This document shows, in pieces, positions 1 to 64,000 of a stretch of 64,000 nt of DNA. Positions within the stretch are counted from its first letter, which is position 1. The number at the start of each line of letters is the position of its first letter. The translations under genes and the position numbers were made by a program. The DNA is from Acetatifactor sp. (lineage in GTDB: Bacteria > Bacillota > Clostridia > Lachnospirales > Lachnospiraceae). The stretch spans positions 122 to 64,121 of the forward strand of contig JAZQLH010000029.1 in assembly GCA_045542555.1 (NCBI GenBank), in the 5' to 3' direction. A model generated the notes under the pieces. The model was not told the origin of the DNA, did no database searches, and saw only the letters and a list, made by a program, of their open reading frames with translations.

Positions 1-2400
1 CCCGCTGTACTACTCTCTCATAATAGTTTCGCACATCTCGGCCATTGCCAAATTTTTCGCCTTTTTCGGCATCCATTCTTGCAAAATGTTCTTTCAGATA
101 AGGAACGGCTTCTTCGGATATTTCATATTGTTCCTTCACGCAATAAGACCTAAATATCTCAAACATTTCATCCGGAATATAGTCAGGGAAGTCAATAAAG
201 TACTTAAATCGACTTTCTAGACCGGGATTGCTGGCAAGAAAATCCTGCATTTCCTTTTTGTATCCCGCCACAATCACAATCAGATTGTCCCTGTTATCCT
301 CCATAGCTTTTAATATAGTGTTGATTGCCTCCCGGCCAAAATCGCGAGGACTATCCTGAGGACTCAATGTATAGGCCTCATCAATAAACAACACACCACC
401 TAATGCACTATCTATAACTGCTTGCGTTTTGGGGGCAGTTTCTCCTATATATTGTCCAACAAGAGAAGCTCTATCACATTCCACCAGCTTATCTGTCGGA
501 ATAACGCCTATTTCATGAAATACTTGTGCAATAATACGTGCTACCGTTGTTTTACCGGTTCCAGGATTACCTGTGAAAACCATATGCATGGATGCATTTT
601 CAACATTTCTTCCCATCTCCCGGAGCTTTTTTTGTGCAATTATCTTCTTTTTCAGATTAAGCACTTCTATCTTTACAGAATCCAGCCCGATCATTCCGTC
701 CAACTCTTCCAGCGCAGATTTTTGGCTTGTCTGCTCTACTCCGGACTCATCTTCATTCTCTTCTTCAGTTTCATCTGCAATGTCCTCTTTCATAATGGTC
801 ATAAAGTCCATTTCCGTTAATCCGTTGATACCCAGACGACTTATTCTCACATTCTGCTTTTTCAATACTTTTTCAAAGAAATTTCTAACATCTCGACCAT
901 TTGCAAAGTTTTCATTCTTACTATTAATCATCTTTGTCATTTCCTTAATCACAGTTTCCCATGAATCATCAGAAACAACATATCCCCTGCTGTCACAGGT
1001 ATACTTGAAAATCTGAACCATTTCCGCCACAGTATAATCTTCAAAATCCATAAACAGGCTAAATCTTGACTGTAACCCGGGGTTAGTATCTATAAAATCT
1101 TTCATTTCTTTTGTATATCCGGCTACGATTACAATCAGATTATCCCTGTTATCCTCCATAGCCTTCAAAAGAGTATTAATTGCCTCCTGACCAAAATCAC
1201 GTGAACTATCTTTGGGACACAATGCATAAGCTTCAACAATAAATAATACACCACCTAATGCACTGTCAATGACCGCTTGCGTTTTGGGGGCTGTATGACC
1301 TACATGTTGTCCTACAAGAGTTGCTCTGTCACATTCCACTAATTTATCTGTAGGAATAATGCCTATTTCGTGAAAAACCTTTGCAATGATACGTGCTACA
1401 GTTGTTTTACCGGTTCCCGGATTACCTGTAAAGACCATATGCATAGATGCGCTCTCTACATTTCTTCCCATATCCCGAAGCTTCTTCTGTGCTATAATCG
1501 TCTTCTTTAAATTATACACTTCTGCCTTCACAGAATCCAATCCAATCATTCGGTCCAATGCTGCCAGTGCAGAATTTTGACTTGACTGCTTTATTTCTTC
1601 CTCTTCTACAATATCTTCCTTAGAAATCGTCATAAAGTCCATTTCTGATAAACTGTTAATATCCAAACGGCTTATTCTGACATTTTGCTTTTTCAAAACT
1701 TTTTCAAAGAAATTTCTTACATCTCGACCATTCGCAAAAGTTTGTGACTTGTTACGATTTATTTTAGTCATTTCATTAATTACTGCTTGCCATGCATCGT
1801 CAGCAACAACATATCCTTTGCTGTCACAGGTTAATTTAAACATCTGAACCATTTCCGGCACAGTATAATCTTCGAACTCCAAAAACATATTGAATCGTGA
1901 CTGCAAGCCGGGATTACTGTCTATGAAATCTCTCATTTCATTCGTATATCCCGCCACAATCACAATCAGATTATCCCTGTTATCCTCCATAGCCTTCAAA
2001 AGAGTATCAATTGCTTCCTGACCAAAATTATCACCCGCTGAACTGAGTGTATAAGCTTCATCAATAAACAGCACGCCACCCAACGCACTTTCAACAACCT
2101 GTAGTGTTTGGGATGCAGTCTGACCCGAATATTTTGCAACAAGGGATGTTCTGTCACATTCTATCAACTTTTCTGTAGGAATAATACCTATTTCATGCAA
2201 TATTCTTGCAATAATTCTTGCCACTGTGGTCTTACCGGTTCCGGGATTACCTGTAAACACCATATGTAATGACATTTTCTGGGTTTCTTTTCCCATTTCC
2301 TTCAATTTCTGCTGCACTTCCACAAAAGACTTTAAGTTATGAACCTCTTCTTTTACCTTCTGGAGACCAATCATCCGGTCCAATTCATCCATTGCAGACT
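1..2400 (-). repeat. Intragenic tandem triplication of the AAA+ module (period about 825-855 nt)
   Basis: The same block recurs three times in frame: MIGL..VK..V..LK, then MHMVFTGNPGTGKTTVARI, then GGVLFI(D/V)EAY, then MEDNRDNLIVIVAGY, then NPGLQSRF. Modules 2 and 3 are also visibly similar at nucleotide level. Confidence 0.85.
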
Positions 2401-4525
2401 TTTGCCCGGGAAAATCTTCAAATACTTCAACCTTAAACTTTTCATACATTATTTGCTTAAAATTTTCCTCATACGCAATTATCTTTTGCGCTATAGACAA
2501 TAACTCGTCATAATCCTCATAAGAAGAACTATCCTCCACAGCTTGCAAAAGTTCAATGGCTTCTCTGGCAACGCTTACACTTCTCTCCTTTGTCAGCTTG
2601 TTCTTGGCAAGTAAAACATATGCCTCCTTTTGACCACCCTCTACAGCCTTGCTAAGCCATTTCTCTGCCTTTTCCAAATCCTTATCTGTTCCTATACCCT
2701 CCTGATAAGCACATCCCAATCGAAGCATTGAATATGCATCTTTCGCATTTACACCCTTTTTATACCATCTCATTGCCTCCTCAAGATCTCGCTCTACTCC
2801 TTCACCATTTCGGAAAATATCACCAAGTCTTCCCATTGCTTCCGCATATTCATTTTCTGCGGCCTTCCTAAACCATGCTGCAGCCTTGGCAAAATCCTGC
2901 TCTACTCCTCTACCTTTATAATACACCAAACCCAGTGTATACATCGTCCTTGCATGTCCACCATCCGCGGCCTTCCTAAACCACGCAATTGCCTCTGAAT
3001 AATTTTGCTCTACGCCGCTTCCTTCCCAATACATTGCGCCAAGATTACCCATAGCTGCAGCGTATCCTGCATCTGCTGCCTTCTTAAACCACGATATCGC
3101 CTCTAAAAAATCCCGTTCCACGCCCTTACCGGAATAATACAACAAACCCACACTATGCAATGCCTGCGCATATCCGGCATCTGCTGCTTTCCTATACCAT
3201 TCTGCAGCCTTGACATAATCATTCTCTACTCCTTCGCCGTAATAATATGCCTGACCATAATGATACATTCCCTCAACATGTCCTTCTTCTGCCGCATTTC
3301 GGAACCAAATTGCTGCTTTTTCATAATCTTTCTCTACTCCCTGTCCATACTCATACGCCAGGCCAAGATTATCCATTGCAGATTGATTTCCCTTTTCCAC
3401 TGCCTTTTGAAACCATTTTACTGCTTTGTCGTAATCTTTCTCTACTCCCCGGCCATACTTATACGCCAAACCAAGGTGATTCATTGCCTCAACATATTCG
3501 TTTTGTGCCGCTTTTTCAAACCATTTTGCCGCTTTGCTATAATTTCGCTGTATGCCATTTCCTTCATAATATGCCAGACCCAAACTGTACATTGCTTCAA
3601 CATGACCATTTTCTGCTGCCTTTTTGAACCAATCGGCTGCTACGGCCAAATCCTGATTTACCCCACTTCCATTGGCATATGCTTTTCCAAGAATATTCAT
3701 AGCCGAACCGCTTCCTGCTTCCGCTCCTTTTATATACCAATCCATTGCCTTGGCAAAATCTTGTTTTACTCCCTGACCATTTGCGTACAATTGACCGAGA
3801 TTGTACATCGCATAGCCATCTCCGCCATCTGCTCCCTTCTTAAACCACTGAATTGCTTTTGCATAATTTTGTTCTACACCTTGGCCATTCATATATAACA
3901 AGCCGAGACCAGTCTTTGCAGAAGAGTCTCCGGCATTCGCGCCCTTTTTATACCACTCCGCAGCCATATTCGCATCCTGCTCTATTCCATTTCCCTGTAG
4001 ATAAGCATCACCCAGATAACACATAGACTCCGTATCTCCGGCTTCAGCTGCTTTTTGAAACCAAGCAGTTGCCTTAACAGCATCTGCTTCTATATTTTCC
4101 ATAAAATCCTTCCTACAATATGCAAATGCCATATATCTCATAGAGGGAATATGTCCGGATTCTGCTGATTTCTCCAGCCAATAGAAAGCTTTATTAAGGT
4201 CCTTATCAACAATCTGACCTTTGTAATGCTTCGCATACATATCAACCATGGCATCTTCATGACCAAGCTCTGCTGCCAGACTCATCCACTTGATACCCTC
4301 TTTTAAATCTACTTTCACACCCAGTCCCTGATAAAATGCGATTGCCATATTGAACGTTGCATCCAGATTACCGGCAGTAGCAGCCTTATAAAACCAATTC
4401 ACACTTTCTGCCAAATCCTTCTCAACACCTGAGCCCTCCCGATAGGCAAGTCCCAGTTTATTCATCGCCACCGCATCTCCGAACTTCGCCTTCATTTGCC
4501 ATGTAGATATCTTAATATCAGCCAT
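1..4525 (-). CDS. Sel1-repeat protein fused to three tandem CbxX/SpoVK-type AAA+ ATPase modules (N-terminus complete, C-terminus beyond window start; at least 1508 aa)
   Basis: Hand translation of the minus strand from ATG 4525-4523 (RBS GGAGGAG 4534-4540) stays open to nt 1. With no stop in the window it is absent from the ORF track. About 17 Sel1 repeats (A..W..KAA..G...A...LG..Y..G.GVE.D) span nt ~4500-2650. Walker A GNPGTGKTT codons start at 2251, 1426 and 571, all in frame with the ATG. Walker B is LFIDEAY in modules 1 and 3 and LFIVEAY in module 2. Confidence 0.85.
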   Translation of the reverse strand, partial: MADIKISTWQMKAKFGDAVAMNKLGLAYREGSGVEKDLAESVNWFYKAATAGNLDATFNMAIAFYQGLGVKVDLKEGIKWMSLAAELGHEDAMVDMYAKHYKGQIVDKDLNKAFYWLEKSAESGHIPSMRYMAFAYCRKDFMENIEADAVKATAWFQKAAEAGDTESMCYLGDAYLQGNGIEQDANMAAEWYKKGANAGDSSAKTGLGLLYMNGQGVEQNYAKAIQWFKKGADGGDGYAMYNLGQLYANGQGVKQDFAKAMDWYIKGAEAGSGSAMNILGKAYANGSGVNQDLAVAADWFKKAAENGHVEAMYSLGLAYYEGNGIQRNYSKAAKWFEKAAQNEYVEAMNHLGLAYKYGRGVEKDYDKAVKWFQKAVEKGNQSAMDNLGLAYEYGQGVEKDYEKAAIWFRNAAEEGHVEGMYHYGQAYYYGEGVENDYVKAAEWYRKAADAGYAQALHSVGLLYYSGKGVERDFLEAISWFKKAADAGYAAAMGNLGAMYWEGSGVEQNYSEAIAWFRKAADGGHARTMYTLGLVYYKGRGVEQDFAKAAAWFRKAAENEYAEAMGRLGDIFRNGEGVERDLEEAMRWYKKGVNAKDAYSMLRLGCAYQEGIGTDKDLEKAEKWLSKAVEGGQKEAYVLLAKNKLTKERSVSVAREAIELLQAVEDSSSYEDYDELLSIAQKIIAYEENFKQIMYEKFKVEVFEDFPGQKSAMDELDRMIGLQKVKEEVHNLKSFVEVQQKLKEMGKETQKMSLHMVFTGNPGTGKTTVARIIARILHEIGIIPTEKLIECDRTSLVAKYSGQTASQTLQVVESALGGVLFIDEAYTLSSAGDNFGQEAIDTLLKAMEDNRDNLIVIVAGYTNEMRDFIDSNPGLQSRFNMFLEFEDYTVPEMVQMFKLTCDSKGYVVADDAWQAVINEMTKINRNKSQTFANGRDVRNFFEKVLKKQNVRISRLDINSLSEMDFMTISKEDIVEEEEIKQSSQNSALAALDRMIGLDSVKAEVYNLKKTIIAQKKLRDMGRNVESASMHMVFTGNPGTGKTTVARIIAKVFHEIGIIPTDKLVECDRATLVGQHVGHTAPKTQAVIDSALGGVLFIVEAYALCPKDSSRDFGQEAINTLLKAMEDNRDNLIVIVAGYTKEMKDFIDTNPGLQSRFSLFMDFEDYTVAEMVQIFKYTCDSRGYVVSDDSWETVIKEMTKMINSKNENFANGRDVRNFFEKVLKKQNVRISRLGINGLTEMDFMTIMKEDIADETEEENEDESGVEQTSQKSALEELDGMIGLDSVKIEVLNLKKKIIAQKKLREMGRNVENASMHMVFTGNPGTGKTTVARIIAQVFHEIGVIPTDKLVECDRASLVGQYIGETAPKTQAVIDSALGGVLFIDEAYTLSPQDSPRDFGREAINTILKAMEDNRDNLIVIVAGYKKEMQDFLASNPGLESRFKYFIDFPDYIPDEMFEIFRSYCVKEQYEISEEAVPYLKEHFARMDAEKGEKFGNGRDVRNYYERVVQR

Positions 4526-4552
4526 TTGTATTTCTCCTCCCAAAAGTATGAT

Positions 4553-4597
4553 GAAAAGCCAAAGTCATAAATACTTTTTTCAAGACTTTGGCTTTTC
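4553..4597 (-). terminator. Intercistronic 14-bp perfect hairpin between the membrane-protein gene and the Sel1/AAA+ gene (attenuator, processing or stabiliser hairpin; no clear U-tract)
   Basis: GAAAAGCCAAAGTC (4553-4566) pairs with GACTTTGGCTTTTC (4584-4597) across a 17-nt loop. On the minus strand it is followed by ATCATACTTTTGGG, not a clean T-run. Confidence 0.4.
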
Positions 4598-4604
4598 GAA
4601 AATG

Positions 4605-5405
4605 CTATTTATTATTCTTTTTTCTAATCTGCTCCATGATGTCAGCATTAAGTGTTACATCACTCTTTTCTGCCACAACACTACCCGTATTACTGCTTTT
4701 TGCAATTACATTAGGCCTTTTTATCTTAATGCCACCCATGAAAAACAAGACAATGCCAACACCATGTATTACAATGTCAAGTACAATAGCAATTACAACA
4801 AATGTGAAATTATCTTCCGTTGGCGGAAAGGAAAAAGTAAGTATTGTACAAAAAGAAATAAATGTATTTATCAAAGACGGAACAATACCTACTACAAGCC
4901 CTAAAATTCTACAATCCGGCGGAATCCATGTGTCCGACGAACGAAATCCCAAGTACACACCCACAAAATGAAATGCCAGTACTAATACAAAAAAGAGTAC
5001 TCTGGGCATTGGGGACGGCCACTGCATTTCTATAAATGATAAAATTGTTGCAGACGTCATAGATGCAACACAACCGTAACTTGCCGCTAAATTCCATATG
5101 GTTAACTGACTGGAACATATCATTAACAGGAAAATGACGAAGAAGATAAAAATATCTATCTCAACCATAAAAAGCGTATCTGCATCCAACTTGGCCAAAA
5201 GCGTTCTTTCTATCGCAAATACGGACATGGAATCGGCAGAGCCTCCTGTGGCGAAATACCAAACCAGATAGGATATTCCTACCAACATTGTCAACACCAT
5301 TTCTCTGGTATGATTTTGAGCAATATAAGTAATTAACTCAATAAGGACCTTAATAGGAAACGTAAAAAGTTTAAATATTAAAAAGACATCCCATCTTACC
5401 CACAC
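4605..5405 (-). CDS. Polytopic membrane protein, unknown family
   Basis: 266-aa track ORF (GTG start) with multiple hydrophobic segments. Same strand as the Sel1/AAA+ gene, and its stop lies 79 nt upstream of that gene's ATG. Confidence 0.6.
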   Translation of the reverse strand: MWVRWDVFLIFKLFTFPIKVLIELITYIAQNHTREMVLTMLVGISYLVWYFATGGSADSMSVFAIERTLLAKLDADTLFMVEIDIFIFFVIFLLMICSSQLTIWNLAASYGCVASMTSATILSFIEMQWPSPMPRVLFFVLVLAFHFVGVYLGFRSSDTWIPPDCRILGLVVGIVPSLINTFISFCTILTFSFPPTEDNFTFVVIAIVLDIVIHGVGIVLFFMGGIKIKRPNVIAKSSNTGSVVAEKSDVTLNADIMEQIRKKNNK

Positions 5406-5449
5406 AGTCTCTCTTATACCTCCTTCTTCTTAAGTACAATAAATACTAC

Positions 5450-7006
5450 CTACTTTTTCTTTTTGCTGCCCAGAACAACCAGGAATACTATCACGCCTAC
5501 AACACCTACAGCTGCAATAGGTATCAGAATACCCATTTTGCCGGCACCGGAATCTGTTGCCTGCTCCTTTTCAACAGCAACCAATTTGATAGGTTCCCCG
5601 TACATTTCGAATGCTTCATGATATACATCTGTTAAATAATTTCCTTCTTCATCGTGCAAAGACTGGTCAACAATCGTTACTTTATCAACGATTTCGAGCT
5701 CTTCCGAACCATTTGATAAAAGAACCTGTACATTATAAGGACATTCTCTACTTATACGAATAGGAACCATTTCACCTTCGTCACCATAAGGTTGAACTGT
5801 AATGTATTCTGCCAGTTTATCATCTATTGTAATTTCGTAGTCCTTTGGTTCATAATAGAAATAAATCGTCGCATCTCCCTTTGGTGTTACAAAAGAATAG
5901 CTGTACTCTCCAAGATTTTCATTCCATTCCACCTGATAAAATGAAAGTCCGGATGCTCTCAAGTTTACAAACCGATAACCAAGCTTGACATTAGAACGTG
6001 TTCCAACGGTGTATCCTTTATAATGGCCACCCATTCCTATAGGATATCCCAAACCATCTACTGCCACATATGTAACAGAACCTACCTCTTCACCTGTATC
6101 TGCATTTGTTACTATTTCCGGCTCTCTTTGAGTATCTTCAATAACCTCATCGTTTTTAATATCTTCATAATGTCTGGGATTTACAGAATAAATAGCTTCC
6201 ATTTCTTTGCTGTTATCTTCTGCCACTACACCAGAGTCTGCTCCTGTTTTATCTGTATCCACAGATGCATTGGGAGTATTTGTATTTTCGTTAGATGCCT
6301 CCGTTTGCACTTCTTGCTCGTTGCTATTTTCGACAATCTTAGAGTCGTACTCTTTTGCCCACTCCTCAAAATATGCAGAAACTTCACTAATCCACTCTAC
6401 TTCTCCAATTAATACATAGATTCTGGGATCTCCTGCCCCTTCTTCTACTTCTACCCAAATCCCGGGATCTTCTGTATATCCTTCTCCTAATTTAAAATCG
6501 GGGCTCAATGTTTGGATACTACATGCAGTATTTGATCCGTATCCCACATAATTTTCATATCCATAATTATGGAAATTATAATATCCCGGATAGATACCAA
6601 ACTGTGCCTGATGTAACACACCGGTCTCATTTCCGAGCTGTACAGTATCAAGTTTGTTGTATTCCATAGGCATACCCAGGTCAAACTCAAACAGATGGGT
6701 TCCATACGTCTCCTCTGAATCAAACTTTCCCTCAAACTGATATCTTTCAAAGTCGTTCTGTTCGACAGTCCATTTGTCCTGTCGAACAAAGTACATGATA
6801 ACATGTTGCTCTGCTCCACAATGATTGTTTAATTCATACAGCGCTTCATATCCCTCACCGACTCTACTACCAATTTTGCTATTCGTAGCATACTTATCCT
6901 CGTACTCCTTTGCGTACGCAACGGAAGAAAATAGTGTACTAAAAGCCATTAAAGTGCCCAATGCAGAAATTAAACATTTCTTTATCAATTCTTTCTTCAC
7001 TATCAT
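5450..7006 (-). CDS. Secreted, C-terminally membrane-anchored protein of unknown function
   Basis: 518-aa track ORF. Signal peptide ends ..FSSVAYA/KE. An acidic low-complexity linker (ENSNEQEVQTEASNENTNTPNASVDTDK) sits mid-protein. The C-terminus is a TM helix followed by KKKK. Confidence 0.65.
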   Translation of the reverse strand: MIVKKELIKKCLISALGTLMAFSTLFSSVAYAKEYEDKYATNSKIGSRVGEGYEALYELNNHCGAEQHVIMYFVRQDKWTVEQNDFERYQFEGKFDSEETYGTHLFEFDLGMPMEYNKLDTVQLGNETGVLHQAQFGIYPGYYNFHNYGYENYVGYGSNTACSIQTLSPDFKLGEGYTEDPGIWVEVEEGAGDPRIYVLIGEVEWISEVSAYFEEWAKEYDSKIVENSNEQEVQTEASNENTNTPNASVDTDKTGADSGVVAEDNSKEMEAIYSVNPRHYEDIKNDEVIEDTQREPEIVTNADTGEEVGSVTYVAVDGLGYPIGMGGHYKGYTVGTRSNVKLGYRFVNLRASGLSFYQVEWNENLGEYSYSFVTPKGDATIYFYYEPKDYEITIDDKLAEYITVQPYGDEGEMVPIRISRECPYNVQVLLSNGSEELEIVDKVTIVDQSLHDEEGNYLTDVYHEAFEMYGEPIKLVAVEKEQATDSGAGKMGILIPIAAVGVVGVIVFLVVLGSKKKK

Positions 7007-7151
7007 TTTCCCCTCTCTTTTTCTTTTGTTTTGAATATATAATGCGTTTTATATTATAGTATATTTTATAATTCAAGTCAACTAACCCAATACTTATTCC
7101 ACCACTCCAAAACCTATTGTGTAGTATTATAAGTGACAAGGAGGGATTGAT

Positions 7152-7436
7152 ATGGTTGACTTTGGAAACGCTCTGAAAACACTGCGTATAAAAGAAGACA
7201 TGACACAAGCACAACTGGCACAAAAGCTGGGTCTTACAAAATCTGTCATCAGTGCTTACGAAACCAGTCTTCGCCTACCTTCTTATGATGTACTGATTCA
7301 CATTGCGAAAATATTCAATGTAAGCACAGACTATCTGTTGGGCTTAGAGCATAAACAGGAAATAGACTTATCCGGTTTAACCCATGAGGAAATAACTGCC
7401 CTCTTAAATTTAATTGAGGCCATGAGACGACGTTAA
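7152..7436 (+). CDS. XRE-family helix-turn-helix transcriptional regulator
   Basis: 94 aa with HTH_3-like MTQAQLAQKLGLTKSVISAYETSLRLPS. Strong RBS AAGGAGGG precedes the start. It is divergent from the 7006-to-1 gene string. Confidence 0.85.
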   Translation: MVDFGNALKTLRIKEDMTQAQLAQKLGLTKSVISAYETSLRLPSYDVLIHIAKIFNVSTDYLLGLEHKQEIDLSGLTHEEITALLNLIEAMRRR

Positions 7437-7486
7437 TTATCCGCCGAGATACCGGCATAACAGCTACTTGATTTACAAAATAAACA

Positions 7487-7520
7487 CAAAAAAAGAGAAG
7501 GTACTTTTACCTTCTCTTTT
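7487..7520. terminator. Bidirectional rho-independent terminator between convergent XRE and CPBP genes
   Basis: GAGAAGGTA (7495-7503) pairs with TACCTTCTC (7508-7516). An A-run lies upstream and a T-run downstream. Confidence 0.6.
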
Positions 7521-7530
7521 ACTTTGCTTT

Positions 7531-8352
7531 CTATTCCTCCAAAAGATTTCCCACATGTTTTGTTTCAAAAAACATCTCTTTGTTGGTAAGTACAATTATT
7601 ATAGCTACAATAACGATAAAAATGGTTTCTATACATTTGGTTTCCGGAGTCATATTAATTTTCTCTTGCATAATATTTATGAATATATGAAAAATAATTG
7701 TCGCCAGCATGCTTCTGTTATTCTTTACATATACCCATGTTTGCAGAAAATCAAGGGGAATCACGCTCACAAGGAAATTAAGTACATAGATAATTCCCAT
7801 CTCTCTAAGACCATACTGGTATGTTCCGGGAACCCAAAATAACGGAATATGCCAGCATGCCCATATTACACCAAAAATAATGGACTCCTTAAACCAGTTG
7901 TAATACGCACCTACAGCATCTTCTCCATATCCTCTCCATCCCAATTCTTCTATGCAGGAAGCCAGTAATATGGTAAGTAACGCAGATGTTCCTCCTATGG
8001 AAAAGGAGAAATCTTCTGTAAAAGAAAATTGTTCTGCGGAACCGCCAAACAATATGGAAGTTCCTATAGATGCCACTACTGCGATTGCAAATAAGCAAAC
8101 AGCAAGAACGATGTATCTTGGCTTTATACGGTAGAAACCTACAATTTTTCTCTTAAAGTCCTGCTTTAATGCATTGCTTTTCGATGTTAAAACAGTCACA
8201 ACCGCCACTATGGCAGGAGTCATCAAGCCCAAAAGCATGAACAAAAATAGCAGGGGACTTTCTTTACATAATATAGCAAGCAACCAGAAAAACCATGTTA
8301 CAGCGAATACAGTAATATAAAACCGAAAAGGCCTGTAAGTATAACGTTCCAT
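7531..8352 (-). CDS. CPBP-family (CAAX/Abi-type) intramembrane glutamic metalloprotease
   Basis: Motifs EELGWRGY (EExxxR), FGVIWACWH and HIFIN in a polytopic protein. I prefer ATG 8352 (GGAGG at 8359-8363, 6-nt spacer) to the track start at 8385. Confidence 0.8.
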   Translation of the reverse strand: MERYTYRPFRFYITVFAVTWFFWLLAILCKESPLLFLFMLLGLMTPAIVAVVTVLTSKSNALKQDFKRKIVGFYRIKPRYIVLAVCLFAIAVVASIGTSILFGGSAEQFSFTEDFSFSIGGTSALLTILLASCIEELGWRGYGEDAVGAYYNWFKESIIFGVIWACWHIPLFWVPGTYQYGLREMGIIYVLNFLVSVIPLDFLQTWVYVKNNRSMLATIIFHIFINIMQEKINMTPETKCIETIFIVIVAIIIVLTNKEMFFETKHVGNLLEE

Positions 8353-8353
8353 C

Positions 8354-9235
8354 TTACGCCTCCTCTCTGGTAATGAATAATTCACTCTTCATACCATTCA
8401 GTTCAATATAATTGTCCGCATTTTCCGAAGAGAAATCCTCTACCCGAGTGCCCTGGTTTTCATAGTATATAGCCGTGCCAATCCCTCTTTTTCTCGCTCT
8501 AAAGGAAAAATCATTGGGTACCTTTATTCTTGATATCGCTGAAATCTGATTGATTTCCAGAGCGCCCTCGTGGGAAACAACTTCCACCGACATATCCAAG
8601 TTGCAGTTTATTTCTACCTCGCCCTTGCTGTCCTTGAGATAGACTTCCGTTACTTTGCCATCAAATTCAATGCTTTTACATTCAATATCTGTTATTTCTA
8701 ATCTCTTAGCATTAACAGCAACTTCAACCTTGCCAATATATTTTTGAGGAATGTCAATCCTTATCACAATACCTTCTTTTGCATGTGCCTCTGTTGCTCC
8801 ATTCATTCTTTGCAAGTCAACGTCAATCCTATTTTTCACATCATCTATTTTAATTTTGTAATCACTTTGAAGCTCTTTTATGATGTTTGACAATAGAGAT
8901 ACCTTTATTTTTTCTCCCACATAAGAAGTAAGAATTACAGTATGTGCGCTGCCTAATTTGATATCATAACCCTTAACGCCGTCGATGTCGTATTCGGTTA
9001 TGCTTTCGTATAAATACTCTGACTGTTCCTTTTCACTTTTCCCATTCAGCAAAAGCTCATCTAATGAAATCTGAAACAACTCCGCTATCGCAACCAAATT
9101 AGCTATGTCCGGTGTTCCGGTTCCGTTTTCCCATTTTGTAACGGCTTGTCTGGATACACCAATCATCTCTGCCATCTTCTCTTGGGATATGCCTGCCTGC
9201 TTTCTACAATTTCTGATTTGTTCTTCTAAAGTCAT
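8354..9235 (-). CDS. XRE HTH domain fused to a DUF4097-like beta-strand-repeat domain
   Basis: N-terminus reads AGISQEKMAEMIGVSRQAVTKWENGTGTPDIANLVAIAELFQISLDELL. The C-terminal ~200 aa carry repetitive V.V/I.I beta-strand patterns typical of DUF4097-type proteins. The stop TAA (8356-8354) lies between the RBS and ATG of the CPBP gene. Confidence 0.65.
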   Translation of the reverse strand: MTLEEQIRNCRKQAGISQEKMAEMIGVSRQAVTKWENGTGTPDIANLVAIAELFQISLDELLLNGKSEKEQSEYLYESITEYDIDGVKGYDIKLGSAHTVILTSYVGEKIKVSLLSNIIKELQSDYKIKIDDVKNRIDVDLQRMNGATEAHAKEGIVIRIDIPQKYIGKVEVAVNAKRLEITDIECKSIEFDGKVTEVYLKDSKGEVEINCNLDMSVEVVSHEGALEINQISAISRIKVPNDFSFRARKRGIGTAIYYENQGTRVEDFSSENADNYIELNGMKSELFITREEA

Positions 9236-9520
9236 TTTTAACCTCCGCTATAAAGTTTTGTGAGCTCTCTTGCTCTCTCATAGAGTAGTAAAACAACCTT
9301 TACCAAACAAGAAACACTTGTTGTCATTTGGGTATTTTTCTGCTACTTTCCGTTGCATTTGCATTTTTAAGCCTATTACAGATAGTTTACGCCCGATGGG
9401 AACATCCGTCAATGAATGGCCATTCTAAAAATATCAAAAAAAGAGGCACGCTTGTAACTGCGTTCCTTTTTAGAAAACTTCATATATGTTGGTATAATAA
9501 CGATACTCACTCTTTATTAA

Positions 9521-10537
9521 TTAATCTAACGCTGGTACACTGCTTGGCAGTTCATCTACTTTATCACATGTTGCTATATAATTTTGCAATACGTTATAAA
9601 TCAAGCTTAGATTAGTTTTATCCCCATTTGGATTGAAGGTATATGAATGATAACGTGTATCAATAATAATTATATTAGAATCACCTTCTTCAGGTACATG
9701 TAATCTAACAATCGCAGATTTCTGCCACTTACCATCAGAGCTTATTTCGCCAAGGCTATCCCATTCATAAAGATAGCCGTCTTCCGTAATAACAAAAGCA
9801 CACTCATGTGTATCGCTACCAGATTCTATAGAAGGAGAATAGTATAATCCGCAAACCTCAGAGAGCATATTTGCGTCCAATTCAGCACCTGTTACCACTT
9901 CGTCAAATGTAGGCACCACACAAGTAGAAGGCATTTCACTCATTATATATTCATCGTAACTATGTACATGATCTGCAGCATATTTAGCATAATAAAAATC
10001 GTCTTCTTCATCATAGCGTTCATTTCTTAGTATACGACCATCTGTATGAATGAAACATTCTTCTCCGTCACTTGCTTTTCCAATTATTTTATATGTAGCA
10101 TCACACAAGCTATCCGGTACATGGAATGTCAATACTGTTTCCAACTCAACAGAAGTAACATCATATATTCTTTCTTTTTTCTCCGGGGCCTCATAAAAAT
10201 CCCAAACTACAATTTTTCCATCATCAGTAATAATAACCCCAACTGAATCAAATGCACTATAATAAAGGCCCGAAAGATTCATTTTTTTCATATCAAACTG
10301 GACAGTTACATCCTCAGAACTTGATTCTGTACTTTCTTCTGTAGTTGATTGCGTAGTATCCTCTACAACATCATCAGGTACTGACTCTGTAGTGGACTCA
10401 GTTGTAGTTTCTTCTGTAGATTCAGTCGTTGATTCTATACTGTTTTCTACGTCAGACACATTTCCTTGATTTCCACAACCTGCTAATAATCCCAACAAAC
10501 ATAGTGAACACAAAATAATACGTAAACTTTTTTTCAT
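9521..10537 (-). CDS. Lipoprotein of unknown function
   Basis: Signal peptide with lipobox LLAGC, followed by a Ser/Thr/Glu-rich linker (TTESTEETTTESTTES). Confidence 0.7.
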   Translation of the reverse strand: MKKSLRIILCSLCLLGLLAGCGNQGNVSDVENSIESTTESTEETTTESTTESVPDDVVEDTTQSTTEESTESSSEDVTVQFDMKKMNLSGLYYSAFDSVGVIITDDGKIVVWDFYEAPEKKERIYDVTSVELETVLTFHVPDSLCDATYKIIGKASDGEECFIHTDGRILRNERYDEEDDFYYAKYAADHVHSYDEYIMSEMPSTCVVPTFDEVVTGAELDANMLSEVCGLYYSPSIESGSDTHECAFVITEDGYLYEWDSLGEISSDGKWQKSAIVRLHVPEEGDSNIIIIDTRYHSYTFNPNGDKTNLSLIYNVLQNYIATCDKVDELPSSVPALD

Positions 10538-10682
10538 TCTTTTTTCTCCTTTTAAGTTAATTCTGCAAAACTATACTACTTCTGCACTTTTCAATTGGAA
10601 TTCCTATTTATTATACATTATCAACACTTCATGGTCAATTAGCACCACTGGCTAAGCCGGTGGTGCTAATTGGTTTCTAAGC

Positions 10683-10720
10683 AAAAAAAAGAGAAATACG
10701 GCATTTCTGCTGTATTTCTC
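10683..10720 (-). terminator. Rho-independent terminator, probably the original terminator of the tRNA-Tyr/tRNA-Leu operon displaced by the insertion
   Basis: On the minus strand, stem GAGAAATAC/GTATTTCTC is followed by TTTTTTTT. It lies just outside the left att repeat. Confidence 0.6.
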
Positions 10721-10729
10721 CTACTTCAA

Positions 10730-10754
10730 TTTACTGCTGGTGGCCGGACTTGAA
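10730..10754. repeat. att core repeat, distal copy (duplicated tRNA-Leu 3' end)
   Basis: Identical 25-mer to 15648-15672. The flanking bases differ (10729 A vs 15647 T; 10755 A vs 15673 C). Confidence 0.9.
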
Positions 10755-10813
10755 AACAAAGTCCGATGGCCGGAACATTGATAGAAAGGAGTTTCCGGCT
10801 CTCTCGCTTGGGT

Positions 10814-10832
10814 GTGTAAACGGAGTGTAAAC
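10814..10832. promoter_or_regulatory. Putative integrase arm-type sites: two direct GTGTAAAC octamers spaced 11 bp (left end)
   Basis: GTGTAAAC at 10814-10821 and 10825-10832. The same pair with the same 11-bp spacing sits at the other end (15591-15598 and 15602-15609). Confidence 0.55.
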
Positions 10833-10837
10833 ATCTT

Positions 10838-11113
10838 TTATAACAAGCTATCGTTGAATAGTCTTTCAATATCTCCGGCCTCAAATTTCATATCCTGAAA
10901 CTGTCTAGCCTGCGTCATGGTAACTAAGATATTTGAAACTACCCTGTGCCATGCCTTGTAACGTTCAAGCGATTCTATAATTCTCCCTAAGTCTTGCTTT
11001 GAAATCATAATCATTTCTCCACCTGAAACCGCAACAACTTCACCTTCAACCGCTAATTCTTTGTAAGATAGTCCCAATTCCGTCAATAGTGTTTCTAATT
11101 CTTTTTCTTTCAT
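10838..11113 (-). CDS. Hypothetical protein (islet cargo)
   Basis: 91-aa track ORF with no recognisable motif. AT-rich. Confidence 0.45.
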   Translation of the reverse strand: MKEKELETLLTELGLSYKELAVEGEVVAVSGGEMIMISKQDLGRIIESLERYKAWHRVVSNILVTMTQARQFQDMKFEAGDIERLFNDSLL

Positions 11114-11376
11114 ACTGCAACCTCCACATCTAATTATTTAATTATCTATATTATAATCTTTCCAACTACTATAAGTCCATTTGTAACCTTCACAATTATA
11201 ACTCTTTAATAGAAATTTGGAGGCATTAGTACAACTACTATTATACGTGTATTAAAATTAAAGACTCCTTTCTCTAACCTGCAAAACTTATTTTTTTATT
11301 GACCTTTATGCAATTTGCACAATAAAAGGCATTACCCTATATGGAGTAAAAGGCTTTGTGTTAATGTCCTTCTATT

Positions 11377-11787
11377 CTATCTCCATTGATTCCATTTATT
11401 TACTCGTTTTACTACGTCTTCAGTATTGATAAAACTAACAGGATATACAGCCTCATTTAATGCTTCGTATGTTCCATCTTCTTGTACTTGCTGCAGCACA
11501 ATTCTCAGTTTATTTCGCAACATTGCGCCAAAGGAATTTTGTGCATCTACTTCTGCATATAGATATATTCTTCCATAATTATCTTTATCTTGAATTTCTA
11601 TTGTTTCAAAGTTTACAGTAGAAGGTGCTTTAAGGTGCTTTTTGATACAATCCTTACATGCTTCGATAATTAACTCGTCCATAGTTTTAGGATTTTCATT
11701 TTGAACACTTTTTTCAACTTTTGCACCACATTGAAAACAGAATAATGCATTATCTGATATTTGCGTACCACACTTACTACAAAACAT
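11377..11787 (-). CDS. Zinc-ribbon domain protein (islet cargo)
   Basis: CSKCG..N..FCFQCG is a double CxxC zinc ribbon at the N-terminus. I prefer ATG 11787 (RBS AAAGGAG) to the track start at 11835. A TATAAT-like box lies upstream. Confidence 0.6.
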   Translation of the reverse strand: MFCSKCGTQISDNALFCFQCGAKVEKSVQNENPKTMDELIIEACKDCIKKHLKAPSTVNFETIEIQDKDNYGRIYLYAEVDAQNSFGAMLRNKLRIVLQQVQEDGTYEALNEAVYPVSFINTEDVVKRVNKWNQWR

Positions 11788-11912
11788 ACTCCACACTCCT
11801 TTTATCTTTTTAAATATTATAACATATTTTACCACAATTAGAAAATAATTAGCATAATATTAAAACAACTTTAGAAACAAAAATTCTAAAAAAGATGTAA
11901 ATAAATATATGT

Positions 11913-13445
11913 CTACATTTTCTTAAACAGTTTCCAAGTATATGTCAGATATTTTTCTTCCAATTCATGACCATCAATAAATTCAATATTTACAAGATGA
12001 AATCTATCGTCTTCATCCAAACAATGCACAAGCCTCGTACCTGGATGAATTGCATAGTACAAATTATCGAATTGCGAATGACAATTGGGGCATAGTACGA
12101 CCATATTACCAATTGTGTCATCTCCCTTGTGTATCTTGTTATATGGTCGAATATGATGTGCTTCGGAATAAGCTTCAAATCTTGTTTTCATCAATCTTGT
12201 TCCACACAATTGACAACAATTATTATATGCCAGTTTTAAATTTTCTGCTAAATAAGTACTTCTGACCAAACGTGACAATTCGATATCTTTACTTTTTTGA
12301 TTGTTTTGACTCATTGAATCATATAATACCACATCATCCATACCGATATCATTCTCCTCAGAATATCTATTACAAACAGTTACCCATTCTGCACCTTCTT
12401 CATTTGCATCATCTTCATCTTCAAGGTCTATATTACTTTCGTAGTAATCAACAGCTTTATCATAACTTTCAACTACGTCTGCAATACTAAGAAGATTTGC
12501 AATGCTATTGGGATTATACACTATTCCGTAGTCTGATGTATATTCCTTAGTAGCATTCTTCAATTGCTCATTTGAAAAACCGACCATTGGCAATATGTCT
12601 GCAACACCTCTGCCTTTTGTAGCAACCAAATAATGATAAATTCTACTATAGTTTAACTGTTGGCTACCTACTGTAAGAAATCCATTACTTTTTAACTTAT
12701 AGTTAGCAAATAGATAATTCTGATAACTATTATCAAATGCTTCGTCCTGTGGTGCTCTAAAAAATAGTTCGTCGGAAAGCATATCAATCTTAAAGTAATC
12801 CACATATGCAATAATATACTTTATTATTTCTTCGCCAAGATGAATCCATTTAAGAAGACCGTCATCCGGCTTGTCATCCATTCTAACATTTCTTATTCTT
12901 TGCTCATTTATTAGCACATCATTACATTTTAATTGGCGTATATGTCTCTGTTCAAATATACAAAAATAACAAATTGCACTCATACATTGGGTTATTATTC
13001 TTTCTTCCGTATTCCGAAACTCTCCATCTTTCCCAAGTATAATATTTTGTATATCAGAAAGTGAAATTACGGATTTGTTATTCTTTTCTTTGTTCCCAAT
13101 ATATACAAATTCAAAATCAAATCTCTTATCTAATTTACCCTGCTTAATAAGAAAATCCTTAAGTTTTCTCAATGCAGAACGTATTACTAAACTTCTTCTA
13201 TAATTCTGTTGAAAATCTATTATTCTATCTTCAGAAAAAATACTTTCATAATCCGCATCATCCACCTGATTACGAACTTCATTAAGCAAATATTCTTTGA
13301 CAATATCTACATATAAATTCTTTGTAGATTCTTTCTTTTCTGCTACAAATTCAGTAAATTCATTGACAATCGTGCTTATTTCTTGATATGTAATAGCCCC
13401 CACAAATTTACCCTCCTTTATTTGCTCTACAGTATTATAAATCAT
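11913..13445 (-). CDS. HNH endonuclease-domain fusion protein; the N-terminal ~330 aa possibly form a degenerate tyrosine-recombinase-like DNA-binding module
   Basis: C-terminal HNH motif: CQLCG..(14)..AHHIRP..(12)..GNMVVLCPNCH. N-terminal segments resemble an integrase SAM-like/core-binding region (YRRSLVIRSALRKLKDFLIKQGKL) and a decayed catalytic fold (FEQRHIRQL, LNYSRIYHYLV). Confidence 0.7.
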   Translation of the reverse strand: MIYNTVEQIKEGKFVGAITYQEISTIVNEFTEFVAEKKESTKNLYVDIVKEYLLNEVRNQVDDADYESIFSEDRIIDFQQNYRRSLVIRSALRKLKDFLIKQGKLDKRFDFEFVYIGNKEKNNKSVISLSDIQNIILGKDGEFRNTEERIITQCMSAICYFCIFEQRHIRQLKCNDVLINEQRIRNVRMDDKPDDGLLKWIHLGEEIIKYIIAYVDYFKIDMLSDELFFRAPQDEAFDNSYQNYLFANYKLKSNGFLTVGSQQLNYSRIYHYLVATKGRGVADILPMVGFSNEQLKNATKEYTSDYGIVYNPNSIANLLSIADVVESYDKAVDYYESNIDLEDEDDANEEGAEWVTVCNRYSEENDIGMDDVVLYDSMSQNNQKSKDIELSRLVRSTYLAENLKLAYNNCCQLCGTRLMKTRFEAYSEAHHIRPYNKIHKGDDTIGNMVVLCPNCHSQFDNLYYAIHPGTRLVHCLDEDDRFHLVNIEFIDGHELEEKYLTYTWKLFKKM

Positions 13446-13586
13446 TGTATCACATCACTTACATTTGTAAAATGAATTTATATTTCCATTCACTTTATAA
13501 AAAGTTTATAATTTTCCCTCTAAATAGATATTCATTTCCCACCGATACCAATATTACACAACAAAATAAAAATAGTTCCTTAAACG

Positions 13587-13634
13587 GCAAGACAATTTAA
13601 GAAGCATTCTGCTTCTGATATGTCTTGCTTTTTT
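13587..13634 (+). terminator. Terminator-like hairpin plus T-run in the islet's divergent control region
   Basis: GCAAGACA (13587-13594) pairs with TGTCTTGC (13621-13628). There is an inner GAAGC/GCTTC stem, and TTTTTT follows. Confidence 0.4.
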
Positions 13635-13823
13635 ATATGCAAAAGTAACCTTGTCATCTTATTACATTACTTTTGATTAATTACTACTTCTGTCTCGGTA
13701 ATTTTTCTAAAAGGACAAAAAAGACACGTTTTCATCTGTTTTGGAAGCAAAAAACAAAGTCAACAAATTAATTTATATTAATTACCGTCAAAATCGGTAA
13801 CTTTCAAGGAGGTATTAATTACT

Positions 13824-14246
13824 ATGGATAATTACGAAAGCAGACCTTTATATTCCATGCCATTTCCCAAACCGCTTAAGGAAATGACGGACGAGGAATT
13901 AAACAATCTTCTTACCGGGAAATTCAATTACAATGTACTAATCCCGGCGTTAATTGAAGCTCACTTGCGGAAAGATGAGCAAATCGCCGTACTTACCAAG
14001 CGAATTGCCTATCTTGAACAAAAGGCTCTCCAAAAGCCCGGACGTCCTCGCAGGGAGTTTTGGATTGACGGCCGGGAACTGACAGACGAGTACCTAATGG
14101 AACTGATTGACTACGGCTATTATGATAGCATCAGCAAACTAGAAAAGGAATTACACGCCGGTAAAAATCAGCTCCGCAATCGCTACAACAAAGCAAAAGA
14201 GAAGCAACTTCTAGAAAGGAAGGTAAAAAGTTATGGGAATAGTTAG
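13824..14246 (+). CDS. Small islet protein upstream of and overlapping the integrase gene (possible excisionase or regulator)
   Basis: 140 aa with RBS AAGGAGG. Contains a basic KPGRPRREF segment. It overlaps the integrase start by 14 nt. Confidence 0.5.
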   Translation: MDNYESRPLYSMPFPKPLKEMTDEELNNLLTGKFNYNVLIPALIEAHLRKDEQIAVLTKRIAYLEQKALQKPGRPRREFWIDGRELTDEYLMELIDYGYYDSISKLEKELHAGKNQLRNRYNKAKEKQLLERKVKSYGNS

Positions 14247-15579
14247 ACCAATCGTGCAGGAGTGGTGCGTACCCCAACAGTACACCTCTTCGCCGGAAGT
14301 AATCAAAAACTGCTTGCAGGAAGTCTTAGAAGATAGTATTCTTAAGCCACAAGCGAGCGAGCCGGATAATGAAGATATGAGAAAAGAAAAAAGAGAACGC
14401 ATTATCAAGGCACACATGGAGAAATATACAACTAAATATTATGAGTCAGACAACAGATGGCATTCTTTCCTGCCGGATGAAACCCTTCCACGAAAAATGC
14501 GACCCATTGCCAAGCGAAAGTTTGAAGACTTAGAAAAGGCCATCCTTGCCTATTATGAGGAGCAGGAGCAGATAAAGAACCGCAAGAAAATGACGCTCCG
14601 CAGACTTTACCCGGAATGGTTTGCCTACAAATGGCAAGACACCAACAATTCCAACTACATGAAGCATATCGAAGGCGAATGGAAACGGCATTATGTGGAT
14701 GACCCCATTATTGACCGCCCTGTTGTAGAATTTACTACTCTAGAGCTCAAAAACTGGGCAAGAAGTAAGATTGTAGCCGGACACATGACCAAGAAGCAGT
14801 ATTACAACATGGCAATCATCATTCGCCAGAGCTTGGACTACCTTGTGGAGCTTGGGGAACTGTCTACCAATCCTTATGCCAACTTCAAGATTAATCCCTC
14901 ACTATTTACGCCTGCCAAGCACAAAGAGGCAGAAGAAAGGGTATTTATTGAAGATGAGGAAAAGCAATTGAAGCAGATTGCTCTAAAGGATTTTGCCGAA
15001 CACCCGGAGCATATCGGTGCGGCAGCGGTGCTTATCAATCTATCCTTGGGACTTCGTGTATCAGAACTTGTTGGTCTTAAGTGGAAAGACCTAAAAGACG
15101 GTTATCTGCATATCCGACGCATGGAGCAGAAGCAATGGGAACGACATGCAGACGGCACTTGGAAATCCTATCTGGCAGTTGTGGAGCATACCAAATCCAC
15201 CGCCGGCGTCAGAACCCTTTATGTGGTTTCCTCTTCTCTTGCCTTATTTGAGCAAGTACGGGAAGCCAACAGACAAAGAGGTTATGGTTGCGAGCCGGAA
15301 GATTATATTTTCCAACATGCCGGAAATCGGATTACAGCTAATTCCATTGACAGCTACTATGAGCGGTACTGTAAACAACTTGGAATTGCCAAGAAGGGGA
15401 ATCACGGTGCAAGAAGAACGGCATTAACTAAGATTGCCGACAATCCCAACATTAACCTAAAGGACGCCATGGAATGGGCAGGACACCGGGATGTAAAGAC
15501 TTTTATAAATCACTACTGCTATTCCCGATACTCTGACGAACAGAAAAGAAATGAACTGGAGAAAACCCTAAATCTCTAG
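14233..15579 (+). CDS. int: Tyrosine-type site-specific integrase
   Basis: Catalytic signature present: GLRVSELVGLKW (Arg), HGARRT (His-x-x-Arg), GHRDVKTFINHYCY (His..Tyr). Adjacent to the att core and tRNA-Leu. Confidence 0.9.
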   Translation: MGIVRPIVQEWCVPQQYTSSPEVIKNCLQEVLEDSILKPQASEPDNEDMRKEKRERIIKAHMEKYTTKYYESDNRWHSFLPDETLPRKMRPIAKRKFEDLEKAILAYYEEQEQIKNRKKMTLRRLYPEWFAYKWQDTNNSNYMKHIEGEWKRHYVDDPIIDRPVVEFTTLELKNWARSKIVAGHMTKKQYYNMAIIIRQSLDYLVELGELSTNPYANFKINPSLFTPAKHKEAEERVFIEDEEKQLKQIALKDFAEHPEHIGAAAVLINLSLGLRVSELVGLKWKDLKDGYLHIRRMEQKQWERHADGTWKSYLAVVEHTKSTAGVRTLYVVSSSLALFEQVREANRQRGYGCEPEDYIFQHAGNRITANSIDSYYERYCKQLGIAKKGNHGARRTALTKIADNPNINLKDAMEWAGHRDVKTFINHYCYSRYSDEQKRNELEKTLNL

Positions 15580-15590
15580 TATTTATCAGC

Positions 15591-15622
15591 GTGTAAACAT
15601 GGTGTAAACAAATTTACACACA
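15591..15622. promoter_or_regulatory. Putative integrase arm-type sites (right end): two direct GTGTAAAC octamers spaced 11 bp plus one inverted GTGTGTAAA copy
   Basis: GTGTAAAC at 15591-15598 and 15602-15609. TTTACACAC (reverse complement GTGTGTAAA) at 15613-15621. Confidence 0.55.
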
Positions 15623-15647
15623 AAAAATCCAGCATTTCTGCTGGATT

Positions 15648-15672
15648 TTTACTGCTGGTGGCCGGACTTGAA
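15648..15672. repeat. att core repeat, tRNA-proximal copy
   Basis: Identical 25-mer to 10730-10754. Positions 15653-15672 are the 3' end of tRNA-Leu. Confidence 0.9.
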
Positions 15673-15736
15673 CCGGCACGGGGTTGCCCCCGAGGGATTT
15701 TAAGTCCCTTGCGTCTGCCTATTCCGCCACACCAGC
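15653..15736 (-). tRNA. tRNA-Leu (anticodon UAA), class II with long variable arm, no encoded CCA
   Basis: Hand fold: acceptor GCTGGTG/CACCAGC, anticodon stem AGGGA/TCCCT with loop CTTAAAA, variable arm CGGGGGCAACCCCGT, T-arm GCCGG-TTCAAGT-CCGGC, discriminator A. Confidence 0.9.
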
Positions 15737-15778
15737 GGACGCTATGGTCTCGGTCCGATGCTTGACATCAGGACCGCG

Positions 15779-15860
15779 TGGATGGAGGTGGATTCGAACC
15801 ACCGAAGCAATTTGCAGCAGATTTACAGTCTGTCCCCTTTGGCCACTCGGGAATCCATCC
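15779..15860 (-). tRNA. tRNA-Tyr (anticodon GUA), class II, no encoded CCA
   Basis: Hand fold: acceptor GGATGGA/TCCATCC, anticodon loop CTGTAAA, variable arm TGCAAATTGC, T-arm GGTGG-TTCGAAT-CCACC. Confidence 0.85.
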
Positions 15861-15902
15861 ATGTAAGGTAACCGCTTTTATACAATTACCTGACAATGTG
15901 AA

Positions 15903-15931
15903 ATTTTATCACAGTTTCACACAAAATGCAA
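15903..15931 (-). promoter_or_regulatory. Predicted sigma-A promoter of the tRNA-Tyr/tRNA-Leu operon
   Basis: On the minus strand, TTGCAT (15931-15926), a 17-nt spacer containing TG, then TAAAAT (15908-15903). This is about 40 nt upstream of the tRNA-Tyr 5' end. Confidence 0.45.
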
Positions 15932-15934
15932 GAG

Positions 15935-17782
15935 CTATTTCGTTCTCTCCATATAATACATTTCAAAAGGATAGACTGCTATTTGTTGAGAACCGAAGGT
16001 TTCTATCGTATATCCCGCATCAGTCAGTTCGCTTATTTCAACATCATTGATGGGTTCCGGCGTATAATACCAGAACTTGTCATACTCCATTCCCTGGTCC
16101 GTACAGTTTCCGGTGACAATCTCATTGTCCGGGTAGTAATAGTACAATACAGTCCATGCCAGATGTCTCACGCCATTACTTACGAAAACCACATCTTCCG
16201 GCGCCTCGCCTACATAACCCAAAGCCTGTTCAGTAGCCACTTTCTCAGCCTTCACCCGTGTATAAACAGTTTTGTAATTTTGCAGACCAATCACAAGCAT
16301 CGCAAGCATAACCAACACAAGAATTGCCTTTGCGGCCCGATGCAACCATTCCTTTTCAAGCTTTTTACTAAGCTTCTGTACCAGTGCCAGGCTACCGCTG
16401 CTTCCGATCACCAGCATAAGAATCGTCACTGCACACAAAGGATACAGGTATCTTTGGTTCAGAATAGGCCCTATAATCAGGCACAAAATATATGCTGCAA
16501 CCAAGGTTCCCACGATAGTTAACGCTCCCACAGCCACACCATAAGCCTCGTTGGACCACATCTTCAAAGAGGGCTTGTGTATGGAAAGCTCTGTTCGGTC
16601 TTTTCTTTTGGTAATCTTGAAAAAGGAAGACTCAGTCAAAAGAATTGCTCCCAAGAATACCAACAACAGTATCAATATAATTTTGCGGTACTCAGGTCCG
16701 CACAACACCATCTGCAAGCTGTTATCCAGACTCTTGATTTCGGTTTCCCACCAGTTGTTGCTAACACTCTCTGTACTGTGGAACAATCTGGGAAGCCAAG
16801 GAGAATAACCGCCGATGAAACCGATGAGTGCAAGTAATGCCTTTACCCAGGTTTTGCCCTTATAGCGAATGGTTGCTGCCACACCGGTAATGAAGACAAG
16901 CAATCCCGCAGCCATCATGGCATAATAGTGGGAATAGGCTGCCACCAGCCCCCAGATAACCATGCCAAACCAGGCTGCCTTACCGCCACTTAAGACTCTG
17001 TATGCACAATAGTAGCACAGTGCCACGCCCATAAATGCCAGAGCGTACATGCGAACCTCCAGATTATACTGCAGACAGGGTGCCGCCAGACCGCTGACAA
17101 TGATAAAGAATGCCGCTGGGATATTACCAAAACGCTTACGAAGAGGAAACAGCGCCAAAACAATACCTACAAAAAACGGAACCAAAGACGCCAGATGATA
17201 CACAGGGCCTGTGTGACCCAAAACCTCTCCAAACAATTTTAACCAAAAATAGTAAAGAGGCGGATGACTGTCCCAGAAGTAATTTACCTGCATAATACCA
17301 GCCAAAGATTTCTGTGCAGTATTGCCGGAAAAGCATTCGTCACCCCAGAGCACATTGTCAAACATCATGCTTACATTCAGTACAATTACAAGAATTGCCA
17401 GCAGATAAATGCTTGCAGGCATCAAAAATCTCTTCATAAATTTGCCAAAAGCCGTGTTCTCAAACTCTTCCCACTCCACTCGGATGGCAAATTTGCCTGT
17501 GACATACATCCATTCTGCCAAAGCTACTCCAAGAGCTGCCGCTGTCTCTACCAGTATAAATTTGATTACAAAGGTAGGCGATGCGTCCATTTTGGCGGCA
17601 AAGGAAGTGCCCTCATCACAGAGAAAATACATAATAACACTTACTAAAACCAATTGTATCAGAGCATAAAGTGCATATCGTATCAGCCATTCTCTTTTGC
17701 TGATAGTTTCCTTTTTGTGATACGCTTTCCAAATCAGCAAGGGAATCACAGGAAACGTAAGTCCAAATATTAAAGCCTGCAT
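15935..17782 (-). CDS. GT39/ArnT-like polytopic membrane glycosyltransferase
   Basis: 615 aa with many TM segments. Early loop acidic motif WGDECFS, then DSHPPLYYFWLKLFG, typical of PMT_2/ArnT-type enzymes. Confidence 0.7.
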   Translation of the reverse strand: MQALIFGLTFPVIPLLIWKAYHKKETISKREWLIRYALYALIQLVLVSVIMYFLCDEGTSFAAKMDASPTFVIKFILVETAAALGVALAEWMYVTGKFAIRVEWEEFENTAFGKFMKRFLMPASIYLLAILVIVLNVSMMFDNVLWGDECFSGNTAQKSLAGIMQVNYFWDSHPPLYYFWLKLFGEVLGHTGPVYHLASLVPFFVGIVLALFPLRKRFGNIPAAFFIIVSGLAAPCLQYNLEVRMYALAFMGVALCYYCAYRVLSGGKAAWFGMVIWGLVAAYSHYYAMMAAGLLVFITGVAATIRYKGKTWVKALLALIGFIGGYSPWLPRLFHSTESVSNNWWETEIKSLDNSLQMVLCGPEYRKIILILLLVFLGAILLTESSFFKITKRKDRTELSIHKPSLKMWSNEAYGVAVGALTIVGTLVAAYILCLIIGPILNQRYLYPLCAVTILMLVIGSSGSLALVQKLSKKLEKEWLHRAAKAILVLVMLAMLVIGLQNYKTVYTRVKAEKVATEQALGYVGEAPEDVVFVSNGVRHLAWTVLYYYYPDNEIVTGNCTDQGMEYDKFWYYTPEPINDVEISELTDAGYTIETFGSQQIAVYPFEMYYMERTK

Positions 17783-17800
17783 CTTAAGTCCTTTCTAAAA

Positions 17801-19903
17801 TCACTCTTCTGCGTATTTCAATATGGTGCCGGATGTGGGGGGCAGCTCAATGGTAATCTTACCCGTATAAATATCATACTCCTGCCCATTCAGAATATAT
17901 CCGTCACAATTACTCTGCATAATTACCTTCATCTTGCCACTCTTGGGCGTGCCCAGCTCCCAGACAGAAAACTCTCTGGTAACGGGATGGTTGTTGTTGT
18001 TAATTGCAATAATACACTGACTTTCACGGTTAAAACGTCCGTATACCAACAAATTGTAATCCGAATCCACCGGTTTGATGGAACCGGTTTTTAATTCTAT
18101 ATTTTCTTTACGCAGACGAATGATGTCCTTGTGGAACTGAATCAACTCCTGATCCTCTCTGCCCCAAGGGTATGTTCTTCGGCTGTCCGGGTCGGTAAAA
18201 CCGCATAATCCAGCCTCATCGCCATAGTAAATGGTAGGTGCGCCAATCCAAGTCATCTGCATGATGACAGCCTCTCTGAATACAGCCTTGTTCACGTCCT
18301 GATTGGCTGCCTCCGCACCCATGGTATTGATACGTCCAACCTTATGGTTCGTACGGGTCAAGAAACGGGAATGATCATGATTGGAAAGCTCGTTCATGGC
18401 CACCTGCCAGCTGGGCATGGCGAAGCTGCCGGTATGGTGGCGCATTGCGCCCCAGAAGCTGTCTGCATTGCCCAATAAATCCTCTCGGAAATCGTCGCTG
18501 TGCTTCTCCATGCCGGTCAAAAACCAGGTCACGGGCTCCATGAAAGCATCGTAATTCATAACGGTGTCCCACTCATCGCCCTGCAGCCAGTCTCTGGTAT
18601 TGCCGTAATGCTCTGCCAAAACGATGGCATCGGGATTGGCTTCCTTCACGGCCTGACGAAAATCATGCCAAAATTGATGGTTAAAGCTTTGGCTGTGGCC
18701 CAAATCTGCTGCCACATCCAGTCTCCAGCCGTCCGCATTGTATGGGGGAGACACCCATTTACGCCCAATTTCCAAAACATAATTGTAAAGCTCCTTGGAG
18801 GCCTCATAATTGAGCTTGGGCAACGTATCATGTCCCCACCAACCGTCGTAGTTGTTATTGTAGGGCCATGCGTTCTCATTTCTGAAATCAAAATATCTGC
18901 GATAGGGGCTGTCACCGCTGACGTAAGCACCCTTCTCATAACCTTTGGCATCCTCATAGATGCGTTCTTTGTCCATCCACTTATTAAAGGAACCACAATG
19001 ATTGAACACGCCGTCCAGAATCACACGCATGCCTCTCTTGTGGGCTTCCTCCACCACCTTGATGAACAGCTGATTGCTGGCCTCCAGATTCTCCTTGTTG
19101 GTCACACGGTTAATATATTTGGAGGCAAATCGATTCTCCTTCTGTCCGTAAGGCAGAAGTTCACCCTTTTCATCCACAATCTTACCAAAATGAGGGTCAA
19201 TATAATCATAGTCCTGGATATCATACTTATGATTGGAGGGCGATACAAACAACGGATTAAAATAAATAACCTCAACGCCCAAATCCTGCAGGTAATCCAT
19301 CTTATCCAGTACGCCCTGCAAATCGCCGCCATAGAAATTGCGCACATCCATCTGGGCAGGATAGGAATACCAATCCTCCACACGATGTACAGGCTCATTG
19401 ATATAGCAGTACTCATCCGTCAAAACATCATTGGAAGGGTCTCCGTTACAGAAACGATCCACATAAATCTGATACATTACCGCACCCTTGGCCCAATCCG
19501 GCGTCTTAAAACCGGGAATAATCACAAAATCATAATACTCGTTGACGTCCTGTACCAGACCCCGCACGTCAAAATAACCCACAATATGCCCTGTACGAAG
19601 CTCGAAATGATAGGTCAGCTTCTCATTATCCAACTCTACTTCATGTGCATAGAAATCAAAATCCTCCGTGCTCTCTTCCTTCATCATAGGGTACCTCTGT
19701 CCCCGATAAATCAGATACACGCTGTCCACATTATTCTTGGCCGTACGGATTCGAATCGTCACAGGCTCATATGCCGCCGGCTCTGCCGGAGTCACATACT
19801 CCGCAGTCGTATCTGTGTAAATCGCCCTACGATTAAACACGGGCCTCATCCCTGCAATGTACGCCTGATTATATTCCGTCTGCCACAAATTCTCAAAACC
19901 CAT
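17801..19903 (-). CDS. Glycoside hydrolase family 13 (neopullulanase/cyclomaltodextrinase-like alpha-glycosidase)
   Basis: GH13 conserved regions DGVFNHCG, GWRLDVAADL, AEHYGN, NHDHSRF. I prefer ATG 19903 (MGFENLW) to the track start at 19984. Confidence 0.85.
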   Translation of the reverse strand: MGFENLWQTEYNQAYIAGMRPVFNRRAIYTDTTAEYVTPAEPAAYEPVTIRIRTAKNNVDSVYLIYRGQRYPMMKEESTEDFDFYAHEVELDNEKLTYHFELRTGHIVGYFDVRGLVQDVNEYYDFVIIPGFKTPDWAKGAVMYQIYVDRFCNGDPSNDVLTDEYCYINEPVHRVEDWYSYPAQMDVRNFYGGDLQGVLDKMDYLQDLGVEVIYFNPLFVSPSNHKYDIQDYDYIDPHFGKIVDEKGELLPYGQKENRFASKYINRVTNKENLEASNQLFIKVVEEAHKRGMRVILDGVFNHCGSFNKWMDKERIYEDAKGYEKGAYVSGDSPYRRYFDFRNENAWPYNNNYDGWWGHDTLPKLNYEASKELYNYVLEIGRKWVSPPYNADGWRLDVAADLGHSQSFNHQFWHDFRQAVKEANPDAIVLAEHYGNTRDWLQGDEWDTVMNYDAFMEPVTWFLTGMEKHSDDFREDLLGNADSFWGAMRHHTGSFAMPSWQVAMNELSNHDHSRFLTRTNHKVGRINTMGAEAANQDVNKAVFREAVIMQMTWIGAPTIYYGDEAGLCGFTDPDSRRTYPWGREDQELIQFHKDIIRLRKENIELKTGSIKPVDSDYNLLVYGRFNRESQCIIAINNNNHPVTREFSVWELGTPKSGKMKVIMQSNCDGYILNGQEYDIYTGKITIELPPTSGTILKYAEE

Positions 19904-20080
19904 GGTTTGCTTCCCTTTCTGACATGTACTTTCAAAGTACACAACCATTACCCCTATTTTACCTAAAAACCCCACCCTTTTCAATACTTTAGTCTCGATT
20001 CTCTTCTTGGAGAGATGTGTATATCTGATTGGGGCACTTTACAGATACCCCCAAGAAGACAATCGAGACATTTGGGCAGT

Positions 20081-20106
20081 AAAAAAGACAGCCGGGTAGC
20101 TGCCTT
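20081..20106 (-). terminator. Rho-independent terminator downstream of ftsH
   Basis: On the minus strand, AGGCAGC-TACCCG-GCTGTCT (one G.U pair) followed by TTTTTT. Confidence 0.5.
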
Positions 20107-20266
20107 TTTCAGAGAAGGTATTTCTTACTTATGGGGTATAGCAAAAAACTATAATGTATTGGGGGGGTTACGCTTATTATAATAGCACCGACCCTACATT
20201 TTTACTAGACTCAAAATTCACAAATATTACAAAAACCCATATCTGTTTTTGTGCATTTTTCACATA

Positions 20267-22078
20267 TTATGCAGGAAATAATGCCTCAAACTCCTTACGG
20301 GTAATCTTTTCTTTCTCCAAAAGAAGCTCTGCACAGGCATGCAGTACATCCATATGCTGAGAAATAATTTCCTTAGCCTTTGCGTAGCAATCATCCACAA
20401 TAGACTTTACTTCCTTGTCAATCTCAGCGGATATTGCCTCGCTGTGACCCTTAGCCTGGGCCAGATCACGACCGATAAACACCTCACCCTGCTCGTCATC
20501 ATAGCAGATTACACCAATATTTTCGGACATACCATAGCGGGTTACCATTCTGCGGGCAACCTTGGTAGCACGCTTGATATCGCTTGATGCGCCGGTGGTA
20601 ATATCACCGAAAATCAGTTCCTCAGCAATTCTACCGCCCAGGGATACCTGAATATCCTGAAGCATTCGGCTCTTAGTAAGGAACATTTCATCTTTCTCAG
20701 GCAGTGGCATGGTATAGCCTGCTGCGCCGGAGCTTGTAGGAACAATAGACACCGTATATACAGGTCCCACATCGGGAAGCACATGGAACAAAATCGCATG
20801 ACCTGCCTCATGATATGCGGTAATTTTTTTCTCCTTGTCAGAAATCACACGGCTCTTCTTCTCGGTTCCGATACCTACCTTAACGAAAGCATCCTGAATA
20901 TCCTTCTGAACTACAAAGCCGCGGCCTTCCTTGGCTGCATTAATAGCGGATTCATTCAAAAGGTTCTCCAGGTCCGCACCGGTAAAGCCTGCAGTAGTCT
21001 GAGCAATCTGCTTTAAATCCACATCCTCTGCCAGGGGTTTATTCTTGGCGTGAACCTGTAAAATCTCTTCACGTCCCTTTACGTCAGGAGGTGAAACAGC
21101 TACCTTACGGTCAAATCGACCGGGACGCATAATTGCAGGGTCCAGAATATCCACACGGTTGGTTGCCGCCAACACGATGATTCCCTCGTTGACACCGAAA
21201 CCATCCATCTCTACCAGCAACTGGTTCAGGGTCTGCTCTCTCTCATCATGGCCACCGCCCATACCGGTACCACGGATACGAGCAACAGCGTCAATCTCAT
21301 CAATAAACACGATACAAGGTGCATTGTGCTTAGCTTCCTCAAACAAATCACGGACACGGGATGCACCCACACCTACAAACATCTCTACAAAATCAGAACC
21401 GGAAATACTAAAGAAAGGAACACCTGCCTCACCTGCTACAGCCTTGGCAAGAAGGGTTTTACCTGTTCCGGGAGGTCCCTCCAAAAGTACACCCTTCGGG
21501 ATTCTTGCTCCCACCTTATTGTACTTGCCGGGATCTTTTAAGAAATCCACGATTTCTGCCAGCTCCTGCTTTTCCTCCTGCATGCCTGCAACCTTGTCAA
21601 AGGTGGTCTCTTTATCACCCATGGACATCTTGGCACGGCTCTTGCCGAAGTTCATCATCTTGCTGTTACCGCCGCCTCCGGCGCTATGAGCGTTCATCAT
21701 CATAAAGAAAAATGCGCCCACTGCGAGTACAATCAAAAGAGGTACCAGGCTGGTCAGTACCCAGCTTTCTCTCTGTACATCCTCTGTGTATGGATCATAT
21801 CCGTATTCACGAACTAATTCCTCCGCCACACGGATATCTGTTACATATAATCGCTTTTCCGCACCGTTTTCAAGTTCAACTGTCAAATAACCGGTAGGGG
21901 TTTCACTATTTGGCTGTATGGTAATTTCCTTGACATTCTGAGCTACCATATCAGCCACTAACTCATTCTGTGTATACCCATCACCCTGATTTTTAAACAC
22001 ATTAAGGCCGATAATCAGTACCAACAGAATAACAAACCAAATAATATAAGAATTAATGCTTCTTCCGTTCTGTTTCAA
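20267..22078 (-). CDS. ftsH: ATP-dependent zinc metalloprotease FtsH
   Basis: N-terminal TM segments, Walker [24 protein letters not shown], zinc motif HEAGHA. Confidence 0.97.
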
Positions 22079-22100
22079 TTTACTTTACTCCTGCTTCGTT

Positions 22101-22625
22101 TTAATCAAATTCTACAACTCCGATATAGGGAAGATTTCGATATTTCTGATCGTAATCCAGACCATATCCCACAACAAACTCATCCGGAATCTGGAATCCT
22201 GTGTAATCCACATCCACATCCACCACTCGTCTGTCGGGCTTATCCAACAGAGTGCACAGTCTCATGGTAGCCGGTCCGCGACCCTGAAGCATCTCCAACA
22301 GATAACTCAGTGTCCGTCCGCTGTCCACAATATCCTCCACCACAATCACATCCTTGTCCTTGATGGACTCATCCAAATCCTTTACAATCTTTACCACGCC
22401 GCTGGACTTCGTATCGCCTCCGTAACTGGAAACGGACATAAAGTCCATGGTTACGGGAACAGTAATGCGCTTCGCCAGCTCACACATAAAAAAGCTGCCG
22501 CCCTTTAACACGCAAATCAAATGAACCTCTCTATCATAATAATCCTTGCTGATTTGTTCACCAATCTGTTTAATACGCGCATCTACTTCCTCTTCCGATA
22601 AAAGCATCTTAATACGTTCCATCAT
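22101..22625 (-). CDS. hpt: Hypoxanthine phosphoribosyltransferase
   Basis: PRPP-binding motif VIVVEDIVDSGRTLSYL. Sits in the conserved tilS-hpt-ftsH order. I prefer ATG 22625 (RBS GGAGGAAG). Confidence 0.93.
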   Translation of the reverse strand: MMERIKMLLSEEEVDARIKQIGEQISKDYYDREVHLICVLKGGSFFMCELAKRITVPVTMDFMSVSSYGGDTKSSGVVKIVKDLDESIKDKDVIVVEDIVDSGRTLSYLLEMLQGRGPATMRLCTLLDKPDRRVVDVDVDYTGFQIPDEFVVGYGLDYDQKYRNLPYIGVVEFD

Positions 22626-24027
22626 TTTCTTCCTCCGTATAATCACTCTTATTGTCTGATATTAATTGTACCTGCAAAATCCGTTTTGTATTCTCATTAA
22701 CCTTGTAATATTCGCTGATACGATATCCCAAAAGCCAAAGCACATGAGAATCTATTGCCAGCAAAGGTACATTATTCCGTTCTCTTGCCGGAATTTTCGC
22801 TGTCACCATGTAATCCTTGATTTTCTTGTGACAAAGCTTTCCCTGACCGTCTCGGATGGTCAGATAATCACCAATCTCCCGGGTTCGTATAACCGGCGAT
22901 TTCTCTATTTTATCATAGTCAAACCATTTCGTATACTGATTTTGTGGAAAAATCAATGTTTTTTCACGATTTCTTGGCAAATCTGATGCATCAAGCACTT
23001 GAAAAACAACCTGAATATTCTCTAGAGGATTAGATAAATTGTCATTCACCGATTCCTGATGTAAGTAAATGGTTTCATATTCTCTGCGAGCCATAATGCC
23101 ACGAGGTAAATTTAGCTGCCGATTTCCCTCCGTAATACATAGCTCATATAACAAATCCACATGTACCCGGGCAAGGTCTTTTGCTCCGGCCATGCATCCA
23201 AGCAGCTTAAAAAGCAACCTTTTTTGAATAGCCGGATGAAGCTTTCCAAAACTGTTACAATCCAGCTCGTACCGCCCTTGCTTCTCTGCGACACACTTCT
23301 CTATGGCGTCTTTTGTCTGTCCCTTTAAATAGTCCTCTGTCTCGGCTAAAATCTCTGCCGTCTGTCCCATACTCTGCACACAGCCCGGTGCAATGTTCAT
23401 CCGGGCATAATCCAAAATATGATGACGAATACGATTCCGTGTATAGTCATCACCTTCATTGGTGACATCGTGGCAGTAATTCTGACCAATTTGTGAAAGA
23501 TACGCTTCTATTTCAGGCCGTTGCACACACAGAAGAGGTCTGATAATTTTGCCTCTTACCGGCGCAATACCCGTAAGACCTTTTAAACCGCTTCCCCGAA
23601 AGAGATTAAAAAGCATGGTCTCTGCAAGGTCATTTTGATTGTGGGCCACTGCAATCTTGGTAGCCCCTGTTTCCTCCGCTACTTCCTCAAAGACCTGATA
23701 GCGGAAATTCCTGCCGGCTTCCTCCTCAGAGCATTTGTGTTCCTTGGCAAGCTTGGGAATATCCGCACATTTCAGATAAAATGGAATATCAAATCTCTTG
23801 CACAGATTTTCCACAAACATAGCATCTTCATCTGCCTTAAGTCGGATTCCATGATTTACATGAACCACTTCAAGCTCAAGACCATATTTTTCCCTCCAAT
23901 TAAGCAACACAAACAAGAGGCAAACAGAGTCTGCCCCTCCGGAAATTCCGGCCACCACCCGCTCTCCGGGCAGTAGCATTTGATGTTCCTCCATGTAGGT
24001 AAAAATTTTGCTCTCTAATGCTTTCAT
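22609..24027 (-). CDS. tilS: tRNA(Ile)-lysidine synthase
   Basis: PP-loop motif SGGADSVCL near the N-terminus. 472 aa. Synteny with hpt and ftsH. Confidence 0.93.
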   Translation of the reverse strand: MKALESKIFTYMEEHQMLLPGERVVAGISGGADSVCLLFVLLNWREKYGLELEVVHVNHGIRLKADEDAMFVENLCKRFDIPFYLKCADIPKLAKEHKCSEEEAGRNFRYQVFEEVAEETGATKIAVAHNQNDLAETMLFNLFRGSGLKGLTGIAPVRGKIIRPLLCVQRPEIEAYLSQIGQNYCHDVTNEGDDYTRNRIRHHILDYARMNIAPGCVQSMGQTAEILAETEDYLKGQTKDAIEKCVAEKQGRYELDCNSFGKLHPAIQKRLLFKLLGCMAGAKDLARVHVDLLYELCITEGNRQLNLPRGIMARREYETIYLHQESVNDNLSNPLENIQVVFQVLDASDLPRNREKTLIFPQNQYTKWFDYDKIEKSPVIRTREIGDYLTIRDGQGKLCHKKIKDYMVTAKIPARERNNVPLLAIDSHVLWLLGYRISEYYKVNENTKRILQVQLISDNKSDYTEEENDGTY

Positions 24028-24065
24028 ATACAGTAAATTTATCGTAATTTAGAATAAAAAGCAAG

Positions 24066-25271
24066 CTAAACTGCCGCATTTTCCCAGATTCCGGCCACAA
24101 GTATGGTCATATCATCCAAAATGTGACCTCCGCAGGACATAAGTGCTACCTCCATAAGCTTTTCCGCAATTTCGCCCGGACATACATCCTTCATGTCACC
24201 GATGGCATAGGAAAGTACATCCTCAAAATTCTCCTCACCAAAAGCCTCCAGCACACCGTCTGTCATCATAATTACATAATCTCCGTCGCAAAGCTGCCTC
24301 TCTATTCCTTGGGCATCAATACTTCTGAATATACCCAAAGGGAGGCTTCCCTGACTGACCGACTCCACCTTCTCATCATGTTTGATAAAGGAAACTGCTC
24401 CGCCCACCTTACAGAAGCTACAACTGCCGTCATACAAATTCAAATCGCATATATCCAACGTTGGATGGCTGTACTCCCTGTCTCCTGCAAAAAAAGCCAC
24501 ATTTACCATATCTATGGCTGCTTCCCGTTCATAGCCTGCCTCTAAAAGCTTTTCTAACAAATCCAACACACGTTCACTATCCTTGCTGGCCTGCTCTCCT
24601 GAACCCGTGCCGTCGGACAAAATCAAGGACAATCGCCCTTTTTCAGATTCCAAAATGGAATAATGGTCCCCGGATATTGTCTCGTTTTCCTTCACCACCT
24701 TGCAAAACCCGGTAAGGGCCACATATTTAGGCTCCTCCACAAAGACAAAACTGCGGGGCGTTTCATCTATTGTATACGGGCTCGTGGCGGAGAGCTGGAG
24801 TTTTCTGTCCAAAAGCACAGATAACATATTTACCACCTGTGTGGCCGGATATCCGCCCGTCTTGTCCGTATGTAAAATCATACTAATGGCACGGATATCT
24901 TCTATTTTTTCATCCAGATAACAAAACTGCTCCGCATAAATACTTTCCGCCCGCAGTGCATGTATCAACAGCTTACGGTATCGCTCCTCTATGGGCCGAC
25001 AATTAGAAAGCTCTCTGGCAAGCCCCGCCATAATCCGGGCCACTTCGCTTAAATTATGGCTAATTAGCAGTCTGTTCTCCACTGCCCTTTGTTCCTCCAA
25101 AACCTTTTGTCTGTCCATACTCTCCCGCTCCACAGGCTCCGTATCCTCCAGACTTTTGGCTAATTCCCGAAAGCTTTCCGCATAATGCAAAAGCTTTTCC
25201 CGATAAAGCTGAGGAATCCGGATACTATCCGCTGCCTCTGGTTTATTCCATCGATTTAATGCTGTAATCAT
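24066..25271 (-). CDS. SpoIIE-family PP2C phosphatase lacking the N-terminal multi-TM domain
   Basis: PP2C motifs ISGDHYSI and LSDGTGSGEQAS. It occupies the spoIIE position upstream of tilS, but is only 401 aa with no hydrophobic N-terminal region. Confidence 0.8.
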   Translation of the reverse strand: MITALNRWNKPEAADSIRIPQLYREKLLHYAESFRELAKSLEDTEPVERESMDRQKVLEEQRAVENRLLISHNLSEVARIMAGLARELSNCRPIEERYRKLLIHALRAESIYAEQFCYLDEKIEDIRAISMILHTDKTGGYPATQVVNMLSVLLDRKLQLSATSPYTIDETPRSFVFVEEPKYVALTGFCKVVKENETISGDHYSILESEKGRLSLILSDGTGSGEQASKDSERVLDLLEKLLEAGYEREAAIDMVNVAFFAGDREYSHPTLDICDLNLYDGSCSFCKVGGAVSFIKHDEKVESVSQGSLPLGIFRSIDAQGIERQLCDGDYVIMMTDGVLEAFGEENFEDVLSYAIGDMKDVCPGEIAEKLMEVALMSCGGHILDDMTILVAGIWENAAV

Positions 25272-25370
25272 ACCTTGCTCCTTCCCTTTTTTCGTCGTGA
25301 AGTCTAGTATAATCAGCCCTGTCCACGGTTTTTGTCAAAAGATAGACCGTCTTCCTTAAGATTTTGCGAC

Positions 25371-25400
25371 AAAAAAACCGGAGCCCTCTTCATGCTCCGG
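25371..25400 (-). terminator. Rho-independent terminator after divIC
   Basis: On the minus strand, CCGGAGC-atgaagagg-GCTCCGG followed by TTTTTTT. Confidence 0.7.
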
Positions 25401-25718
25401 TTAATCCTCTTCTTGAAATACAATCTCACCTTCATACACAAGTCCCAGCTTTTCCATAGCAATTTCCTCAATATAGCCCGCTGTCTGTGTGTATTTACGA
25501 AATACCTCTATCTCCTCGGCCCGTTTCTCCTCATCGGCAATCTGTTGCTTTAACTGTGCTTCTTTAGTCTTGTACTCGTCCAGCCGTTGATTCAGCTCCA
25601 CACTTCGAATTGCCACCACTACGGTTATCAACGAAATCACTATAATAACCAAAACCATGCTGAAACGGTTCTGATTCGGCTTACGATATGCCGCTTTCTT
25701 TCTTGTCTCTTTGGCCAT
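25401..25718 (-). CDS. divIC: Septum formation initiator (FtsB/DivIC family)
   Basis: 105 aa with a basic N-terminus, one TM segment, a coiled coil, and C-terminal EKLGLVYEGEIVF. Confidence 0.8.
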   Translation of the reverse strand: MAKETRKKAAYRKPNQNRFSMVLVIIVISLITVVVAIRSVELNQRLDEYKTKEAQLKQQIADEEKRAEEIEVFRKYTQTAGYIEEIAMEKLGLVYEGEIVFQEED

Positions 25719-26145
25719 TGTGACACCTTCCTTTTATGTTCATTTTAAGTACTTTCCCAAGGAACGTCAACTTTTTTTTCAGCCTCCGCAATACCTTAAG
25801 CACAGGACGTAACAAAATGAAAAGGATTTTAATCAATATTTCCAACAATTTCCCAAGTAGCAGGGAAGCATACTTAATCAAAATAGGACTGACCAGCTTT
25901 AAATAAAGAAACATACCGCCAAGTGCGCCACATATGGCAAACCACCGAAGCGTTCCGTTACTTTCATGATACATCAAAAGAAATACTTCCACAGCACAAT
26001 AAATCCAGAATCCCATATCCTCCAAGGATGTCAGAAAATCCTTATGAGGAATTACCCTGCGGATAACCCTGAGAATATCATACACAAAGGTAATGTAAAT
26101 GCCCATGTAAAAAGCATGGAGCATAAATCCGGTCTCCGTAGTCAT
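25681..26145 (-). CDS. yabQ: Spore cortex biosynthesis protein YabQ
   Basis: Membrane protein with FYMGIYITFVYDILRVIRRVIP, a YabQ-type motif. Synteny with yabP and divIC. Confidence 0.75.
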   Translation of the reverse strand: MTTETGFMLHAFYMGIYITFVYDILRVIRRVIPHKDFLTSLEDMGFWIYCAVEVFLLMYHESNGTLRWFAICGALGGMFLYLKLVSPILIKYASLLLGKLLEILIKILFILLRPVLKVLRRLKKKLTFLGKVLKMNIKGRCHNGQRDKKESGIS

Positions 26146-26156
26146 CTGCTGCCCTC

Positions 26157-26447
26157 CTACCTAAACAGCTTGGCAAGCAATGACTCTCCCTTATGACCCG
26201 GCCCCCCGGATACATCGGAATAGGTAAAACTGTCTATTTTGCCGTCTACATCCACTTCTCCCTTATCTAGTGTCAGTCTGCTGACATGCAAATCGTCACC
26301 TCGAATCATTAGCATTCCCTGCTCCGTCTCAAGCAAAACCTCATGAATATCAAAGGATAACACATCATTAACCCCGGTAAGAGTACAATTCCTGCGATTG
26401 GTCATTGTAACCTTATGCATACGGGCTGTAGCATGTAAATCTTCCAT
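26157..26447 (-). CDS. yabP: Sporulation protein YabP
   Basis: 96 aa. HKVTMTNRRNCTLTGVNDVLSFDIHEVLLETEQGMLMIRGDDLHVSRL matches the YabP family pattern. Confidence 0.85.
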   Translation of the reverse strand: MEDLHATARMHKVTMTNRRNCTLTGVNDVLSFDIHEVLLETEQGMLMIRGDDLHVSRLTLDKGEVDVDGKIDSFTYSDVSGGPGHKGESLLAKLFR

Positions 26448-26471
26448 AGCGGCACCTCCAAACTTTTGGCA

Positions 26472-26688
26472 GGTTCCAATTGGTTTGTTTGTGGTAGGGC
26501 ATTCTATCTTATCGATTGAGGCGCTTTATATCCTATCACGGAACGTTCCCACTCCGTGAAAAACGCAGCGGTACATAGGGTTGCAAAGTACGCAACCCAA
26601 ATACCGGCGTTTTTCAAGGTCCCGTGAGTAGGACATAAAGCGCCTAATCGATGACATATATACTCAGCACAAATAAACCAATTGGAAC
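26472..26688. repeat. Long intergenic hairpin element, copy A (about 217 bp, nested inverted repeats)
   Basis: Outer arms 26472-26493 and 26668-26688. Inner arms start at ATCGATTGAGGCGCTTTA (26511) and end at TAAAGCGCCTAATCGAT (26652). Central hairpin GGGTTGC-aaagtac-GCAACCC. The 142-bp core is about 90 percent identical to 48435-48576. Confidence 0.85.
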
Positions 26689-26733
26689 TTTAATAAAGTA
26701 TATGAAGGCCGCTTGAAAATAGACCTAAACAAA

Positions 26734-26973
26734 TTATATATACCGGAAGAGTTCTTTGGCTTCTTCTTTGCGGACTGTTTCTTGGACGTCAAGGACTTCA
26801 ACCTTTACTTCTTTGTTGCCGAAGGAGATGGTGATGATGTCTCCTTCTTTTACATTTGTGGAAGCCTTAGCCGGCTTGTCGTTAATCATGACTCTGCCGC
26901 TGTCGCAGGCCTCGTTAGCCACGGTACGGCGCTTAATTAATCTTGATACCTTTAAATATTTATCTAATCTCAT
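26734..26973 (-). CDS. S4-domain RNA-binding protein (YabO/Hsp15-like)
   Basis: MRLDKYLKVSRLIKRRTVANEACDSGRVMINDKPAK is an S4 domain. I prefer ATG 26973 (RBS GAGGAGAG) to the track start at 27078. Confidence 0.85.
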   Translation of the reverse strand: MRLDKYLKVSRLIKRRTVANEACDSGRVMINDKPAKASTNVKEGDIITISFGNKEVKVEVLDVQETVRKEEAKELFRYI

Positions 26974-27029
26974 GTTTTCTCTCCTCATATGAATTGGAAT
27001 TTGAGCATTCATATCGCATAGCTTAAAAG

Positions 27030-27701
27030 CTATTTTATGGCGACAATTACTGAAAACTTCTGATAAGAATACACACATTTAATCGTCTTAAATTTACTCT
27101 TACGAAGCATTTCGATTTCTTCATCAACAGAACATTCTCTATCTAATTTTTTTCGCTCTTTCCATAATTCTATATCATGTTCGGTCAATCCGCTCTTTGC
27201 CAATTGATTTTCCCAATACGAATTAAACCATTCATTCATTTCATCCTGTCCGGCACAAAACTGGTCATAGTTTACAAATAAACCACCACTCGGCAATTTA
27301 TCATAAATTTGTGTAAATAGTTTCTGCTTATCCTCATTCTCCAAGTGATGAATTGACAAAGCAGAAGCAATTACATCAAAATCTCCGTTCGGAAGTCCTT
27401 TGGAATAATCCAACACTTGATAAGATATACTGTCTATACCAGCAAATCTCTTACGAGCAACATTCAACATTTCATCTGCTATATCTGCTAGTACATATTC
27501 TGCCGATGAACACTGTTGATACCAAAAATAAGACAATAATCCTGTTCCGGCACCCAAATCTAAAACTCGTTTTGGTTTTTCAATATTTGAAACAATAAAC
27601 TTTGTTGTATTTTCGTAATAATCATCAAAACAAGGTATAAATTTCTTTCGATTAGCATCATATTCTTGTGCCACGAAATTGAATTGTTCTTTTATATTCA
27701 T
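27030..27701 (-). CDS. Class I SAM-dependent methyltransferase
   Basis: SAM-binding motif VLDLGAGTGLLS. I prefer ATG 27701 (RBS AAGGAG). Confidence 0.8.
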   Translation of the reverse strand: MNIKEQFNFVAQEYDANRKKFIPCFDDYYENTTKFIVSNIEKPKRVLDLGAGTGLLSYFWYQQCSSAEYVLADIADEMLNVARKRFAGIDSISYQVLDYSKGLPNGDFDVIASALSIHHLENEDKQKLFTQIYDKLPSGGLFVNYDQFCAGQDEMNEWFNSYWENQLAKSGLTEHDIELWKERKKLDRECSVDEEIEMLRKSKFKTIKCVYSYQKFSVIVAIK

Positions 27702-27925
27702 TTTTAACCGCTCCTTACCACAAAGAAAACATAATAATCTAACATACAAATTGAAATTCGTCTATATTATATCTTTTCCACATTAGAAACACAATTCCCA
27801 AAAAGGGGTTAGCTACAAACCTTTGCCATTTCACCTTGAAAATAAGACTATATCTTCTTTTTTCCCATTTTAGTCCTACTTTTTAGCTCCTGCCGCAATT
27901 AAAGGCTTCCTGAATCTTGCAAATC

Positions 27926-27956
27926 AAAAAGGAGAACCTTATTACAGGTTCTCCTT
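27926..27956 (-). terminator. Rho-independent terminator after the HU gene
   Basis: On the minus strand, AAGGAGAACC-tgtaataa-GGTTCTCCTT followed by TTTTGATTT. Confidence 0.7.
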
Positions 27957-27978
27957 GTCATGTGTAAGCTTAAAGCAA

Positions 27979-28254
27979 TTATGCGTTCAGCATATCCTTC
28001 AGAGCCTTACCGCCCTTGAACTTGGGAGACTTAGAAGCTGCAATCTTCATAGCCTTACCGGTCTGGGGATTTCTGCCCTCTCTAGCTGCTCTCTCGGATA
28101 CCTCGAAAGTACCGAAACCAACAAGCTGAACCTTGCCACCCTTCTTCAACTCATCTGCTACTACATCAGTGAAAGCCTTCAGAGCCTTCTCTGCGTCCTT
28201 CTTGGAAAGACCAGCCTGGTCAGCCATAGCTGCAATCAATTCTGTCTTGTTCAT
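27979..28254 (-). CDS. hup: DNA-binding protein HU
   Basis: MNKTELIAAMADQAGLSKKDAEKALKAF...GFGTFEVSERAAREGRNPQTGKAMKI. Start ATG 28254. Confidence 0.95.
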   Translation of the reverse strand: MNKTELIAAMADQAGLSKKDAEKALKAFTDVVADELKKGGKVQLVGFGTFEVSERAAREGRNPQTGKAMKIAASKSPKFKGGKALKDMLNA

Positions 28255-28391
28255 TTTGAACTCCTCCTGTATAGGTTTTTTCTTTTTTGCGTTACATATG
28301 TTGTATTGCATAGTAGATGTCTCTTTTGAAACGTCTATACATATATATATCCGTTTTTTAGCGGTTTGTCAAGGATTTCCGCTATTTTTTC

Positions 28392-29099
28392 CTAATTTGT
28401 GGCCTCGTAATACTCTATTATAGCTTCTATTCTGTCTGTAAGAATTTGTTCCGGGTATAATTTGCATGTTCGAGACACCCCGGCAAGCGCTAGCAAAGCA
28501 TCTCCTACCTGCTTGGAAATGTCCTGACTATAGTCGCAGGGTTCACAACCCTTCAAGGCTTGGCAGGCTGTCTCCAAAGCCGCCACACAGGTTTTATAAT
28601 CCTGCCCGGGTTCATAATGCTTGTCCGCTTTTTTTAACACCTTCGTTGCTCTTGCCAGCGACGGAAGCTCCGCAGGAATCTCCCGAAGAGGCGTTACAGG
28701 CTGTGTTTTTCCGGACTTTTCTTTTTTCTTAATCTCTTCCCAGTTCTCAAGCACCTGTCCGGATCCGCTTACCTTAAGCTCTCCAAATACATGGGGATGT
28801 CGGCGGACCATTTTGGCTGCTACCTCGTCAATCACGTCTTCTATGGTAAAAAGGCCTTCTTCCTTAGCAATCTGGGCATGCATTACCACCTGAAGCAGCA
28901 CATCTCCCAGTTCCTCCCGCAAATTGGTATAATCTCCTGTTTCGTCATAGAGGCGGATGCCGGCCATAACCTCTGCCGCCTCTTCCATCATACAGGGACG
29001 CAGACTCATATGGGTCTGCTCCTTGTCCCAAGGGCACCCGTTTTCACTGCGAAGTGTGGCTATTATTTCCAAAAAATCTTCATATGAGTATTTTTTCAT
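28392..29099 (-). CDS. mazG: MazG-family nucleoside triphosphate pyrophosphohydrolase
   Basis: CPWDKEQTHMSLRPCMMEEAAEV and EELGDVLLQV are MazG motifs. It occupies the yabN position in the conserved cluster. Confidence 0.85.
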   Translation of the reverse strand: MKKYSYEDFLEIIATLRSENGCPWDKEQTHMSLRPCMMEEAAEVMAGIRLYDETGDYTNLREELGDVLLQVVMHAQIAKEEGLFTIEDVIDEVAAKMVRRHPHVFGELKVSGSGQVLENWEEIKKKEKSGKTQPVTPLREIPAELPSLARATKVLKKADKHYEPGQDYKTCVAALETACQALKGCEPCDYSQDISKQVGDALLALAGVSRTCKLYPEQILTDRIEAIIEYYEATN

Positions 29100-29101
29100 C
29101 C

Positions 29102-30430
29102 TTAATCCTCCGAAACGTCTCCCGAGGAGACCTCCTCTCCACTCTCCGGCACAAGCTCTGTAAAAGAGAAGCTGATGTCCTTTTCTTCACTGTCCACCTG
29201 AATGGTATAACTTCGGGTGGTATAACCGGACTTTCTAAGGGTTACCACATGGGCCCCCGCAGTCTTCTTAAAGGAACAGGGCGCAATGCCCACATAATTA
29301 CCATTCAAGTACACTTCTGCACCTTCTGGTGAATCAATATGAACCTTGTAGGAATTGGAAGATACGTCCGTTATTTCTTCATCCTTATCCTCTTCATCAG
29401 CATCTGTTGCCTTCTCTAACACCACATTCACGCCTGCAGAAGCCTGTCCCACACGAATGTATTGCGTGATAGACTTGTAACCGTCAGCCTTTACAATCAA
29501 TTGATGAATACCGTACTCCAGCGTCACAGGACCGGAAGGATCCGTCTGTGTTCCGTCCACATATAAGGTAGCATCGGAAGGACTTAAAGAGAACAGTACC
29601 ATACCTGTCTGAACCTCCGCCACCTCCAAATCTCCAATGTCCAAAGAAGCTTCCTCATTGCGGTTGATAACTACATCCTTCACTCCACCGCCTCCCCGGT
29701 GGCTGATGGTCACCTGATAGCTGCCCTCCGGCACAACCAGAAGCATATCCTCAGTGATACGCTGTATTGCCAGCTGGCCGATTTCAATCCAGCCACCCAC
29801 AAAATTTTCATCATTAATAAGACGCAGATATCCGTGCCCCTTATCCACACTGACGCTAAGTATCTGATTATCAATCCCCTGAAAACTGAGCACATCCAAG
29901 GCATTAATATCCATAGCTTCAATGGGTTGTCCGTCAGACAAATAACGGGTATTCTCCGTAAGCGTGTAAACATCCTCACCAATGATAACCTCGCCCTTTG
30001 CATGATTCATCTCATAGCGGGCCACCTCTTCATTTTTCCAGGCCTGTTTTGACAGCATCATATTGGTAAGATGCTTGGTATCCTTTAAGAAGGTCACATC
30101 TACAATGTCCCCTGCCGCAATCTGCTTTAAGGAAATACTCTCACCATATTTGTCGGCAAACCCGGTGGTACCGTCATAGGAAAGAGTATATTCCCTTCCT
30201 CTGTTAAGATTTAGAAGTGTGACCGTCTTGGCTGTTTCATCAGTTTTTACCACCACTGCCGTATCTGCAGAGTCATAGCTGTCAGGTCCGGGCGCCTCAT
30301 ATCCGATATCAGGCTTGGTCTCCTTACTTTGACTCTCCTGTGCGCTCTCCGGCATACAGGCAATCAAGCCCAAAATTGCCGGAAGCAACAGACTCATTAT
30401 TAAAAACTTTTTGTCTCTTGTAGTTTTCAC
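29102..30430 (-). CDS. PEGA-domain lipoprotein
   Basis: Lipobox LIAC. Two C-terminal PEGA-like units (SPSDATLYVDG.., SPEGAEVYLNGNYVGIAP). Confidence 0.7.
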   Translation of the reverse strand: MKTTRDKKFLIMSLLLPAILGLIACMPESAQESQSKETKPDIGYEAPGPDSYDSADTAVVVKTDETAKTVTLLNLNRGREYTLSYDGTTGFADKYGESISLKQIAAGDIVDVTFLKDTKHLTNMMLSKQAWKNEEVARYEMNHAKGEVIIGEDVYTLTENTRYLSDGQPIEAMDINALDVLSFQGIDNQILSVSVDKGHGYLRLINDENFVGGWIEIGQLAIQRITEDMLLVVPEGSYQVTISHRGGGGVKDVVINRNEEASLDIGDLEVAEVQTGMVLFSLSPSDATLYVDGTQTDPSGPVTLEYGIHQLIVKADGYKSITQYIRVGQASAGVNVVLEKATDADEEDKDEEITDVSSNSYKVHIDSPEGAEVYLNGNYVGIAPCSFKKTAGAHVVTLRKSGYTTRSYTIQVDSEEKDISFSFTELVPESGEEVSSGDVSED

Positions 30431-30446
30431 TGAAATTCCTCATCCT

Positions 30447-31469
30447 TTACATAGTACGAAACAATTCATCTAACAATTGTTGCTTGACAGGCTCCTGTTC
30501 CACCAGCTTCTCCAACTTTTCCAGATTACGCCCGGGTATCCACGCCTTACCTGAATTATAATAGAAATTAGCGATTTTCCAGAATTTCTCAGGATATGCC
30601 AAACGATAATACAGGTCAATTCTACTGACGGCTGAAAGCGGCCGCTGCATCTCATAAGCTGTAAGCAAATCTCTGCCCAACGCTACGGACCAATTGCTCT
30701 TTTCCAAAAGCTTTCGCATGAACAGATACAAATCCCGCACCGGATCGTCCTGAACACATTTTTCAAAATTAATAATAAACCAGCCCTGATTGGTCTTAAG
30801 AAGATTGTGATACTGATAATCTCCGTGACAATATGTAATTTGGGGGTTCTTAGACTCTCTTTCAAGACGAATCCGCTCATATTCTTCCCATTGTGCAGTC
30901 ACATCTAAAGCCTGCTCCAGAAAAAAATCAAAATACTGCTGAAGCTGAATCTCAAACCAACTCTTTTGACTGCGTTGCTTTAAAAACTTACGGACTTTTT
31001 TTAGTTCCCGGTTGCGTTTCTCATACTCCTTGCCGGGAGAATTTATATAGCTCATCCCTCCGCATACAGCATCTGTGGAAAACGCCTTGGGTATCTTTTC
31101 AAACTCCATACAAGAATGGAGTTTTGCCAGAAGTTTTACCGCCTCCAGACACTCCGCACAGTCGTTGATATTACACTCTCTGCCTTCGACATAAGTTTTT
31201 AAAAGATACTTTACACCATCATAATCCTTTACATACAAGTTGCCTTCCTTGGTGGGCAAAATGCATTCCGCCTGCACACGGTCTGTCTGTTGAAGGTGTG
31301 TAAGCAGCATGTTTGTGGCGGTAAGCTTCTCCTCATTTCCCGCATATTCCTTAAAAATCAGGCATCCCCGGGATGTCTCGCAGAGAATCGCTCCTCTCCC
31401 CTTACGGGTTTTATACACCTCTACATCATACTGTTCCAGTAAATTAACTGCTCTGTCATTCACCCTCAT
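30447..31469 (-). CDS. CotS-family spore coat protein / phosphotransferase-fold kinase
   Basis: 340 aa with kinase-like catalytic motif CHGDYQYHNLL. CotS/YtaA-type N-terminus. Confidence 0.7.
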   Translation of the reverse strand: MRVNDRAVNLLEQYDVEVYKTRKGRGAILCETSRGCLIFKEYAGNEEKLTATNMLLTHLQQTDRVQAECILPTKEGNLYVKDYDGVKYLLKTYVEGRECNINDCAECLEAVKLLAKLHSCMEFEKIPKAFSTDAVCGGMSYINSPGKEYEKRNRELKKVRKFLKQRSQKSWFEIQLQQYFDFFLEQALDVTAQWEEYERIRLERESKNPQITYCHGDYQYHNLLKTNQGWFIINFEKCVQDDPVRDLYLFMRKLLEKSNWSVALGRDLLTAYEMQRPLSAVSRIDLYYRLAYPEKFWKIANFYYNSGKAWIPGRNLEKLEKLVEQEPVKQQLLDELFRTM

Positions 31470-31526
31470 ATCCTCCTGACATCAATGCTAATCTACTTTA
31501 TGAAACAGCTTTTGAAATTATGCACT

Positions 31527-32876
31527 TTATCTCAATTGAAGCTCCTGCAAAAGATATTCTTTAGTATTGCACTCCGGATTTTCCAAAACTATGGCCAAAA
31601 GTTCATTTAATATCTGACCTAACTGGGGCCCGGGTTTATACCCTTCCGCAATCAAATCCTTACCGGTAATGGCCAAATCTTTTAAAGATACACACTGCTT
31701 CTTGTCCATAACCTCATGGTAAATCTGTTCCCACGCATCTACCTGATCAAGCTTTTCCTGACGCATATAATCACTCTGGGCCAGCACGTCCGCACGCTTT
31801 ACAGGGAACAGGAAAGGAAACATTTCCTCCCCCACACGATTGATGGCGCGGCGCACAATACGCATGTCAGGAACAACAGAATTACCGTAATCGTGATACA
31901 TTACCAGCTTACAAACTTTATTGATGGTATCATTGTCAAAACGAAGTCTGCGCAAAATTTTTGCAGTCATCTCCTCGCCCACCACATGATGGTCATAGAA
32001 ATGATTAATACCTTCCGCATCGGTAGATATGGTGGCAGGCTTACCAATATCATGAAAGAGCATGGTAAGGCGTAAAATCCTGTCAGGCTCTATCTTGTCC
32101 AACGAATGCAGGACATGCTCACCCACACTATACATATGATGAGGATGGTTCTGAGGGGTCTCCATACACATGTCAAATTCCGGCAAAATCACCTTGGTAA
32201 TGCCCATCTCATAGGCATAACGCAGATAATCCGGATTGGGAGACACCAAAAGCTTTTCAAGTTCCACTCGGATACGCTCTGCACTAATGGCCTCCAAGGT
32301 AGGTGCAAGCTCCTTAATCGCCTCGCAGGTCTCCTCCTCAATGGTATAGCCAAGCTGCGCAGAAAAACGGATTGCACGCATAATACGCAGGGCATCCTCC
32401 CCGAAACGCTCTCTTGCATTGCCCACACAGCGGATCATTTTCCGCTCAATATCCTCCAGACCGCCAAACACATCCACAAGACCTGTCTCATTATTGTAGG
32501 CCATGGCATTGATGGTAAAGTCTCTGCGGCGCAAATCCTCTGTCAGATTGGGTGTGAAGGTAACCTCCTTGGGATGACGGCTATCCTCATACTTACCGTC
32601 AATACGATAGGTAGTCACCTCAAAGCCCTCTTTTTCCAACATAACTGTCACAGTTCCATGCTGAATGCCGGTGTCAATGGTGCGGGCAAAAAGTGCTTTC
32701 ACCTGCTCAGGCTTGGCTGAAGTGGTAATGTCCCAGTCCTCCGGCTCTCTTCCCAGAATGGAATCGCGCACGCAGCCGCCCACCACATAGGCTTCAAAGC
32801 CTGCTGCCATGATAGTTTTGATGATGTATTCTGCTTTCTTGGGTATGATAATCTGTACTCTATTTGCTTCTCTCAC
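31527..32876 (-). CDS. cca: CCA-adding tRNA nucleotidyltransferase with HD domain
   Basis: GGCVRDSILGREPEDWDITT is a Pol-beta head motif. Also contains RRDFTINA, and an HD motif LFHDIGK. Confidence 0.9.
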   Translation of the reverse strand: MREANRVQIIIPKKAEYIIKTIMAAGFEAYVVGGCVRDSILGREPEDWDITTSAKPEQVKALFARTIDTGIQHGTVTVMLEKEGFEVTTYRIDGKYEDSRHPKEVTFTPNLTEDLRRRDFTINAMAYNNETGLVDVFGGLEDIERKMIRCVGNARERFGEDALRIMRAIRFSAQLGYTIEEETCEAIKELAPTLEAISAERIRVELEKLLVSPNPDYLRYAYEMGITKVILPEFDMCMETPQNHPHHMYSVGEHVLHSLDKIEPDRILRLTMLFHDIGKPATISTDAEGINHFYDHHVVGEEMTAKILRRLRFDNDTINKVCKLVMYHDYGNSVVPDMRIVRRAINRVGEEMFPFLFPVKRADVLAQSDYMRQEKLDQVDAWEQIYHEVMDKKQCVSLKDLAITGKDLIAEGYKPGPQLGQILNELLAIVLENPECNTKEYLLQELQLR

Positions 32877-32891
32877 ACAAAATCTCCTGCA

Positions 32892-33719
32892 TTATCTCCA
32901 AATAAACGCCTCCATCACCTCTACCAGACCGTCTTCGTCATTGGTACCGGTGATATAATCGGCCACTTCCTTCACTGCCGGCTGGGCATTGCCCATGGCC
33001 ACACCCACCCCTGCATATTTTATCATGGAAATGTCATTAAATCCATCCCCACAACAAATGGCATTTTCACGAGTCAGACCCACGCTTTCCAGCATCCTGT
33101 CCAGAGAACTGGCCTTGTCCACATTCTGAGGCATAATCTCGATAAAAAAGGGTTCCGAACGATATACGCTCAAAACATCGCCGTATTTGGCTGCAAGCTC
33201 CTTCTCAAGCGCTTCTGCACGCTCAGGTGGTGCAGTCACAATACATTTATTGATATCAAAATCCACATAATCTTTGAAATTATTTACAACCTTAACATCC
33301 ATGCCGTTGATACGGGATTCCAGCTCCACATACTCATCAGGCTCAAAAGCTGAGATGATTCTGTCTCCAAAATAAGTCACAAGACCACACTGATTGTCTC
33401 TGGCAAAAGCATAGAGACCGGGAATGATGTTCAAAGGCAAAGTCCTTTGATAAACAATCTCACCGGTTCGGCATTCAATAATACGTCCCCCGTTAAAGGA
33501 CAAAAGATACCCACCATATTTTTCAAGCTCCAGCTCCTTTTCATAACGACGCATACCCGGCGTAGGGCGGCCGGAAGCCAGAATTACCTTGTGACCTCTT
33601 TTTAAAGTCTCCTGAATGCCCTTTTTGGTTTCAGGGGTTATCTCTTTTTGGGAATTGGTTAAAGTTCCATCTATATCCAGAACAAGCACTTTTTCATCCA
33701 TTTTTCTCTCCTGCAACAA
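32892..33719 (-). CDS. Cof-type HAD-IIB phosphatase
   Basis: HAD motif I LDIDGTL and motif IV GDGFNDISM. Confidence 0.85.
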   Translation of the reverse strand: MLQERKMDEKVLVLDIDGTLTNSQKEITPETKKGIQETLKRGHKVILASGRPTPGMRRYEKELELEKYGGYLLSFNGGRIIECRTGEIVYQRTLPLNIIPGLYAFARDNQCGLVTYFGDRIISAFEPDEYVELESRINGMDVKVVNNFKDYVDFDINKCIVTAPPERAEALEKELAAKYGDVLSVYRSEPFFIEIMPQNVDKASSLDRMLESVGLTRENAICCGDGFNDISMIKYAGVGVAMGNAQPAVKEVADYITGTNDEDGLVEVMEAFIWR

Positions 33720-33782
33720 AGACCATCGGAATAACCGATGGTCTCTGTAATTATTTCATTCATTGAATCCGGCAAACCAAGA

Positions 33783-35225
33783 TTACTCGGCAACATCTCC
33801 ACCGGATACGGCAGCTTCTGCTTCAAGCCCCGCTTTAACCTTCAAATAATTCAATTTGCCGTTTGTGTCCTCAACAGTCACATTCTCAGTGAGTGCCTTG
33901 ATATACTCTGCCTGCTTCTGAGAAAGCAAAACATACTCAATATCAGCCTTCCATTCAGGATCACCCTCACCTACATAATACAACACATAAGTGATGCCAT
34001 CCTCAAGCATCATGGAAGTAACATCTCCTGCTACTCTATCCTCGGCAAAAATCCATGCCGACAATTCTTCGCTTAGACCGGATGAAGAAACACCCTCTGT
34101 AAGACCTCCGGTTACAGCTGCGGCACTGTTGATGGTATATGTTTTACAAAGCTCTGCAAAACTCTCCTCTGTTGCTGCACCTGCCTTCCACTCATCCAAA
34201 ATAGCCTGTCCGTTGTCTTCCTGCGTAATAATTACTCTTACATCTGCAGTGGGAGCCTCATTGCGGTAACGCTTGATAAACTCTGCAGCATAACAGGTAT
34301 TGTTGGTCTCATCCACAAGAACAGTGGTATCACCCTGTTTTCTGGCGGTATCAAACAACCAGTCGCCAAGAGCAGATTCAGTCTCATAATAAGTCAGCCC
34401 AATTTTCTCCTCGCCATCCTTACCTAAATCAGCCTCTGCTGCCTCAGCCAGCTTCTTAGCCTCTTCCAGTGCCTTAGCGGTCTCCTCTTCGGTGGGTGCC
34501 TCAGAAGCAAGCTCTGCAGGGAAAGCAGCTACATAATAATCTACACAATCATAATTTTCCTTATTTTCCTCATAGTAAGCGTTAATCTCGTCATCGCCTA
34601 CAGTCATTCCTGCGGAAACCTGCTGGAAATAAGCATTTACACGGGCATTCTCTGCAACAAATACGGAGATTTTTTCCACTGTTGCATAAGGTCCGTAAAC
34701 CTGCTGCACATAAGCCTTGGTGGTAATTCCTGCCGCCTTAGCTGCTTCATCCATGGCAGCCTTGAACTCCTCAACATCAGAGGTGGTGTCAAACTCAAAG
34801 CCTGCTGCATCAGCCTCTGCCTTAAGAGCTTTTGTCTGCTTTAAGTTGTTCACGGTCTCCTCTTCAAAGAAATCCTTCCAGGTTAAATTCTCAGTATACA
34901 TCTGTGTGGACAAATCCTGGGCCGTATTTACACCCATAAGTCCCAGATAACTACTGTACTCATTCACAACATTTCCGTAGTTATAATCAAACTCGACCTG
35001 CGTAATCTCCTCGCCGTTAATGGTTACATAAGCCTCATTACGGCCAAGATAAGAGCGAATGGGGAATGATGCGATAAATGCAACCACTGCCAGCACCATC
35101 AAAACCATAATGGTATTAGTAGTCAGCATCTGCTTTTTTGCTTTCGCCTTTTCTTCCTCACGACGCTGCATTTTTCTATCATACTTGGTCATGACTTTAT
35201 CGTTTTTTACTTCTTTATCAGACAT
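33783..35225 (-). CDS. Membrane-anchored SurA/PrsA-N-terminal-like chaperone-domain protein
   Basis: 480 aa with a basic N-terminus and a single TM segment. Long helical extracytoplasmic region. I saw no clear parvulin signature by eye. Confidence 0.45.
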   Translation of the reverse strand: MSDKEVKNDKVMTKYDRKMQRREEEKAKAKKQMLTTNTIMVLMVLAVVAFIASFPIRSYLGRNEAYVTINGEEITQVEFDYNYGNVVNEYSSYLGLMGVNTAQDLSTQMYTENLTWKDFFEEETVNNLKQTKALKAEADAAGFEFDTTSDVEEFKAAMDEAAKAAGITTKAYVQQVYGPYATVEKISVFVAENARVNAYFQQVSAGMTVGDDEINAYYEENKENYDCVDYYVAAFPAELASEAPTEEETAKALEEAKKLAEAAEADLGKDGEEKIGLTYYETESALGDWLFDTARKQGDTTVLVDETNNTCYAAEFIKRYRNEAPTADVRVIITQEDNGQAILDEWKAGAATEESFAELCKTYTINSAAAVTGGLTEGVSSSGLSEELSAWIFAEDRVAGDVTSMMLEDGITYVLYYVGEGDPEWKADIEYVLLSQKQAEYIKALTENVTVEDTNGKLNYLKVKAGLEAEAAVSGGDVAE

Positions 35226-35322
35226 TTTATTACTTTCTCCTTCCTAAAACTGCTCTGTCAGAGCACGGTATTTTATATTTTATCTTATTTTTTCAGAATT
35301 GAAAAGCTATTTCACACATTTT

Positions 35323-35832
35323 TCAGCATTTCTTTGGAATTCGATGCCCTACAGCCTTGGCACACAACCCTGTAAACAGTCCCGCAATACATCCTGTAAC
35401 CAATAAAATGGGCAGATATACCACTACCCGCACATCCCGCATTACATAGATTGCCACAAGAATCTGGCCGATATTGTGCAAAATAGCTCCCAGCACACTA
35501 CAAAGGGGAATATATTTTTCAGCTAATATTTTCTTCAAAAATAGCATACCTGTCAGGCATAAAAGTGCCCCTGCGCCACTAAACAGTAACGCAGACATGG
35601 TTCCTGCAAAAAAGCTTCCCAAAAGAAGTCTCGCCACCACCAAAGCAGTGACCTCCCCGGGCCTGAAACGATACACACAAACCACTGTAATGATGTTTGC
35701 AAGACCAAGCTTTACCCCGGGAATGGGTACAGGCACCGGCAACCAGGACTCCACCACATATAAAATTAATGCAACCGCCGTTAAAAACGACAGTTCTGTC
35801 ATTTTTCTGACTGTCATTTTCTCACTCCGCAA
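35323..35832 (-). CDS. Gx transporter family membrane protein (Hpre_diP_synt_I-like)
   Basis: 169 aa with 5 TM segments. Motif PGVKLGLANIITV. Clustered with NusG_II and ApbE genes. Confidence 0.65.
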   Translation of the reverse strand: MRSEKMTVRKMTELSFLTAVALILYVVESWLPVPVPIPGVKLGLANIITVVCVYRFRPGEVTALVVARLLLGSFFAGTMSALLFSGAGALLCLTGMLFLKKILAEKYIPLCSVLGAILHNIGQILVAIYVMRDVRVVVYLPILLVTGCIAGLFTGLCAKAVGHRIPKKC

Positions 35833-36217
35833 AACGTATAATCAGTCGGTTAGGCAAACATATTATAGGCATACTCTCCGAATGAAGCTTCCCCATATTT
35901 ACACAGGTTTGGTCAGGACACTGCGCCTCCTGCACCCAAATTTCACCATTTTGAATTTGAATGGTGTTACTGCTGCCATTATATTCTATAGTAAACTCTG
36001 TATCCTTCTCCTTGGATAAATCAATGCTATAAAGCACTTCCCCGTCAGACACAATCTCCACCAATTGATTATCCGAAGGTTTCAAAAGCCATATGCTTAA
36101 GAGCAGTGAAATCAGGAAAATGGTAACCACTACCGCTATCAGCACTTTAGGCGTTTTATTCAGTTCTTCCTCACTATCTTTTGATAATCTCCGCATTCCA
36201 TCCCTCACTGCATACAA
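35822..36217 (-). CDS. NusG domain II-containing (DUF1312-type) protein
   Basis: One TM segment followed by IQNGEIWVQEAQCPDQTCVNMG..PIICLPNRL, typical of this family. Confidence 0.7.
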   Translation of the reverse strand: MYAVRDGMRRLSKDSEEELNKTPKVLIAVVVTIFLISLLLSIWLLKPSDNQLVEIVSDGEVLYSIDLSKEKDTEFTIEYNGSSNTIQIQNGEIWVQEAQCPDQTCVNMGKLHSESMPIICLPNRLIIRFAE

Positions 36218-37232
36218 AGCTTTCCTGCAAACCTTCCGTGATATAAAGTACTCCGCCCTCTGTCACCAGAATCATCTCAAAATCGCTGTTCTTCCGCCAA
36301 AAATCTACAGCCCTTTCCTTACCCATAACAAAAAGTGCCGTAGACAGGCCATCACATCTGACACCGCTATCCCCCACAACCGTCACCGACACAAGACCAC
36401 CATCCGCCGGATACCCGTCTACAGGGTCCAAAATATGCCAATATTTCTCGCCGTTTTCTTCAAAATAGCGCTCATAACTGCCTGAGGTTATGACACATTT
36501 GTCAATTACTTCCATCACACCGATTTCCGTTGTATGATTGCTTTTTCCCGTGGAAATAAAAGGATTCCGAACCGCAACCTTCCACGGCGAGCCGTCAGGC
36601 TTACTTCCAAGCGTCTGCACATTACCGCCCAAATCCAGCATAGCTGAGGTAACACCATTTTCTCTCAAAATTTGAACCAGACAGTCTCCTGTATAACCCT
36701 TGGCCACTGCCCCCAAGTCAAGCTCTGTGCCCTCCGGCACTTGAATGGATTGACCTTCTGCGATTACATTCCTATAATCCACTTTTTTCAAAAGGATTTC
36801 CAACTCCTGTGCTTTGGGTACCCGGTAGGCATCTGTGGTAAAACCCCAAGCCCGCAAAACCGGATACAGCGTAATATCCAAGGCTCCATTTGTCTCCTCA
36901 CACAGCTCTAAAGCCTGTTTAACCAGTAAGTACATATCCTCATTGACGGTTTCACAAGTGCTTTCATTAATCTTGCTGACATCACTGTCACTTCTGGTCA
37001 CGGACAATATCCCTTCCAGCTCCAAAACCTTATTTTCACACTGCTTAAGAGCAGCTTCTCCCTCCGGCCCGTAGGCACTCATAATAAAGTACGTGTCCAT
37101 GGCAAACAAATACTTCGTATATACGGCCTCATTTTGCTGCGACGTCTGTTGCCCCCGTAGCAGACCAATTACCACTGCAGTTACCGCAAGCACTGCTACC
37201 ACCGCTAAAATTCTCTTCCCTACACTTTTCAT
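36174..37232 (-). CDS. apbE: FAD:protein FMN transferase ApbE
   Basis: N-terminal FAMDT motif and DLGAVAKGY motif. I prefer ATG 37232 (RBS AGGAG). Confidence 0.85.
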   Translation of the reverse strand: MKSVGKRILAVVAVLAVTAVVIGLLRGQQTSQQNEAVYTKYLFAMDTYFIMSAYGPEGEAALKQCENKVLELEGILSVTRSDSDVSKINESTCETVNEDMYLLVKQALELCEETNGALDITLYPVLRAWGFTTDAYRVPKAQELEILLKKVDYRNVIAEGQSIQVPEGTELDLGAVAKGYTGDCLVQILRENGVTSAMLDLGGNVQTLGSKPDGSPWKVAVRNPFISTGKSNHTTEIGVMEVIDKCVITSGSYERYFEENGEKYWHILDPVDGYPADGGLVSVTVVGDSGVRCDGLSTALFVMGKERAVDFWRKNSDFEMILVTEGGVLYITEGLQESFVCSEGWNAEIIKR

Positions 37233-37297
37233 CCAAACTCCTAAAAAGGGCTGCATCCCAAACCCGAAATGCAACCCTTTCATATTTGCTGACTCAA

Positions 37298-37783
37298 TTA
37301 GATGAGTTCCACTCTCTCAAAATATTTTTTCATGATTTCTGCACAGTTTTCAATGCCAAGCTTCGTGGTGTCCAATATCATGTGATAGTTGTTCACATCA
37401 CCCCAAAGCTTCCCGGTATGTTCATTATAATAGGCTGCTCTGGCCTTGTCATTCTGCTCAAGCATGACCTTAGCCTCCTCATAGGACAGGCTCTCCTTGG
37501 CCATAATACGCTGAACGCGATCTTCCTTGTCAGCCACCACATACACATTAAATACATTGGGCTGTCCTGCCAAAATCTCCGAAGCGCAACGACCCAGAAT
37601 AATACAGGGATTCTCTGCAAGCTTTTTGATTGCCTCTGTCTCAGATGCAAAAGTATTCTCCTGCAGCTCATGCTCAATATATGCCTTATCGTACACAGGG
37701 ATATTCAATTTTTCGGACAACTCTTCGGCAATGAGACTTGCTCCGGTTCCGAACCTACGGCTCATGGTAATTACCAAATTCAT
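37298..37783 (-). CDS. Cytidylate kinase-like family protein
   Basis: 161 aa beginning ITMSRRFGTGASLIAEELSEKLNIPVYD. Confidence 0.65.
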   Translation of the reverse strand: MNLVITMSRRFGTGASLIAEELSEKLNIPVYDKAYIEHELQENTFASETEAIKKLAENPCIILGRCASEILAGQPNVFNVYVVADKEDRVQRIMAKESLSYEEAKVMLEQNDKARAAYYNEHTGKLWGDVNNYHMILDTTKLGIENCAEIMKKYFERVELI

Positions 37784-37886
37784 AAAAATCCCCTCCTCCT
37801 ATGTGCATTACATCTTATTCTTCGCCTATCATACCATAGATTTTAGAGTGGTACAAGTAAACCTTAACAAACAAATTTTTCCTGCT

Positions 37887-39254
37887 TTACGTCTCTTTTA
37901 CGGGAAATAATTTCTTACGACCCTTGGCAGAAATCACCGGAAGTGCCAAAAGCAGAGCTTTACATACATTATCTGCAATCATACAGTACCATACTTCGGT
38001 AAGCCCAAGCTGCCAGATTTCCACACATATCCAGGTAAACAGGATTCGTACACCCCACATGCTAAGCGTGGTGACCCAGAATGTATACTTGGTACGCCCA
38101 AGTCCGTAATAAATACCCTCCATTACCACCATCAGACCAAAGAAAGGCTCTGAAAACGCCACCAATCGAAGCATTCCTGCACCAATCCTTGCCACCTCCG
38201 TGCTGTTGGTAAACACACACATCAAAGGATACGCTATCAAATAAAGCACAACGCCGCTTAATACCATCATACCCATGGTAAGTAATACGCTTATGAAACT
38301 TGTATTTTCAAATTTTGTGCGATTGCCCTCTCCCATAGAAATGCCCACCAACGTGGATGTAGCCGTACGAAGTCCATAACCTGGTATGTAGAAAATAGTC
38401 TCCGCCGTCACCGCAATGGAATGAGCCGCAAAAATCGTGGTTCCCATACCTGTCACAAGACTAGCAAACACCACATAGCCCAGACAGGAGGTTACATTGG
38501 TAGCCAGCACCGGAATACTCAGCTTGGCACAATCCGTTAAAATGTCCCTATCCACCTTAAAACACTTCCACTCCCAGTGTAGCAATACGTTCTTACGATA
38601 CGCAATGAACATGAGGCAGCCTGACAGCGTATAGGAAATAGCGGAAGCGATGGCCGCACCGGCCACACCCAGACCAGCAGAATAAATCAATACATAATTG
38701 AGCACCACATTCAATAGGTTGGCACCCAGATTGATAAACATGGGAGTTTTCGTGTCCTTGGTAGCCCGGATAGAAGCCCCCAGAATAGAAGTACAAGCAC
38801 GGAATACCATAGGAATACTAATGATGAAAAAGTAAATGGACGCATCTTTTTGGATTTCTTCCTCTGCACCCATCCATATAGGAATATAGGGACTTAGCAC
38901 CATGGACAGGCAACCCACAATCGCACCGCACCCTACCGCCAGCATCAGCACCTGACTGGAAATCCGTCGAATACGCGCCTTGTCACCGCTGCCCACCGCC
39001 TTGGAGATCATGGATAGTGTGGCAATGCCAAGTGCCGAGCAGATACTGCCCACAAGCCAGGTTATGGTGGTGGTCACGCTGACTGCTGCCGTAGCATTTT
39101 CCCCTAATTTACCTACCATAGCCGTGTCCACATACTGAAGCAGTGTAGCCAACATTTCTTCTAATATCGTAGGTATTGATAAAGTTACCAATGCCTTAAA
39201 AATATGTAGTTTTGTTTCTTGATTTGTATTTTGCATAAACCCATCATAGCACAT
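37887..39254 (-). CDS. MATE-family efflux transporter
   Basis: 455 aa, 12-TM pattern. N-terminus ..PTILEEMLATLLQYVDTAMVGKLG. Confidence 0.85.
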   Translation of the reverse strand: MCYDGFMQNTNQETKLHIFKALVTLSIPTILEEMLATLLQYVDTAMVGKLGENATAAVSVTTTITWLVGSICSALGIATLSMISKAVGSGDKARIRRISSQVLMLAVGCGAIVGCLSMVLSPYIPIWMGAEEEIQKDASIYFFIISIPMVFRACTSILGASIRATKDTKTPMFINLGANLLNVVLNYVLIYSAGLGVAGAAIASAISYTLSGCLMFIAYRKNVLLHWEWKCFKVDRDILTDCAKLSIPVLATNVTSCLGYVVFASLVTGMGTTIFAAHSIAVTAETIFYIPGYGLRTATSTLVGISMGEGNRTKFENTSFISVLLTMGMMVLSGVVLYLIAYPLMCVFTNSTEVARIGAGMLRLVAFSEPFFGLMVVMEGIYYGLGRTKYTFWVTTLSMWGVRILFTWICVEIWQLGLTEVWYCMIADNVCKALLLALPVISAKGRKKLFPVKET

Positions 39255-39300
39255 ATTGGAAATTTTGTGTTATAATTTGATACATAATTGAATTATTTGT

Positions 39301-39412
39301 GTCCGCCGGTGTCCTCTGAGGAGTAGGGCCCTATATAGCCTATCGAGAGACCTTGAAAAACGTTCCGAGATAGGCTATATAGGGCCCTACTCCTCAGAGG
39401 ACACCAGCAGAC
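39301..39412. repeat. Intergenic 44-bp-stem hairpin element, copy C (related to copies A and B through its apical motif)
   Basis: Perfect 37-bp inverted repeat 39308-39344 / 39369-39405, extended to 39301/39412 with two C.A mismatches. The 24-nt loop GAGAGACCTTGAAAAACGTTCCGA contains the reverse complement of GGAACGTT..TTTTCAAGGTC from copies A and B. Confidence 0.85.
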
Positions 39413-39460
39413 CCAAAGAAATAAATTAGGAAAAATTTTACAGAAAGGTCGAATTATCAA

Positions 39461-40840
39461 TTGAGCAAAGCAATCACCAAATCACAAATCAAAGATTTTA
39501 CACAGGGTAATATCCCGAAACAGCTTGTAGTCTTCGCATGTCCTCTGTTTTTATCAAACCTTTTACAGGTAGTATACAATATGGTGGACATGGTTATTGT
39601 GGGTAATCAACTGGGTAAGGTAGGTATTTCCTCCATATCCGTAGGCGGTGATGTATCTCACCTTCTGACCTTTATCGCCATGGGTTTTTCCAGTGCCGGG
39701 CAGGTAATTATTGCGCGACTTATCGGTGCCAAAGAGCGCCACAAAATCGGCACTTTCGTTGGTACCATGGGCGGATTTCTCATGGTCTGTGCCATTATCT
39801 TAAGTGTGTTGGGCCTGATTTTTCAAAATCAGCTTTTAACACTTATGAATACACCTGCTGAAGCCTATGCCGGTGCAGCTGCTTACTCCGCAATCTGCAT
39901 GTGCGGTCTGGTGTTTATCTATGGTTATAATGTTGTCAGTGCCATCATGCGCGGCATGGGCGACTCTAAACATCCCTTTGTTTTTATTAGTATAGCCGCT
40001 GTTTTAAACCTGATTCTGGATGTGGTATTTGTAATAGGAATGGACATGGGTGCCGGCGGCGCCGCCTTGGCGACAGTTATCAGTCAGGCAGTAAGCTTTA
40101 TCTCCTGCACTATCTTTTTGATAAAGAATTCCGAACAATTTGATTTGAATATAAAGTTTGTACAATTTATTAAATGGGACAACGAACTTTTAGGAGACCT
40201 GTTAAAGCTGGGCACGCCCATGGCAATTAAGTCCGCCGCCATTATGTTCTCCAAACTGTTTGTAAACTCTTGGATTAACTCCTACGGTGTGGCGGTTTCT
40301 GCCTTTGCAGGAATTGCCAATAAGCTGTCCTCTATTGCAAACTTAATCTCCAACGCAATGAATACCGCCGGCTCCACCATGGTGGGACAAAACATCGCCG
40401 CCGGAGAATTCGGACGTGTAAAGAAAATTTTGAAAACATTGGCAGTTATCACTCTGGGCGTTGCTACCTTACTTTCTTTGATTATTTGTATCTTTCCGGA
40501 CCAGATTTTCGGACTCTTTATCACAGATGGAGATGCAGATGTACTGGCTATTGCCGGCGGTTACCTGCCCATCGCAGTACTTTTGTTCTTCGGAGCTGCT
40601 CTTCGTGCAGTAATGAATGCCCTGATTAACGGCAGCGGCAACCACCGAATTAACTTTGTCACCGCCATTTTAGATGGCATCATCCTGCGAATCGGCCTGG
40701 CACTGCTCTTTGGTCTGGCGCTTGATATGAAGCATTACGGCTTCTGGCTGGGCGACGCCGTAGCCGGATTTACACCCTTCTGGATCGGTGTGGTGTTCTA
40801 TTTTACGGGATTGTGGAAAAAAGGCAAAAAGGTTATCTGA
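39461..40840 (+). CDS. MATE-family efflux transporter
   Basis: 459 aa (TTG start in track), 12-TM pattern. N-terminus PLFLSNLLQVVYNMVDMVIVG. Confidence 0.85.
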   Translation: MSKAITKSQIKDFTQGNIPKQLVVFACPLFLSNLLQVVYNMVDMVIVGNQLGKVGISSISVGGDVSHLLTFIAMGFSSAGQVIIARLIGAKERHKIGTFVGTMGGFLMVCAIILSVLGLIFQNQLLTLMNTPAEAYAGAAAYSAICMCGLVFIYGYNVVSAIMRGMGDSKHPFVFISIAAVLNLILDVVFVIGMDMGAGGAALATVISQAVSFISCTIFLIKNSEQFDLNIKFVQFIKWDNELLGDLLKLGTPMAIKSAAIMFSKLFVNSWINSYGVAVSAFAGIANKLSSIANLISNAMNTAGSTMVGQNIAAGEFGRVKKILKTLAVITLGVATLLSLIICIFPDQIFGLFITDGDADVLAIAGGYLPIAVLLFFGAALRAVMNALINGSGNHRINFVTAILDGIILRIGLALLFGLALDMKHYGFWLGDAVAGFTPFWIGVVFYFTGLWKKGKKVI

Positions 40841-40841
40841 C

Positions 40842-40881
40842 AAAAAAGGCTATGGCACCTACTGTGTGCCATAGCCTTTTT
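40842..40881. terminator. Bidirectional terminator between convergent MATE and lipoprotein genes
   Basis: AAAAAAGGCTATGGCAC-ctactgt-GTGCCATAGCCTTTTT. Confidence 0.75.
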
Positions 40882-40902
40882 ATCATCATTCATCTTTATA
40901 AA

Positions 40903-42486
40903 TTATCGTCCGTACATATATTTTACTTCTTCAATTCTATTTTCATCACTACTCATATTGATGTATAACAGACAAGGTTCAACTTCACTATAATAATCAG
41001 CATCATTATAGAAGCATTTAGAGCTGCTGTTATAGCTAAAGGAATCTGTTATAACTGCTTCTACATCTTCCTTTGTTGAATTATAGGTAAGGCCACCGGG
41101 GAATACTGCAGATACTCCGCTTGTAGCAGTAATCGTCAGTCTCACTACCTCGCCCTGCTCTATAGGCATGTCATCTGTATCAGATGTACTGGTGATGTTC
41201 ACGATAATTGCCCTTTCATCCTTTACCATGGTTGCAAAGGACAGACCTTGGTGAATCGCTACTTTGTCAGAGTCCTCTGTCAATGTCCAACCATTCGCTG
41301 TAAGGTCAGAAACCAACATGGGGAACTGATACTCCACACCGTCAATCTGAATATAATCGGAACTCCACTGCGTTGGAACAGGTGCTTGAGATGAAGGATC
41401 TGTATTGCCTGCTGTCACAGTTTCATCCATTTCTCCGCCAAGTACTAATGCCAACGCATTCTGTACGGAAAATGGATTATCATAATTATGCGCATAATAT
41501 TCACCACGTATTGCATATCCATCCTTCATCGGAATAAAGAACAATGCCTGGTCCTTCCATTCATTCGTAGAAACCATAATGTCCGTTCCATTTACATTAA
41601 TCTGTTCCGTAGATGCATTCGGATCCCATTCCTCAGCCTTCGCATATTCCTCCATAGAGCCATAATTCTTGGTTATATATGCTTGTATATCAAACTCATC
41701 ATAATATTTTTCATCCAGAAAATCAAAATAGAGAACACTTCCGGATGTGGAAACATTTACATCTGTCACTGTTTCATCATAATCCAGTTCAAATTGTTCC
41801 CCTGAAGGAAAACATACAGTAAGGACATCTCCATCCGTCTCTGCGGTATAATCATGAGTCGGACGTATCTTGGTTCCATCCCCTTCTTCCAAGCCTACAA
41901 AAACGTATCCAAGCATCTCTTCAAAATCTGCATTTCCGTTATAGCCATTACTACGTCCATTATACAAACATAAGCCATTTTCAAGCTCGATAATAAAGTA
42001 ATAGTCTCTGATTTCACCATTAAGCATCACTTCAAAAGCCTTATATTCTATATCACCAACGGTAGCATCTCTCATCTGCGTTACACTGAATTCTTCACCA
42101 TGGTAGCCGTCCATGGTTTCATCATACAACTCCTGTACGGAAGCTGTTTCGCAACTCATTTCCAAAATGGAACCCGGATCGCCGATTAATTCAAAATCTG
42201 CATAAGATGAATTACCGGAATCCTCATCAGACATTTGAATTTTATCCGCATCAAAAGTAATTACTGCAGAGCGAGCTTGTTCATCCTTTCTTCCAAGCAA
42301 GGCAACTACATTGTCAAGACTATCTTTTTCCTCTTTTGTGTCAGTATTTGCTTTGGACGTGTCCTCATTTTTCGTTGCTTTACTACTCTTGCCGTCTGCG
42401 TCTTCCCTATCCGGAGTCTCCGTGCTGCCACATGCCACAAGACCCATCGTTAAAACCAAAAGTGCAATCATTAGTTTCTTTTTCAT
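40903..42486 (-). CDS. Lipoprotein of unknown function
   Basis: Lipobox LVAC, followed by a Lys/Asp/Glu-rich linker. Confidence 0.65.
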   Translation of the reverse strand: MKKKLMIALLVLTMGLVACGSTETPDREDADGKSSKATKNEDTSKANTDTKEEKDSLDNVVALLGRKDEQARSAVITFDADKIQMSDEDSGNSSYADFELIGDPGSILEMSCETASVQELYDETMDGYHGEEFSVTQMRDATVGDIEYKAFEVMLNGEIRDYYFIIELENGLCLYNGRSNGYNGNADFEEMLGYVFVGLEEGDGTKIRPTHDYTAETDGDVLTVCFPSGEQFELDYDETVTDVNVSTSGSVLYFDFLDEKYYDEFDIQAYITKNYGSMEEYAKAEEWDPNASTEQINVNGTDIMVSTNEWKDQALFFIPMKDGYAIRGEYYAHNYDNPFSVQNALALVLGGEMDETVTAGNTDPSSQAPVPTQWSSDYIQIDGVEYQFPMLVSDLTANGWTLTEDSDKVAIHQGLSFATMVKDERAIIVNITSTSDTDDMPIEQGEVVRLTITATSGVSAVFPGGLTYNSTKEDVEAVITDSFSYNSSSKCFYNDADYYSEVEPCLLYINMSSDENRIEEVKYMYGR

Positions 42487-42599
42487 AGGCTTCTCCTTTG
42501 CAAATAATTTTATTAAATTATACTACAAAATGTCCTATTATTCAACGAAATTGTTATTTTTTTATCAAAAAAGGAACCCTATAAAGGGTTCCTCAATTC

Positions 42600-42869
42600 C
42601 TACAAACTTGCCGTTGTAAACTGGCTCTTTACCTGGGCCACTTCCTGCTCAGTCGCCTTGGCTGCAGGCACATAATACTGCTTATCCTTGGCAATCTGAT
42701 AAATCTCCTCCTGAGACTGCTCGCAAGCATTACGAAACTGCTTCAAAGTCTGCTTAAGCTCCTTGTTTTCACACTGAGTAATCATTTCCGCATAGCGGGT
42801 CAACTCGCTGTTGATACCTGCCAAAGTGTCGGAAACCATAGTCTTTTCCTGCATCTGCATAACTTTCAC
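42600..42869 (-). CDS. Coat F-like spore coat protein
   Basis: 89 aa. DTLAGINSELTRYAEMITQCENKELKQTLKQFRNACEQSQEEIYQIA resembles the Coat_F helical pattern. Confidence 0.6.
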   Translation of the reverse strand: MKVMQMQEKTMVSDTLAGINSELTRYAEMITQCENKELKQTLKQFRNACEQSQEEIYQIAKDKQYYVPAAKATEQEVAQVKSQFTTASL

Positions 42870-42883
42870 CTCTCACCTTCTGA

Positions 42884-43069
42884 TTAATCCAAAAACTTCA
42901 TAAGCTGCTGCTTATTTTCCATTGCGGACTTGGCACCCTTCTCAAAAAACTGCTTTACCTGGGTGTCAGTTGCCTCCTTGGCATACTCCTGCATCTTGCA
43001 ATGGGAAGTATCAAAGCCGCCGATGAGATGACGAATGTTCTGCAATTCAAGCTCTGAAATATTGCTCAT
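42884..43069 (-). CDS. Small helical protein paired with the Coat F-like gene
   Basis: I prefer ATG 43069 (RBS GGAGGG), giving MSNISELELQNIRHLIGGFD.. The gene is immediately upstream of the Coat F-like gene. Confidence 0.5.
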   Translation of the reverse strand: MSNISELELQNIRHLIGGFDTSHCKMQEYAKEATDTQVKQFFEKGAKSAMENKQQLMKFLD

Positions 43070-43294
43070 ATTCCCTCCGTTTCTGAAGTCCGACAAAGTT
43101 GCCGACTTCCTGGTTTGCGTTATTTTACGAAGGTATTATTTGCAGAAAATGAAATTTTTACTCTAAAAAAGCAAGATAACTTTTTCCTTTTGCCACTTTT
43201 TATCCGATTCCATGGACAACCACCTGATTTAAAGCTATAATATTAAGGATTAACGGACAACTCATAGTTCATTGGCCGGAGGACTTATTATTTC

Positions 43295-44872
43295 ATGAAA
43301 AAAACAAAACTTACCTTTTGGATTATATTACTTGCAGCCTTTGCTGTCAGAATCATAGGAATCGCCACAGTTCCGGCGGGTATCAATCAGGACGAAGCCA
43401 TGGGAGCGGTGGATGCCTGGGCACTTTCTATGTATGGCACTGACCGCTACGGTACTTTTTTGCCGGTGCATTTTACAGCCTGGCGCTACAGCCAGATGAG
43501 TGTACTACTGGCATATCTTATGATTCCTTTTATCAAGCTTTTGGGCTTCAATATCTATGCCATCCGCCTGCCGATGGTACTTATGAGCACCATGGGAATT
43601 GCACTGATTTACCTGATTTCCAAGAAATTTTTCTCTGAAAAAACAAGTCTTTTTATTATGGCACTGGCAGCCATTAACCCTTGGCACTTTATGCAGAGTC
43701 GTTGGGCGTTAGACTGTAATCTGTTCCCCCATGTGTTCCTACTGGCATTCTACTTGTTACTCTTGGGACTGGAGAAAAAGCGCTATCTGTATTTGTCTAT
43801 GATAGCCTTTGGCCTGACCTTTTACTGTTACGGAATTGCGGTGTACAGCGTACCTGTATTCTTGTTTGTGTATGCCGGCTGGTGTCTTTGGAAGAAACAA
43901 CTACCTTTCAAAGATATCTTAATTAGTATTGTGATTTTCCTGGCTGTAGCTCTGCCGGAAATTATTACCATGGCACTGAATGTACTTCATCGTCCCAGTA
44001 TTGAAACGCCTCTCTTTACTATGCCTTACTTCCCGGCAAGCACCAGAGGAAATGATATTCTGTTTATGAATTTTTCCTTTGCACAGCTGGGAAAAAATGT
44101 TATGGCAATGATAAAGCAGGTATTTATACAGATGCCGGATTCCTTGTTTAATACACTGCCGGCTTTCGGCCCTCTGTACCATATATCCATTCCTTTTATT
44201 CTCATCGGAATTGTACAGTTTACCAGAAGGCTCTTTACCGAAAAGGATATTAAGAAGCAGACGGTCGACCTGGCACTCTGGGGATTTCTGATTACCGGCA
44301 TCTGGGTTGGCATTATCACTTATGAAGTAAACGTAAACCGCATTAATATTATCTTTTATCCGCTAATTATATTGTGCGGATACGGTGTATGGCAGACCGT
44401 AAAATGGTGCGGCAAACATGGTCAGAAGTTAAGAAACATTTTGATTATTGCTTACAGCGTGTTCGGAATCGGGTTTTTCACACAGTATTTTACGGATTTT
44501 GCAGAAGATATTCAGATGTATTTCAATGTGGATTTTCTGGAAATCACCGAGACTGCTGATCAGATGGCAGAATATGACTCTCTCTACATCACCAGCAACA
44601 TGGGCTGGCAAACCAACCCCGACATGGCAGAGATTCTGACACAGTACAGTTGTAAAATTGATGCACAATATTATCAGGAAAAATCCTCCATTACACAGGG
44701 ACGGGAGTTGCTTCCCTACACAGAAAGATACCACTTTGTACACATGAAAGACCAGACCTTTGAAGATAAGGATAGTATCTATGTGATTCATCAAAGCGAG
44801 ACAGCGTATCTGCCCGCAGATTATAAGGTTCTTGATGAAAACGATTCCTTTATGATTATAAAAATATCTTAA
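43295..44872 (+). CDS. GT39/ArnT-like polytopic membrane glycosyltransferase (second copy)
   Basis: 525 aa with many TM segments. First-loop acidic motif GINQDEAMGAVDAW. Confidence 0.7.
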   Translation: MKKTKLTFWIILLAAFAVRIIGIATVPAGINQDEAMGAVDAWALSMYGTDRYGTFLPVHFTAWRYSQMSVLLAYLMIPFIKLLGFNIYAIRLPMVLMSTMGIALIYLISKKFFSEKTSLFIMALAAINPWHFMQSRWALDCNLFPHVFLLAFYLLLLGLEKKRYLYLSMIAFGLTFYCYGIAVYSVPVFLFVYAGWCLWKKQLPFKDILISIVIFLAVALPEIITMALNVLHRPSIETPLFTMPYFPASTRGNDILFMNFSFAQLGKNVMAMIKQVFIQMPDSLFNTLPAFGPLYHISIPFILIGIVQFTRRLFTEKDIKKQTVDLALWGFLITGIWVGIITYEVNVNRINIIFYPLIILCGYGVWQTVKWCGKHGQKLRNILIIAYSVFGIGFFTQYFTDFAEDIQMYFNVDFLEITETADQMAEYDSLYITSNMGWQTNPDMAEILTQYSCKIDAQYYQEKSSITQGRELLPYTERYHFVHMKDQTFEDKDSIYVIHQSETAYLPADYKVLDENDSFMIIKIS

Positions 44873-44949
44873 CTCAAGTAATACACAAAAAGCACCTGGA
44901 AATTGGCGGTTATCCACCAAATCCCGGTGCTTTCTTATTCTATCCTCTT

Positions 44950-47151
44950 TTATTCTGCTCTCTTTTTCAGTTCTGCGAATCGCCTGTCAATCTCCACCTG
45001 CATGCGCTCCACCACATCTGCATATTCTTCCTTCTGCAAATGTTTCGTGCGACCCATCATGGAAAGCCAGTCAAGCACAGGAATCTTCTTGCCGGTTTTC
45101 TCCGGGTCATAAGAAAGCCTGGTAACACCCTGCTCCACATCATAAAGCGGGAAATAACAGCTATTTACCGCAGCTTCAATGACCTTACGCTCCGTGGCTG
45201 GCTTGTCGTTCCAGTTCAAAGGACAGGCAGAAATAGCCTTCACATAGGCTGTACCCGTAGTCTTTGCATAGTATGCCGCCTTAGCCGCCTTTTTGATAAA
45301 GTCCGTGGGGTTTGATTCTGCCACAGTTGCCACATAAGGAATTCCTGTAGCTGCCATAATCTGAGGCATATCCTTGTTAAAAAAGGTCTTACCGTACTGC
45401 TCTTTACCCACATGGGAAGTGGAGCTTCGGGCACCCATGGGCGTAGAATAGGACAATTGGTAACCTGTGTTCATATAGCCGCCATTGTCATACTCAAAGA
45501 TAAGCAGCCTATGGCCGCGAAGAGCCGTTCCGATAGCAGAGCCCATACCAATATCCATGCCGCCGTCACCGCTGACCATGACAAAAATAATGTCTCCGGG
45601 CGGGATTTCGCCCTTCTTTTGCTTGCGGTAACAGATTTCTGCCACACCACTTAAGGTCGCCGCACCGTTTTGAAATAAATTATGCAGATATGGCACCTTA
45701 AAGCTGGTTCTGGGGTAAGCTGTGGTCACAATCATGCCACAACCTGTCTGGAACAGAAAGACTACAGGATCTTCTATTCCACGAAGCAACAGGTTCAAAT
45801 TCACAGGAATACCACAACCGGGACAGGCGCCATGTCCGGGTGCGATTCGTCCCGGCATGGCAGTAACCGCATTTAAAGTACCTCCCGTAACTTTACCATT
45901 CTCCACCTTAGTAGCCCCGATATTGGTGCGCCCGGCAGTCACAGGTTCAAATAAAGGCTCACCCTCTGCCTTATTATCCTCTCCGGGTGTAATTCCGTAA
46001 TAATCAAAATCCGACTTGGTGTGGTCTGCTGCCCAAGCCAGCATGGTCTTGGCATCCTCCTTGAAGAAATCCTTGCCGCCCAGACCGTAAACCAGACTTT
46101 TTACTTTGGCATTACTGCCCGTCTTTTGCAAAGCTGCACGCACTTCCAAAGACAGATTACCGCCTCCTGCACCATAGCTGTCCTGTCTGTCCGCCACCAA
46201 AATATTGGTACTGTGGCCAATCATCTCCGCCAGCTCATTACCGGGAAAAGGTCTGAGCACATGTAAAGTAGCTACGCCTACTTTTGCACCGTCAGCCCTC
46301 ATTTCCGCCACGGCATCAATGGACGTATCATAGGAGGAACCCAACAGCACCAGCAAATCCTCGGCATCCTCGCAGTGTGTTCCCTCCACTTTTCCATAAT
46401 TTCTTCCGGAAAGCTCCCCATAGGAGTCAAAAAGCTCCGGTAGCAGTTTGTCTGCCTGCTCCATGGCCAGATGTAACTGATATCTGTTATTGATGATATC
46501 CGGTTCATTCATATAGGAGCCCACCGTAATGGGATGTTCCAAATCCAAGAAAGGATATTCTTCTGTCTTGGGGCCAATATAGTTTTTTACAATATTATCA
46601 TCCTCAAAGCGCAGACAACGACCCTTTTGATGGCTTGTAAAAAATCCATCATAGGCCACTACTACAGGAAGACGTACCTGCTCCGCAAGCTTCAATGCAA
46701 TAATGTTAAAATCATAGACCTGCTGCACAGTACTGGCAAATAGAATAGGCCAGCCGGCATTCAAGATATACATAAGATCACTGTGGTCGCCCTTGATAGA
46801 CAAGGGACCGGAAACGGTTCTGCACACCACATTCATCACCATAGGATATCTGGTGCCGGACTGCACCGGAAATTGCTCAATGGCATAGAGAAGTCCGTTG
46901 GCACTGGTGGCATTGATTACACGGCCACCTGCCACAGACGCACCATAGCAGATACCTGCTGCACTGTGTTCACCTTCTGCTGCTACCATGACCAAATCCG
47001 TCTTACCGTTTGCCCGCATGATATCCAGATTTTCCGCAATCTGAGTGGAGGGAGTAATGGGATAATAACCCATAAGATCATATCCGATTTGTTTGATTGC
47101 GATAGCCGCCATCTCGTTACCGGAAGCATATTCCAAAACCTGATTTTCCAT
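44950..47151 (-). CDS. 2-oxoacid:ferredoxin oxidoreductase, fused alpha-beta subunit
   Basis: N-terminal POR-alpha-like GYYPITPSTQIAE. C-terminal TPP-binding beta part CPGCG.. and SGDGGMDIGM. Confidence 0.85.
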   Translation of the reverse strand: MENQVLEYASGNEMAAIAIKQIGYDLMGYYPITPSTQIAENLDIMRANGKTDLVMVAAEGEHSAAGICYGASVAGGRVINATSANGLLYAIEQFPVQSGTRYPMVMNVVCRTVSGPLSIKGDHSDLMYILNAGWPILFASTVQQVYDFNIIALKLAEQVRLPVVVAYDGFFTSHQKGRCLRFEDDNIVKNYIGPKTEEYPFLDLEHPITVGSYMNEPDIINNRYQLHLAMEQADKLLPELFDSYGELSGRNYGKVEGTHCEDAEDLLVLLGSSYDTSIDAVAEMRADGAKVGVATLHVLRPFPGNELAEMIGHSTNILVADRQDSYGAGGGNLSLEVRAALQKTGSNAKVKSLVYGLGGKDFFKEDAKTMLAWAADHTKSDFDYYGITPGEDNKAEGEPLFEPVTAGRTNIGATKVENGKVTGGTLNAVTAMPGRIAPGHGACPGCGIPVNLNLLLRGIEDPVVFLFQTGCGMIVTTAYPRTSFKVPYLHNLFQNGAATLSGVAEICYRKQKKGEIPPGDIIFVMVSGDGGMDIGMGSAIGTALRGHRLLIFEYDNGGYMNTGYQLSYSTPMGARSSTSHVGKEQYGKTFFNKDMPQIMAATGIPYVATVAESNPTDFIKKAAKAAYYAKTTGTAYVKAISACPLNWNDKPATERKVIEAAVNSCYFPLYDVEQGVTRLSYDPEKTGKKIPVLDWLSMMGRTKHLQKEEYADVVERMQVEIDRRFAELKKRAE

Positions 47152-48212
47152 TAAACTTCTCCTCCTTCCATTCGTTTCTCTGTAAGATAGGACTCCGATG
47201 TGATGTAACCGTCCGGACCGGCCTCTTCATAATATTTTGGCATACGCACAAGCTCCTGATTGGGAATAAAATAGTCCTTATTCGGATGCTCTGCCTCCAC
47301 GCCTCGAACCAGTGCATTTACCGGACACACATCTACACAACGAAGACAGCCTTTACAGTGATAATAGTCCAGACCTTGATTGACCATCATTTCCCTGCCC
47401 TTGTACTCACCCTTGGCAAACTGGAACACCATGTCGGGACAAGTGGAATGGCACAAACCACAATTAATACAACGTTCCTTGATAAAAAGTGGAATGTAAC
47501 CCTGACGGGAAGGGGATAAATCCGCAACTACCGTGCTTCCAAACCTGGGATTGATGCCACCGACAGGCGCCGTTTCATAGCCCCATTCCTGAGAAGTAGT
47601 GCCGCCACAGGTACAGTCGGCTTTTGCCGTCACATCCAATTTTTGTACCTCCTCAAATCCCCTACGGATACCTTGCAAATTGGCCTCCAGCGCATCAGGA
47701 TATTTTTTACCAAGGGTATCTTTGCAAATCTGCTCGCCCACCTTGGGATTTTCAAGGCCCATTACTTTTAAAACAGCACCCAGCATCACCACATTGATGC
47801 GGGAATGAGTTTCCATGGCAATACGCTGAGCCTCCAACCCATAGAAAATACCGCAACATCCGGTGTTTTCAGTAAGCTTCTCCATAGGCTGTCCGGGCTC
47901 CAAGGAAATAATTACCTTGGTGTCCTGATTGCAGCCCTTCCAAACAGAATTATCCCGTAGAAGTGCCTGATGAAACACCACCAACAAATCCGGTTCCACA
48001 ACCGGAGAATGGACTCTGATTTCCTTTTCCTTATCACAATACCTGATGAAAGCCTTCACAGGTGTACCTGTTTTCTCAGAGCCGTAACTGGAAAAACTGC
48101 TGCTGTTTACATCCAGATATTTTACACCCAGTTCACCCAACATCTTGCCGCACAGATTTGCACCCAAACCACCGATGCTTTCCAGTCGGATTTCATAATA
48201 CTCCTTATTCAC
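47151..48212 (-). CDS. 2-oxoacid:ferredoxin oxidoreductase, fused gamma-delta (2x[4Fe-4S]) subunit
   Basis: Gamma-type IGGLGANLCGKMLG. Two ferredoxin motifs, CINCGLCHSTCP and CKGCLRCVDVCP. GTG start overlaps the rubredoxin stop by 1 nt. Confidence 0.85.
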   Translation of the reverse strand: MNKEYYEIRLESIGGLGANLCGKMLGELGVKYLDVNSSSFSSYGSEKTGTPVKAFIRYCDKEKEIRVHSPVVEPDLLVVFHQALLRDNSVWKGCNQDTKVIISLEPGQPMEKLTENTGCCGIFYGLEAQRIAMETHSRINVVMLGAVLKVMGLENPKVGEQICKDTLGKKYPDALEANLQGIRRGFEEVQKLDVTAKADCTCGGTTSQEWGYETAPVGGINPRFGSTVVADLSPSRQGYIPLFIKERCINCGLCHSTCPDMVFQFAKGEYKGREMMVNQGLDYYHCKGCLRCVDVCPVNALVRGVEAEHPNKDYFIPNQELVRMPKYYEEAGPDGYITSESYLTEKRMEGGEV

Positions 48213-48373
48213 TATTCACTTACCTCGCTGAAAAACTGCTTGCCCATCTGGCACAAGGGACAAATGAAATCCTCAGGAAGGTCCTCAAACTTGGTACCGG
48301 GTGCAATACCACCCTCCGGGTATCCGGCCTCCTCATCATAAACCCATCCGCATACATCACATACATACTTCAT
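48212..48373 (-). CDS. Rubredoxin
   Basis: MKYVCDVCGWVYDEE...FICPLCQMGK has two CxxC pairs. True ATG is at 48373 (RBS AGGAGG). The track ORF (to 48520) is over-extended into hairpin element B. Confidence 0.9.
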   Translation of the reverse strand: MKYVCDVCGWVYDEEAGYPEGGIAPGTKFEDLPEDFICPLCQMGKQFFSEVSE

Positions 48374-48400
48374 TGCTTCTACCTCCTTTTTGATAACCCT

Positions 48401-48609
48401 AGTTTTCTTATTTGTGTTCTTATGGTATTTGGATATCGATTGAGACGCTTTAGGTCCTACCACGGAACGTTCCCACTCCGTGAAAAACTGCAGCGGTACA
48501 TAAGGTTGCAAAGTACGCAACCTAAGTACCGGCGTTTTTCAAGGTCCCGTGGTAGAACCTAAAGCGCCTAATCGATAATTCAGATGCCAAAAACACAAAT
48601 AAGAAAACT
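48401..48609. repeat. Long intergenic hairpin element, copy B
   Basis: Outer arms AGTTTTCTTATTTGTGTT (48401-48418) and AACACAAATAAGAAAACT (48592-48609). Core 48435-48576 aligns with 26511-26652. Confidence 0.85.
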
Positions 48610-48629
48610 AAGATTTCCAAATAAACCAA

Positions 48630-49781
48630 CTACTTACATAACTCCTCCGCAAGCGCTTCCAGCTGAGCGGTGCTTTCCTCATCGAGTGCTGAAAGGATAC
48701 TGACTGTATTTTCTGCAAAAGTGATTCCCTTGCTTCGTTCAAACGTGTCTTTCATCAGTCTTGCCACGATGGGCATCCAAGTGCCGTTTTCCATAAATGC
48801 AACTGTACGGTTTGCAAAATTTCTCTCTGTCAGGCAGTTGATAAACTCCCGCATAGGCGGGAAAATCTGTGTGTTATAGGTGGTTGTAGCCAGAACAAGC
48901 TTACTATAGCGAAAGGCTTCGGCCACCGCCTCCGACATATCACATCTGGCAAGGTCTCTCACCTCCACCTTGGCACAACCTTTCTCTTTTAATCTCTCTG
49001 AAAGCAATAAAGCAGCCCTTCTAGTGTTGCCATAAATGGATGTGTAGGCAATAAGGCACCCCTCTTCTTCCGGCTGATAGGTGGACCATGTATGATAAAG
49101 TCCGATATAGTACCCCAGATTTTCTTTGAGCACCGGCCCATGCAGAGGACAAATCATCTGAATATCCCAACCAGCCACCTTAGCAAGAAGTTTTTGCACA
49201 TAAACACCATATTTTCCAACGATTCCGATATAATAGCGTCTGGCCTCATCTACCCAGTTTTCCGTATCCAAAGCACCGAACTTACCGAAGGCATCCGCCG
49301 AAAACAAAACCTTATCTGTAGCATCATAGGTCACGACAACCTCCGGCCAATGAACCATGGGCGCTGTGGCAAACAACAACTTATGCCTGCCCAAAGACAG
49401 CTCATATCCATCCGTCACAATTATCTGATTGTCCATAAAATCCGCACCATAATAATTTTTCATCATGCCAAAAGCCTTGGCTGAAGCCACTATTTTTGCA
49501 GATGGATACCTTTTGACAAAATGTAAAATACTGGCGGAATGGTCCGGCTCCATGTGTTGAACAATCAGATAATCCGGCTTGCGGTCACCCAGTACATTCT
49601 CCACATTTTGCAACCACTGCCCGGTAAATCCCACATCCACCGAATCCATAACGGCAATCTGCTCGTCCACTATGACATAGGAATTGTAAGAAATTCCCTC
49701 CGGCACCCGATACAATCCTTCGAATAAATCGATCGCCGTGTCCATTACACCGATGTAATTAATATCGTTGGTGATGTGCAT
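48630..49781 (-). CDS. fprA: Flavodiiron protein (FprA-type; metallo-beta-lactamase plus flavodoxin domains)
   Basis: Di-iron motif HMEPDH. C-terminal flavodoxin-like IAYTSIYGNTRRAA. Confidence 0.85.
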   Translation of the reverse strand: MHITNDINYIGVMDTAIDLFEGLYRVPEGISYNSYVIVDEQIAVMDSVDVGFTGQWLQNVENVLGDRKPDYLIVQHMEPDHSASILHFVKRYPSAKIVASAKAFGMMKNYYGADFMDNQIIVTDGYELSLGRHKLLFATAPMVHWPEVVVTYDATDKVLFSADAFGKFGALDTENWVDEARRYYIGIVGKYGVYVQKLLAKVAGWDIQMICPLHGPVLKENLGYYIGLYHTWSTYQPEEEGCLIAYTSIYGNTRRAALLLSERLKEKGCAKVEVRDLARCDMSEAVAEAFRYSKLVLATTTYNTQIFPPMREFINCLTERNFANRTVAFMENGTWMPIVARLMKDTFERSKGITFAENTVSILSALDEESTAQLEALAEELCK

Positions 49782-49848
49782 GATTGTCCTCCATAGAATT
49801 TGTCGTTGTTATAATATATGCAAAGTTCAAGATAAAAATACTGACAAA

Positions 49849-49882
49849 GAAAAAAGTCCCGGAAACTTAAAGTTTCCGAGAC
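49849..49882 (-). terminator. Rho-independent terminator after the hybrid kinase gene
   Basis: On the minus strand, GTCTCGGAAACTT/AAGTTTCCGGGAC followed by TTTTTTC. Confidence 0.7.
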
Positions 49883-49898
49883 TTCTATTTGTTGTCTG

Positions 49899-52532
49899 CT
49901 AGGAATTATTTTTAGAAAATAAAGGTTTTAATTGTTCTTTTAAAGCTTTGTAAGATGCAACAAAGGCATCGTAATTTTGATGGATAAAATCAAATCGTCC
50001 TTCTCTGCCTGCCATTTCCAAAGCTCTTGCATCCTCAGCCAGTAATAGATATCCAATATTTAGTAACTGTGCTTTCAGACTATGTATCAGAACAATATAG
50101 TTGGGATAATCCTTTTGCTTCCAAAATGACTGTAACTGCTCTAATTGCTGGTCGGCATCTTCATAAAGAATACGCAAAACATCCAGATAGAAAGACATAT
50201 CTTCATTACAGTTTTTCAGACCTGCTGCCACATTAATTTGAGGAAGCAAATCTTCCAACCCATCGATATCCACGGAATGGGATACCTCTTTTACTTTTTC
50301 GCCCTCAACGAATTTGCTTTTGGGAATAAAATGCTTCAAAATGCGCTCTAATTCCGTAAACTGAATAGGCTTGCTCAAATATTCATCAAAGCCTTTTTCT
50401 ATCAGTTCCTTCCGTACACCCAAAATGGCATTGGCAGTAAGTACAATGATTTTGCCTGCCCCTTCCTTAGCATAATGAGCAGAAAGATTGCGGATTTGCT
50501 GCATGGCCTCAATTCCATTCATCCCCGGCATCATTTGGTCCATAAAGACCAAATCATAGTTGATCATCTGACAACGGTCTATGGCCTCTGCACCGCTGGT
50601 AGCAGTATCTACTATCAGTCCGTAATGCTCTAATGTATTTTTGATGACCTTCAGGTTAATCTTATTATCATCCGTAACCAGTACCCGTGTATCACGGATT
50701 TGCAGATTGTCATTGTTTAGAGATTCCGTTTCCTCTGCTGTGGTCTTTGTGAAATTCAGGGGCGAATCATCCACGATTCCCTGCTTTAAAACCACCGTAA
50801 ATGTGGTGCCTCTTCCATAGATACTGTCTACTTTTATAGTACCACCCATTAAATTTACATATCCGTTTACAATGGACAATCCAAGTCCGGTACCTTCCAC
50901 ACCGGAATTACGGTTCATATCAAAACGTGCGAAACTGTCAAACAAATGTGCTATGGATTCTTCCTTCAAACCAATACCGGTATCCGTTACCGCATACTCC
51001 AAAGTAGCTGTTTCTTCTTCCACACGCAACAATCGAATATGAAAAACCACGCCTCCTTTTTCCGTATACTTTACTGCATTATTTAACAAATTAATCAAAA
51101 TTCCCCGTATGCGGGTCATATCTCCATACAACTCATTGGGAATTCTGGGGTCGATATTCATTTCAAAATAAAGCCCCTTCTTTTTGGCCTGTATATCAAT
51201 CATATGACAAATTTCCTGCAACAGAAATGCCGTGTGATAATTACTGCAGGATAATTCCATTTTACCGGAGTCCAATTTGGATATATCCAAAATATCATTA
51301 ATCACTGTCAAAAGATTTAAACAGGAGGTCTTAATATCCGAAGCATATTCATGAACCGTGTCCGAAGTATCCATTTTTAAAATCAATTCCGAAAATCCTA
51401 AAATGGCATTCATCGGTGTGCGGATTTCATGAGACATATTCGCCAAAAAGAGGGATTTTGACTGGTTGGCAGCCTCCGCTTCCTTTTTTGCTTCCTCCAG
51501 GCGCTGCATTGTTTTAATTCTTTCAGACAAATCTGTCACAACAATTATGTAGCCGATGATATCATCATAACGGTCCTTTATTTTGTTAATAGCCAGGTTG
51601 CAGTATATTTGGTTATTCTTACAATAAGAATCAATATTACTGCTACTTTCTTCAAAGTCAAACACGCTATCATTGTCTACTTCAAATAACTTGCTTAACC
51701 CAATTTTTTGTTGAGAAAAAGTATTCCTGTCAATATCAAAAAAGGTTGCTGCCGCATCATTGGCAATCTGCAGATTTTTTTCAGAATTATATACCAAAAC
51801 AGGTTCTGACAAGGAATAATATATAAATTCTGACATATTAGCTATATTTATTTTGGATCGGTTGTTCGCACGAATTGCTACAAATACCACAACCATCCCA
51901 AAAAACTGGGTTAAAGTACTGCCGGGAATTGCTTTGAAACCTAATAACGGAAGTACCGTATCCAATATGGTACCAAGAAGCATGGCCGCAACTGTTCCCA
52001 TAAAAATTTTGCCAAAAAACCGGATACGTTTTACTTTTGAAAAACACATATACAGGCTGATACAAAACATCAATATAGCCAGAATCAGACTATAGGCGGT
52101 ATAAATTGTATTAGCAGGACCGGCTTTAAAGGAATAGGTCATTCCGCTGGCATCTAACTGATAAATGGTTTGTCCCCGTTCCACGGTAAGAAAATACACA
52201 AATACACCCAGCGCGGCAAACCCATTAAAAATATTGGTCCAGCGCTTTTTGATACCGGACAGATAAGAAACCAGAATTTGGCCGATAATAAGATACAAAA
52301 TCGTGCCAATCATGCCAAATACCCGACATCGATATGCCCACTCCGTATCTGTTTGAAGAATTAAAGCACCAAATCCGATACTCCAGATTGCACTACTTAC
52401 ACAAAATACAATCAGTAGCTTATTCTCCGTATCCTTCCGTTCCTCCGACCACATAATGACAGCCGCAAAAACAAGTGCCAGAATACAAAATATAAACAAA
52501 ATAATGGGACAGGCATATTTGATAATTTCCAT
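49899..52532 (-). CDS. Hybrid sensor histidine kinase / response regulator with C-terminal Hpt domain
   Basis: About 7 N-terminal TM segments. H-box MSHEIRTPMNAILGFSEL. HATPase G-boxes (GTGLGLSIV). REC domain VLVTDDNKINL..DLVFMDQMMPGMNG. Hpt-like tail. Confidence 0.9.
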   Translation of the reverse strand: MEIIKYACPIILFIFCILALVFAAVIMWSEERKDTENKLLIVFCVSSAIWSIGFGALILQTDTEWAYRCRVFGMIGTILYLIIGQILVSYLSGIKKRWTNIFNGFAALGVFVYFLTVERGQTIYQLDASGMTYSFKAGPANTIYTAYSLILAILMFCISLYMCFSKVKRIRFFGKIFMGTVAAMLLGTILDTVLPLLGFKAIPGSTLTQFFGMVVVFVAIRANNRSKINIANMSEFIYYSLSEPVLVYNSEKNLQIANDAAATFFDIDRNTFSQQKIGLSKLFEVDNDSVFDFEESSSNIDSYCKNNQIYCNLAINKIKDRYDDIIGYIIVVTDLSERIKTMQRLEEAKKEAEAANQSKSLFLANMSHEIRTPMNAILGFSELILKMDTSDTVHEYASDIKTSCLNLLTVINDILDISKLDSGKMELSCSNYHTAFLLQEICHMIDIQAKKKGLYFEMNIDPRIPNELYGDMTRIRGILINLLNNAVKYTEKGGVVFHIRLLRVEEETATLEYAVTDTGIGLKEESIAHLFDSFARFDMNRNSGVEGTGLGLSIVNGYVNLMGGTIKVDSIYGRGTTFTVVLKQGIVDDSPLNFTKTTAEETESLNNDNLQIRDTRVLVTDDNKINLKVIKNTLEHYGLIVDTATSGAEAIDRCQMINYDLVFMDQMMPGMNGIEAMQQIRNLSAHYAKEGAGKIIVLTANAILGVRKELIEKGFDEYLSKPIQFTELERILKHFIPKSKFVEGEKVKEVSHSVDIDGLEDLLPQINVAAGLKNCNEDMSFYLDVLRILYEDADQQLEQLQSFWKQKDYPNYIVLIHSLKAQLLNIGYLLLAEDARALEMAGREGRFDFIHQNYDAFVASYKALKEQLKPLFSKNNS

Positions 52533-52553
52533 AATCGTTACCCCTGCTGTATT

Positions 52554-53144
52554 TTATTCTGTAATAACAACCTTCTCCAAAGTCTCGGCCACATCCACTA
52601 TTTCCGGACCATTAGAAAAAGCCTCCGTATTGTCTGCAACCTCCATGGGATCCTCCGGTATCTGCTCCTCTTCCTCTTCATCCCAGAGTGACTCATGCTC
52701 TTCGCGCTCTTTTTGTTTGACCAAAGCTCCCATATTTTTGGCCGCCTGATACATCTCCATACTGAATTCCATCAGCTTCTTCTCATCAGAAGCAGGCACA
52801 ATATCCCCCTTCATAAGACGCCTTGCTACTTCCATTAACTTACCCAGGTCCTCTACATATTCCTCCATAGCTTCGCCCTGCTGCTTGGCAGAAACCATAT
52901 TGGCTGTGGCCGACCACTGCTCAAGAAGTTTGTCCATATAATCCCTGTACTCATTTTGCTTCTCATCCACAGCCTTTATGGAAAGCTCCAGTATGGCAGC
53001 CTCATTCGCATAAAGTTCCTTTCCGTCGGGAGTGGTATTTATCTTATTCTCCAGTTCCTTCTTTTGCCTGGTGAGAATCACCTGTTGCTCCCGATACGCC
53101 TTTATCTGCGAATTATAAAGTTGTCTCGCCTCTGCTATCTTCAT
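52554..53144 (-). CDS. Hypothetical acidic coiled-coil protein
   Basis: 196-aa track ORF with heptad-like charged sequence and a poly-Glu tract WDEEEEEQIPEDP. No family recognised. Confidence 0.5.
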   Translation of the reverse strand: MKIAEARQLYNSQIKAYREQQVILTRQKKELENKINTTPDGKELYANEAAILELSIKAVDEKQNEYRDYMDKLLEQWSATANMVSAKQQGEAMEEYVEDLGKLMEVARRLMKGDIVPASDEKKLMEFSMEMYQAAKNMGALVKQKEREEHESLWDEEEEEQIPEDPMEVADNTEAFSNGPEIVDVAETLEKVVITE

Positions 53145-53286
53145 TTTATCACATCCTTATGATTTATAAAATACTTCCCTGTATCTAATAAATGTATCGG
53201 CGAATTTATGCAGAAATATAATAAGTCCATTTCTGCCTGCTTTAAAATTATAAACCGATTGTAAGTTATTTTTTATCCACAGCAAG

Positions 53287-54921
53287 CTACAAACTTACTA
53301 CTCGATCAAATTCATTTGCTGCCCCACTCCTATGAGTAACCATAATTACCACCTTTTCTTTCATCAACTCCCCTATTGCTCTATTTACCATCATCTCGCT
53401 GTGAACATCCAGTGCCGACGAAGGCTCATCCATCAAAAGAATTGGCGAATCCTTTAAAAAGGCTCTGGCAATGGCAATGCGCTGTCTTTGTCCCACAGAA
53501 AGATTGCTGCCACCGGCATCCAAAACCGTATCATACCCCTTAGGAAACGTCCGAATAAATTCATCTGCATAGGCCAGTCGGGCAGCCTGCACAATCTCTT
53601 CTTCCGGCACGCTTCCCTCTCGACTACTGCCAATTGCAATATTTTCCCGAATTGTCCCTTCAAACAAATAGCTTCTCTGCGGTATATAGGTAATAAGCTG
53701 TCTTAACTGAAAAAGGGAATATTCGCTTGCCTCCCGGCCATACAGCCTGATGGACCCGGAGCCTTGATAAAATCTCATAATCAGCTTTAACAATGTACTC
53801 TTACCACAACCCGATTCTCCCATAAGCATTACCTTTTCCCCATCTGATAAACAAAGAGAAAAATCCTGAAGCACCGACTTTTCTCCATCATAGGAAAAGG
53901 TGATGTTCTCCACCTCTATCGGGACAGCTTCTTTTTTAAGCTCTATCATAGCTTCCCCCTGAGCTTCTTCGCAGTCTAATTCAAGAAAGTCGAACACTCT
54001 TCCGGCTTTCACCAACGATGCAGAGAATGTGGAAAGCGCAGAACCAAAGCTTTGCACCATGGCACTGACGCCCATCTGAAGAGACACAATGGCCATGACG
54101 GTTCCATAATCCAGCTGTCCGCAGGATACCAGATATGCACCCACGCCAATGGTTCCAAAGCTTGCAAGAATCCCTAAAAGAAATGCCACCATTTCAAGCA
54201 TTGCAGCCTTTTTTGACCTTTTCTTTTCATCCTTTAATACCTTTTCATTCTCCATATGAAAATTATCATAAACGATAGATGCGCCGCTATACATCTTAAG
54301 CTCTGTAAAGCCTGATAAAATATCACTTAGCCGGGTGGTAAGGCGGGAAACCTTATTCTGAATCCCTTTGTCCATTTCTTTTATCTGCTTGTTGATTACT
54401 ACGGAAATATATACGGTCACAAGGCAAAAGCTCACCGACACCACCGTCAACAACGGACTGTAGACAAGCATGGCAATCATGGAGGTCACACCATTCACCA
54501 AGCGTCCCAACACCCAGAAAATATGAGAAAAATAGGAGTCCTTTAGGGAATTGGCATCCCAATTCAAGGTCTTAAGAGCCTCTCCGCTGTGATGGGTTTC
54601 ATAGTAATTTATATCCAGCTTCATAAGCTTTTTAAAAAGCCGGATTTTAATGTCAAATACAATTTTTCGCACAATTTTTATCTGAAAATATCTTCTGTAA
54701 GGTGCCAGACAGTTTAACACAACCAAGCTGACACAGATGACCACCGCTTTCTTGAATAACCTATCGTCCCTATATTCCATAGCATTAAAAATCAACTTAT
54801 TCATATAGGGATACATAAGGTTTAACACAACAGAAGTAAGAAGTGTCATGATAAAAACAGACCAATAAGCCACTTTATATTTACCGATATAAGAAAAATA
54901 TCTCTTCAACTCTCCCATCAC
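53287..54921 (-). CDS. ABC exporter, fused permease/ATPase (half transporter)
   Basis: Walker A GESGCGKSTLLKL, signature LSVGQRQRIAIARA, Walker B ILLMDEP. Confidence 0.9.
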   Translation of the reverse strand: MMGELKRYFSYIGKYKVAYWSVFIMTLLTSVVLNLMYPYMNKLIFNAMEYRDDRLFKKAVVICVSLVVLNCLAPYRRYFQIKIVRKIVFDIKIRLFKKLMKLDINYYETHHSGEALKTLNWDANSLKDSYFSHIFWVLGRLVNGVTSMIAMLVYSPLLTVVSVSFCLVTVYISVVINKQIKEMDKGIQNKVSRLTTRLSDILSGFTELKMYSGASIVYDNFHMENEKVLKDEKKRSKKAAMLEMVAFLLGILASFGTIGVGAYLVSCGQLDYGTVMAIVSLQMGVSAMVQSFGSALSTFSASLVKAGRVFDFLELDCEEAQGEAMIELKKEAVPIEVENITFSYDGEKSVLQDFSLCLSDGEKVMLMGESGCGKSTLLKLIMRFYQGSGSIRLYGREASEYSLFQLRQLITYIPQRSYLFEGTIRENIAIGSSREGSVPEEEIVQAARLAYADEFIRTFPKGYDTVLDAGGSNLSVGQRQRIAIARAFLKDSPILLMDEPSSALDVHSEMMVNRAIGELMKEKVVIMVTHRSGAANEFDRVVSL

Positions 54922-56654
54922 ACCGCACCTCCTGACATCCTATATTCATTATACATTTTGCAATATTTTCCCTCTGCGCTCATAAGCTCCTCATGAGTTC
55001 CGGTCTCCACAATCCGTCCTTCCTCCAACACAATGATTTCATCGTAATTCACAATAGTGTTCAGACGATGAGCCACATTAATCATAGTCTTGTCGGCGGA
55101 AATTGCAAGCAATGTTTCGTTCACATGCTTTTCTGTCTCTGTATCTAAAGCAGACGTGGGTTCATCCAGCAAAATAATAGGCGCATCCTTTAAAATTGCT
55201 CTGGCTATGGCAATTCTTTGCCGCTGTCCACCGGACAGATTATTGCCCCGCTCTTCCAGCAGCGTATCATATCCCTCCGGCAATTTTGCAATAAACTCAT
55301 GACAACCCGCCTTTCTTGCGGCATCCAAAATTTCCTCCTCACAGGCATCCGGCTTTCCAATGCGAATATTGTCCCGTACGCTCATGGGAAAAATCACGGA
55401 TTCCTGGGAAATTAAGGCTATCCTGCTTCTTACCTCCTTCGGATTCATATCTGCAAACCGATTGCCATAGAAATAAATTTCACCTTCATCGGCTTCATAT
55501 TGTCTGCACAATAATTTCACAATGGTGCTCTTACCACTGCCGCTTCGTCCAACCAAAGCAACCCTTTTGCCCTCCCCAACGGATAAATTGAATTGCTCTA
55601 AAATATTTGAATTACCCTCTTCCTGATTGGAATAGCCAAAGGAAACATCTTCGAATGTAAAGACCTTTTCGGAGACTTTTGTAAATGTTGACGCCTGCTT
55701 TTTTTCACACTCCACAGGCATATCCATTATTTCAAATACACGTCTTGCAGATATCATTGCCATTTGGGTTCTGACCACCAACTGATACGCATACACAAGG
55801 GGCTCATTAATTTTCTCAATTCCACTGACGAATGCCACCAATATTCCCAGTGATACCTCTCCTTGTAATGCCAGATATCCACCTACACATAGCGCAATGG
55901 CGGTGGGCGCTTCCCGAATCAGAGCGGACAACGGCTCAATATTGTACTGCCATAAATCGTTTTTGTTGGAGATATCCAATGTCTCCTTCAATGCCCCATA
56001 ATACTTGCTCTGCATTTTCTTCTGCAAATTGTAAGATTTAATCACATCCGCTCCGTCAAAGGCCTCCTGTATATGATTATTGGTCAGCCCCAGCCGCTTG
56101 ACATACTCGGTCTGAGCCATTTTCACCGGTTTAAGCAGCTTAATACTTAGAGGAACCATGACAAGAAGAGGTCCCAGACACAATACTGCAAGCATCGGAT
56201 TCATGGAAACCAGATACACAGCAAATACCATCACCACAATGGGTACATACAAACAATCCTTAAAATAAGTCTGCATATAACCGGCAATGGTGGCCACATC
56301 AGAGGATGACCGCTCCATGATATCCCCGAAATTCTGCTTCTCCATAACATTTGGTGCAACATTCATAATATGACTTACCAGGTCCCTACGCATATCCCGC
56401 AAAATATTTGCGCCAAAGCTTCCCGTGAACCGAACCACCAGATAATTGCCCAACATACCCATCACAACCACTACAACTACTTTTATCAACGTTTCCGGCA
56501 AAAATGAAAGAATTTCCCCGGAAAGAGATCTGTCAATTATCTGTTTTAAAAGATCAACAATCCACACATTAGCTACGGAGCATCCCAAACCGGACAATAC
56601 AATCAACAATATCTGCATCCAATAGGGTTTGGCATATCTGATAATCTTTTTCAT
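54918..56654 (-). CDS. ABC exporter, fused permease/ATPase (half transporter)
   Basis: Walker A GRSGSGKSTIVKL, signature LSGGQRQRIAIARA, Walker B IILLDEP. A 4-nt overlap with the downstream partner suggests a heterodimer. Confidence 0.9.
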   Translation of the reverse strand: MKKIIRYAKPYWMQILLIVLSGLGCSVANVWIVDLLKQIIDRSLSGEILSFLPETLIKVVVVVVMGMLGNYLVVRFTGSFGANILRDMRRDLVSHIMNVAPNVMEKQNFGDIMERSSSDVATIAGYMQTYFKDCLYVPIVVMVFAVYLVSMNPMLAVLCLGPLLVMVPLSIKLLKPVKMAQTEYVKRLGLTNNHIQEAFDGADVIKSYNLQKKMQSKYYGALKETLDISNKNDLWQYNIEPLSALIREAPTAIALCVGGYLALQGEVSLGILVAFVSGIEKINEPLVYAYQLVVRTQMAMISARRVFEIMDMPVECEKKQASTFTKVSEKVFTFEDVSFGYSNQEEGNSNILEQFNLSVGEGKRVALVGRSGSGKSTIVKLLCRQYEADEGEIYFYGNRFADMNPKEVRSRIALISQESVIFPMSVRDNIRIGKPDACEEEILDAARKAGCHEFIAKLPEGYDTLLEERGNNLSGGQRQRIAIARAILKDAPIILLDEPTSALDTETEKHVNETLLAISADKTMINVAHRLNTIVNYDEIIVLEEGRIVETGTHEELMSAEGKYCKMYNEYRMSGGAV

Positions 56655-56815
56655 ACTTTACAGTTCCTCCTTTGTTTGCTATACTTTTTACAGTTTATCA
56701 ATTCTATAAAGCTACAACAATTGCAGATATGCACGATTTTTATATACTATTTGCAATATTGCTGACCCGTAATTGCAAATTGTTTCATGATTTTCTGCGA
56801 AAAGGAGAATGCTAT

Positions 56816-57736
56816 ATGCCACAACAAGACCGTCACAAAGAACGCATTATTCCCATTGAATTTGATTTTTACGATAAACTGGAGAGTCTGCCGGTGAAGG
56901 AACGTTGCTCTGTCGTTTTGCTTACCTGTGGCTCCGCCACCATCAAAATAAACAGCCACATTCGCAGACTGGATTCTCCCTGCGCACTGTGCCTGTCCCC
57001 ATATGATACCTTTGAACTCATTCAATGCGAAAATCTCAGTGCCAAGTCCTTTCACTTTGATCCCTGGTACATCAAGGCATGCCTTTGCTTTGACAATCTG
57101 GAAGATTCTGTGGAAATTGACCCGCAGTACACCTATGACCGCATTAAGCTTTACATGTTTACCAAGCATACGGACCACTTTCAGGGGATTATTACACTTA
57201 CCCCTCAAAGCTATATTCACATAAATGAGCTGATGTTGATGATTGGTGCAGAAACCTTTTCTCAAAGTGATGGCTTCTGGACCTGCAGAATCCGCAGAAT
57301 GCTCTTGCAGCTTTTGAACAGTCTTTATGATATTTTTGTGGACCAGCGGAAGCTGAAATTCTTTGAATCCGCAGAGAGCCACAATCCGGCCACCCTTTGC
57401 GCAGAGTACATTCACAATCACTATGCTGAAAATATTACTCTTGGCATGTTATGTGAGCTTGTGAATCTGAACCGAACCTCCTTAAATCAGAAATTTAAGG
57501 AACAATTTTCCTTTACCTGCATGGAATACCTGTTAAACTATCGATTAAAAATATCCCAGGAGCTTTTGTCCAATACCAATATGAAAATCCACGAAATTGC
57601 TGAGAACTGCGGTTTTAAGTACGATACCTATTTTATAAAGCAATTTACCCAAAAGCTTGGGATATCACCTGCCATGTATAGGAAAAATCCGCTGGGATAT
57701 TCAGCGTATGAAGGGAAGAAGATACGGAAATTGTAG
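56816..57736 (+). CDS. AraC-family transcriptional regulator
   Basis: C-terminal double HTH (LCELVNLNRTSLNQKFKEQF.., IHEIAENCGFKYDTYFIKQFTQKLGISPAMYRK). I prefer ATG 56816 (RBS AAAGGAG) to the track start at 56672. Confidence 0.85.
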   Translation: MPQQDRHKERIIPIEFDFYDKLESLPVKERCSVVLLTCGSATIKINSHIRRLDSPCALCLSPYDTFELIQCENLSAKSFHFDPWYIKACLCFDNLEDSVEIDPQYTYDRIKLYMFTKHTDHFQGIITLTPQSYIHINELMLMIGAETFSQSDGFWTCRIRRMLLQLLNSLYDIFVDQRKLKFFESAESHNPATLCAEYIHNHYAENITLGMLCELVNLNRTSLNQKFKEQFSFTCMEYLLNYRLKISQELLSNTNMKIHEIAENCGFKYDTYFIKQFTQKLGISPAMYRKNPLGYSAYEGKKIRKL

Positions 57737-57745
57737 AATGATTTC

Positions 57746-58012
57746 TTATTTTGTGTCGCCATAATGATATCTGCAAGCAAGGATATATACATTTTTTCCA
57801 TCAGTCTTGTATATAAGCCTATCTTTGTCATTAATACGCCTGCTCCAGAATCCGGCCAGATTCCCAATCAGTGGTTCTGGCTTTCCAATTCCTTCATTAC
57901 CGTTTCGGCAGATATCTTCAATCAGATTGTTTATTTTTCTTAGCGTCTTTCTATCCTCTGTCTGCCAGTAAATGTAGTCTTTCCATCCATTCTCGGTGAA
58001 TACTTTATTCAT
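57746..58012 (-). CDS. yoeB: YoeB/Txe-family toxin (mRNA interferase)
   Basis: FTENGWKDYIYWQTEDRKTLRKINNLIEDI..GIGKPEPL..LAGFWSRRI..DRLIY..ACRYHY. Confidence 0.9.
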   Translation of the reverse strand: MNKVFTENGWKDYIYWQTEDRKTLRKINNLIEDICRNGNEGIGKPEPLIGNLAGFWSRRINDKDRLIYKTDGKNVYILACRYHYGDTK

Positions 58013-58271
58013 CTGCTTCTACCTCTGCAAGATTATGTGTTGAGAAGTTTCCTTTTTCCAACTGTACCTTAGATTCCATTAACCAATCATAATTTGCCTT
58101 GTTATCCATTACATAAACATTTTCCATCAAATTATTGTAGGATTCCTCAGACATCATGACCACATTCTTGTTCTCTTTTCTTGTGACAATCATTGTTTCA
58201 TAGTCATCTGTAACTTTATCCATATAGGTTTTCATATTATCACGAAGATTTGTATAATTCACAGCTAACAT
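58005..58271 (-). CDS. yefM: YefM/Phd-family antitoxin
   Basis: NYTNLRDNMKTYMDKVTDDYETMIVTRKENKNVVMMSEESYNSLMEN-like sequence. An 8-nt overlap with yoeB. Confidence 0.9.
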   Translation of the reverse strand: MLAVNYTNLRDNMKTYMDKVTDDYETMIVTRKENKNVVMMSEESYNNLMENVYVMDNKANYDWLMESKVQLEKGNFSTHNLAEVEADE

Positions 58272-58290
58272 AATATTCGCCTCCCAATAA

Positions 58291-58338
58291 ACGTACGGTT
58301 TTCTGTACTTTTATTATAACGTACAGTTTTTTGTACGT
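58291..58338. promoter_or_regulatory. Putative YefM-YoeB operator: two GTAC-core palindromes upstream of yefM
   Basis: ACGTACA-gttttt-TGTACGT (58319-58338, perfect 7-bp inverted repeat) and ACGTAC-ggttttc-TGTAC (58291-58308). Confidence 0.6.
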
Positions 58339-58455
58339 CAAGTAATCATAATATTATATGCATTTTATTAGGCTTTCATTTTTCTAATTTGAAAGATTGG
58401 ATATATGATTTATTTGATTTTTATATAGAATTGATAAATCAGTAAAAATGACTTT

Positions 58456-58493
58456 AAAACCCTATTCATTGGTGAAATTGAATAGGGTTTTTT
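58456..58493. terminator. Bidirectional terminator hairpin
   Basis: AAAACCCTATTCA-ttggtgaaat-TGAATAGGGTTTT. Confidence 0.7.
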
Positions 58494-58501
58494 AAACATA
58501 C

Positions 58502-58927
58502 TCATGAACAATACTTATTATAGCAGACCTCTGCCTCATCCGGCGACAATGAAAAAATCTTTGTAAGCTTTGCAATAATACGGTCTTTAGGGACATTTTC
58601 CTCCACATTATCTAAAATATAAGCTTCTATACCCTGACTAAGACCCTCTGCACGACCCTCTGCACGACCCTCTGCACGACCCTCTGCCAGACCTTCTGCG
58701 TGACCTTCCTTGCGTGCTTCTTCTCGCACTTCTTCTCGAATATAATCTTTAAGACCCTCTGCACTCTGCCAAAATATCATATATTTTAAAGACACCTCCT
58801 CGTCATGCTTCACATGCTCCACCATGTTATGAATTTCCTGTAAAAACTCACTGGTTACATTTTCCTTGGAACTGTCCTCCATATAAGTAAGAAGCTGCTT
58901 AATTTCTTCGGTACGTACATGATTCAT
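58502..58927 (-). CDS. Rpn/transposase_31-family C-terminal-only protein (lacks the PD-(D/E)XK nuclease part; possible remnant)
   Basis: 141 aa with own RBS AAGGAGG. EG-repeat tract GHAEGLAEGRAEGRAEGRAEGLSQG is followed by a helical tail, as in C-termini of Rpn-type putative transposases. Confidence 0.4.
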   Translation of the reverse strand: MNHVRTEEIKQLLTYMEDSSKENVTSEFLQEIHNMVEHVKHDEEVSLKYMIFWQSAEGLKDYIREEVREEARKEGHAEGLAEGRAEGRAEGRAEGLSQGIEAYILDNVEENVPKDRIIAKLTKIFSLSPDEAEVCYNKYCS

Positions 58928-59100
58928 ATTTCCTCCTTTTTCGTAGGCGAAATAAAGAAGAAATATACAATAATCCTGTTACTGTTACTCTTCCTGTGCA
59001 ACTTCGCCATATTCAAATATAATTTATGGGAATTTGCAACCGAATGGTCTAGACAGTCCCAGATTTGTTATGTTTAACATATCATATCAGACGCATCGTG

Positions 59101-60444
59101 TCAATATTGTTTTTTAATTTTTTTCCACGTCCTCACCAGCATAACTGCTGCCAGTACTGCCACAAGCACCGATGTGCCAAACATATTCAACCACAGCCCG
59201 TTTAATCCAAAGGGCCAAAACGCCACAATGACAATCAGTGGAAATACAAGCGCACTTGTGACGGAGAGAATAGAAGCCTGCAAGGGTTTTTCAATTGCGC
59301 TGTAAAATCCTTGGGCACAAAAACTAAACCACCGAATCAAGTAAGCAATACAGAAAATTTTCAGTGCATCTTTGGCCATCACTAAAAGCTCCGGCTCATT
59401 TACATCCACAAAAAGAGAGGCCAAAGGCTTAGACAGAAAATACATAACTGCCGTACCGATACAGGAAACAACCGCACTTGCTGCAAACACGCATTTAGCA
59501 ATACCCTTGACGCGGTCATAGGCCTTGGCACCCCAATTAAATCCAATGGCAGGCTGTAAAGAATCATTCATACCATACAAAAAGGGCTGAATAATATCAC
59601 TTGCATACATGAGCACGCCGTAAGTAGCCACTGCCATCTCACCGCCCACTCTCAAAAGCACCACATTCATCACAACTGACGTAAGACGACCTGCCATATT
59701 GTTAAGAAATGTAGGTGAACCGCACGCCACAATTTTTCTGATTACTTCACCGGAAAACCGGGGCCTGCAGAATTTTAACAACGCTTTTCCCCGCACAAAA
59801 GGTATCATTGCAAGTAACGCACAAAAAGACATGGAAGCGCAAACGGCCAGCGCCGAACCTACCACACCCTTTTGCAATATCACTACAAAAACAAACAACA
59901 GCACAATATTGAGAACTGACATCAGGATATTTAAAAGCATACTGCTTCGGATAAAGCCGCTGATTCTAAGAAAATTATCCATAGCAAATACCAGCGTAAT
60001 AAAAGGTCCGCACAAAGCATAGGTACGAATATATTTTACCGCCAGCACAGCTACTTCACCCTCTGCTCCCATCCATCGTATGATTATGGGAGATGCAAAA
60101 AACATAAAAATTCCCATCAAAAGTGCGGCCAGAAAAATCAAAATAAGGGAACAGGAAAAAATATTATTCGCCCTCTTCTCATTTTTCTCACCTAAGGATA
60201 TGGAAATAGGTACGGAGGAACCCACACCAATCATATCTGCCAGGGAAAAATTAATTAACACCAATGGCATGGCAAGATTCACCGCAGCAAAAGCCGTACC
60301 ACCCACATAACGCCCAATAAAGCTACCTTCCAAAATGCTGTAAGCCGATGCCGCAAACATGCTGACCATGCCGGGAATCGCTGCTATGAAAAATAACTTA
60401 ACAGGTGATGTTTTTGTAAACAAAGTCTTTGAGTCCATACTCAT
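59101..60444 (-). CDS. MATE-family efflux transporter (third copy)
   Basis: 447 aa with a 12-TM pattern. Confidence 0.85.
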   Translation of the reverse strand: MSMDSKTLFTKTSPVKLFFIAAIPGMVSMFAASAYSILEGSFIGRYVGGTAFAAVNLAMPLVLINFSLADMIGVGSSVPISISLGEKNEKRANNIFSCSLILIFLAALLMGIFMFFASPIIIRWMGAEGEVAVLAVKYIRTYALCGPFITLVFAMDNFLRISGFIRSSMLLNILMSVLNIVLLFVFVVILQKGVVGSALAVCASMSFCALLAMIPFVRGKALLKFCRPRFSGEVIRKIVACGSPTFLNNMAGRLTSVVMNVVLLRVGGEMAVATYGVLMYASDIIQPFLYGMNDSLQPAIGFNWGAKAYDRVKGIAKCVFAASAVVSCIGTAVMYFLSKPLASLFVDVNEPELLVMAKDALKIFCIAYLIRWFSFCAQGFYSAIEKPLQASILSVTSALVFPLIVIVAFWPFGLNGLWLNMFGTSVLVAVLAAVMLVRTWKKIKKQY

Positions 60445-60570
60445 TTATCTGAAATACTCCTTTTCCCAAGTATTCTTAACTATATAAAGACGAGTCTGTA
60501 TTATAGTCCGAATTTATATCATTGTCAATAGAAACAGCCGGGCTACACACCCGACTGCTTCATCATTCCC

Positions 60571-60876
60571 TTATATGTTAATCGCTATTCTCATACATGT
60601 ATCCACCACAGCAATTCCCATAGTAAAAAAGGTCATCATCACCATCAAAAATACTGCTGCCTTATCATACACAATCCGCTTTTTTATAAAATTGGAAAGT
60701 AAAATTTCCAGTCCTAATGTAATCAGCATAACAGGCCAAAGGGAGAAAATAAAATCATAGCTTACCAGATGACCTAAGGTATGCAATAAAAACAATATTC
60801 CAAAACCCATCATGCTAAGGCCTGCCGTAATAGAACCCACCCGATGGGTATGAATTGTTTGTATATTATTCTCCAT
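60571..60876 (-). CDS. Small membrane protein (last gene of the ECF sigma operon)
   Basis: 3-4 TM segments. I prefer ATG 60876 (RBS GGAGGAG). Confidence 0.5.
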   Translation of the reverse strand: MENNIQTIHTHRVGSITAGLSMMGFGILFLLHTLGHLVSYDFIFSLWPVMLITLGLEILLSNFIKKRIVYDKAAVFLMVMMTFFTMGIAVVDTCMRIAINI

Positions 60877-61390
60877 CGAGCTCCTCCTTCTTACCTTGTA
60901 TGAGCTTGATACCAAGAATAATAATTATAATGGCAATCACCAACTGAGGAATAGTGTCAATTAACGGAGCCAGTTGATTCCACAAATGTTCCGGTATCAT
61001 CCAATATATTACAGAAGATAAATTCTCCCACAGCATGACTACACCAAGTGTAATAAGAATGTAGGCACCCCATTTTTTTAGTGTAGGATTAGAAACCGAA
61101 ATCTGCTTTCCCTCCAAAAATTCTGTCCAAACATACTCATCCGTCAATATCTGAAACTGCTCAATAGGACAAGTAGACAAGCTTCTCGCATGAAAAAAGC
61201 TGTAAAACCAGATTAAAATGCCTACAAAAGAAAATGCATCACTAAGCCTTAAAACGGAAGGAATCAAAATACTTGCAAAAAACAGTGCCATCAGGCTGAC
61301 TCCGTTTTTCATAAATCCCATATACATCTCCGCCGCTCCGGGCATAAAAGAAAATACAAATCTAAAAAAACCATTCTTTTTTTGTCTCAT
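60866..61390 (-). CDS. Membrane protein (ECF sigma operon)
   Basis: I prefer ATG 61390 (RBS GGAGGA), 2 nt after the anti-sigma stop. Several TM segments. Confidence 0.55.
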   Translation of the reverse strand: MRQKKNGFFRFVFSFMPGAAEMYMGFMKNGVSLMALFFASILIPSVLRLSDAFSFVGILIWFYSFFHARSLSTCPIEQFQILTDEYVWTEFLEGKQISVSNPTLKKWGAYILITLGVVMLWENLSSVIYWMIPEHLWNQLAPLIDTIPQLVIAIIIIILGIKLIQGKKEELDGE

Positions 61391-61391
61391 T

Positions 61392-61802
61392 TTATCGTCC
61401 TCCATTTCTTCCGGTAAAAATACCCAATTCTCTCTCACCACTGAAAATATTCGTTCCACCAAATTTCTCTGTAAAGTAACCTTGATTATTTAGAAACTCC
61501 TCCCTGGTAGCAAACCTGCTCTCCTTGCCAGAGCATTCTCGTTCCGGTTCTTGTAATGTCAAATTTTCAGACATAGACGGCAAAGCAAAAACTAAAATAA
61601 CTGCTGCTGCCACCGATGCACATACCTTCAGACAATACATCCTAAATTCTCGTATATTACTTTTTGGTTTGGTTACCAAATCCACCCGTTTTAAAATCTC
61701 TTCCAACATATCAGGAGGTGCCAAAACCAGCTCTTTTTGTTCCACGTCTGCAATCAACAGCTCCAATTCTTCATCCGACAAATAATTCCTATTCTGTGTC
61801 AT
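61392..61802 (-). CDS. Putative anti-sigma factor (single-pass membrane protein)
   Basis: 136 aa with a cytoplasmic N-terminus and one TM segment (VCASVAAAVILVFALP). A 4-nt overlap with the sigma factor gene. Confidence 0.6.
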   Translation of the reverse strand: MTQNRNYLSDEELELLIADVEQKELVLAPPDMLEEILKRVDLVTKPKSNIREFRMYCLKVCASVAAAVILVFALPSMSENLTLQEPERECSGKESRFATREEFLNNQGYFTEKFGGTNIFSGERELGIFTGRNGGR

Positions 61803-62365
61803 TCTATCAGCATCTCCTTTCTAAAAGATTTCTTCAACATATCTTTAGCCCGGTAAATTTGTGTCTTCACCGTATTTAAGCCAACTCCCGACTGCCTTGC
61901 AATTTCTCCGGCAGGTTTCCCCTCCAGAAAATGTTCTCTGGCAATCCGGTCATAGGGCGGTGATAAGGCTTTACAACTTTTTTCCAATTCCCTCAGAACT
62001 TCATGGTTCATTGTCTGCTTAAGGGGGTCATCTTTTTGTATCAAAGCTTCCGTCGGCATATCCTCTTCCAGAGTAGGAACCTGACGTCTGGCCGCTTCCC
62101 TGCAATAATCAATACTTTTATTGCTTGCAATTCTGCAAAGCCATGCCTTTTCAGCCTGTCCATTAAATTCTTCCCAGTGCTTATAAGCAGAAAGAAAGGT
62201 CTCTTGCGTCAGATCCTCCGACGCAAAATAATCACCGGTGATTTTCAGACAGATGGAAAAAATCAAATTCTGATACTGATTCACAAGCCTTGTTAAATTT
62301 TCTTTCGAATCGATTTTTTCCACCTCCCTTCTGCTTTCAATAGATATAACGTAACACAATTTCAA
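61799..62365 (-). CDS. ECF-type RNA polymerase sigma-70 factor
   Basis: Region 2 reads DLTQETFLSAYKHWEEF..WLCRIASNKSIDY. Region 4 HTH reads GKPAGEIARQSGVGLNTVKTQIYRAK. The start codon is uncertain. Confidence 0.85.
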   Translation of the reverse strand: MKLCYVISIESRREVEKIDSKENLTRLVNQYQNLIFSICLKITGDYFASEDLTQETFLSAYKHWEEFNGQAEKAWLCRIASNKSIDYCREAARRQVPTLEEDMPTEALIQKDDPLKQTMNHEVLRELEKSCKALSPPYDRIAREHFLEGKPAGEIARQSGVGLNTVKTQIYRAKDMLKKSFRKEMLIE

Positions 62366-62428
62366 AAAGATTCAAAAAAATAAAAAACCGAAAACCTTTG
62401 GCTCTTCAAAGATTTCCGGCATTGTATC

Positions 62429-62503
62429 TGGCACCGCCTGGGGGAATCGAACCCTCAACTAGCCCTTAGGAGGGGCTTGTTATATCCATTTAACTAAGGC
62501 GGC
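62429..62503 (-). tRNA. tRNA-Arg (anticodon CCU), CCA encoded
   Basis: Hand fold: acceptor GCCGCCT/AGGCGGT (G1.U72), D-stem GTTA/TAAC, anticodon stem AGCCC/GGGCT with loop CTCCTAA, T-arm GAGGG-TTCGATT-CCCCC (one A.C mismatch), then G-CCA. Confidence 0.8.
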
Positions 62504-62512
62504 ATTTAGGTT

Positions 62513-63409
62513 TTAGAGCTCCTCCGGGAAATTAATATATCCCTGAAGCCAGATGACACCCTTGAAGCGTCGGCCTACCTGAGGTTCTCCAAACAAATCT
62601 ATTATATTGATACAAACGTCAAATGTCAATTCATTACAGGTAATTGTAAGAACATAAATTTCTTCCCCTGTAATTTGGTTCCTGGTGCGATGAACATTTT
62701 CAATCTCCCCCAAAACAGAGTATTGGTCACATTCCACACCATAAGGCATAAAGTAAGTATCCACCAGACTAAACACATCTTCCTTATGAATTCTGCGGGA
62801 AATGGTAGTATACATATCCATCTCTTCCAAAGTCAATGTTTCGATGGCATCCTCGTCACCCTTTCTGGCAGCGGCAATCAAATTACTACGGTTCTGAGAA
62901 TCCTTTTTTACCTTCTCTTTCTGCATCTCATCTTTCATAATGGGCAACATGATTGTACCACTGGTAGAAAGTGCAGAGAGTGTCAATGTCGTTCCCCGAA
63001 TGGGAAGCTTACCCAAAGACTGGGCCTTTACATAAGGAATCATATTTCTCAAATAAAAAATCAGAGAAATGCCCACTTTCACATCGTCACAAACTCCCGC
63101 ATAGGAATATTTTGCGGCATGACGCTCCACCGACACATCCTCGTAGGAAGTAATACCGGTGCCCTCCAAATAAGGGTAATAATAATCATAAATAAATTTA
63201 TCATCGTCATCGAACTCGCCACACACCGCAATGCCCATGTTTCCGGCAAAATTTTTGCGAAATTCTCCCAACATCACGTCTTCATTATTGGTAGTATACG
63301 CTCTGGTGTCCGAATTCATAACAACTTCCGTCAGAAGCTCTTTGGTCTTCTTGCGGTCAGTCAAAGAACTAAAGCCGATGGCTCGAAGATATCTATGCAA
63401 AAATTTCAC
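62513..63409 (-). CDS. Conserved hypothetical protein (DUF3881-like)
   Basis: 298 aa. The N-terminus MKFLHRYLRAIGFS.. resembles Clostridial DUF3881 proteins as I recall them. That is a weak basis. Confidence 0.4.
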   Translation of the reverse strand: MKFLHRYLRAIGFSSLTDRKKTKELLTEVVMNSDTRAYTTNNEDVMLGEFRKNFAGNMGIAVCGEFDDDDKFIYDYYYPYLEGTGITSYEDVSVERHAAKYSYAGVCDDVKVGISLIFYLRNMIPYVKAQSLGKLPIRGTTLTLSALSTSGTIMLPIMKDEMQKEKVKKDSQNRSNLIAAARKGDEDAIETLTLEEMDMYTTISRRIHKEDVFSLVDTYFMPYGVECDQYSVLGEIENVHRTRNQITGEEIYVLTITCNELTFDVCINIIDLFGEPQVGRRFKGVIWLQGYINFPEEL

Positions 63410-63435
63410 CTTCTTTCTTGGTTCATTTCACAAAA

Positions 63436-64000
63436 TTATTTCTCACGGACATTTACAAAATACTTACTATAATCCTCCGGATTAACCACTACTTCAATGG
63501 TATCTCCTACCTGATACATGGAAGGAATGTCGCTCCACAAATTTTCACTCTGAAAAGTATAACTACCATAAGAGCAAACAATTCGATAAGGATGCACATC
63601 ATTAAAGGAAAAAGAAGTATTTAAATCAATAGATTGTATTAAGGCATAAATTGTATTACCCTTTGATAGCAAACTTTTCTTTTTCACATTGTTGGCCAGA
63701 GATTTTGAAGCAGGCACGGCACCTATCAGGAAAAATATGAGACCAAAAGCAATTAACATTGCTCCACTTGAATCAAAAGCTTCCTTTTGCTTAATCTTTC
63801 TGGGATTTTCCGGATCACAAAGAATATCTATTGTAATTCCTTCCCGCATACTGCTCTTATAGTGACCAAAACTAACATGCTCATAAGTAACATCATCAAA
63901 TGTGTAGGTTACATATACATCATGTCTTGTTACATAATCTCCGTCAGAATCTTTTTCTCTATAGGTATCTATTTCTACAATTTCAGCTTTTATTGTCTCT
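63436..64000 (-). CDS. DUF3592-like membrane protein, partial (N-terminus beyond window end)
   Basis: The reading frame stays open upstream of the track Met (63849) to nt 64000 (..ETIKAEIVEIDTYREKDSDGDYVTRHDVYVTYTFDDVTYEHVSFGHYKSSMREG..). Two beta-rich units are separated by a TM segment. Confidence 0.55.
   Translation of the reverse strand, partial: ETIKAEIVEIDTYREKDSDGDYVTRHDVYVTYTFDDVTYEHVSFGHYKSSMREGITIDILCDPENPRKIKQKEAFDSSGAMLIAFGLIFFLIGAVPASKSLANNVKKKSLLSKGNTIYALIQSIDLNTSFSFNDVHPYRIVCSYGSYTFQSENLWSDIPSMYQVGDTIEVVVNPEDYSKYFVNVREK

Follow-up and report, generated by a model that had tools for sequence, protein, structure and literature searches.

The left edge of a 64,000-nt stretch of Acetatifactor sp. 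DNA (contig JAZQLH010000029.1; hereafter, the window) raises the question of what a single chain that combines a long helical-repeat array with several AAA+ ATPase modules might do, and on which client it might act. The original prediction described an open minus-strand frame at this position, absent from the list of open reading frames (ORFs), as the largest gene in the window. Re-translation of the minus strand from 4525 to 1 confirmed 1508 codons without an in-frame stop, beginning with ATG (MADIKIST...) and preceded by the ribosome-binding site GGGAGGAG. The frame runs off the left edge, and the ORF list indeed shows only antisense ORFs across the gene (e.g., 3155-3898); the longest complete ORF elsewhere encodes 877 aa, leaving this gene the window's largest. 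A full-length version exists in the protein database (P0001; 1535 aa, 100% identity across the 1508 window residues). Thus, 27 residues and the stop codon lie outside the window, past the left edge, and the predicted length of at least 1508 aa, accurate for the open codons, closes at 1535 aa rather than being open-ended.

Domain architecture and its occurrence

The assignment of the gene, its domains, and its clade is close to certain: the protein consists of 16-17 Sel1 repeats, a helical linker of ~75 aa, and three AAA+ modules of the SpoVK/CbbX/EccA type, arranged as follows.

1..4525, minus strand: Sel1-repeat / triple AAA+ gene, codons 1-1508 of 1535 (translation, Pfam, NCBIfam, and P0001 match)
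2630..4468, minus strand: Sel1 array, residues 20-632, 16-17 repeats (Pfam, 108-nt period, own HMM, and global alignment)
2411..2629, minus strand: helical linker, residues 633-705 (also conserved in P0002 and L014)
1601..2410, minus strand: AAA+ module 1, residues 706-975 (motif and module comparison)
761..1585, minus strand: AAA+ module 2, residues 981-1255, a mosaic (module comparisons and motifs)
1235..1237, minus strand: GTT codon of Val1097, at the position of the Mg-coordinating Asp of Walker B (codon comparison)
1..730, minus strand: AAA+ module 3, residues 1266-1508 of 1266-1535 (module and structure-database comparison)

Pfam found both predicted domain types, with 16 Sel1 stretches (PF08238; 468 bits against a cut-off of 30.7) and three matches each to AAA (PF00004) and AAA_lid_6. 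An HMM made from the window's own repeats placed 17 units at residues 20-632, in line with the predicted ~17; thirteen of these keep a strict 36-aa register, equivalent to an exact 108-nt period. Global alignment with the closest relative, P0002, identified residues ~283-558 (~7.7 repeats) as surplus. The linker is shorter than the ~130 aa originally proposed, measuring ~75 aa from the last Sel1 repeat to the N-terminal helical hairpin of the first module, or ~120 aa to the Pfam AAA core. Three NCBIfam models, those for SpoVK, CbbX, and (through its C-terminal half alone) EccA, match in three stretches apiece, bearing out the three CbxX/CfxQ/SpoVK-type modules.

This architecture is fairly common in sequence databases, and no member has been characterized. 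At least 44 protein-database clusters join a Sel1 array to one to three SpoVK/CbbX-type modules, seven of them with three (P0001, P0003-6, and P0007-8), and the JGI annotation for proteins of this kind reads 'TPR repeat protein/SpoVK/Ycf46/Vps4 family AAA+-type ATPase'. The uniqueness implied earlier is thereby lost; the accompanying remark, that no characterized protein with this architecture could be named, held, as a literature search returned none and found no paper pairing 'Sel1' with 'SpoVK'. The top matches of an exhaustive search were dominated by proteins in which a different N-terminus is followed by 3-8 tandem modules, and relatives overall carry 2-8 tandem modules. What is new here is the mosaic nature of module 2, its Walker B Val and HVG pore loop, and an upstream membrane partner at all three loci of the sub-clade.

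Clade placement and the mosaic middle module

A 2024 study grouped SpoVK, EccA, and their kin into the SpoVK-EccA-like higher-order clade of classical AAA+ proteins, whose substrates are recruited by variable N-terminal domains; each member has its dedicated target, in many cases at a membrane or the cell envelope (PMC11513918). Judged by its sequence, the Sel1-AAA protein belongs to this clade of narrow-target AAA+ chaperones, yet is not SpoVK, CbbX, or EccA. The AGY clade signature occurs in all three modules and in 94/94 modules of Sel1-AAA relatives, and the sensor-2 Arg (second arginine finger) is present in all three as (A/G)NGRDVRN. In the AF2 model, helices H21-27 and H32-53 of module 1 form a bihelical hairpin upstream of Walker A (pLDDT > 90), a region that aligns with CbbX residues 15-60, and a two-helix pair before strand 1 / Walker A recurs in modules 2 and 3. 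The closest structures by sequence are CbbX (3e-59, with module 3) and EccA1 (2e-48); CbbX is also the top Foldseek match. The predicted EccA-like domain logic, a helical-repeat N-domain joined to CbbX-type AAA+, is supported and accords with the published clade (PMC11513918).

Could the protein nevertheless be an orthodox SpoVK (MurG activation in sporulation), EccA (type VII secretion chaperone), or CbbX (Rubisco activase)? Its whole-protein NCBIfam totals of 811, 707, and 667 bits top all three equivalog cut-offs, and CbbX and EccA1 are the nearest solved structures; however, these totals are sums across three modules. Taken singly, the modules reach 280-290 bits for SpoVK (TIGR02881; cut-off 422.95), with a Sel1 array as the N-terminus; 237-250 bits for EccA (TIGR03922; cut-off 466.65), covering profile positions ~271-557 only and leaving the N-half unmatched; and 222-234 bits for CbbX (TIGR02880; cut-off 459.25). 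Because the per-module scores fall far below all three cut-offs, equivalog membership is refuted. Moreover, the SpoVK N-domain is short, beta-rich, and without Sel1 repeats (PMC11513918), and no type VII secretion (T7SS), Rubisco, or sporulation genes occur among the neighbors in the 10 kb upstream, the downstream side lying outside the window. An orthodox identity is thus extremely improbable, and the sporulation association raised originally is not transferable to modules scoring 280-290 bits each against the SpoVK cut-off of 423.

Modules 1 and 3 have clear counterparts. Module 1 (Walker A GNPGTGKT, Walker B FIDEA, pore loop YSG, AGY, NPGLQSRF, and ANGRDVRN) is orthologous to module 1 of two-module relatives (69% identity), whereas module 3, in which every motif is canonical, including a YIG pore loop, is orthologous to their last module (76-77% identity). 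Module 2 has FIVEA as its Walker B and HVG as its pore loop, all remaining motifs being intact. The Walker B change amounts to a single A-to-T difference, GTT in place of the GAT (Asp) of modules 1 and 3. Asp occupies this position in 93/94 modules of Sel1-AAA proteins, Val being found in module 2 alone, and the same column is at least 90% Asp across 75 multi-module relatives; the Val1097 codon is known from one contig and could be a sequencing error. In the arginine-finger region, the Asn is kept in every module (NPGLQSRF, NPGLQSRF, and NPGLESRF) and the Arg at Asn+6 is invariant in 94/94 modules of the relatives. The residue at Asn+4, Arg in CbbX, is Gln, Gln, and Glu in modules 1-3 and is variable among family members (K 35, R 17, Q 15).

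Over its N-terminal alpha/beta part, module 2 matches module 3 at 77-92% identity, but its lid shares 72-82% identity with module 1 and just 30-38% with module 3. The same pattern appears in the DNA, at 84% over 225 nt against module 3 and 80% over 300 nt against module 1. In the two-module relatives P0002 and L014, m1 and m2 are the orthologues of the outer modules here; among two-module relatives, m1 is closest to the m1 of other proteins in 28/36 cases. Two other lineages also carry a third, middle module, gained independently. Sequence comparison thus points strongly to a two-module ancestor, from which the three-module form very probably arose by unequal crossover (A-B to A-[B front/A lid]-B).

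Since the exact protein is found on one contig only, its Asp-to-Val change is unique (1/94 modules), and its modules are repeats of ~825-855 nt, the three-module form might instead be ascribed to repeat-induced misassembly, or to a decaying gene in which the Walker B change marks the onset of pseudogenization. At 66-76% DNA identity, however, the modules differ far too much for an assembler to have collapsed or expanded them. Each half of the hybrid has diverged by 16-20% from its parent module, indicating an old event after which the frame was kept open across 1535 codons. With a middle module also present independently in two other lineages, and with the other module 2 motifs intact, artefact or decay is very unlikely, and an ancient crossover remains the preferred account.

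A membrane partner and a putative remodelling role

Upstream of the gene, the window contains the following features.

4553..4597, minus strand: stable hairpin (z = -4.3) within the 79 nt that separate the partner and Sel1-AAA genes
4605..5405, minus strand: conserved partner, a multi-pass membrane protein of 266 aa that matches no family and carries at least five hydrophobic segments (locus comparison)
5450..7006, minus strand: first gene of a probable operon, encoding a protein of 518 aa with a signal-like segment at the N-terminus and a membrane anchor at the C-terminus (neighbor analysis)
7053..7081, minus strand: best sigma-70-like promoter, TTGACT-17-TATAAT, 11/12 (consensus match only)
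7152..7436, plus strand: XRE-family HTH regulator, divergently transcribed (neighbor analysis)

Three members of the partner family were recovered from 5.8 billion proteins, each encoded directly upstream of a Sel1-AAA orthologue, with spacers of 79 nt in the window and 35 nt at the two related loci. Although overall identity is ~34%, the C-terminal tail, D-x-TLN-x-x-I-x-EQIR-x-KNNK, is nearly invariant, and the motif is absent from all other loci fetched. The structure model of the partner is unusable (pLDDT 47); thus, the tail's positive charge alone suggests on which side of the membrane it lies. The promoter match precedes the three same-strand genes. The 518-aa protein is not conserved at the related loci, and a divergent HTH gene also occurs at L001, L014, and the P0013 locus, with dissimilar sequences.

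Taken as a whole, the data are best explained, with somewhat better than even confidence, by a dedicated remodeller whose Sel1 arm recruits a client, probably the membrane partner. The 17-repeat solenoid would serve as a recruitment platform, as the TPR domain does in EccA, and the three tandem CbbX/SpoVK-type modules would carry out ATP-driven remodelling, likely by pulling a client peptide through a central pore. Module 3, with all catalytic motifs and the canonical YIG pore loop, is the likely working motor, whereas module 2 probably plays a structural part, binding nucleotide but hydrolyzing it poorly, much as the degenerate tier does in NSF or Pex1. Within the sub-clade, the ATPase would work with the membrane protein encoded directly upstream, whose near-invariant basic tail is the likeliest docking site or pulling handle. 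CbbX pulls the Rubisco large-subunit tail through its central pore, engaging the C-terminal tail of its client; this grip provides a model for the partner tail, whose role as client or handle is nonetheless put forward only tentatively. The gene, its domains and motifs, the mosaic origin of module 2, and the linkage to the partner at three loci are established by the sequence comparisons, whereas the oligomeric state, the direction of action, and the tail as the point of contact are presumed in this scheme. The pairing suggests a testable partner for the Sel1-AAA ATPase.

Several observations were counted against the remodeller: the Asn+4 'first arginine finger' position lacks the CbbX Arg in all three modules, the partner is restricted to three loci, and the hairpin between the two genes is missing from the 35-nt spacers at both related loci.

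Other Sel1-AAA relatives adjoin unrelated genes, housekeeping as well as defense-like; thus, the family as a whole has no single conserved client. Some of these neighborhoods invite a different biological role, that of a conflict or anti-phage cassette in which an invader protein would be detected by the Sel1 array, the signal relayed or amplified by the AAA+ modules, and the co-encoded membrane protein used as effector, for instance through membrane depolarization or abortive infection. P0007 and P0030 each form a conserved trio with a giant helicase-nuclease of 3300 aa and a Schlafen/AlbA_2 protein; at L005, this trio follows a Z1 protein, an HNH protein, and DUF1016 nucleases. P0013 sits between a NERD protein and HicB with an IS1595 transposase nearby. 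Sel1 arrays among the homologues are also fused to TIR, caspase, and protease effector domains, and tandem SpoVK-family ATPases have been noted beside a glycine-zipper protein in CoCoNuT defense cassettes (PMC11090510). The window region itself is variable (XRE regulators, a Rce1-like/CPBP protease, and an adjacent integrated element), its GC content is 37-43% at 1-10 kb compared with 44-47% further right, and the sub-clade, known from three loci, has a very patchy distribution. Conversely, PADLOC matches were confined to generic AAA models (TRIP13 and IetA, the latter being the best match at 103 bits for all three modules together), with both neighbors matching no model, and the NCBIfam anti-phage model IteA scored 96 bits against a cut-off of 510, placing the protein in no known anti-phage system of PADLOC-DB or NCBIfam IteA. 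In addition, P0003 and P0025 sit among housekeeping genes, the gene lies outside the tRNA-Leu integrated element, phage and plasmid records gave no match, and the cassette has no nuclease or other classical effector. A defense role is thus rather unlikely, though far from negligible; it is compatible with the remodelling mechanism, from which it differs in biological role and in which component counts as the 'client'.

Comparison with known systems

Type II classical AAA+ proteins (p97/Cdc48, NSF, Rix7, and Pex1/6) likewise carry tandem AAA modules at differentiated positions in one chain, often with one degenerate tier, but differ from the three modules here and the up to eight in relatives. 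The Sel1-AAA structure is known as a monomer prediction only, an AF2 model with a pTM of 0.44, linkers below pLDDT 50, and no confident inter-module geometry. Foldseek aligns two modules of this model with type II proteins, but at 16-18% identity and an RMSD of 8-14 Å, so the modules might be stacked as in those proteins or lie in one plane. The ATPases of Type III-A CoCoNuT extensions, described computationally, combine tandem SpoVK-family modules, one of them degenerate, with a neighboring small membrane-active glycine-zipper protein (PMC11090510). In these systems, however, the N-terminal rather than the middle module is degenerate, no Sel1 array is described, and VWA genes flank the ATPase inside McrBC-type systems, none of which are found here.

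SpoVK is the best-scoring curated family per module and, as a member of the same clade, represents dedicated chaperones at the membrane surface. In Bacillus, it promotes MurG function (PMC11513918); it differs in its single module, its short N-domain of three strands and one helix, and its sporulation-specific role. CbbX, the red-type Rubisco activase (3syl, 3zuh), is the closest solved structure, with 38% identity in the Foldseek structural alignment and the same motifs, including the YIG pore loop of module 3. It is a single ~300-aa module without a repeat arm, is encoded with Rubisco genes, and reads NPGFRSR where the Sel1-AAA protein has NPGL(Q/E)SR. Mycobacterial EccA of the ESX type VII systems (9lur, the EccA1 AAA domain) has one AAA module with TPR repeats and a beta-helix, as opposed to 17 Sel1 repeats and three modules beside no T7SS genes; nevertheless, it likewise couples an alpha-helical repeat recruitment domain to a CbbX-type AAA+ module, belongs to the same clade, and works with a membrane machine.

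Architecture and family placement of the Sel1-AAA protein

The original prediction of a large minus-strand gene at the left end of the window was confirmed on re-translation: 1508 codons run without a stop through window 1-4525 (minus strand), from an ATG located 8 nt past a GGGAGGAG ribosome-binding site. Because this frame leaves the window's left edge, the start-to-stop ORF list contains only antisense ORFs there, including 3155-3898; the biggest complete ORF in the rest of the window encodes 877 aa. A full-length database copy, P0001 (1535 aa), is 100% identical across the window's 1508 residues, and the 27 residues lying outside the window (...VLVRFTEIGEDATEDDLVIRAEDVIEN) were read from it. 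The predicted combination of Sel1 repeats with three AAA+ modules was likewise recovered by Pfam, which places Sel1 in 16 stretches (468 bits) along with three copies each of AAA (PF00004) and AAA_lid_6. An HMM made from the window's own repeats resolved 17 Sel1 units at residues 20-632, with an exact 108-nt register in thirteen repeats. The array is followed by:

helical linker, ~75 residues, between the Sel1 array and module 1
residues 706-975, AAA+ module 1 (~270 residues)
residues 981-1255, AAA+ module 2 (~270 residues)
residues 1266-1535, AAA+ module 3 (~270 residues)

Short acidic linkers, disordered in the AlphaFold2 model, separate the modules, each of which carries the Walker A sequence GNPGTGKT, an AGY sensor-1 signature, and the motifs NPGL(Q/E)SRF and (A/G)NGRDVRN.

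In 2024, a SpoVK-EccA-like higher-order clade was defined within the classical AAA+ proteins, marked by a GY sensor-1 signature, a kept sensor-2 arginine, and a helical hairpin ahead of Walker A (PMC11513918). Its members are chaperones with narrow, dedicated targets, whose substrates are recruited by variable N-terminal domains, such as the TPRs in EccA (PMC11513918). The GY signature, sensor-2 arginine, and hairpin are all present in the window's modules, as is the clade's Asn; the residue at +4 from this Asn is Gln, Gln, and Glu in the three modules rather than Arg, and an Arg two positions further on is invariant (94/94 modules of Sel1-AAA proteins). Module 3 matched CbbX (3zuh, 3syl) at 3e-59 and EccA1 (9lur) at 2e-48, and CbbX was the top structural match of the Sel1-AAA model in Foldseek. 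Identity as SpoVK, EccA, or CbbX itself was considered and rejected. Whole-protein NCBIfam scores pass all three equivalog cut-offs only because the three modules are summed, each lone module falling far below them:

SpoVK (TIGR02881), 280-290 bits per single module, cut-off 423
EccA (TIGR03922), 237-250 bits per single module, cut-off 467
CbbX (TIGR02880), 222-234 bits per single module, cut-off 459

The EccA model was matched in its AAA half alone. It follows that the protein falls within the clade yet outside all three of its characterised families, and stands for an uncharacterised branch of SpoVK-EccA-like AAA+ proteins with a Sel1 arm and several modules.

Distribution and genomic contexts of related chains

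Among the 120 best matches to the full protein, taken together with the Sel1-AAA protein of locus L014, at least 44 combine four or more Sel1 repeats with AAA modules of this type. The majority carry two modules, and a lone module is seen in just one; the three-module form occurs in seven clusters representing three lineages (P0001; P0003-6, including an NCBI genome assembly; and P0007-8). Some bear the JGI label 'TPR repeat protein/SpoVK/Ycf46/Vps4 family AAA+-type ATPase'. The interpretation that accompanied the original prediction, which pointed to EccA and SpoVK and implied a unique architecture, was thus supported only in part: the observation itself stood, and the uniqueness did not. Nothing describing or characterising Sel1 fused to tandem SpoVK/CbbX-type AAA modules was found in the literature, nor any paper with 'Sel1' and 'SpoVK' together.

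An exhaustive phmmer run that queried 1.84 billion representatives with a single module returned 11,228 proteins at E <= 1e-30, and the 150 top-scoring of these are nearly all multi-module chains. In the first 75 of these 150, the window protein included, three modules occur in 30 chains, four in 29, five in 12, six in three, and eight in one; their N-termini are mostly non-Sel1. Four- and five-module chains of the CbbX/SpoVK type are common, and four phmmer matches outside the window (P0122, P0123, P0132, and P0138) have six or eight tandem modules, P0122 (2233 aa) consisting of eight modules and hardly anything besides. Such six- and eight-module chains, on which no literature was found, could be single-chain rings.

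The nearest loci in a genome-contig scan came from MAGs of uncultured Clostridia, Lachnospiraceae, and Treponema at 32-45% identity, with no near-identical locus in that scan. When the window was compared with phage and plasmid collections, tRNA genes alone matched. In PHROGs, P0001 matched two families of unassigned function, phrog_8741 aligning to the Sel1 array with 739 bits and phrog_4339 to the AAA modules with 389 bits (in the C-terminal half of its 552-position profile); given the strength of these matches, phages too carry genes for Sel1 proteins and for SpoVK-like ATPases extended at their N-terminus. Long Sel1 arrays much like this one are also joined to domains of the TIR, caspase, protein kinase, or trypsin-like protease type (e.g., P0057, P0117, P0111, P0077, and P0015), in hosts that include fungi and gut Bacteroidales (a Barnesiella Sel1-TIR protein of 1892 aa; one cluster of 971 member sequences). 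This suggests that the Sel1 array is an arm reused widely, as a sensor or an adaptor.

The contexts of distant relatives bear on the main rival explanation, in which the system serves in conflict or defence and the membrane protein encoded beside the window gene is the effector. The Sel1-AAA genes of P0003 and P0025 have housekeeping surroundings. That of P0013 lies between a NERD protein and HicB with an IS element near, and those of P0007 and P0030 belong to a conserved trio of Schlafen/AlbA_2, Sel1-AAA, and a giant helicase-nuclease in a defence-island-like stretch. The contexts of several relatives favour the rival, as does a precedent from the CoCoNuT study of Type IV restriction, in which tandem SpoVK-family ATPases with one degenerate module are found beside a small glycine-zipper protein (PMC11090510). 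Against it, no known defence model in PADLOC or NCBIfam matches specifically.

The trio, at L005 5864-19877 and L015 223-13399, looks like an undescribed defence system in its own right. Its Sel1 protein has 2-3 AAA modules and a long C-terminal extension with a weak, sub-threshold match to DUF553 (transglutaminase-like), and its giant (~3300 aa) contains Sel1, CpXC, DUF4011, Upf1-like helicase (AAA_11/12), and MTES_1575 domains. At L005, the trio is placed after two DUF1016 nucleases, an HNH protein, and a Z1 protein.

Origin and atypical motifs of the middle module

Module 2 is a mosaic at the level of its sequence. Its alpha/beta subdomain, spanning the first ~160 alignment columns, shares 77-92% identity with module 3 and 53-76% with module 1; over the last ~100 columns (the lid), identity is 72-82% to module 1 and just 30-38% to module 3. 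At the DNA level, window 362-586 and 1217-1441 agree at 84%, and window 771-1070 and 1602-1901 at 80%. The closest relatives, P0002 and the L014 protein, are 56% identical overall and have two modules each, orthologous to window modules 1 (69%) and 3 (76-77%). This pattern is what an unequal crossover would be expected to leave when module A in one copy recombines with module B in another, turning a two-module A-B protein into A-[B front/A lid]-B. Since the hybrid has diverged by 16-20% from its parent modules, the crossover is old rather than recent; the same divergence rules out an assembly artefact as the source of the three-module form. The outer modules of the P0003 and P0007 lineages have their orthologues in the first and second modules of P0026 and P0030, relatives with two modules, so a middle module has arisen independently at least three times. 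The Sel1 array of the window protein grew too, residues ~283-558 being without counterpart in P0002. For L014, the true start of the Sel1-AAA gene probably lies upstream of the called one (4476, 978 aa); a conserved N-terminus, MADIKTK..., with the window's ribosome-binding site begins ~70 nt before it (~4406-4476).

The Walker B motif of module 2 reads FIVEA, the Mg2+-coordinating Asp being replaced by Val (V1097; codon GTT at window 1235-1237, where modules 1 and 3 have GAT). This Val is the sole exception in 94 modules of Sel1-AAA proteins, and the column is >=90% Asp in 75 multi-module relatives. A sequencing error in the GTT codon is possible; the P0001 sequence is carried by a single contig, of 68 kb. 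At the pore-loop position, module 1 has YSG, module 2 HVG, and module 3 the canonical YIG. With FIVEA and HVG in module 2 and YIG in module 3, the last is the likeliest of the three to be the working motor, while the motifs of module 2 make it look structural or regulatory.

A co-encoded membrane partner and the proposed mechanism

Upstream of the Sel1-AAA gene, the locus comprises:

4605-5405, minus strand, multi-pass membrane protein (266 aa), here termed the partner
5450-7006, minus strand, 518-aa protein (N-terminus signal-like, anchor at the C-terminus)
7081-7053, minus strand, strong match to a promoter-like site, preceding the partner and 518-aa genes
7152-7436, plus strand, divergently transcribed XRE regulator

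The partner has no family match in Pfam, PHROGs, or PADLOC, and a single-sequence search with it returned itself alone. A two-sequence profile run against 5.8 billion proteins added one further member, bringing the relatives to just two. Both are encoded directly upstream of Sel1-AAA orthologues (L001-3 and L014), the spacers being 35 nt long and the ribosome-binding-site context unchanged. On the other side of the orthologue, L001 and L014 encode a SAM methyltransferase downstream. The three partner proteins share ~34% identity overall and end, after a variable linker, in a near-invariant tail, D-x-TLN-x-x-I-x-EQIR-x-KNNK, a motif present in no other fetched locus. The AF2 model of the partner reached a pLDDT of 47. 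As conserved partners, the 518-aa protein and the HTH regulator were rejected, being non-homologous across the three loci.

The spacer between partner and Sel1-AAA gene contains an inserted stable hairpin at 4553-4597 (minus strand; -22.8 kcal/mol, z = -4.3). It was dismissed both as a conserved element, being absent from the 35-nt orthologous spacers of L001 and L014, and as a canonical terminator, no canonical T-run following it. The HTH gene (7152-7436, plus) and the Rce1-like/CPBP intramembrane protease gene (7531-8385, minus) converge on a second hairpin (7491-7520), which has a perfect 13-bp stem with T-runs on both sides and resembles a bidirectional terminator. The start of the protease gene overlaps by 32 nt with the gene for an XRE-HTH protein bearing a 230-aa unassigned C-terminal domain (8354-9235, minus), and the two are likely a regulator-protease pair.

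Further along, a ~4.9-kb integrated element occupies window 10730-15672 at tRNA-Leu(taa), with exact 25-bp direct repeats of the tRNA-Leu 3' end (TTTACTGCTGGTGGCCGGACTTGAA) at 10730 and 15648 and a GC content of ~32% vs ~44% in the flanks:

11377-11835, zinc-ribbon protein
11913-13445, HNH-domain protein (510 aa)
14233-15579, tyrosine integrase

The Sel1-AAA gene was rejected as part of this integrase-bearing island: the 25-bp att repeats bound 10730-15672, and there is no third copy.

The best-supported reading is that the window protein is a dedicated AAA+ remodeller. Its Sel1 solenoid would recruit a client or adaptor, and its ATPase modules would assemble into a ring and pull a peptide. 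For this sub-clade, the co-encoded membrane protein would be the client or anchor, held through its conserved basic C-terminal tail. CbbX engages the C-terminus of the Rubisco large subunit, and by analogy with that handle, the partner tail, presumably on the cytoplasmic side, would make the contact with the ATPase. The three-module protein could assemble as two chains in a 3+3 ring or as six chains in three tiers. In the AF2 monomer (mean pLDDT 88, pTM 0.44), the modules are individually confident, but the model does not discriminate between these assemblies, and the Foldseek two-module matches to p97, Cdc48, and Rix7, at RMSD 8-14 Å, do not count as evidence of stacking. The abundant four- and five-module relatives speak weakly against a strict in-plane hexamer rule.

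A bolder picture, which we hold only tentatively and consider rather unlikely, is a new two-component system in which a tripled CbbX-type motor, as a 3+3 dimer or as three tiers with a dead middle tier, is Sel1-tethered to the partner tail and extracts, gates, or activates the partner, maybe triggering a membrane-disrupting defence; it would stand beside a wide bacterial radiation of chains with 2-8 CbbX-type motors, some possibly single-chain rings. The locus alters no textbook picture and is a good lead rather than a surprise. It offers experimental handles, namely a readable history of the crossover from two to three modules, a Walker B site naturally knocked out in the added module, and a candidate client, the membrane protein with its 16-residue near-invariant tail. 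With these, the assembly of tandem CbbX-type modules, and what it is that the repeat arm recognizes, can be tested directly.

To the best of our knowledge, only three SpoVK-EccA-like clade members have been studied (CbbX, EccA, and SpoVK), each with a single module and one dedicated client. Chains of 2-8 modules with many different N-terminal domains are abundant yet unstudied, and the present locus shows the clade's motor in a further form, with several modules covalently linked in one chain that bears a long Sel1 arm.

Follow-up and report, generated by a model that had tools for sequence, protein, structure and literature searches.

Several envelope proteins encoded by mobile elements of Gram-positive bacteria, namely, PrgA/Sea1 of pCF10, YddJ of ICEBs1, Ltp of phage TP-J34, and Sie2009, are surface exclusion or superinfection exclusion proteins. 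They are LPXTG-anchored proteins, lipoproteins, or small membrane proteins. PrgA has a head-on-stalk design, and none of the four is known to need a partner with 6 to 7 transmembrane (TM) helices. Here, we describe a two-gene cassette which, like the genes for PrgA, YddJ, Ltp, and Sie2009, encodes envelope proteins on mobile elements near a regulatory or integration module but which has no sequence or profile similarity to them (PHROGs, Pfam, and NCBIfam). In one genome, the cassette is adjoined by a gene for a large ATPase of the CbbX/SpoVK/EccA clade, in which SpoVK serves MurG as a dedicated chaperone (PMC11513918).

The window examined in this study is a 64,000-nt stretch of a contig from Acetatifactor sp. 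A preliminary description had read four genes at its start as a candidate module consisting of a divergent XRE regulator gene and three tightly spaced genes encoding a secreted anchored protein of 518 aa, a polytopic membrane protein of 266 aa, and a Sel1/3xAAA+ ATPase. Its coordinates, its hairpin, and its intergenic gaps (44 nt between the 518-aa and 266-aa genes, 79 nt between the 266-aa and ATPase genes, and 145 nt between the 518-aa and XRE genes) were all reproduced by ORF listing and folding (Table 1), and its domain calls for the ATPase (Sel1 plus three AAA+ modules) and for the XRE protein (HTH_3) were both matched by Pfam. The module itself was only partly supported. The pairing of the 518-aa and 266-aa genes next to a divergent XRE-type gene stood, whereas the membership of the ATPase and the orthology of the XRE genes did not. 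With regard to organization, the conserved unit is thus very likely to be not the set of four genes but a mobile two-gene envelope cassette beside a divergent XRE gene.

Table 1 Features of the cassette locus, in positions of the window
Feature	Positions	Strand	Basis or remark
ATPase gene	1-4525	-	Starts at 4525 and continues past position 1, so that its 3' part is cut off
Terminator-like hairpin closing the cassette	4553-4597	-	Folding and shuffles
266-aa gene	4605-5405	-	ORF listing; GTG start 13 nt past GGAGG
518-aa gene	5450-7006	-	ORF listing
Overlapping divergent promoter-like sites	7031-7081	Both	Consensus scan of the spacer
XRE gene (94 aa)	7152-7436	+	Diverges from the cassette; ORF and HTH_3 match
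Bidirectional terminator-like hairpin	7491-7520		Stem of 13 bp with a minus-strand T-run; ends both the XRE gene and the CPBP gene convergent to it

We counted a genomic context as testable when both flanks of the gene could be read; one record (L004) was left out because its contig ends 145 nt past the gene. The preliminary description had linked its claim to co-occurrence of the genes elsewhere. The 518-aa and 266-aa genes were found together in all three testable contexts with a long-form 518-aa gene (the window, L001, and L002/L003), but the Sel1/AAA+ gene was missing from L001, L002, and L003. The 518-aa homologues at these loci were 53 to 60% identical to the window copy, and their 266-aa neighbors were 29 to 36% identical to the window protein, with BLASTP E values of 1e-30 and 1e-29. 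The order of the pair was swapped in L001 relative to the window. The sample is tiny and amounts to effectively two independent lineages, i.e., the window and the element family of L001, L002, and L003. An alternative is that the two are independent accessory genes co-carried by chance in one element family; that only two lineages back the pairing, that gene order varies, and that short-form relatives lack the partner would all fit this reading. We consider it improbable. The window shares only these two genes with L001 and L002, and tblastx homology is confined to positions 4737 to 7033, beginning and ending where the pair does. Moreover, the pair stayed adjacent through the rearrangement that changed its order, and the 266-aa family is known solely beside long-form 518-aa homologues, its profile matching only those loci. 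The 518-aa and 266-aa genes therefore travel together among unrelated contexts, in flexible order.

This genome is the only one in which the ATPase gene accompanied the cassette, and the gene lies outside the conserved unit. Its product is a cytoplasmic protein of at least 1508 aa (1508 codons are visible without a stop, and the C terminus lies beyond the window). Pfam placed 16 Sel1 stretches in aa ~1 to 640, followed by three AAA plus AAA_lid_6 modules, which are tandem DNA duplicates that are 72 to 84% identical. All three modules carry the Walker A sequence GNPGTGKT and the arginine-finger region NPGLxSRF, and their Walker B sequences are IDEA, IVEA, and IDEA; with AAA_lid_6 also present in each, these features place the protein in the CbbX/SpoVK/EccA clade. 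The modules matched the spore_V_K, EccA, and CbbX models with summed scores of 811, 707, and 667 bits, and the protein matched the CbbX structures 3syk and 3zuh at an E value of 3e-58 and EccA1 (9lur) at 4e-51. In EccA, a TPR part is joined to an AAA+ part; the ATPase similarly has an N-terminal helical-repeat platform, although one made of Sel1 and not of TPR repeats. It differs from CbbX, SpoVK, and EccA in having three tandem modules instead of one, with a degenerate Walker B sequence (IVEA) in module 2. SpoVK proper (the TIGR02881 equivalog, a single module of ~320 aa) was ruled out by the length of at least 1508 aa, the Sel1 region, and the three modules; the TIGR02881 cutoff is exceeded only because the three modules are summed. 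Within 4.5 to 25 kb of the window, we saw neither ESX/T7SS core genes (EccC/EssC and others) nor a RuBisCO or sporulation context; the DNA downstream of the ATPase gene lies outside the window. PADLOC IetA models also matched the AAA modules (E value of 7e-30), a likeness that is generic to this AAA+ clade. Membership in IetAS/IteA was rejected, as the NCBIfam IteA score was 95.8 bits, far from the cutoff of 510, and no IetS-type protease is adjacent within view.

Searches of GTDB representative genomes, JGI metagenomes, plasmids, and phages gave no close orthologue of the ATPase, so that conservation of its neighborhood is not demonstrable. Its relatives elsewhere are only 33 to 49% identical, in the AAA part, and have other architectures. 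Among them are a 3xAAA+M41 form encoded next to an FAD oxidoreductase gene and single-module forms encoded next to DHH and TruB genes.

The hairpin between the pair and the ATPase gene lies 27 nt from the ATPase ATG. It has a perfect 14-bp outer stem and an inner 4-bp stem (core, GCCAAAGUC/GACUUUGGC) and is flanked by GAAAA and UUUUC, followed by AUCAUACUUUU. It folds at -22.7 kcal/mol (z = -4.3), a stability that no sequence among 200 shuffles reached. A hairpin also follows the cassette at L002 (as read from the sequence), and L001 has a terminator-like site at its positions 3443 to 3477. In a consensus scan of positions 4300 to 7600, the sole minus-strand promoter-like site was TTGACT-17-TATAAT at 7081 to 7053, which matches 11 of 12 consensus positions; none was found between 7053 and the ATPase start. 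Since the ATPase gene lacks its own promoter-like site and begins 27 nt from the hairpin, it is probably expressed by read-through. We envisage a leftward transcript that would cover the 518-aa and 266-aa genes and end mostly at the hairpin, with read-through supplying the ATPase. Cotranscription of the ATPase gene with the pair in this genome is plausible, as a matter of operon adjacency and not of a conserved system.

An alternative is a single four-gene system, in which a surface sensor, a membrane transducer, and an ATPase effector or remodeler form a set controlled by the XRE protein. The three genes lie on the same strand with gaps of only 44 and 79 nt, the ATPase gene has no minus-strand promoter-like site upstream of it as far as 7053 and probably depends on read-through, and the cytoplasmic tail of the 266-aa protein, which is longer in the window copy than in its homologues, could in principle be a ligand of the Sel1 repeats. 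However, the ATPase gene is missing at all other loci with the pair, a stable terminator-like hairpin separates it from the pair here, its relatives occur with other architectures and neighbors, and its GC content is 41%, compared with 37 to 39% for the pair. We regard a four-gene system as improbable and retain the two-gene cassette as the unit.

The XRE protein matched HTH_3 with 57.6 bits (cutoff of 23; E value of 1.3e-15), which assigns it to the XRE/Cro-C1 type. It scored 65.5 bits against an RstR-like phage repressor subfamily, under the cutoff of 80, and matched phrog_8 at an E value of 6e-23. A divergent HTH_3/XRE-type gene is present at each locus (the window, L001, and L002), but BLASTP gave no alignment of the window XRE protein with those of L001 and L002, which indicates that they are analogous and not orthologous. 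The spacer between the XRE and 518-aa genes is 29% GC and holds weak inverted repeats. In addition to the minus-strand site described above, it contains a plus-strand site, TTGAAT-18-TATAGT, at 7031 to 7060 (9 of 12 positions); both sites, like the terminator calls, are consensus matches only, and the two -10 boxes overlap. At L001 and L002, the motif TTTGCA(A/C)ATGCACA is repeated at an extended -10 promoter-like site. The XRE protein may bind the 145-bp spacer, where the -10 boxes overlap, and in this way would set the level of the leftward transcript.

The 518-aa protein is predicted to be a type I membrane-anchored surface protein. It begins with a hydrophobic segment or predicted signal peptide (aa 1 to 32) ending in VAYA|KEY and closes with a TM helix (aa 493 to 514) followed by KKKK. 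Between these lie a beta-rich head plus a helix (aa ~33 to 237), an acidic disordered linker (~238 to 296), and two divergent InlB-B-repeat-like units (~297 to 480). There is no LPXTG sortase motif in the 518-aa protein, which ends in ...GKMGILIPIAAVGVVGVIVFLVVLGSKKKK, or in its homologues. With 6 sequences, AlphaFold2 (AF2) gave a model of low confidence (pLDDT of 45.9), and the usable model was built from 29 sequences; its mean pLDDT was 76, with values of 83 to 98 for the head and below 50 for the linker. According to the preliminary description, the 518-aa protein had no recognizable domain. With respect to Pfam, PHROGs, NCBIfam, and PADLOC, this was borne out: these libraries and the PDB yielded no family and no characterized exclusion, defense, or adhesion homologue for either protein, and neither the 518-aa protein nor any of the 29 family members matched a Pfam model, even at an E value of ≤1, Flg_new_2 (PF18998) included. 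Profile and fold evidence for the 518-aa protein, however, revealed similarity to InlB B repeats. The family profile over aa ~297 to 480 repeatedly matched Flg_new_2 proteins with a 75-aa period and E values down to 1e-12, and Foldseek with the AF2 model found phage "bacterial repeat domain-containing" proteins (E value of 5e-8, probability of 1.0). The assignment to InlB B repeats thus comes from profile and fold similarity to bona fide repeats and not from the Pfam model, whose gathering score was not reached. With InlB-B-repeat proteins (Flg_new_2 and Flg_new, PF09479), the 518-aa protein has in common an extracytoplasmic location, beta-rich structure, and the 75-aa repeat period. It differs from them in having just two units, which form a membrane-proximal stalk under the head, and in being held by a TM helix and having a dedicated polytopic partner.

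The head (~190 aa, beta-rich) is confidently modeled and appears to be a new domain. Profile searches and PDB fold searches, the latter done with the whole chain, found neither a sequence relative nor a fold relative of it, and a search with a head-only alignment found nothing. When 1.84 billion representative proteins were searched with a profile, 17 matched at an E value of ≤1e-10, and most of these matches span the head region. The family was not found in GTDB representative genomes, IMG/VR, or JGI metagenomes, and tblastn against phage and plasmid records (a phage collection and PLSDB) gave no match. Every homologue stems from a metagenome assembly (Logan and ENA); a pig gut record (L014) holds the short form only. 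Short-form family members have no 266-aa partner, which suggests that the head is able to function in its absence. The short-form contigs have a UvrD, DUF4116-like, and RecJ-like context with few PHROG matches.

The 266-aa protein has 5 segments above the hydropathy threshold and 2 more candidates just under it and is therefore predicted to be a polytopic membrane protein with 5 to 7 TM helices. Its features include a conserved D/E in the last TM segment, a GIVPSL..F..FC motif, and a cytoplasmic tail of ~45 aa. The PDB search that found no match for it was a profile search. Away from the partner loci, no member of the family turned up in 5.8 billion clustered proteins (single-sequence search), in a profile search, in GTDB representatives, or in IMG/VR.

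The cassette sits in rare mobile DNA of gut Lachnospiraceae. In L001 and L002, it is placed between the XRE gene and a tyrosine integrase gene (phrog_1), which lies 0.6 to 2.5 kb downstream. In the Acetatifactor (Lachnospiraceae) chromosome, it lies in accessory DNA of low GC content, next to a hot spot of integration at tRNA-Leu. The region is 36 to 39% GC (43% for the core) and is absent from 80 related Lachnospiraceae loci; adjoining it is an integrase element of 4.9 kb with 25-bp tRNA-Leu repeats at its two ends (10730 and 15648). The integrase gene at 14233 to 15579 was rejected as part of the element that carries the cassette, as the 25-bp repeats bound a separate 4.9-kb element; the window copy lies outside it, and an integrase of its own was not seen within view. 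At the equivalent spot, a related genome carries a CptIN abortive-infection toxin-antitoxin system. Neighbors in the window region include regulators, a CPBP protease-like protein, and an HNH protein. Rfam found only tRNAs over 1 to 16 kb.

We hypothesize that the 518-aa protein would be exported by the Sec pathway, cut after VAYA, and kept in the membrane by its Gly/Ala/Val-rich C-terminal helix. The two B-repeat-like domains and the acidic linker would then make up a stalk and thereby place the beta-rich head inside the cell wall or at it, and the 266-aa protein may form a membrane complex with the 518-aa anchor, as the adjacency of their genes suggests. Such a complex would act at the envelope for the benefit of the mobile element; its most likely role would be superinfection or surface exclusion, in which the DNA of arriving phages or elements is kept out. 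Exclusion is our leading guess, a possible function and not a probable one. The main rival with regard to function is that the cassette is adhesin or colonization cargo, with a head that recognizes mucin, a glycan from the host or the diet, or another cell and a 266-aa protein that acts as a chaperone or stabilizer. Units like the Flg_new_2-like B repeats are typical of surface proteins of Firmicutes and Bacteroidota, the head-on-stalk design would suit an adhesin, the homologues come from metagenome assemblies (the pig gut record contributing only the short form), and the weak PDB fold matches of the 518-aa protein were to tandem Ig-like adhesion molecules and invasin-type adhesins. However, those matches were not significant (best E value of 0.013, TM-score of <0.2), the protein is TM anchored and has neither LPXTG nor wall-binding domains, so that the head may stay below the wall surface in a thick-walled cell, and the regulator-integrase setting in L001 and L002 and the window neighbors fit cargo for element benefit or immunity as well or better. 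We consider an adhesin role unlikely. An extended version of the exclusion reading, in which the head and the 266-aa protein form a novel element-borne envelope exclusion device or outside-in phage sensor that is coupled here by read-through to the ATPase, giving three tiers of sensor, transducer, and AAA+ effector, seems to us very improbable. Cassette organization, mechanism, and exclusion role taken together make up the best overall explanation that we can offer, and we hold it tentatively, as falling somewhat short of probable.

Tight same-strand spacing in an accessory island failed here to predict a conserved module, and the eye-catching ATPase turned out to be a nonconserved neighbor. 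Regardless of function, the analysis delimits a rare, undescribed extracytoplasmic domain family. Lachnospiraceae are a dominant gut group that is genetically poorly studied, and little is known of how elements and phages are kept out of these bacteria. If the cassette is indeed an exclusion or defense device, it would add a new protein family and a new two-component design, an anchored head on a stalk with a polytopic partner.

The open reading frames at the left of the window and the gaps between them (44, 79, and 145 nt) agreed exactly with the preliminary description, and the 145-nt spacer has a GC content of 29%. Pfam searches identified HTH_3 in the 94-aa protein (E value of 1.3e-15) and 16 Sel1 stretches plus three AAA + AAA_lid_6 modules in the ATPase, and found no domain in either the 518-aa or the 266-aa protein. 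While the observation was thereby confirmed, the interpretation of these genes as a four-gene module was only partly supported, and fewer genes are conserved than the proposed module contains. Judged by co-occurrence in other genomes, the yardstick set in the preliminary description itself, the pair of genes encoding the 518-aa and 266-aa proteins recurs with an XRE-type neighbor, but the Sel1/AAA+ gene does not.

Features of the window discussed in the text (promoter-like sites are consensus matches only)
Feature	Position	Strand	Remarks
ATPase open frame	start 4525, past window start	-	1508 codons visible, no stop
266-aa ORF	4605-5405	-	ORF map; GTG start, 13 nt past GGAGG
518-aa ORF	5450-7006	-	ORF map
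Promoter-like site TTGACT-17-TATAAT	7081-7053	-	Only minus-strand site in 4300-7600
Promoter-like site facing XRE gene	7031-7060	+	-10 box overlaps minus-strand -10
94-aa ORF (XRE)	7152-7436	+	ORF map; HTH_3
CPBP/Rce1-like intramembrane protease homologue	7531-8385	-	Below MmRce1 model cutoff (255 versus 425 bits)
293-aa XRE-HTH protein	8354-9235	-	C-terminal domain; 32-nt overlap with CPBP gene
338-aa lipoprotein gene	9521-10537		After the 293-aa XRE/CPBP pair
25-bp perfect direct repeat of tRNA-Leu 3' end	10730-10754 and 15648-15672
Zn-ribbon protein	11377-11835		Element cargo
HNH-domain protein, 510 aa	11913-13445		Element cargo
140-aa ORF			Element cargo
Tyrosine integrase	14233-15579		Adjoins tRNA-Leu
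tRNA-Leu	15653-15736	-

Homologues of the 518-aa protein were found on contigs L001 to L004, the last of which was not scored for pairing because it stops 145 nt past the gene. In L002 and L003, a 513-aa homologue is followed by a 245-aa membrane protein; in L001, a 253-aa membrane protein lies upstream of a 512-aa homologue. Both membrane proteins are homologues of the 266-aa protein (BLASTP E values of 1e-29 and 1e-30), and a profile of three sequences of this family matched at the pair loci only, among all DNA fetched. Each of the three loci has an HTH_3 gene divergent from the cassette promoter, whose product shows no detectable similarity to the window XRE protein, and Sel1 and AAA+ genes are absent from all three. 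The L001 and L002 elements are related to each other; between them, the membrane gene has switched sides but stayed next to its partner. Both have a phrog_1 tyrosine integrase 0.6 to 2.5 kb downstream of the cassette, the L002 copy being decayed. Homology between the window and L002 in tblastx was confined to window positions 4737 to 7033, exactly the two genes. In a small sample amounting to effectively two independent lineages, these results show that a rare envelope cassette of two genes travels between contexts with an XRE-type neighbor and that the ATPase lies outside the conserved set. Among 5.8 billion clustered proteins, the 518-aa protein had only five relatives and the 266-aa protein had none in a word-indexed search. 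The cassette is novel at the family level, and very few loci document it.

The sequence between the cassette and a 76-aa XRE gene in L001 (positions 230 to 300) and L002 (830 to 885) contains a repeated motif, TTTGCA(A/C)ATGCACA, flanking an extended -10 promoter-like site. This motif is probably the operator of the 76-aa regulator; it is not found in the window spacer, whose XRE protein differs.

The 518-aa protein begins with a signal sequence that ends VAYA|KEY and is conserved in all homologues, and it has a C-terminal Gly/Ala/Val-rich transmembrane helix followed by KKKK; it has no LPXTG motif. Its profile gave 43 matches (17 at E values of ≤1e-10) against 1.84 billion representative proteins. 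Profile positions 1 to 260 recur in proteins of ~313 to 325 aa consisting of a signal peptide, head, acidic linker, and transmembrane anchor, while positions ~300 to 440 match large surface proteins built of Pfam Flg_new_2 "divergent InlB B-repeat" units, with matches spaced 75 residues apart, the repeat period. An AF2 model (29 sequences; mean pLDDT of 76) predicted a beta-rich head with a long terminal helix (aa ~33 to 237; pLDDT of 83 to 98), a disordered acidic linker (aa 238 to 296), and a beta-rich region (aa 297 to 480) preceding the transmembrane helix. Foldseek matched the model to phage "bacterial repeat domain-containing" proteins (E value of 5e-8 over ~180 to 220 columns) and gave no significant match in the PDB. 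From these features, we infer that the product is probably a head-on-stalk surface protein that is exported by Sec and has a type I anchor. Its stalk is a divergent B-repeat, and its head is new. The earlier statement that this protein has no recognizable domain holds for Pfam, whose Flg_new_2 model did not detect the stalk, but not for the profile and Foldseek searches.

Loci encoding the short form (313 to 325 aa) of the head protein (L005, L013/L014/L015, L099, L100, and L101) lie on contigs of up to 70 kb and share a conserved order: a UvrD-like helicase, a ~970-aa DUF4116-like protein, the head protein, and then a RecJ-like exonuclease. Searches of GTDB representative genomes and IMG/VR recovered none of these contigs.

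The 266-aa protein has five clear and two weaker hydrophobic helices and a cytoplasmic tail of ~45 aa; its family shares a GIVPSL..F..FC motif and an acidic residue in the last helix. It had no match in Pfam, PHROGs, PADLOC, NCBIfam, or the PDB. In the profile search, fetched loci, GTDB representatives, and IMG/VR, this family is known solely beside long-form homologues, and short-form head proteins have no 266-aa-like partner; thus, it correlates with the B-repeat stalk and Gly-rich anchor. The two proteins presumably form a membrane complex.

The hairpin reported previously at 4553 to 4597, upstream of the ATPase gene, proved genuine (-22.7 kcal/mol; z = -4.3), and none of 200 shuffled sequences folded as stably. 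Its core (GCCAAAGUC/GACUUUGGC) is bordered by GAAAA and UUUUC, resembling an intrinsic terminator that works in both directions and has a short U-run, and the ATPase ATG follows after only 27 nt. By consensus matching, which underlies all our promoter and terminator calls, the cassette transcript therefore probably stops here, with the ATPase fed by read-through. The L002 cassette is likewise followed by a hairpin and then a new promoter-like site, and L001 has a terminator-like site at 3443 to 3477.

All three AAA+ modules of the ATPase fall in the CbbX/SpoVK/EccA clade of dedicated protein remodelers (NCBIfam scores, summed over the modules, of 811, 707, and 667 bits for the spore_V_K, EccA, and CbbX models; PDB matches to CbbX at 3e-58 and EccA1 at 4e-51). 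Within this clade, SpoVK activates MurG (PMC11513918). The modules (window positions 1 to 2420) are tandem duplicates, with DNA 72 to 84% identical and a period of ~830 to 855 nt. All three retain an intact Walker A motif. In module 2, Walker B is IVEA in place of IDEA, so catalysis by this module may be impaired. An IetA/IteA identity was rejected as generic similarity (95.8 bits versus a cutoff of 510). The closest relatives found are 33 to 49% identical in the AAA part only and differ in architecture and neighbors. A distant relative in a Clostridia MAG (L006, 7745 to 12985; 1,746 aa) joins three AAA modules to a C-terminal FtsH-type M41 peptidase; by analogy, the C terminus of the window ATPase, beyond the window edge, could carry a further domain.

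The 25-bp repeats bound an integrative element of 4.9 kb (10730 to 15672; 36% GC), with the cassette located to its left, beyond the repeats. The genes within window positions 1 to 10.7 kb were absent from 80 related loci, the one exception being the 293-aa XRE protein, with a weak match through its HTH, and single genes there have 36 to 41% GC versus 43% for the core. Core genes to the right of this stretch encode an amylase (90% protein identity to Acetatifactor MAGs), FtsH, TilS, and a SpoIIE-domain protein, and they assign the window to an Acetatifactor species. Thus, the cassette lies in a variable accessory stretch adjoining a tRNA hot spot. A second regulator and membrane protein pair occupies the minus strand at 7531 to 9235. 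Two Acetatifactor MAGs (L016 and L017) carry integrases 97 to 99% identical in amino acid sequence to that of the window, with different cargo in L016. Directly past the att remnant in L016 (21564 to 22176), a perfect 45-nt × 2.1 tandem repeat precedes a CptN toxin homologue (E value of 4e-78 to PDB 4rmo) that Pfam missed, forming a type III CptIN toxin-antitoxin system of the abortive-infection kind.

In the mechanism that we propose, the XRE protein would control the overlapping divergent promoters, the 518-aa protein would be exported by Sec and anchored in the membrane with its new head on a stalk of B-repeat and acidic linker, and the 266-aa protein would dock the anchor. Database and structural evidence did not discriminate between exclusion and adhesion as the function of the cassette; adhesion, the main rival, is only slightly less probable than exclusion, and both have a low probability. 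Our leading guess, itself tentative, is that the cassette may exclude incoming phage or element DNA, because it lies between a regulator and an integrase in L001 and L002, its neighborhood is accessory and defense-like, and anchoring would be to the membrane rather than to the wall.

Follow-up and report, generated by a model that had tools for sequence, protein, structure and literature searches.

The 64-kb stretch of DNA analysed here (the window) carries a segment of 4,943 bp at positions 10730-15672, bracketed by a perfect 25-bp direct repeat, TTTACTGCTGGTGGCCGGACTTGAA (Table 1). The repeat occurs in exactly two copies in the 64 kb (0 expected from shuffled sequence, n=100), and no third copy with up to three mismatches was found in the window. 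The right copy consists of the 3'-terminal 20 nt of an intact tRNA-Leu(UAA) gene and 5 nt further out; the gene was recognised by both ARAGORN and Rfam (58.8 bits). The original prediction of a repeat shared with the tRNA 3' end was thus correct, and the repeat is not part of a long duplication. Beyond it, similarity is weak (81% over 32 nt, with an offset of 13 nt) and reaches into both terminators. The GC content is 0.31 in the cargo bay, 0.447 in the integrase gene, 0.463 in the ftsH region and 0.418 in the whole window. Earlier spot counts lie near these values, but the contrast they suggested is clear on the right side only, the left flank being itself GC-poor (0.37). Since this flank also shows no conserved synteny with relatives, the left boundary is set solely by the repeat and the conserved arm next to it.

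Table 1. Features of the 10730-15672 segment and its borders in the window.
Feature	Position	Strand	Remarks
Outer terminator hairpin	10683-10729	-	-17.8 kcal/mol, z -4.7, then U-run on the tRNA strand
attL core	10730-10754		left 25-bp copy; duplicates the tRNA-Leu 3' end
Left (P') arm	10755-10846		conserved; hairpin, int-complementary segment, two GTGTAAAC repeats
Cargo ORF, 91 aa	10838-11113	-	no family match in four libraries
Cargo ORF, 152 aa	11377-11835	-	PF13240 1.9e-9; phrog_13160 1.8e-11
Main cargo ORF, 510 aa	11913-13445	-	gene callers start at the GTG of 13403 (496 aa)
Non-coding leader of the integration module	13589-13823		~235 bp, conserved
ORF140, 140 aa	13824-14246	+	overlaps int by 14 nt; conserved orphan
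Tyrosine integrase (int), 448 aa	14233-15579	+	PF00589 3.4e-14; phrog_1 1.8e-31
Right (P) arm	15580-15647		two direct GTGTAAAC, one inverted TTTACAC, two-way terminator hairpin
attR core	15648-15672		right 25-bp copy; the functional tRNA-Leu has its final 20 nt at 15653-15672
tRNA-Leu(UAA), target gene	15653-15736	-	kept intact despite the insertion; ARAGORN, Rfam RF00005

In brief, the segment encodes a tyrosine integrase, a small overlapping ORF (ORF140) and three leftward cargo genes, all of which had been predicted. The 3' end of int lies 69 bp from the repeat core. The integrase was predicted to be complete, and its catalytic set R-K-H-R-H-Y is indeed present (R275, K321, H391, R394, H418 and Y428) and invariant across 33 relatives, so that the protein would be expected to catalyse recombination. 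It gives weak matches to phrog_1 and XerC-like profiles. For ORF140, 387 homologues were found, and not one of them has a Pfam domain; among 1.84 billion cluster representatives, just 85 clusters matched it. An AF2 model (pLDDT 80) predicts a coiled coil and a small helical domain, and comparison with the PDB gave neither a fold nor a sequence match. Judged from its position alone, ORF140 is most likely an excision partner (recombination directionality factor) or a regulator.

In the leader, a hairpin at 13600-13616 delimits the cargo bay, and the part just upstream of ORF140 is strongly conserved and includes a ribosome-binding site. The leader is 78-79% identical, with long invariant blocks, to the leaders of the related loci L011, L023 and L032, and the similarity to L011 and L023 starts at approximately 13589.

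Paired GTGTAAAC repeats lie at both ends of the segment. The left arm has a hairpin, GCCGGAA...TTCCGGC, at 10769-10799 and a pair of GTGTAAAC repeats, 11 bp apart, at 10814-10832. The right arm has direct GTGTAAAC repeats at 15591-15609, the inverted TTTACAC at 15613-15619 and, at approximately 15622-15650, the two-way hairpin (-15.7 kcal/mol, z -5.3), which now terminates transcription of tRNA-Leu. Four of the five GTGTAAAC copies in the 64 kb make up these two 11-bp-spaced pairs just inside the element ends, and GTGTAAA pairs are found at equivalent positions in 9 of 9 family members examined. The islet at L005 keeps the pairs though its target is tRNA-Leu(AAG) and its core is different. We suggest that the paired repeats are most likely arm-type binding sites for the integrase. 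Downstream of the left repeat, a terminator folds on the tRNA strand as predicted. It is 81-90% similar to the right-end terminators of the window element and L003, and presumably served tRNA-Leu as its original terminator (the attL B arm), unless it is what remains of the right end of an older element.

The largest cargo gene encodes a 510-aa protein with HNH and HNH_2 domains (PF01844, PF13391) and weak PADLOC matches to mREase_IV and ZorE. An AF2 model (pLDDT 82) was matched by Foldseek to XerA (3e-7), IntI, Tn1549 Int and TagI, and profile comparison gave TagI (1e-17) and XerA (7.6e-7); Arg-I and HxxR of the recombinases are not conserved. The protein is thus predicted, from model and profiles, to be an inactive tyrosine-recombinase fold (residues ~1-320) fused to a TagI/McrA-type HNH nuclease (~380-470). 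The C-terminal part has the HNH_2 beta-beta-alpha-metal domain of the type IV (modification-dependent) restriction enzymes TagI, EcoKMcrA and ScoMcrA, with C397, C400, H416, H417, N433, C438, C441 and H442 invariant, the Cys4 set and the His and Asn residues among them. The N-terminal 320 residues gave no match to a modified-base reader domain (SRA, SBD, wH, etc.); unlike in the TagI/McrA family, the reader is swapped for the ~320-residue recombinase fold, which would bind DNA. DNA similarity to homologues elsewhere ends at the ORF boundaries. Domain content and gene neighbourhoods make the protein a candidate single-gene defence nuclease. The 152-aa ORF encodes an N-terminal zinc ribbon and an uncharacterised domain known from phages, and its true start is probably MFCSKCG, giving 136 aa. 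None of the fetched loci contains a relative of the 91-aa ORF.

In searches with Pfam, PHROGs, NCBIfam and PADLOC, the five ORFs matched no family for replication, relaxases, capsids, terminases or conjugation, which bears out the original prediction that such genes are absent. Several known classes do not fit. An ICE would have a type IV secretion system, a coupling protein and a relaxase, families that Pfam, PHROGs and NCBIfam did not detect in the five ORFs; a canonical IME would have a relaxase, a recognised oriT or both, and no relaxase was found; a CIME is ruled out by the intact integrase. For a prophage or prophage remnant, PHROGs gives integrase, HNH and unknown-function families only, and the close integrase family has no members in IMG/VR. 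The AlpA/master repressor, primase-replicase, terS, capsid morphogenesis and fis genes of PICI and PICMI were not detected in the window element or the scanned relatives, and the helicase, primase and polymerase genes of tycheposons are absent from the window element. An integron does not fit, as the segments are bounded by tRNA-derived cores rather than attC and the integrase matches no IntI-specific model.

The segment is very probably a site-specific integrative genomic islet, as first predicted, and belongs to a Lachnospiraceae family of islets of approximately 5-7 kb that share a backbone, sit at tRNA-Leu 3' ends within repeats of their own and differ in cargo. This is supported by the anatomy of the element and by at least nine further same-backbone islets at tRNA-Leu 3' ends, with repeats of 21-40 bp and unrelated cargo. 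Integrase relatives with 66-81% identity adjoin a tRNA-Leu 3' end in every case, have their own 21-40-bp repeats and belong to elements of 5,367-6,903 bp. Distant relatives (29-44%) are without exception found near a tRNA gene of one kind or another, approximately 100 bp from its 3' end. The compact order of arm, cargo, leader, ORF140, int and arm recurs in at least nine independent members. The element had been called unusually small, which holds in relative terms only: it is the smallest complete member of a family of ~5-7-kb islets.

Family cargo consists mostly of defence genes. The relatives carry MT-A70 with a BglII restriction-modification system, a ParA-like protein with SIR2_2, N6_Mtase/HSDR_N with GmrSD_N, AIPR, and GmrSD_N with Panacea. 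Integrase-less remnants carry AbiLi (AbiL; 4e-29) and, in a CptIN system, CptN (4e-78) with its 45-nt repeat.

Between species, the backbone is far better conserved than its surroundings. Compared with the Acetatifactor MAG locus L011, int is 95.8% identical, and identity reaches 98.9% in the attR arm and 98.3% in the attL arm, as against 83.4% for ftsH, 84.3% for an amylase gene and 70.7% for an adjacent membrane-protein gene; the cargoes of the two show no similarity at all. The left arm is also 96% identical to that of L023 and 92% to that of L010, again with unrelated cargo alongside. A backbone at 96-99% identity beside an ftsH at 83%, with unrelated cargo between the arms, speaks for horizontal transfer in the recent past and for exchange of cargo, and the cargo GC of 0.31 against 0.42 for the window also points to horizontal movement. 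The identity to L011 could in principle also have arisen by recombination between resident elements, with no whole element transferred. The tRNA-Leu site is filled in all three related species, each time with different content, and the source species is represented by one strain on record. Neither an empty tRNA-Leu site nor a circle junction turned up in the collections searched, and IMG/VR gave no attP-type junction. We infer that the window element may still be active.

In relatives, the tRNA-Leu site can carry more than one segment. Arrays of up to four core copies, integrase-less segments included, show that it is used repeatedly. Such segments are L010 and extra segments of L011, L030 and L035, and they fit the definition of a CIME, an element that keeps its att sites and has lost its recombination and transfer genes (PMC5704250). 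These remnants, and a frameshifted integrase in L034, raise the question of whether the window element is itself what remains, decayed and immobile, of a larger prophage or conjugative element, reduced to an integration module and a few genes. Larger elements do use this integrase superfamily, since IMG/VR contigs hold distant relatives (up to 34% identity) and some tRNA-Glu relatives have no repeat within 10 kb. We consider this highly improbable: at least nine independent members share the compact layout, intact integrases and perfect repeats, none of them contains fragments of phage or conjugation genes, and a backbone at 96-99% against ~83% for housekeeping genes indicates recent movement.

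The arrays could also be taken to mean that the locus is an integron-like platform, at which one integrase captures and shuffles integrase-less defence cassettes, each with core copies at its ends. Arrays with three to four cores, and short single-module segments (CptIN, 1.06 kb; AbiL, 1.96 kb; PDDEXK_2, 1.24 kb), some of which retain the P' arm, would be expected from such a platform. The pattern agrees with the known decay-and-accretion (CIME) model (PMC5704250). The L010 cassette appears to have arisen from a full element by deletion, as its similarity to the right arm of the window element ends at 15614, so that int and the GTGTAAAC pair have been removed. The arms of the other segments are degenerate, and an identical cassette was never seen in two positions, which leaves a platform of this kind unlikely.

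How the islet moves between cells is a separate matter. As none of its genes serves transfer or replication, it would need outside help to spread, by transduction, by transformation or by a helper conjugative element that uses an unrecognised oriT. PICMI satellites and relaxase-free MGIs are likewise small, consist of an integrase and a few genes and depend on a helper for their spread; alpA, fis, a primase and an oriT mimic of a known helper were not detected in the window element. A minimalist PICI/PICMI-type satellite, induced by a helper phage and packaged in its capsids, would agree with the size of ~5-7 kb, the integrase-first layout, the defence-type cargo, the want of transfer genes and the match of the 152-aa protein to uncharacterised phage families. 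It is nevertheless improbable: no primase/replicase, terS, capsid, AlpA or Stl-type regulator gene was detected in the members scanned, the close integrase family is missing from IMG/VR, and the cargo is wholly different among members, so that no interference or packaging module is conserved.

A non-canonical mobilisable element, that is an MGI-type IME that lacks a relaxase and rides a helper ICE or plasmid by means of an oriT mimic, is rather unlikely, though less so than a satellite. Relaxase-free examples of 1.7-2 kb exist in Firmicutes (PMC5704250), the islets evidently spread horizontally without any means of their own, and the ~235-bp leader from 13589 is conserved more than a promoter requires. 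No oriT or nic motif was identified and no helper element is known, and promoter and operator functions would explain the leader equally well. It should be noted that this proposal concerns the route of transfer and is compatible with an integrative islet.

Elements with much of this organisation have been described in Streptococcus by Guedon et al. 2017 (PMC5704250), where direct repeats of 8-60 bp duplicate the end of the targeted tRNA gene, newcomers enter the attR of residents and integrase-less remnants are flanked by att sites. The window integrase likewise adjoins a tRNA 3' end, and its family shows accretion and att-flanked remnants. Unlike those ICEs and IMEs, the window element lacks a relaxase, a coupling protein and a recognisable oriT, the partner of its integrase is an orphan 140-aa protein and no known Xis, its host is a gut member of Lachnospiraceae and most islets of the family bring one or two defence modules as cargo. 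The tycheposons of Prochlorococcus are 10-20 kb long, with a lineage-specific tyrosine recombinase, shared replication genes, usually in a 2-4-kb module, and cargo mostly for nutrient acquisition (Hackl et al., bioRxiv 10.1101/2020.12.28.424599). They resemble the window element in that a tyrosine recombinase faces inward from one end, insertion takes place at tRNA genes and leaves partial tRNAs, the cargo is modular and exchangeable, and repeated insertions build variable islands. They differ in being cyanobacterial and probably of another integrase lineage, and the window element has no replication gene.

One feature of the left arm may bear on regulation. On the attL side, 10794-10810 is complementary to 14350-14366 in int (codons 40-45), over 17-21 nt; the two segments show covariation, and distant integrase families have the same pattern. 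The lambda int-attP-sib system, reportedly worked out by Guarneros, Echols and co-workers in the early 1980s as retroregulation, offers an analogy. The sib element lies beyond att and acts in cis on int mRNA only in unintegrated DNA, being a local hairpin at the 3' end of the message that is cut by RNase III. In both cases integration moves a far-side cis element to the other end of the element, and in the islet the P' arm with its int-complementary stretch takes a sib-like place, with a terminator between int and att. The pairing in the islet would differ in its long range (~1.3 kb) and in its target, which lies towards the 5' end of the int coding region. By analogy, we speculate that the complementarity is a sib-type state sensor, superfamily-wide in tRNA-targeting islets of gut Firmicutes, a proposal that is possible, if on balance doubtful. 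In the excised circle or incoming DNA only, transcription through int, a leaky terminator and attP would append the arm segment to the int mRNA, where it would pair with codons ~40-45 and change Int synthesis; in short integrases the paired region would be the translation initiation region. Integration would physically separate the arm segment from the int message. In a weaker version, the arm may yield a trans-acting antisense RNA against int.

In all, the architecture, read in the light of lambda and ICE integrases, suggests that the integrase recombines attP with the tRNA gene, the attP core being identical to the final 20 nt of tRNA-Leu(UAA), a stretch that begins in the T-loop and runs to the 3' end, and 5 nt more. 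The element would insert downstream of the crossover, so that its own copy rebuilds the tRNA 3' end and it supplies a replacement terminator. The family is so far undescribed, although this kind of element is itself ordinary. A cargo bay extends from the 92-bp left arm to the 13600 hairpin; its contents vary by member and are usually anti-phage, and in the window element it is filled by a TagI/McrA-type HNH nuclease with a dead, recombinase-like and putatively DNA-binding domain and by two small genes.

The islet is bounded by a perfect 25-bp direct repeat, TTTACTGCTGGTGGCCGGACTTGAA, that occurs exactly twice in the window. No further copies were found there, even with three mismatches allowed, and none are expected in shuffled sequence. 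The original prediction had placed the right copy at the 3' end of a tRNA gene, and exact match search, ARAGORN and Rfam all agree with this. Given the position of tRNA-Leu(UAA), the right repeat comprises the final 20 nt of the tRNA and 5 nt outside it, and the block of identity stops within the T-loop. An Rfam search of the window with a permissive threshold gave only two tRNAs and sub-threshold noise, and a scan for consensus promoters and terminators did no better than shuffles.

Coordinates of features in the window and in loci of relatives (L numbers) used for comparison
Locus	Feature	Position	Strand	Remarks
Window	Islet	10730-15672		4,943 bp
Window	Inverted repeat	10636-10672		18 nt, 94% complementary, 1-nt loop
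Window	Terminator hairpin outside attL	10683-10729	tRNA strand	-17.8 kcal/mol, z -4.7
Window	attL core	10730-10754		25 bp
Window	Left (P', attL) arm	10755-10846		92 bp
Window	Arm segment complementary to int	10794-10810		TCCGGCTCTCTCGCTTG
Window	HNH gene	11913-13445	minus	510 aa
Window	Leader	13589-13823
Window	ORF140	13824-14246	plus	140 aa
Window	Integrase gene (int)	14233-15579	plus	448 aa
Window	int segment complementary to arm	14350-14366		codons 40-45
Window	Right (P, attR) arm	15580-15647
Window	Element's own hairpin, now 3' of tRNA-Leu	~15622-15650		-15.7 kcal/mol, z -5.3
Window	attR core	15648-15672		25 bp
Window	tRNA-Leu(UAA)	15653-15736	minus	ARAGORN, Rfam
Window	tRNA-Tyr	15778-15860		adjoins tRNA-Leu(UAA); ARAGORN, Rfam
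L001	Second, different integrase	2452-3672		406 aa
L003	Terminators outside attL and at right end	5068-5119, 11417-11466
L010	Integrase-less segment	12128-14090		1.96 kb
L011	UPF0236 protein	14380-15861		PF06782, 5e-62
L011	Integrase-less segment (record orientation)	19012-20063		1.06 kb
L011	45-nt repeat before CptN	19363-19458		2.1 copies
L011	CptN gene	19502-19975		4e-78 to PDB 4rmo
L034	2.9-kb family member	150-3069

The terminator that the original prediction had proposed just outside attL does form a stable fold on the tRNA strand. It is about 81% similar across 32 nt to the element's own hairpin. This is the only extension of the duplication past 25 bp, and a check for a longer, unrelated duplication as the source of the repeat turned up nothing else. 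In L003, which comes from another species, the terminator outside attL likewise resembles the one at the right end of the element. The elements may each carry a copy of the native tRNA terminator; alternatively, what lies left of attL is all that remains of an older element. The inverted repeat between the lipoprotein gene and this outer terminator has a sub-threshold Rfam match to psRNA14 (30 bits, where the gathering score is 60), which is probably noise.

Five ORFs lie between the repeats, three leftward (91, 152 and 510 aa) and two rightward (ORF140 and the integrase). As had been expected from reading the sequence, none of them was found to encode replication, conjugation, mobilisation or packaging functions. 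The GC content is 0.31 in the cargo and 0.43-0.45 in the two rightward genes, compared to 0.46 in ftsH, 0.42 in the whole window and only 0.37 in the left flank.

PF00589 (3.4e-14) and phrog_1 (1.8e-31) identify the 448-aa protein as a tyrosine recombinase, and R275, K321, H391, R394, H418 and Y428 do not vary among the 33 relatives aligned. Its gene overlaps ORF140 by 14 nt. ORF140 has no usable match in Pfam, PHROGs, NCBIfam, PADLOC or the PDB sequence profile, and none of its 387 homologues carries a Pfam domain. An exhaustive profile search among 1.84 billion representatives gave only 85 clusters, all short and with no informative fusion. The AF2 model is confident (pLDDT 80) and consists of a long coiled coil and a small helical domain, with no PDB fold match in Foldseek. 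From its conserved, translationally coupled position only, we infer that ORF140 is an excision or regulatory partner of the integrase.

Relatives of the integrase with 63-81% identity were found in Lachnospiraceae MAGs and gut metagenomes, and all loci of sufficient length to be judged have one and the same layout. In brief, a small ORF lies upstream of the integrase gene and overlaps it, the 3' end of tRNA-Leu(UAA), or of tRNA-Leu(AAG) in L005, is approximately 100-160 bp from the end of the integrase gene, and a 21-40-bp copy of the tRNA end is found 5.4-6.9 kb leftward. Complete elements measure 5,367 bp (L026), 5,972 bp (L037), 5,990 bp (L029), 6,029 bp (L005), 6,268 bp (L001), 6,370 bp (L003), 6,888 bp (L030) and about 6,900 bp (L011, from an Acetatifactor MAG), and that of the window is the smallest complete member. 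The 2.9-kb member in L034 has one other ORF only and an integrase frame split into 314-aa and 152-aa parts, by either a frameshift or an assembly error. Two GTGTAAA(C) repeats approximately 60 bp inside attL are kept in nine of nine members examined, including one with a different core, and at 40-110 bp inside attR the same nine have two direct repeats and, in most cases, an inverted one. Of the five GTGTAAAC copies in the 64 kb of the window, four are such arm repeats. These repeats are best read as arm-type integrase sites. We found no paper on this islet family in the literature searched, although such an absence is no proof of novelty.

For all of the more distant integrase relatives (29-44% identity), the 3' end of a tRNA gene is approximately 100 bp away; the tRNAs are Pro, Gly, Glu, Thr, Lys or another Leu, and those elements with both ends visible span 6.2-9.7 kb. 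Integrases of approximately 34% identity adjoin tRNA-Glu(CTC) in L053-L057, L063, L065 and L103-L107, with no repeat within 10 kb, and IMG/VR contigs of about 150 kb carry some of the tRNA-Glu(CTC) relatives. Much larger elements or prophages may thus also belong to the superfamily.

The conserved backbone of the family consists of the 92-bp left arm and the stretch from approximately 13589 to the right core, and everything between varies from member to member. The cargo comprises an MT-A70 methylase with a BglII-like endonuclease and a ParA-like ATPase with SIR2_2 (L037/L029), an 813-aa N6_Mtase/HSDR_N protein and a GmrSD_N protein (L030), AIPR (L001), GmrSD_N and SocA_Panacea (L023), a BglII-like endonuclease (L005), and large P-loop proteins with no family assigned (L003 and L026). 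The L011 islet also holds a UPF0236 protein adjoining the integration module. We take this to be an ISLre2-type transposase, which would explain part of the larger size of that islet.

Of the cargo in the window, the 91-aa protein has no matches in Pfam, PHROGs, NCBIfam or PADLOC, and the 152-aa protein contains a zinc ribbon and has hits to uncharacterised phage families. The 510-aa protein carries a C-terminal HNH_2/HNH domain. In Foldseek, residues ~1-320 of its AF2 model (42-sequence alignment, pLDDT 82) match the tyrosine recombinases XerA (3e-7), IntI, Tn1549 Int, Cre and lambda Int, and the C-terminus matches TagI and McrA; the sequence profile likewise matches TagI (1e-17) and XerA (7.6e-7). 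The positions of the catalytic Arg-I and HxxR box are not conserved. Based on these observations, we conclude that the protein joins a tyrosine-recombinase fold, catalytically dead, to an HNH nuclease of the TagI/McrA type, in the style of type IV restriction, an architecture that is apparently undescribed. The literature searched held no paper on recombinase-fold/HNH fusions, which is not in itself proof of novelty. Approximately 60 full-length homologues, 30-90% identical, occur in Firmicutes, including Peribacillus and Bacillus genomes. They are always lone genes, in shifting defence or mobile-element contexts (HEPN and NOV_C genes, Fic, a three-integrase element, a resolvase), and the DNA similarity between the HNH gene and their loci ends at the ORF boundaries; we therefore treat the HNH gene as a single-gene module. 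A function shared with its neighbours was rejected, as the contexts are many and the HEPN neighbour, seen twice, is absent from the window.

Several loci have extra core copies: four in L011 and three each in L030 and L035. The sole segment in L010, between the tRNA-Leu end and a 26-bp repeat, lacks an integrase and carries AbiLi (4e-29) and a 168-aa partner. It retains the left arm and the final 59 bp of the right arm of a window-type element, and thus looks like an internal deletion of a full element. The integrase-less segment of L011 is flanked by two tRNA-Leu core copies and encodes a complete type III toxin-antitoxin of the CptIN type, with a repeat preceding CptN as in CptIN, and another short integrase-less segment carries a PDDEXK_2 protein. 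Such segments and extra cores match the decay-and-accretion (CIME) model of streptococcal elements (PMC5704250). In L001, the second integrase ends approximately 160 bp before the attL core of the islet, an arrangement suggestive of a tandem of two unrelated elements at this tRNA-Leu site; the left end of this second element was not found within the contig.

The strongest evidence in this analysis concerns movement between species. At the nucleotide level, the window and L011 share 95.8% identity in the integrase, 98.9% in the attR arm, 98.3% in the attL arm and 89% in ORF140, compared to 83.4% in ftsH, 84.3% in an amylase gene and 70.7% in the adjacent membrane-protein gene, and their cargo has no detectable similarity. 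The backbone is far more similar than the housekeeping genes and the conserved ends enclose unrelated cargo, a pattern that speaks for horizontal transfer in the recent past and an exchange of cargo. A search with a 615-aa flanking protein gave three related species, two labelled Acetatifactor and one Lachnospiraceae, that share the tRNA-Tyr/tRNA-Leu pair and right-flank synteny with the window and have different content after tRNA-Leu in all cases. We did not find an empty tRNA-Leu site in this genome-contig scan, the site being occupied in all three species, and the left flank is not syntenic with relatives, which prevents reconstruction of an empty site by comparison. Exact-protein look-ups, made for the integrase and for three flanking genes, gave no other contig that would represent a second strain, and a core-plus-P'-arm pattern for the circle junction had no match in IMG/VR. 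With regard to phage origin, a single-protein IMG/VR search gave nothing, and a profile search with the integrase gave only relatives at 36% identity or less, the close family being absent.

A repeat search showed that a left-arm segment is the reverse complement of a segment of int, with 16 of 17 positions matching. All 13 family elements checked have this complementarity, and its two positions do not differ among them. It spans 17-21 nt in the window, L001, L003, L005, L011, L023-L037, L039, L050, L072 and L086, and is perfect across 21 nt in L001. The pairs fall into three sequence types in which both sides change together. In the aligned pairs, 96.5% of cells pair, against 30-44% with one side slid, and both sides have changed in six of 16 pairs. 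RNA duplex energies were dominated by long interior loops and uninformative, and covariation counts were used instead; the score is 0.349 against 0.143 in shuffles, and none of 500 shuffles reaches it. In distant families (tRNA-Pro, Gly, Thr and Leu(CAG)) the sequences are unrelated to those of the close family, and the best match is again 34-58 nt away from the core (94-109 in one case) and, within int, at the homologous place. For the short integrases of the Thr family, that place is codons 4-9 and falls within the translation initiation region. Four of six distant families beat at least 299 of 300 shuffles. A binding site for a protein was rejected as the cause, as the sequences are unrelated between families yet still complementary, and such a site need not change in step with a variable coding segment. 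Selection for nucleic-acid pairing would best explain the match. Departures from complementarity give seven G-U pairs with the plus strand as RNA and three with the minus strand, which leans weakly towards pairing with int mRNA.

The two segments would share one transcript path only in the excised circle, in the order int, terminator, attP core and P' arm. This is the layout of lambda int-att-sib. The arm segment may act in cis, as in retroregulation, or in trans as an antisense RNA. Nothing like this complementarity appeared in the literature searched, and that alone does not prove it new.

Structurally, the window element is a tRNA-targeting integrative islet; assignment to ICEs, canonical IMEs, CIMEs, prophages, PICI/PICMI, tycheposons or integrons was rejected on the features tested. 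It would work like the integration module of lambda-type and ICE-type elements, and at the locus level it resembles streptococcal accretion systems (PMC5704250) and Prochlorococcus tycheposon islands (bioRxiv 10.1101/2020.12.28.424599). It differs in its extreme compactness, orphan partner protein, consistent defence-type cargo and arm-integrase complementarity.

By itself the islet is an ordinary, textbook type of element. Gut Lachnospiraceae are mostly uncultured, and the family shows single anti-phage genes being traded among them. The two arms, the leader, ORF140 and the integrase together form a backbone of approximately 2.3 kb, which is nearly identical across species, always enters the same tRNA gene and brings a different defence payload each time. 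It is thus a natural vector for integration in these bacteria, compact and with a defined cargo bay. The bay is a promising spot for new defence genes, the dead-recombinase-plus-HNH protein being one candidate. If the arm-int pairing regulates Int, it would be a general mechanism for an element to sense its integrated versus free state, which to our knowledge has been worked out in detail only for lambda.
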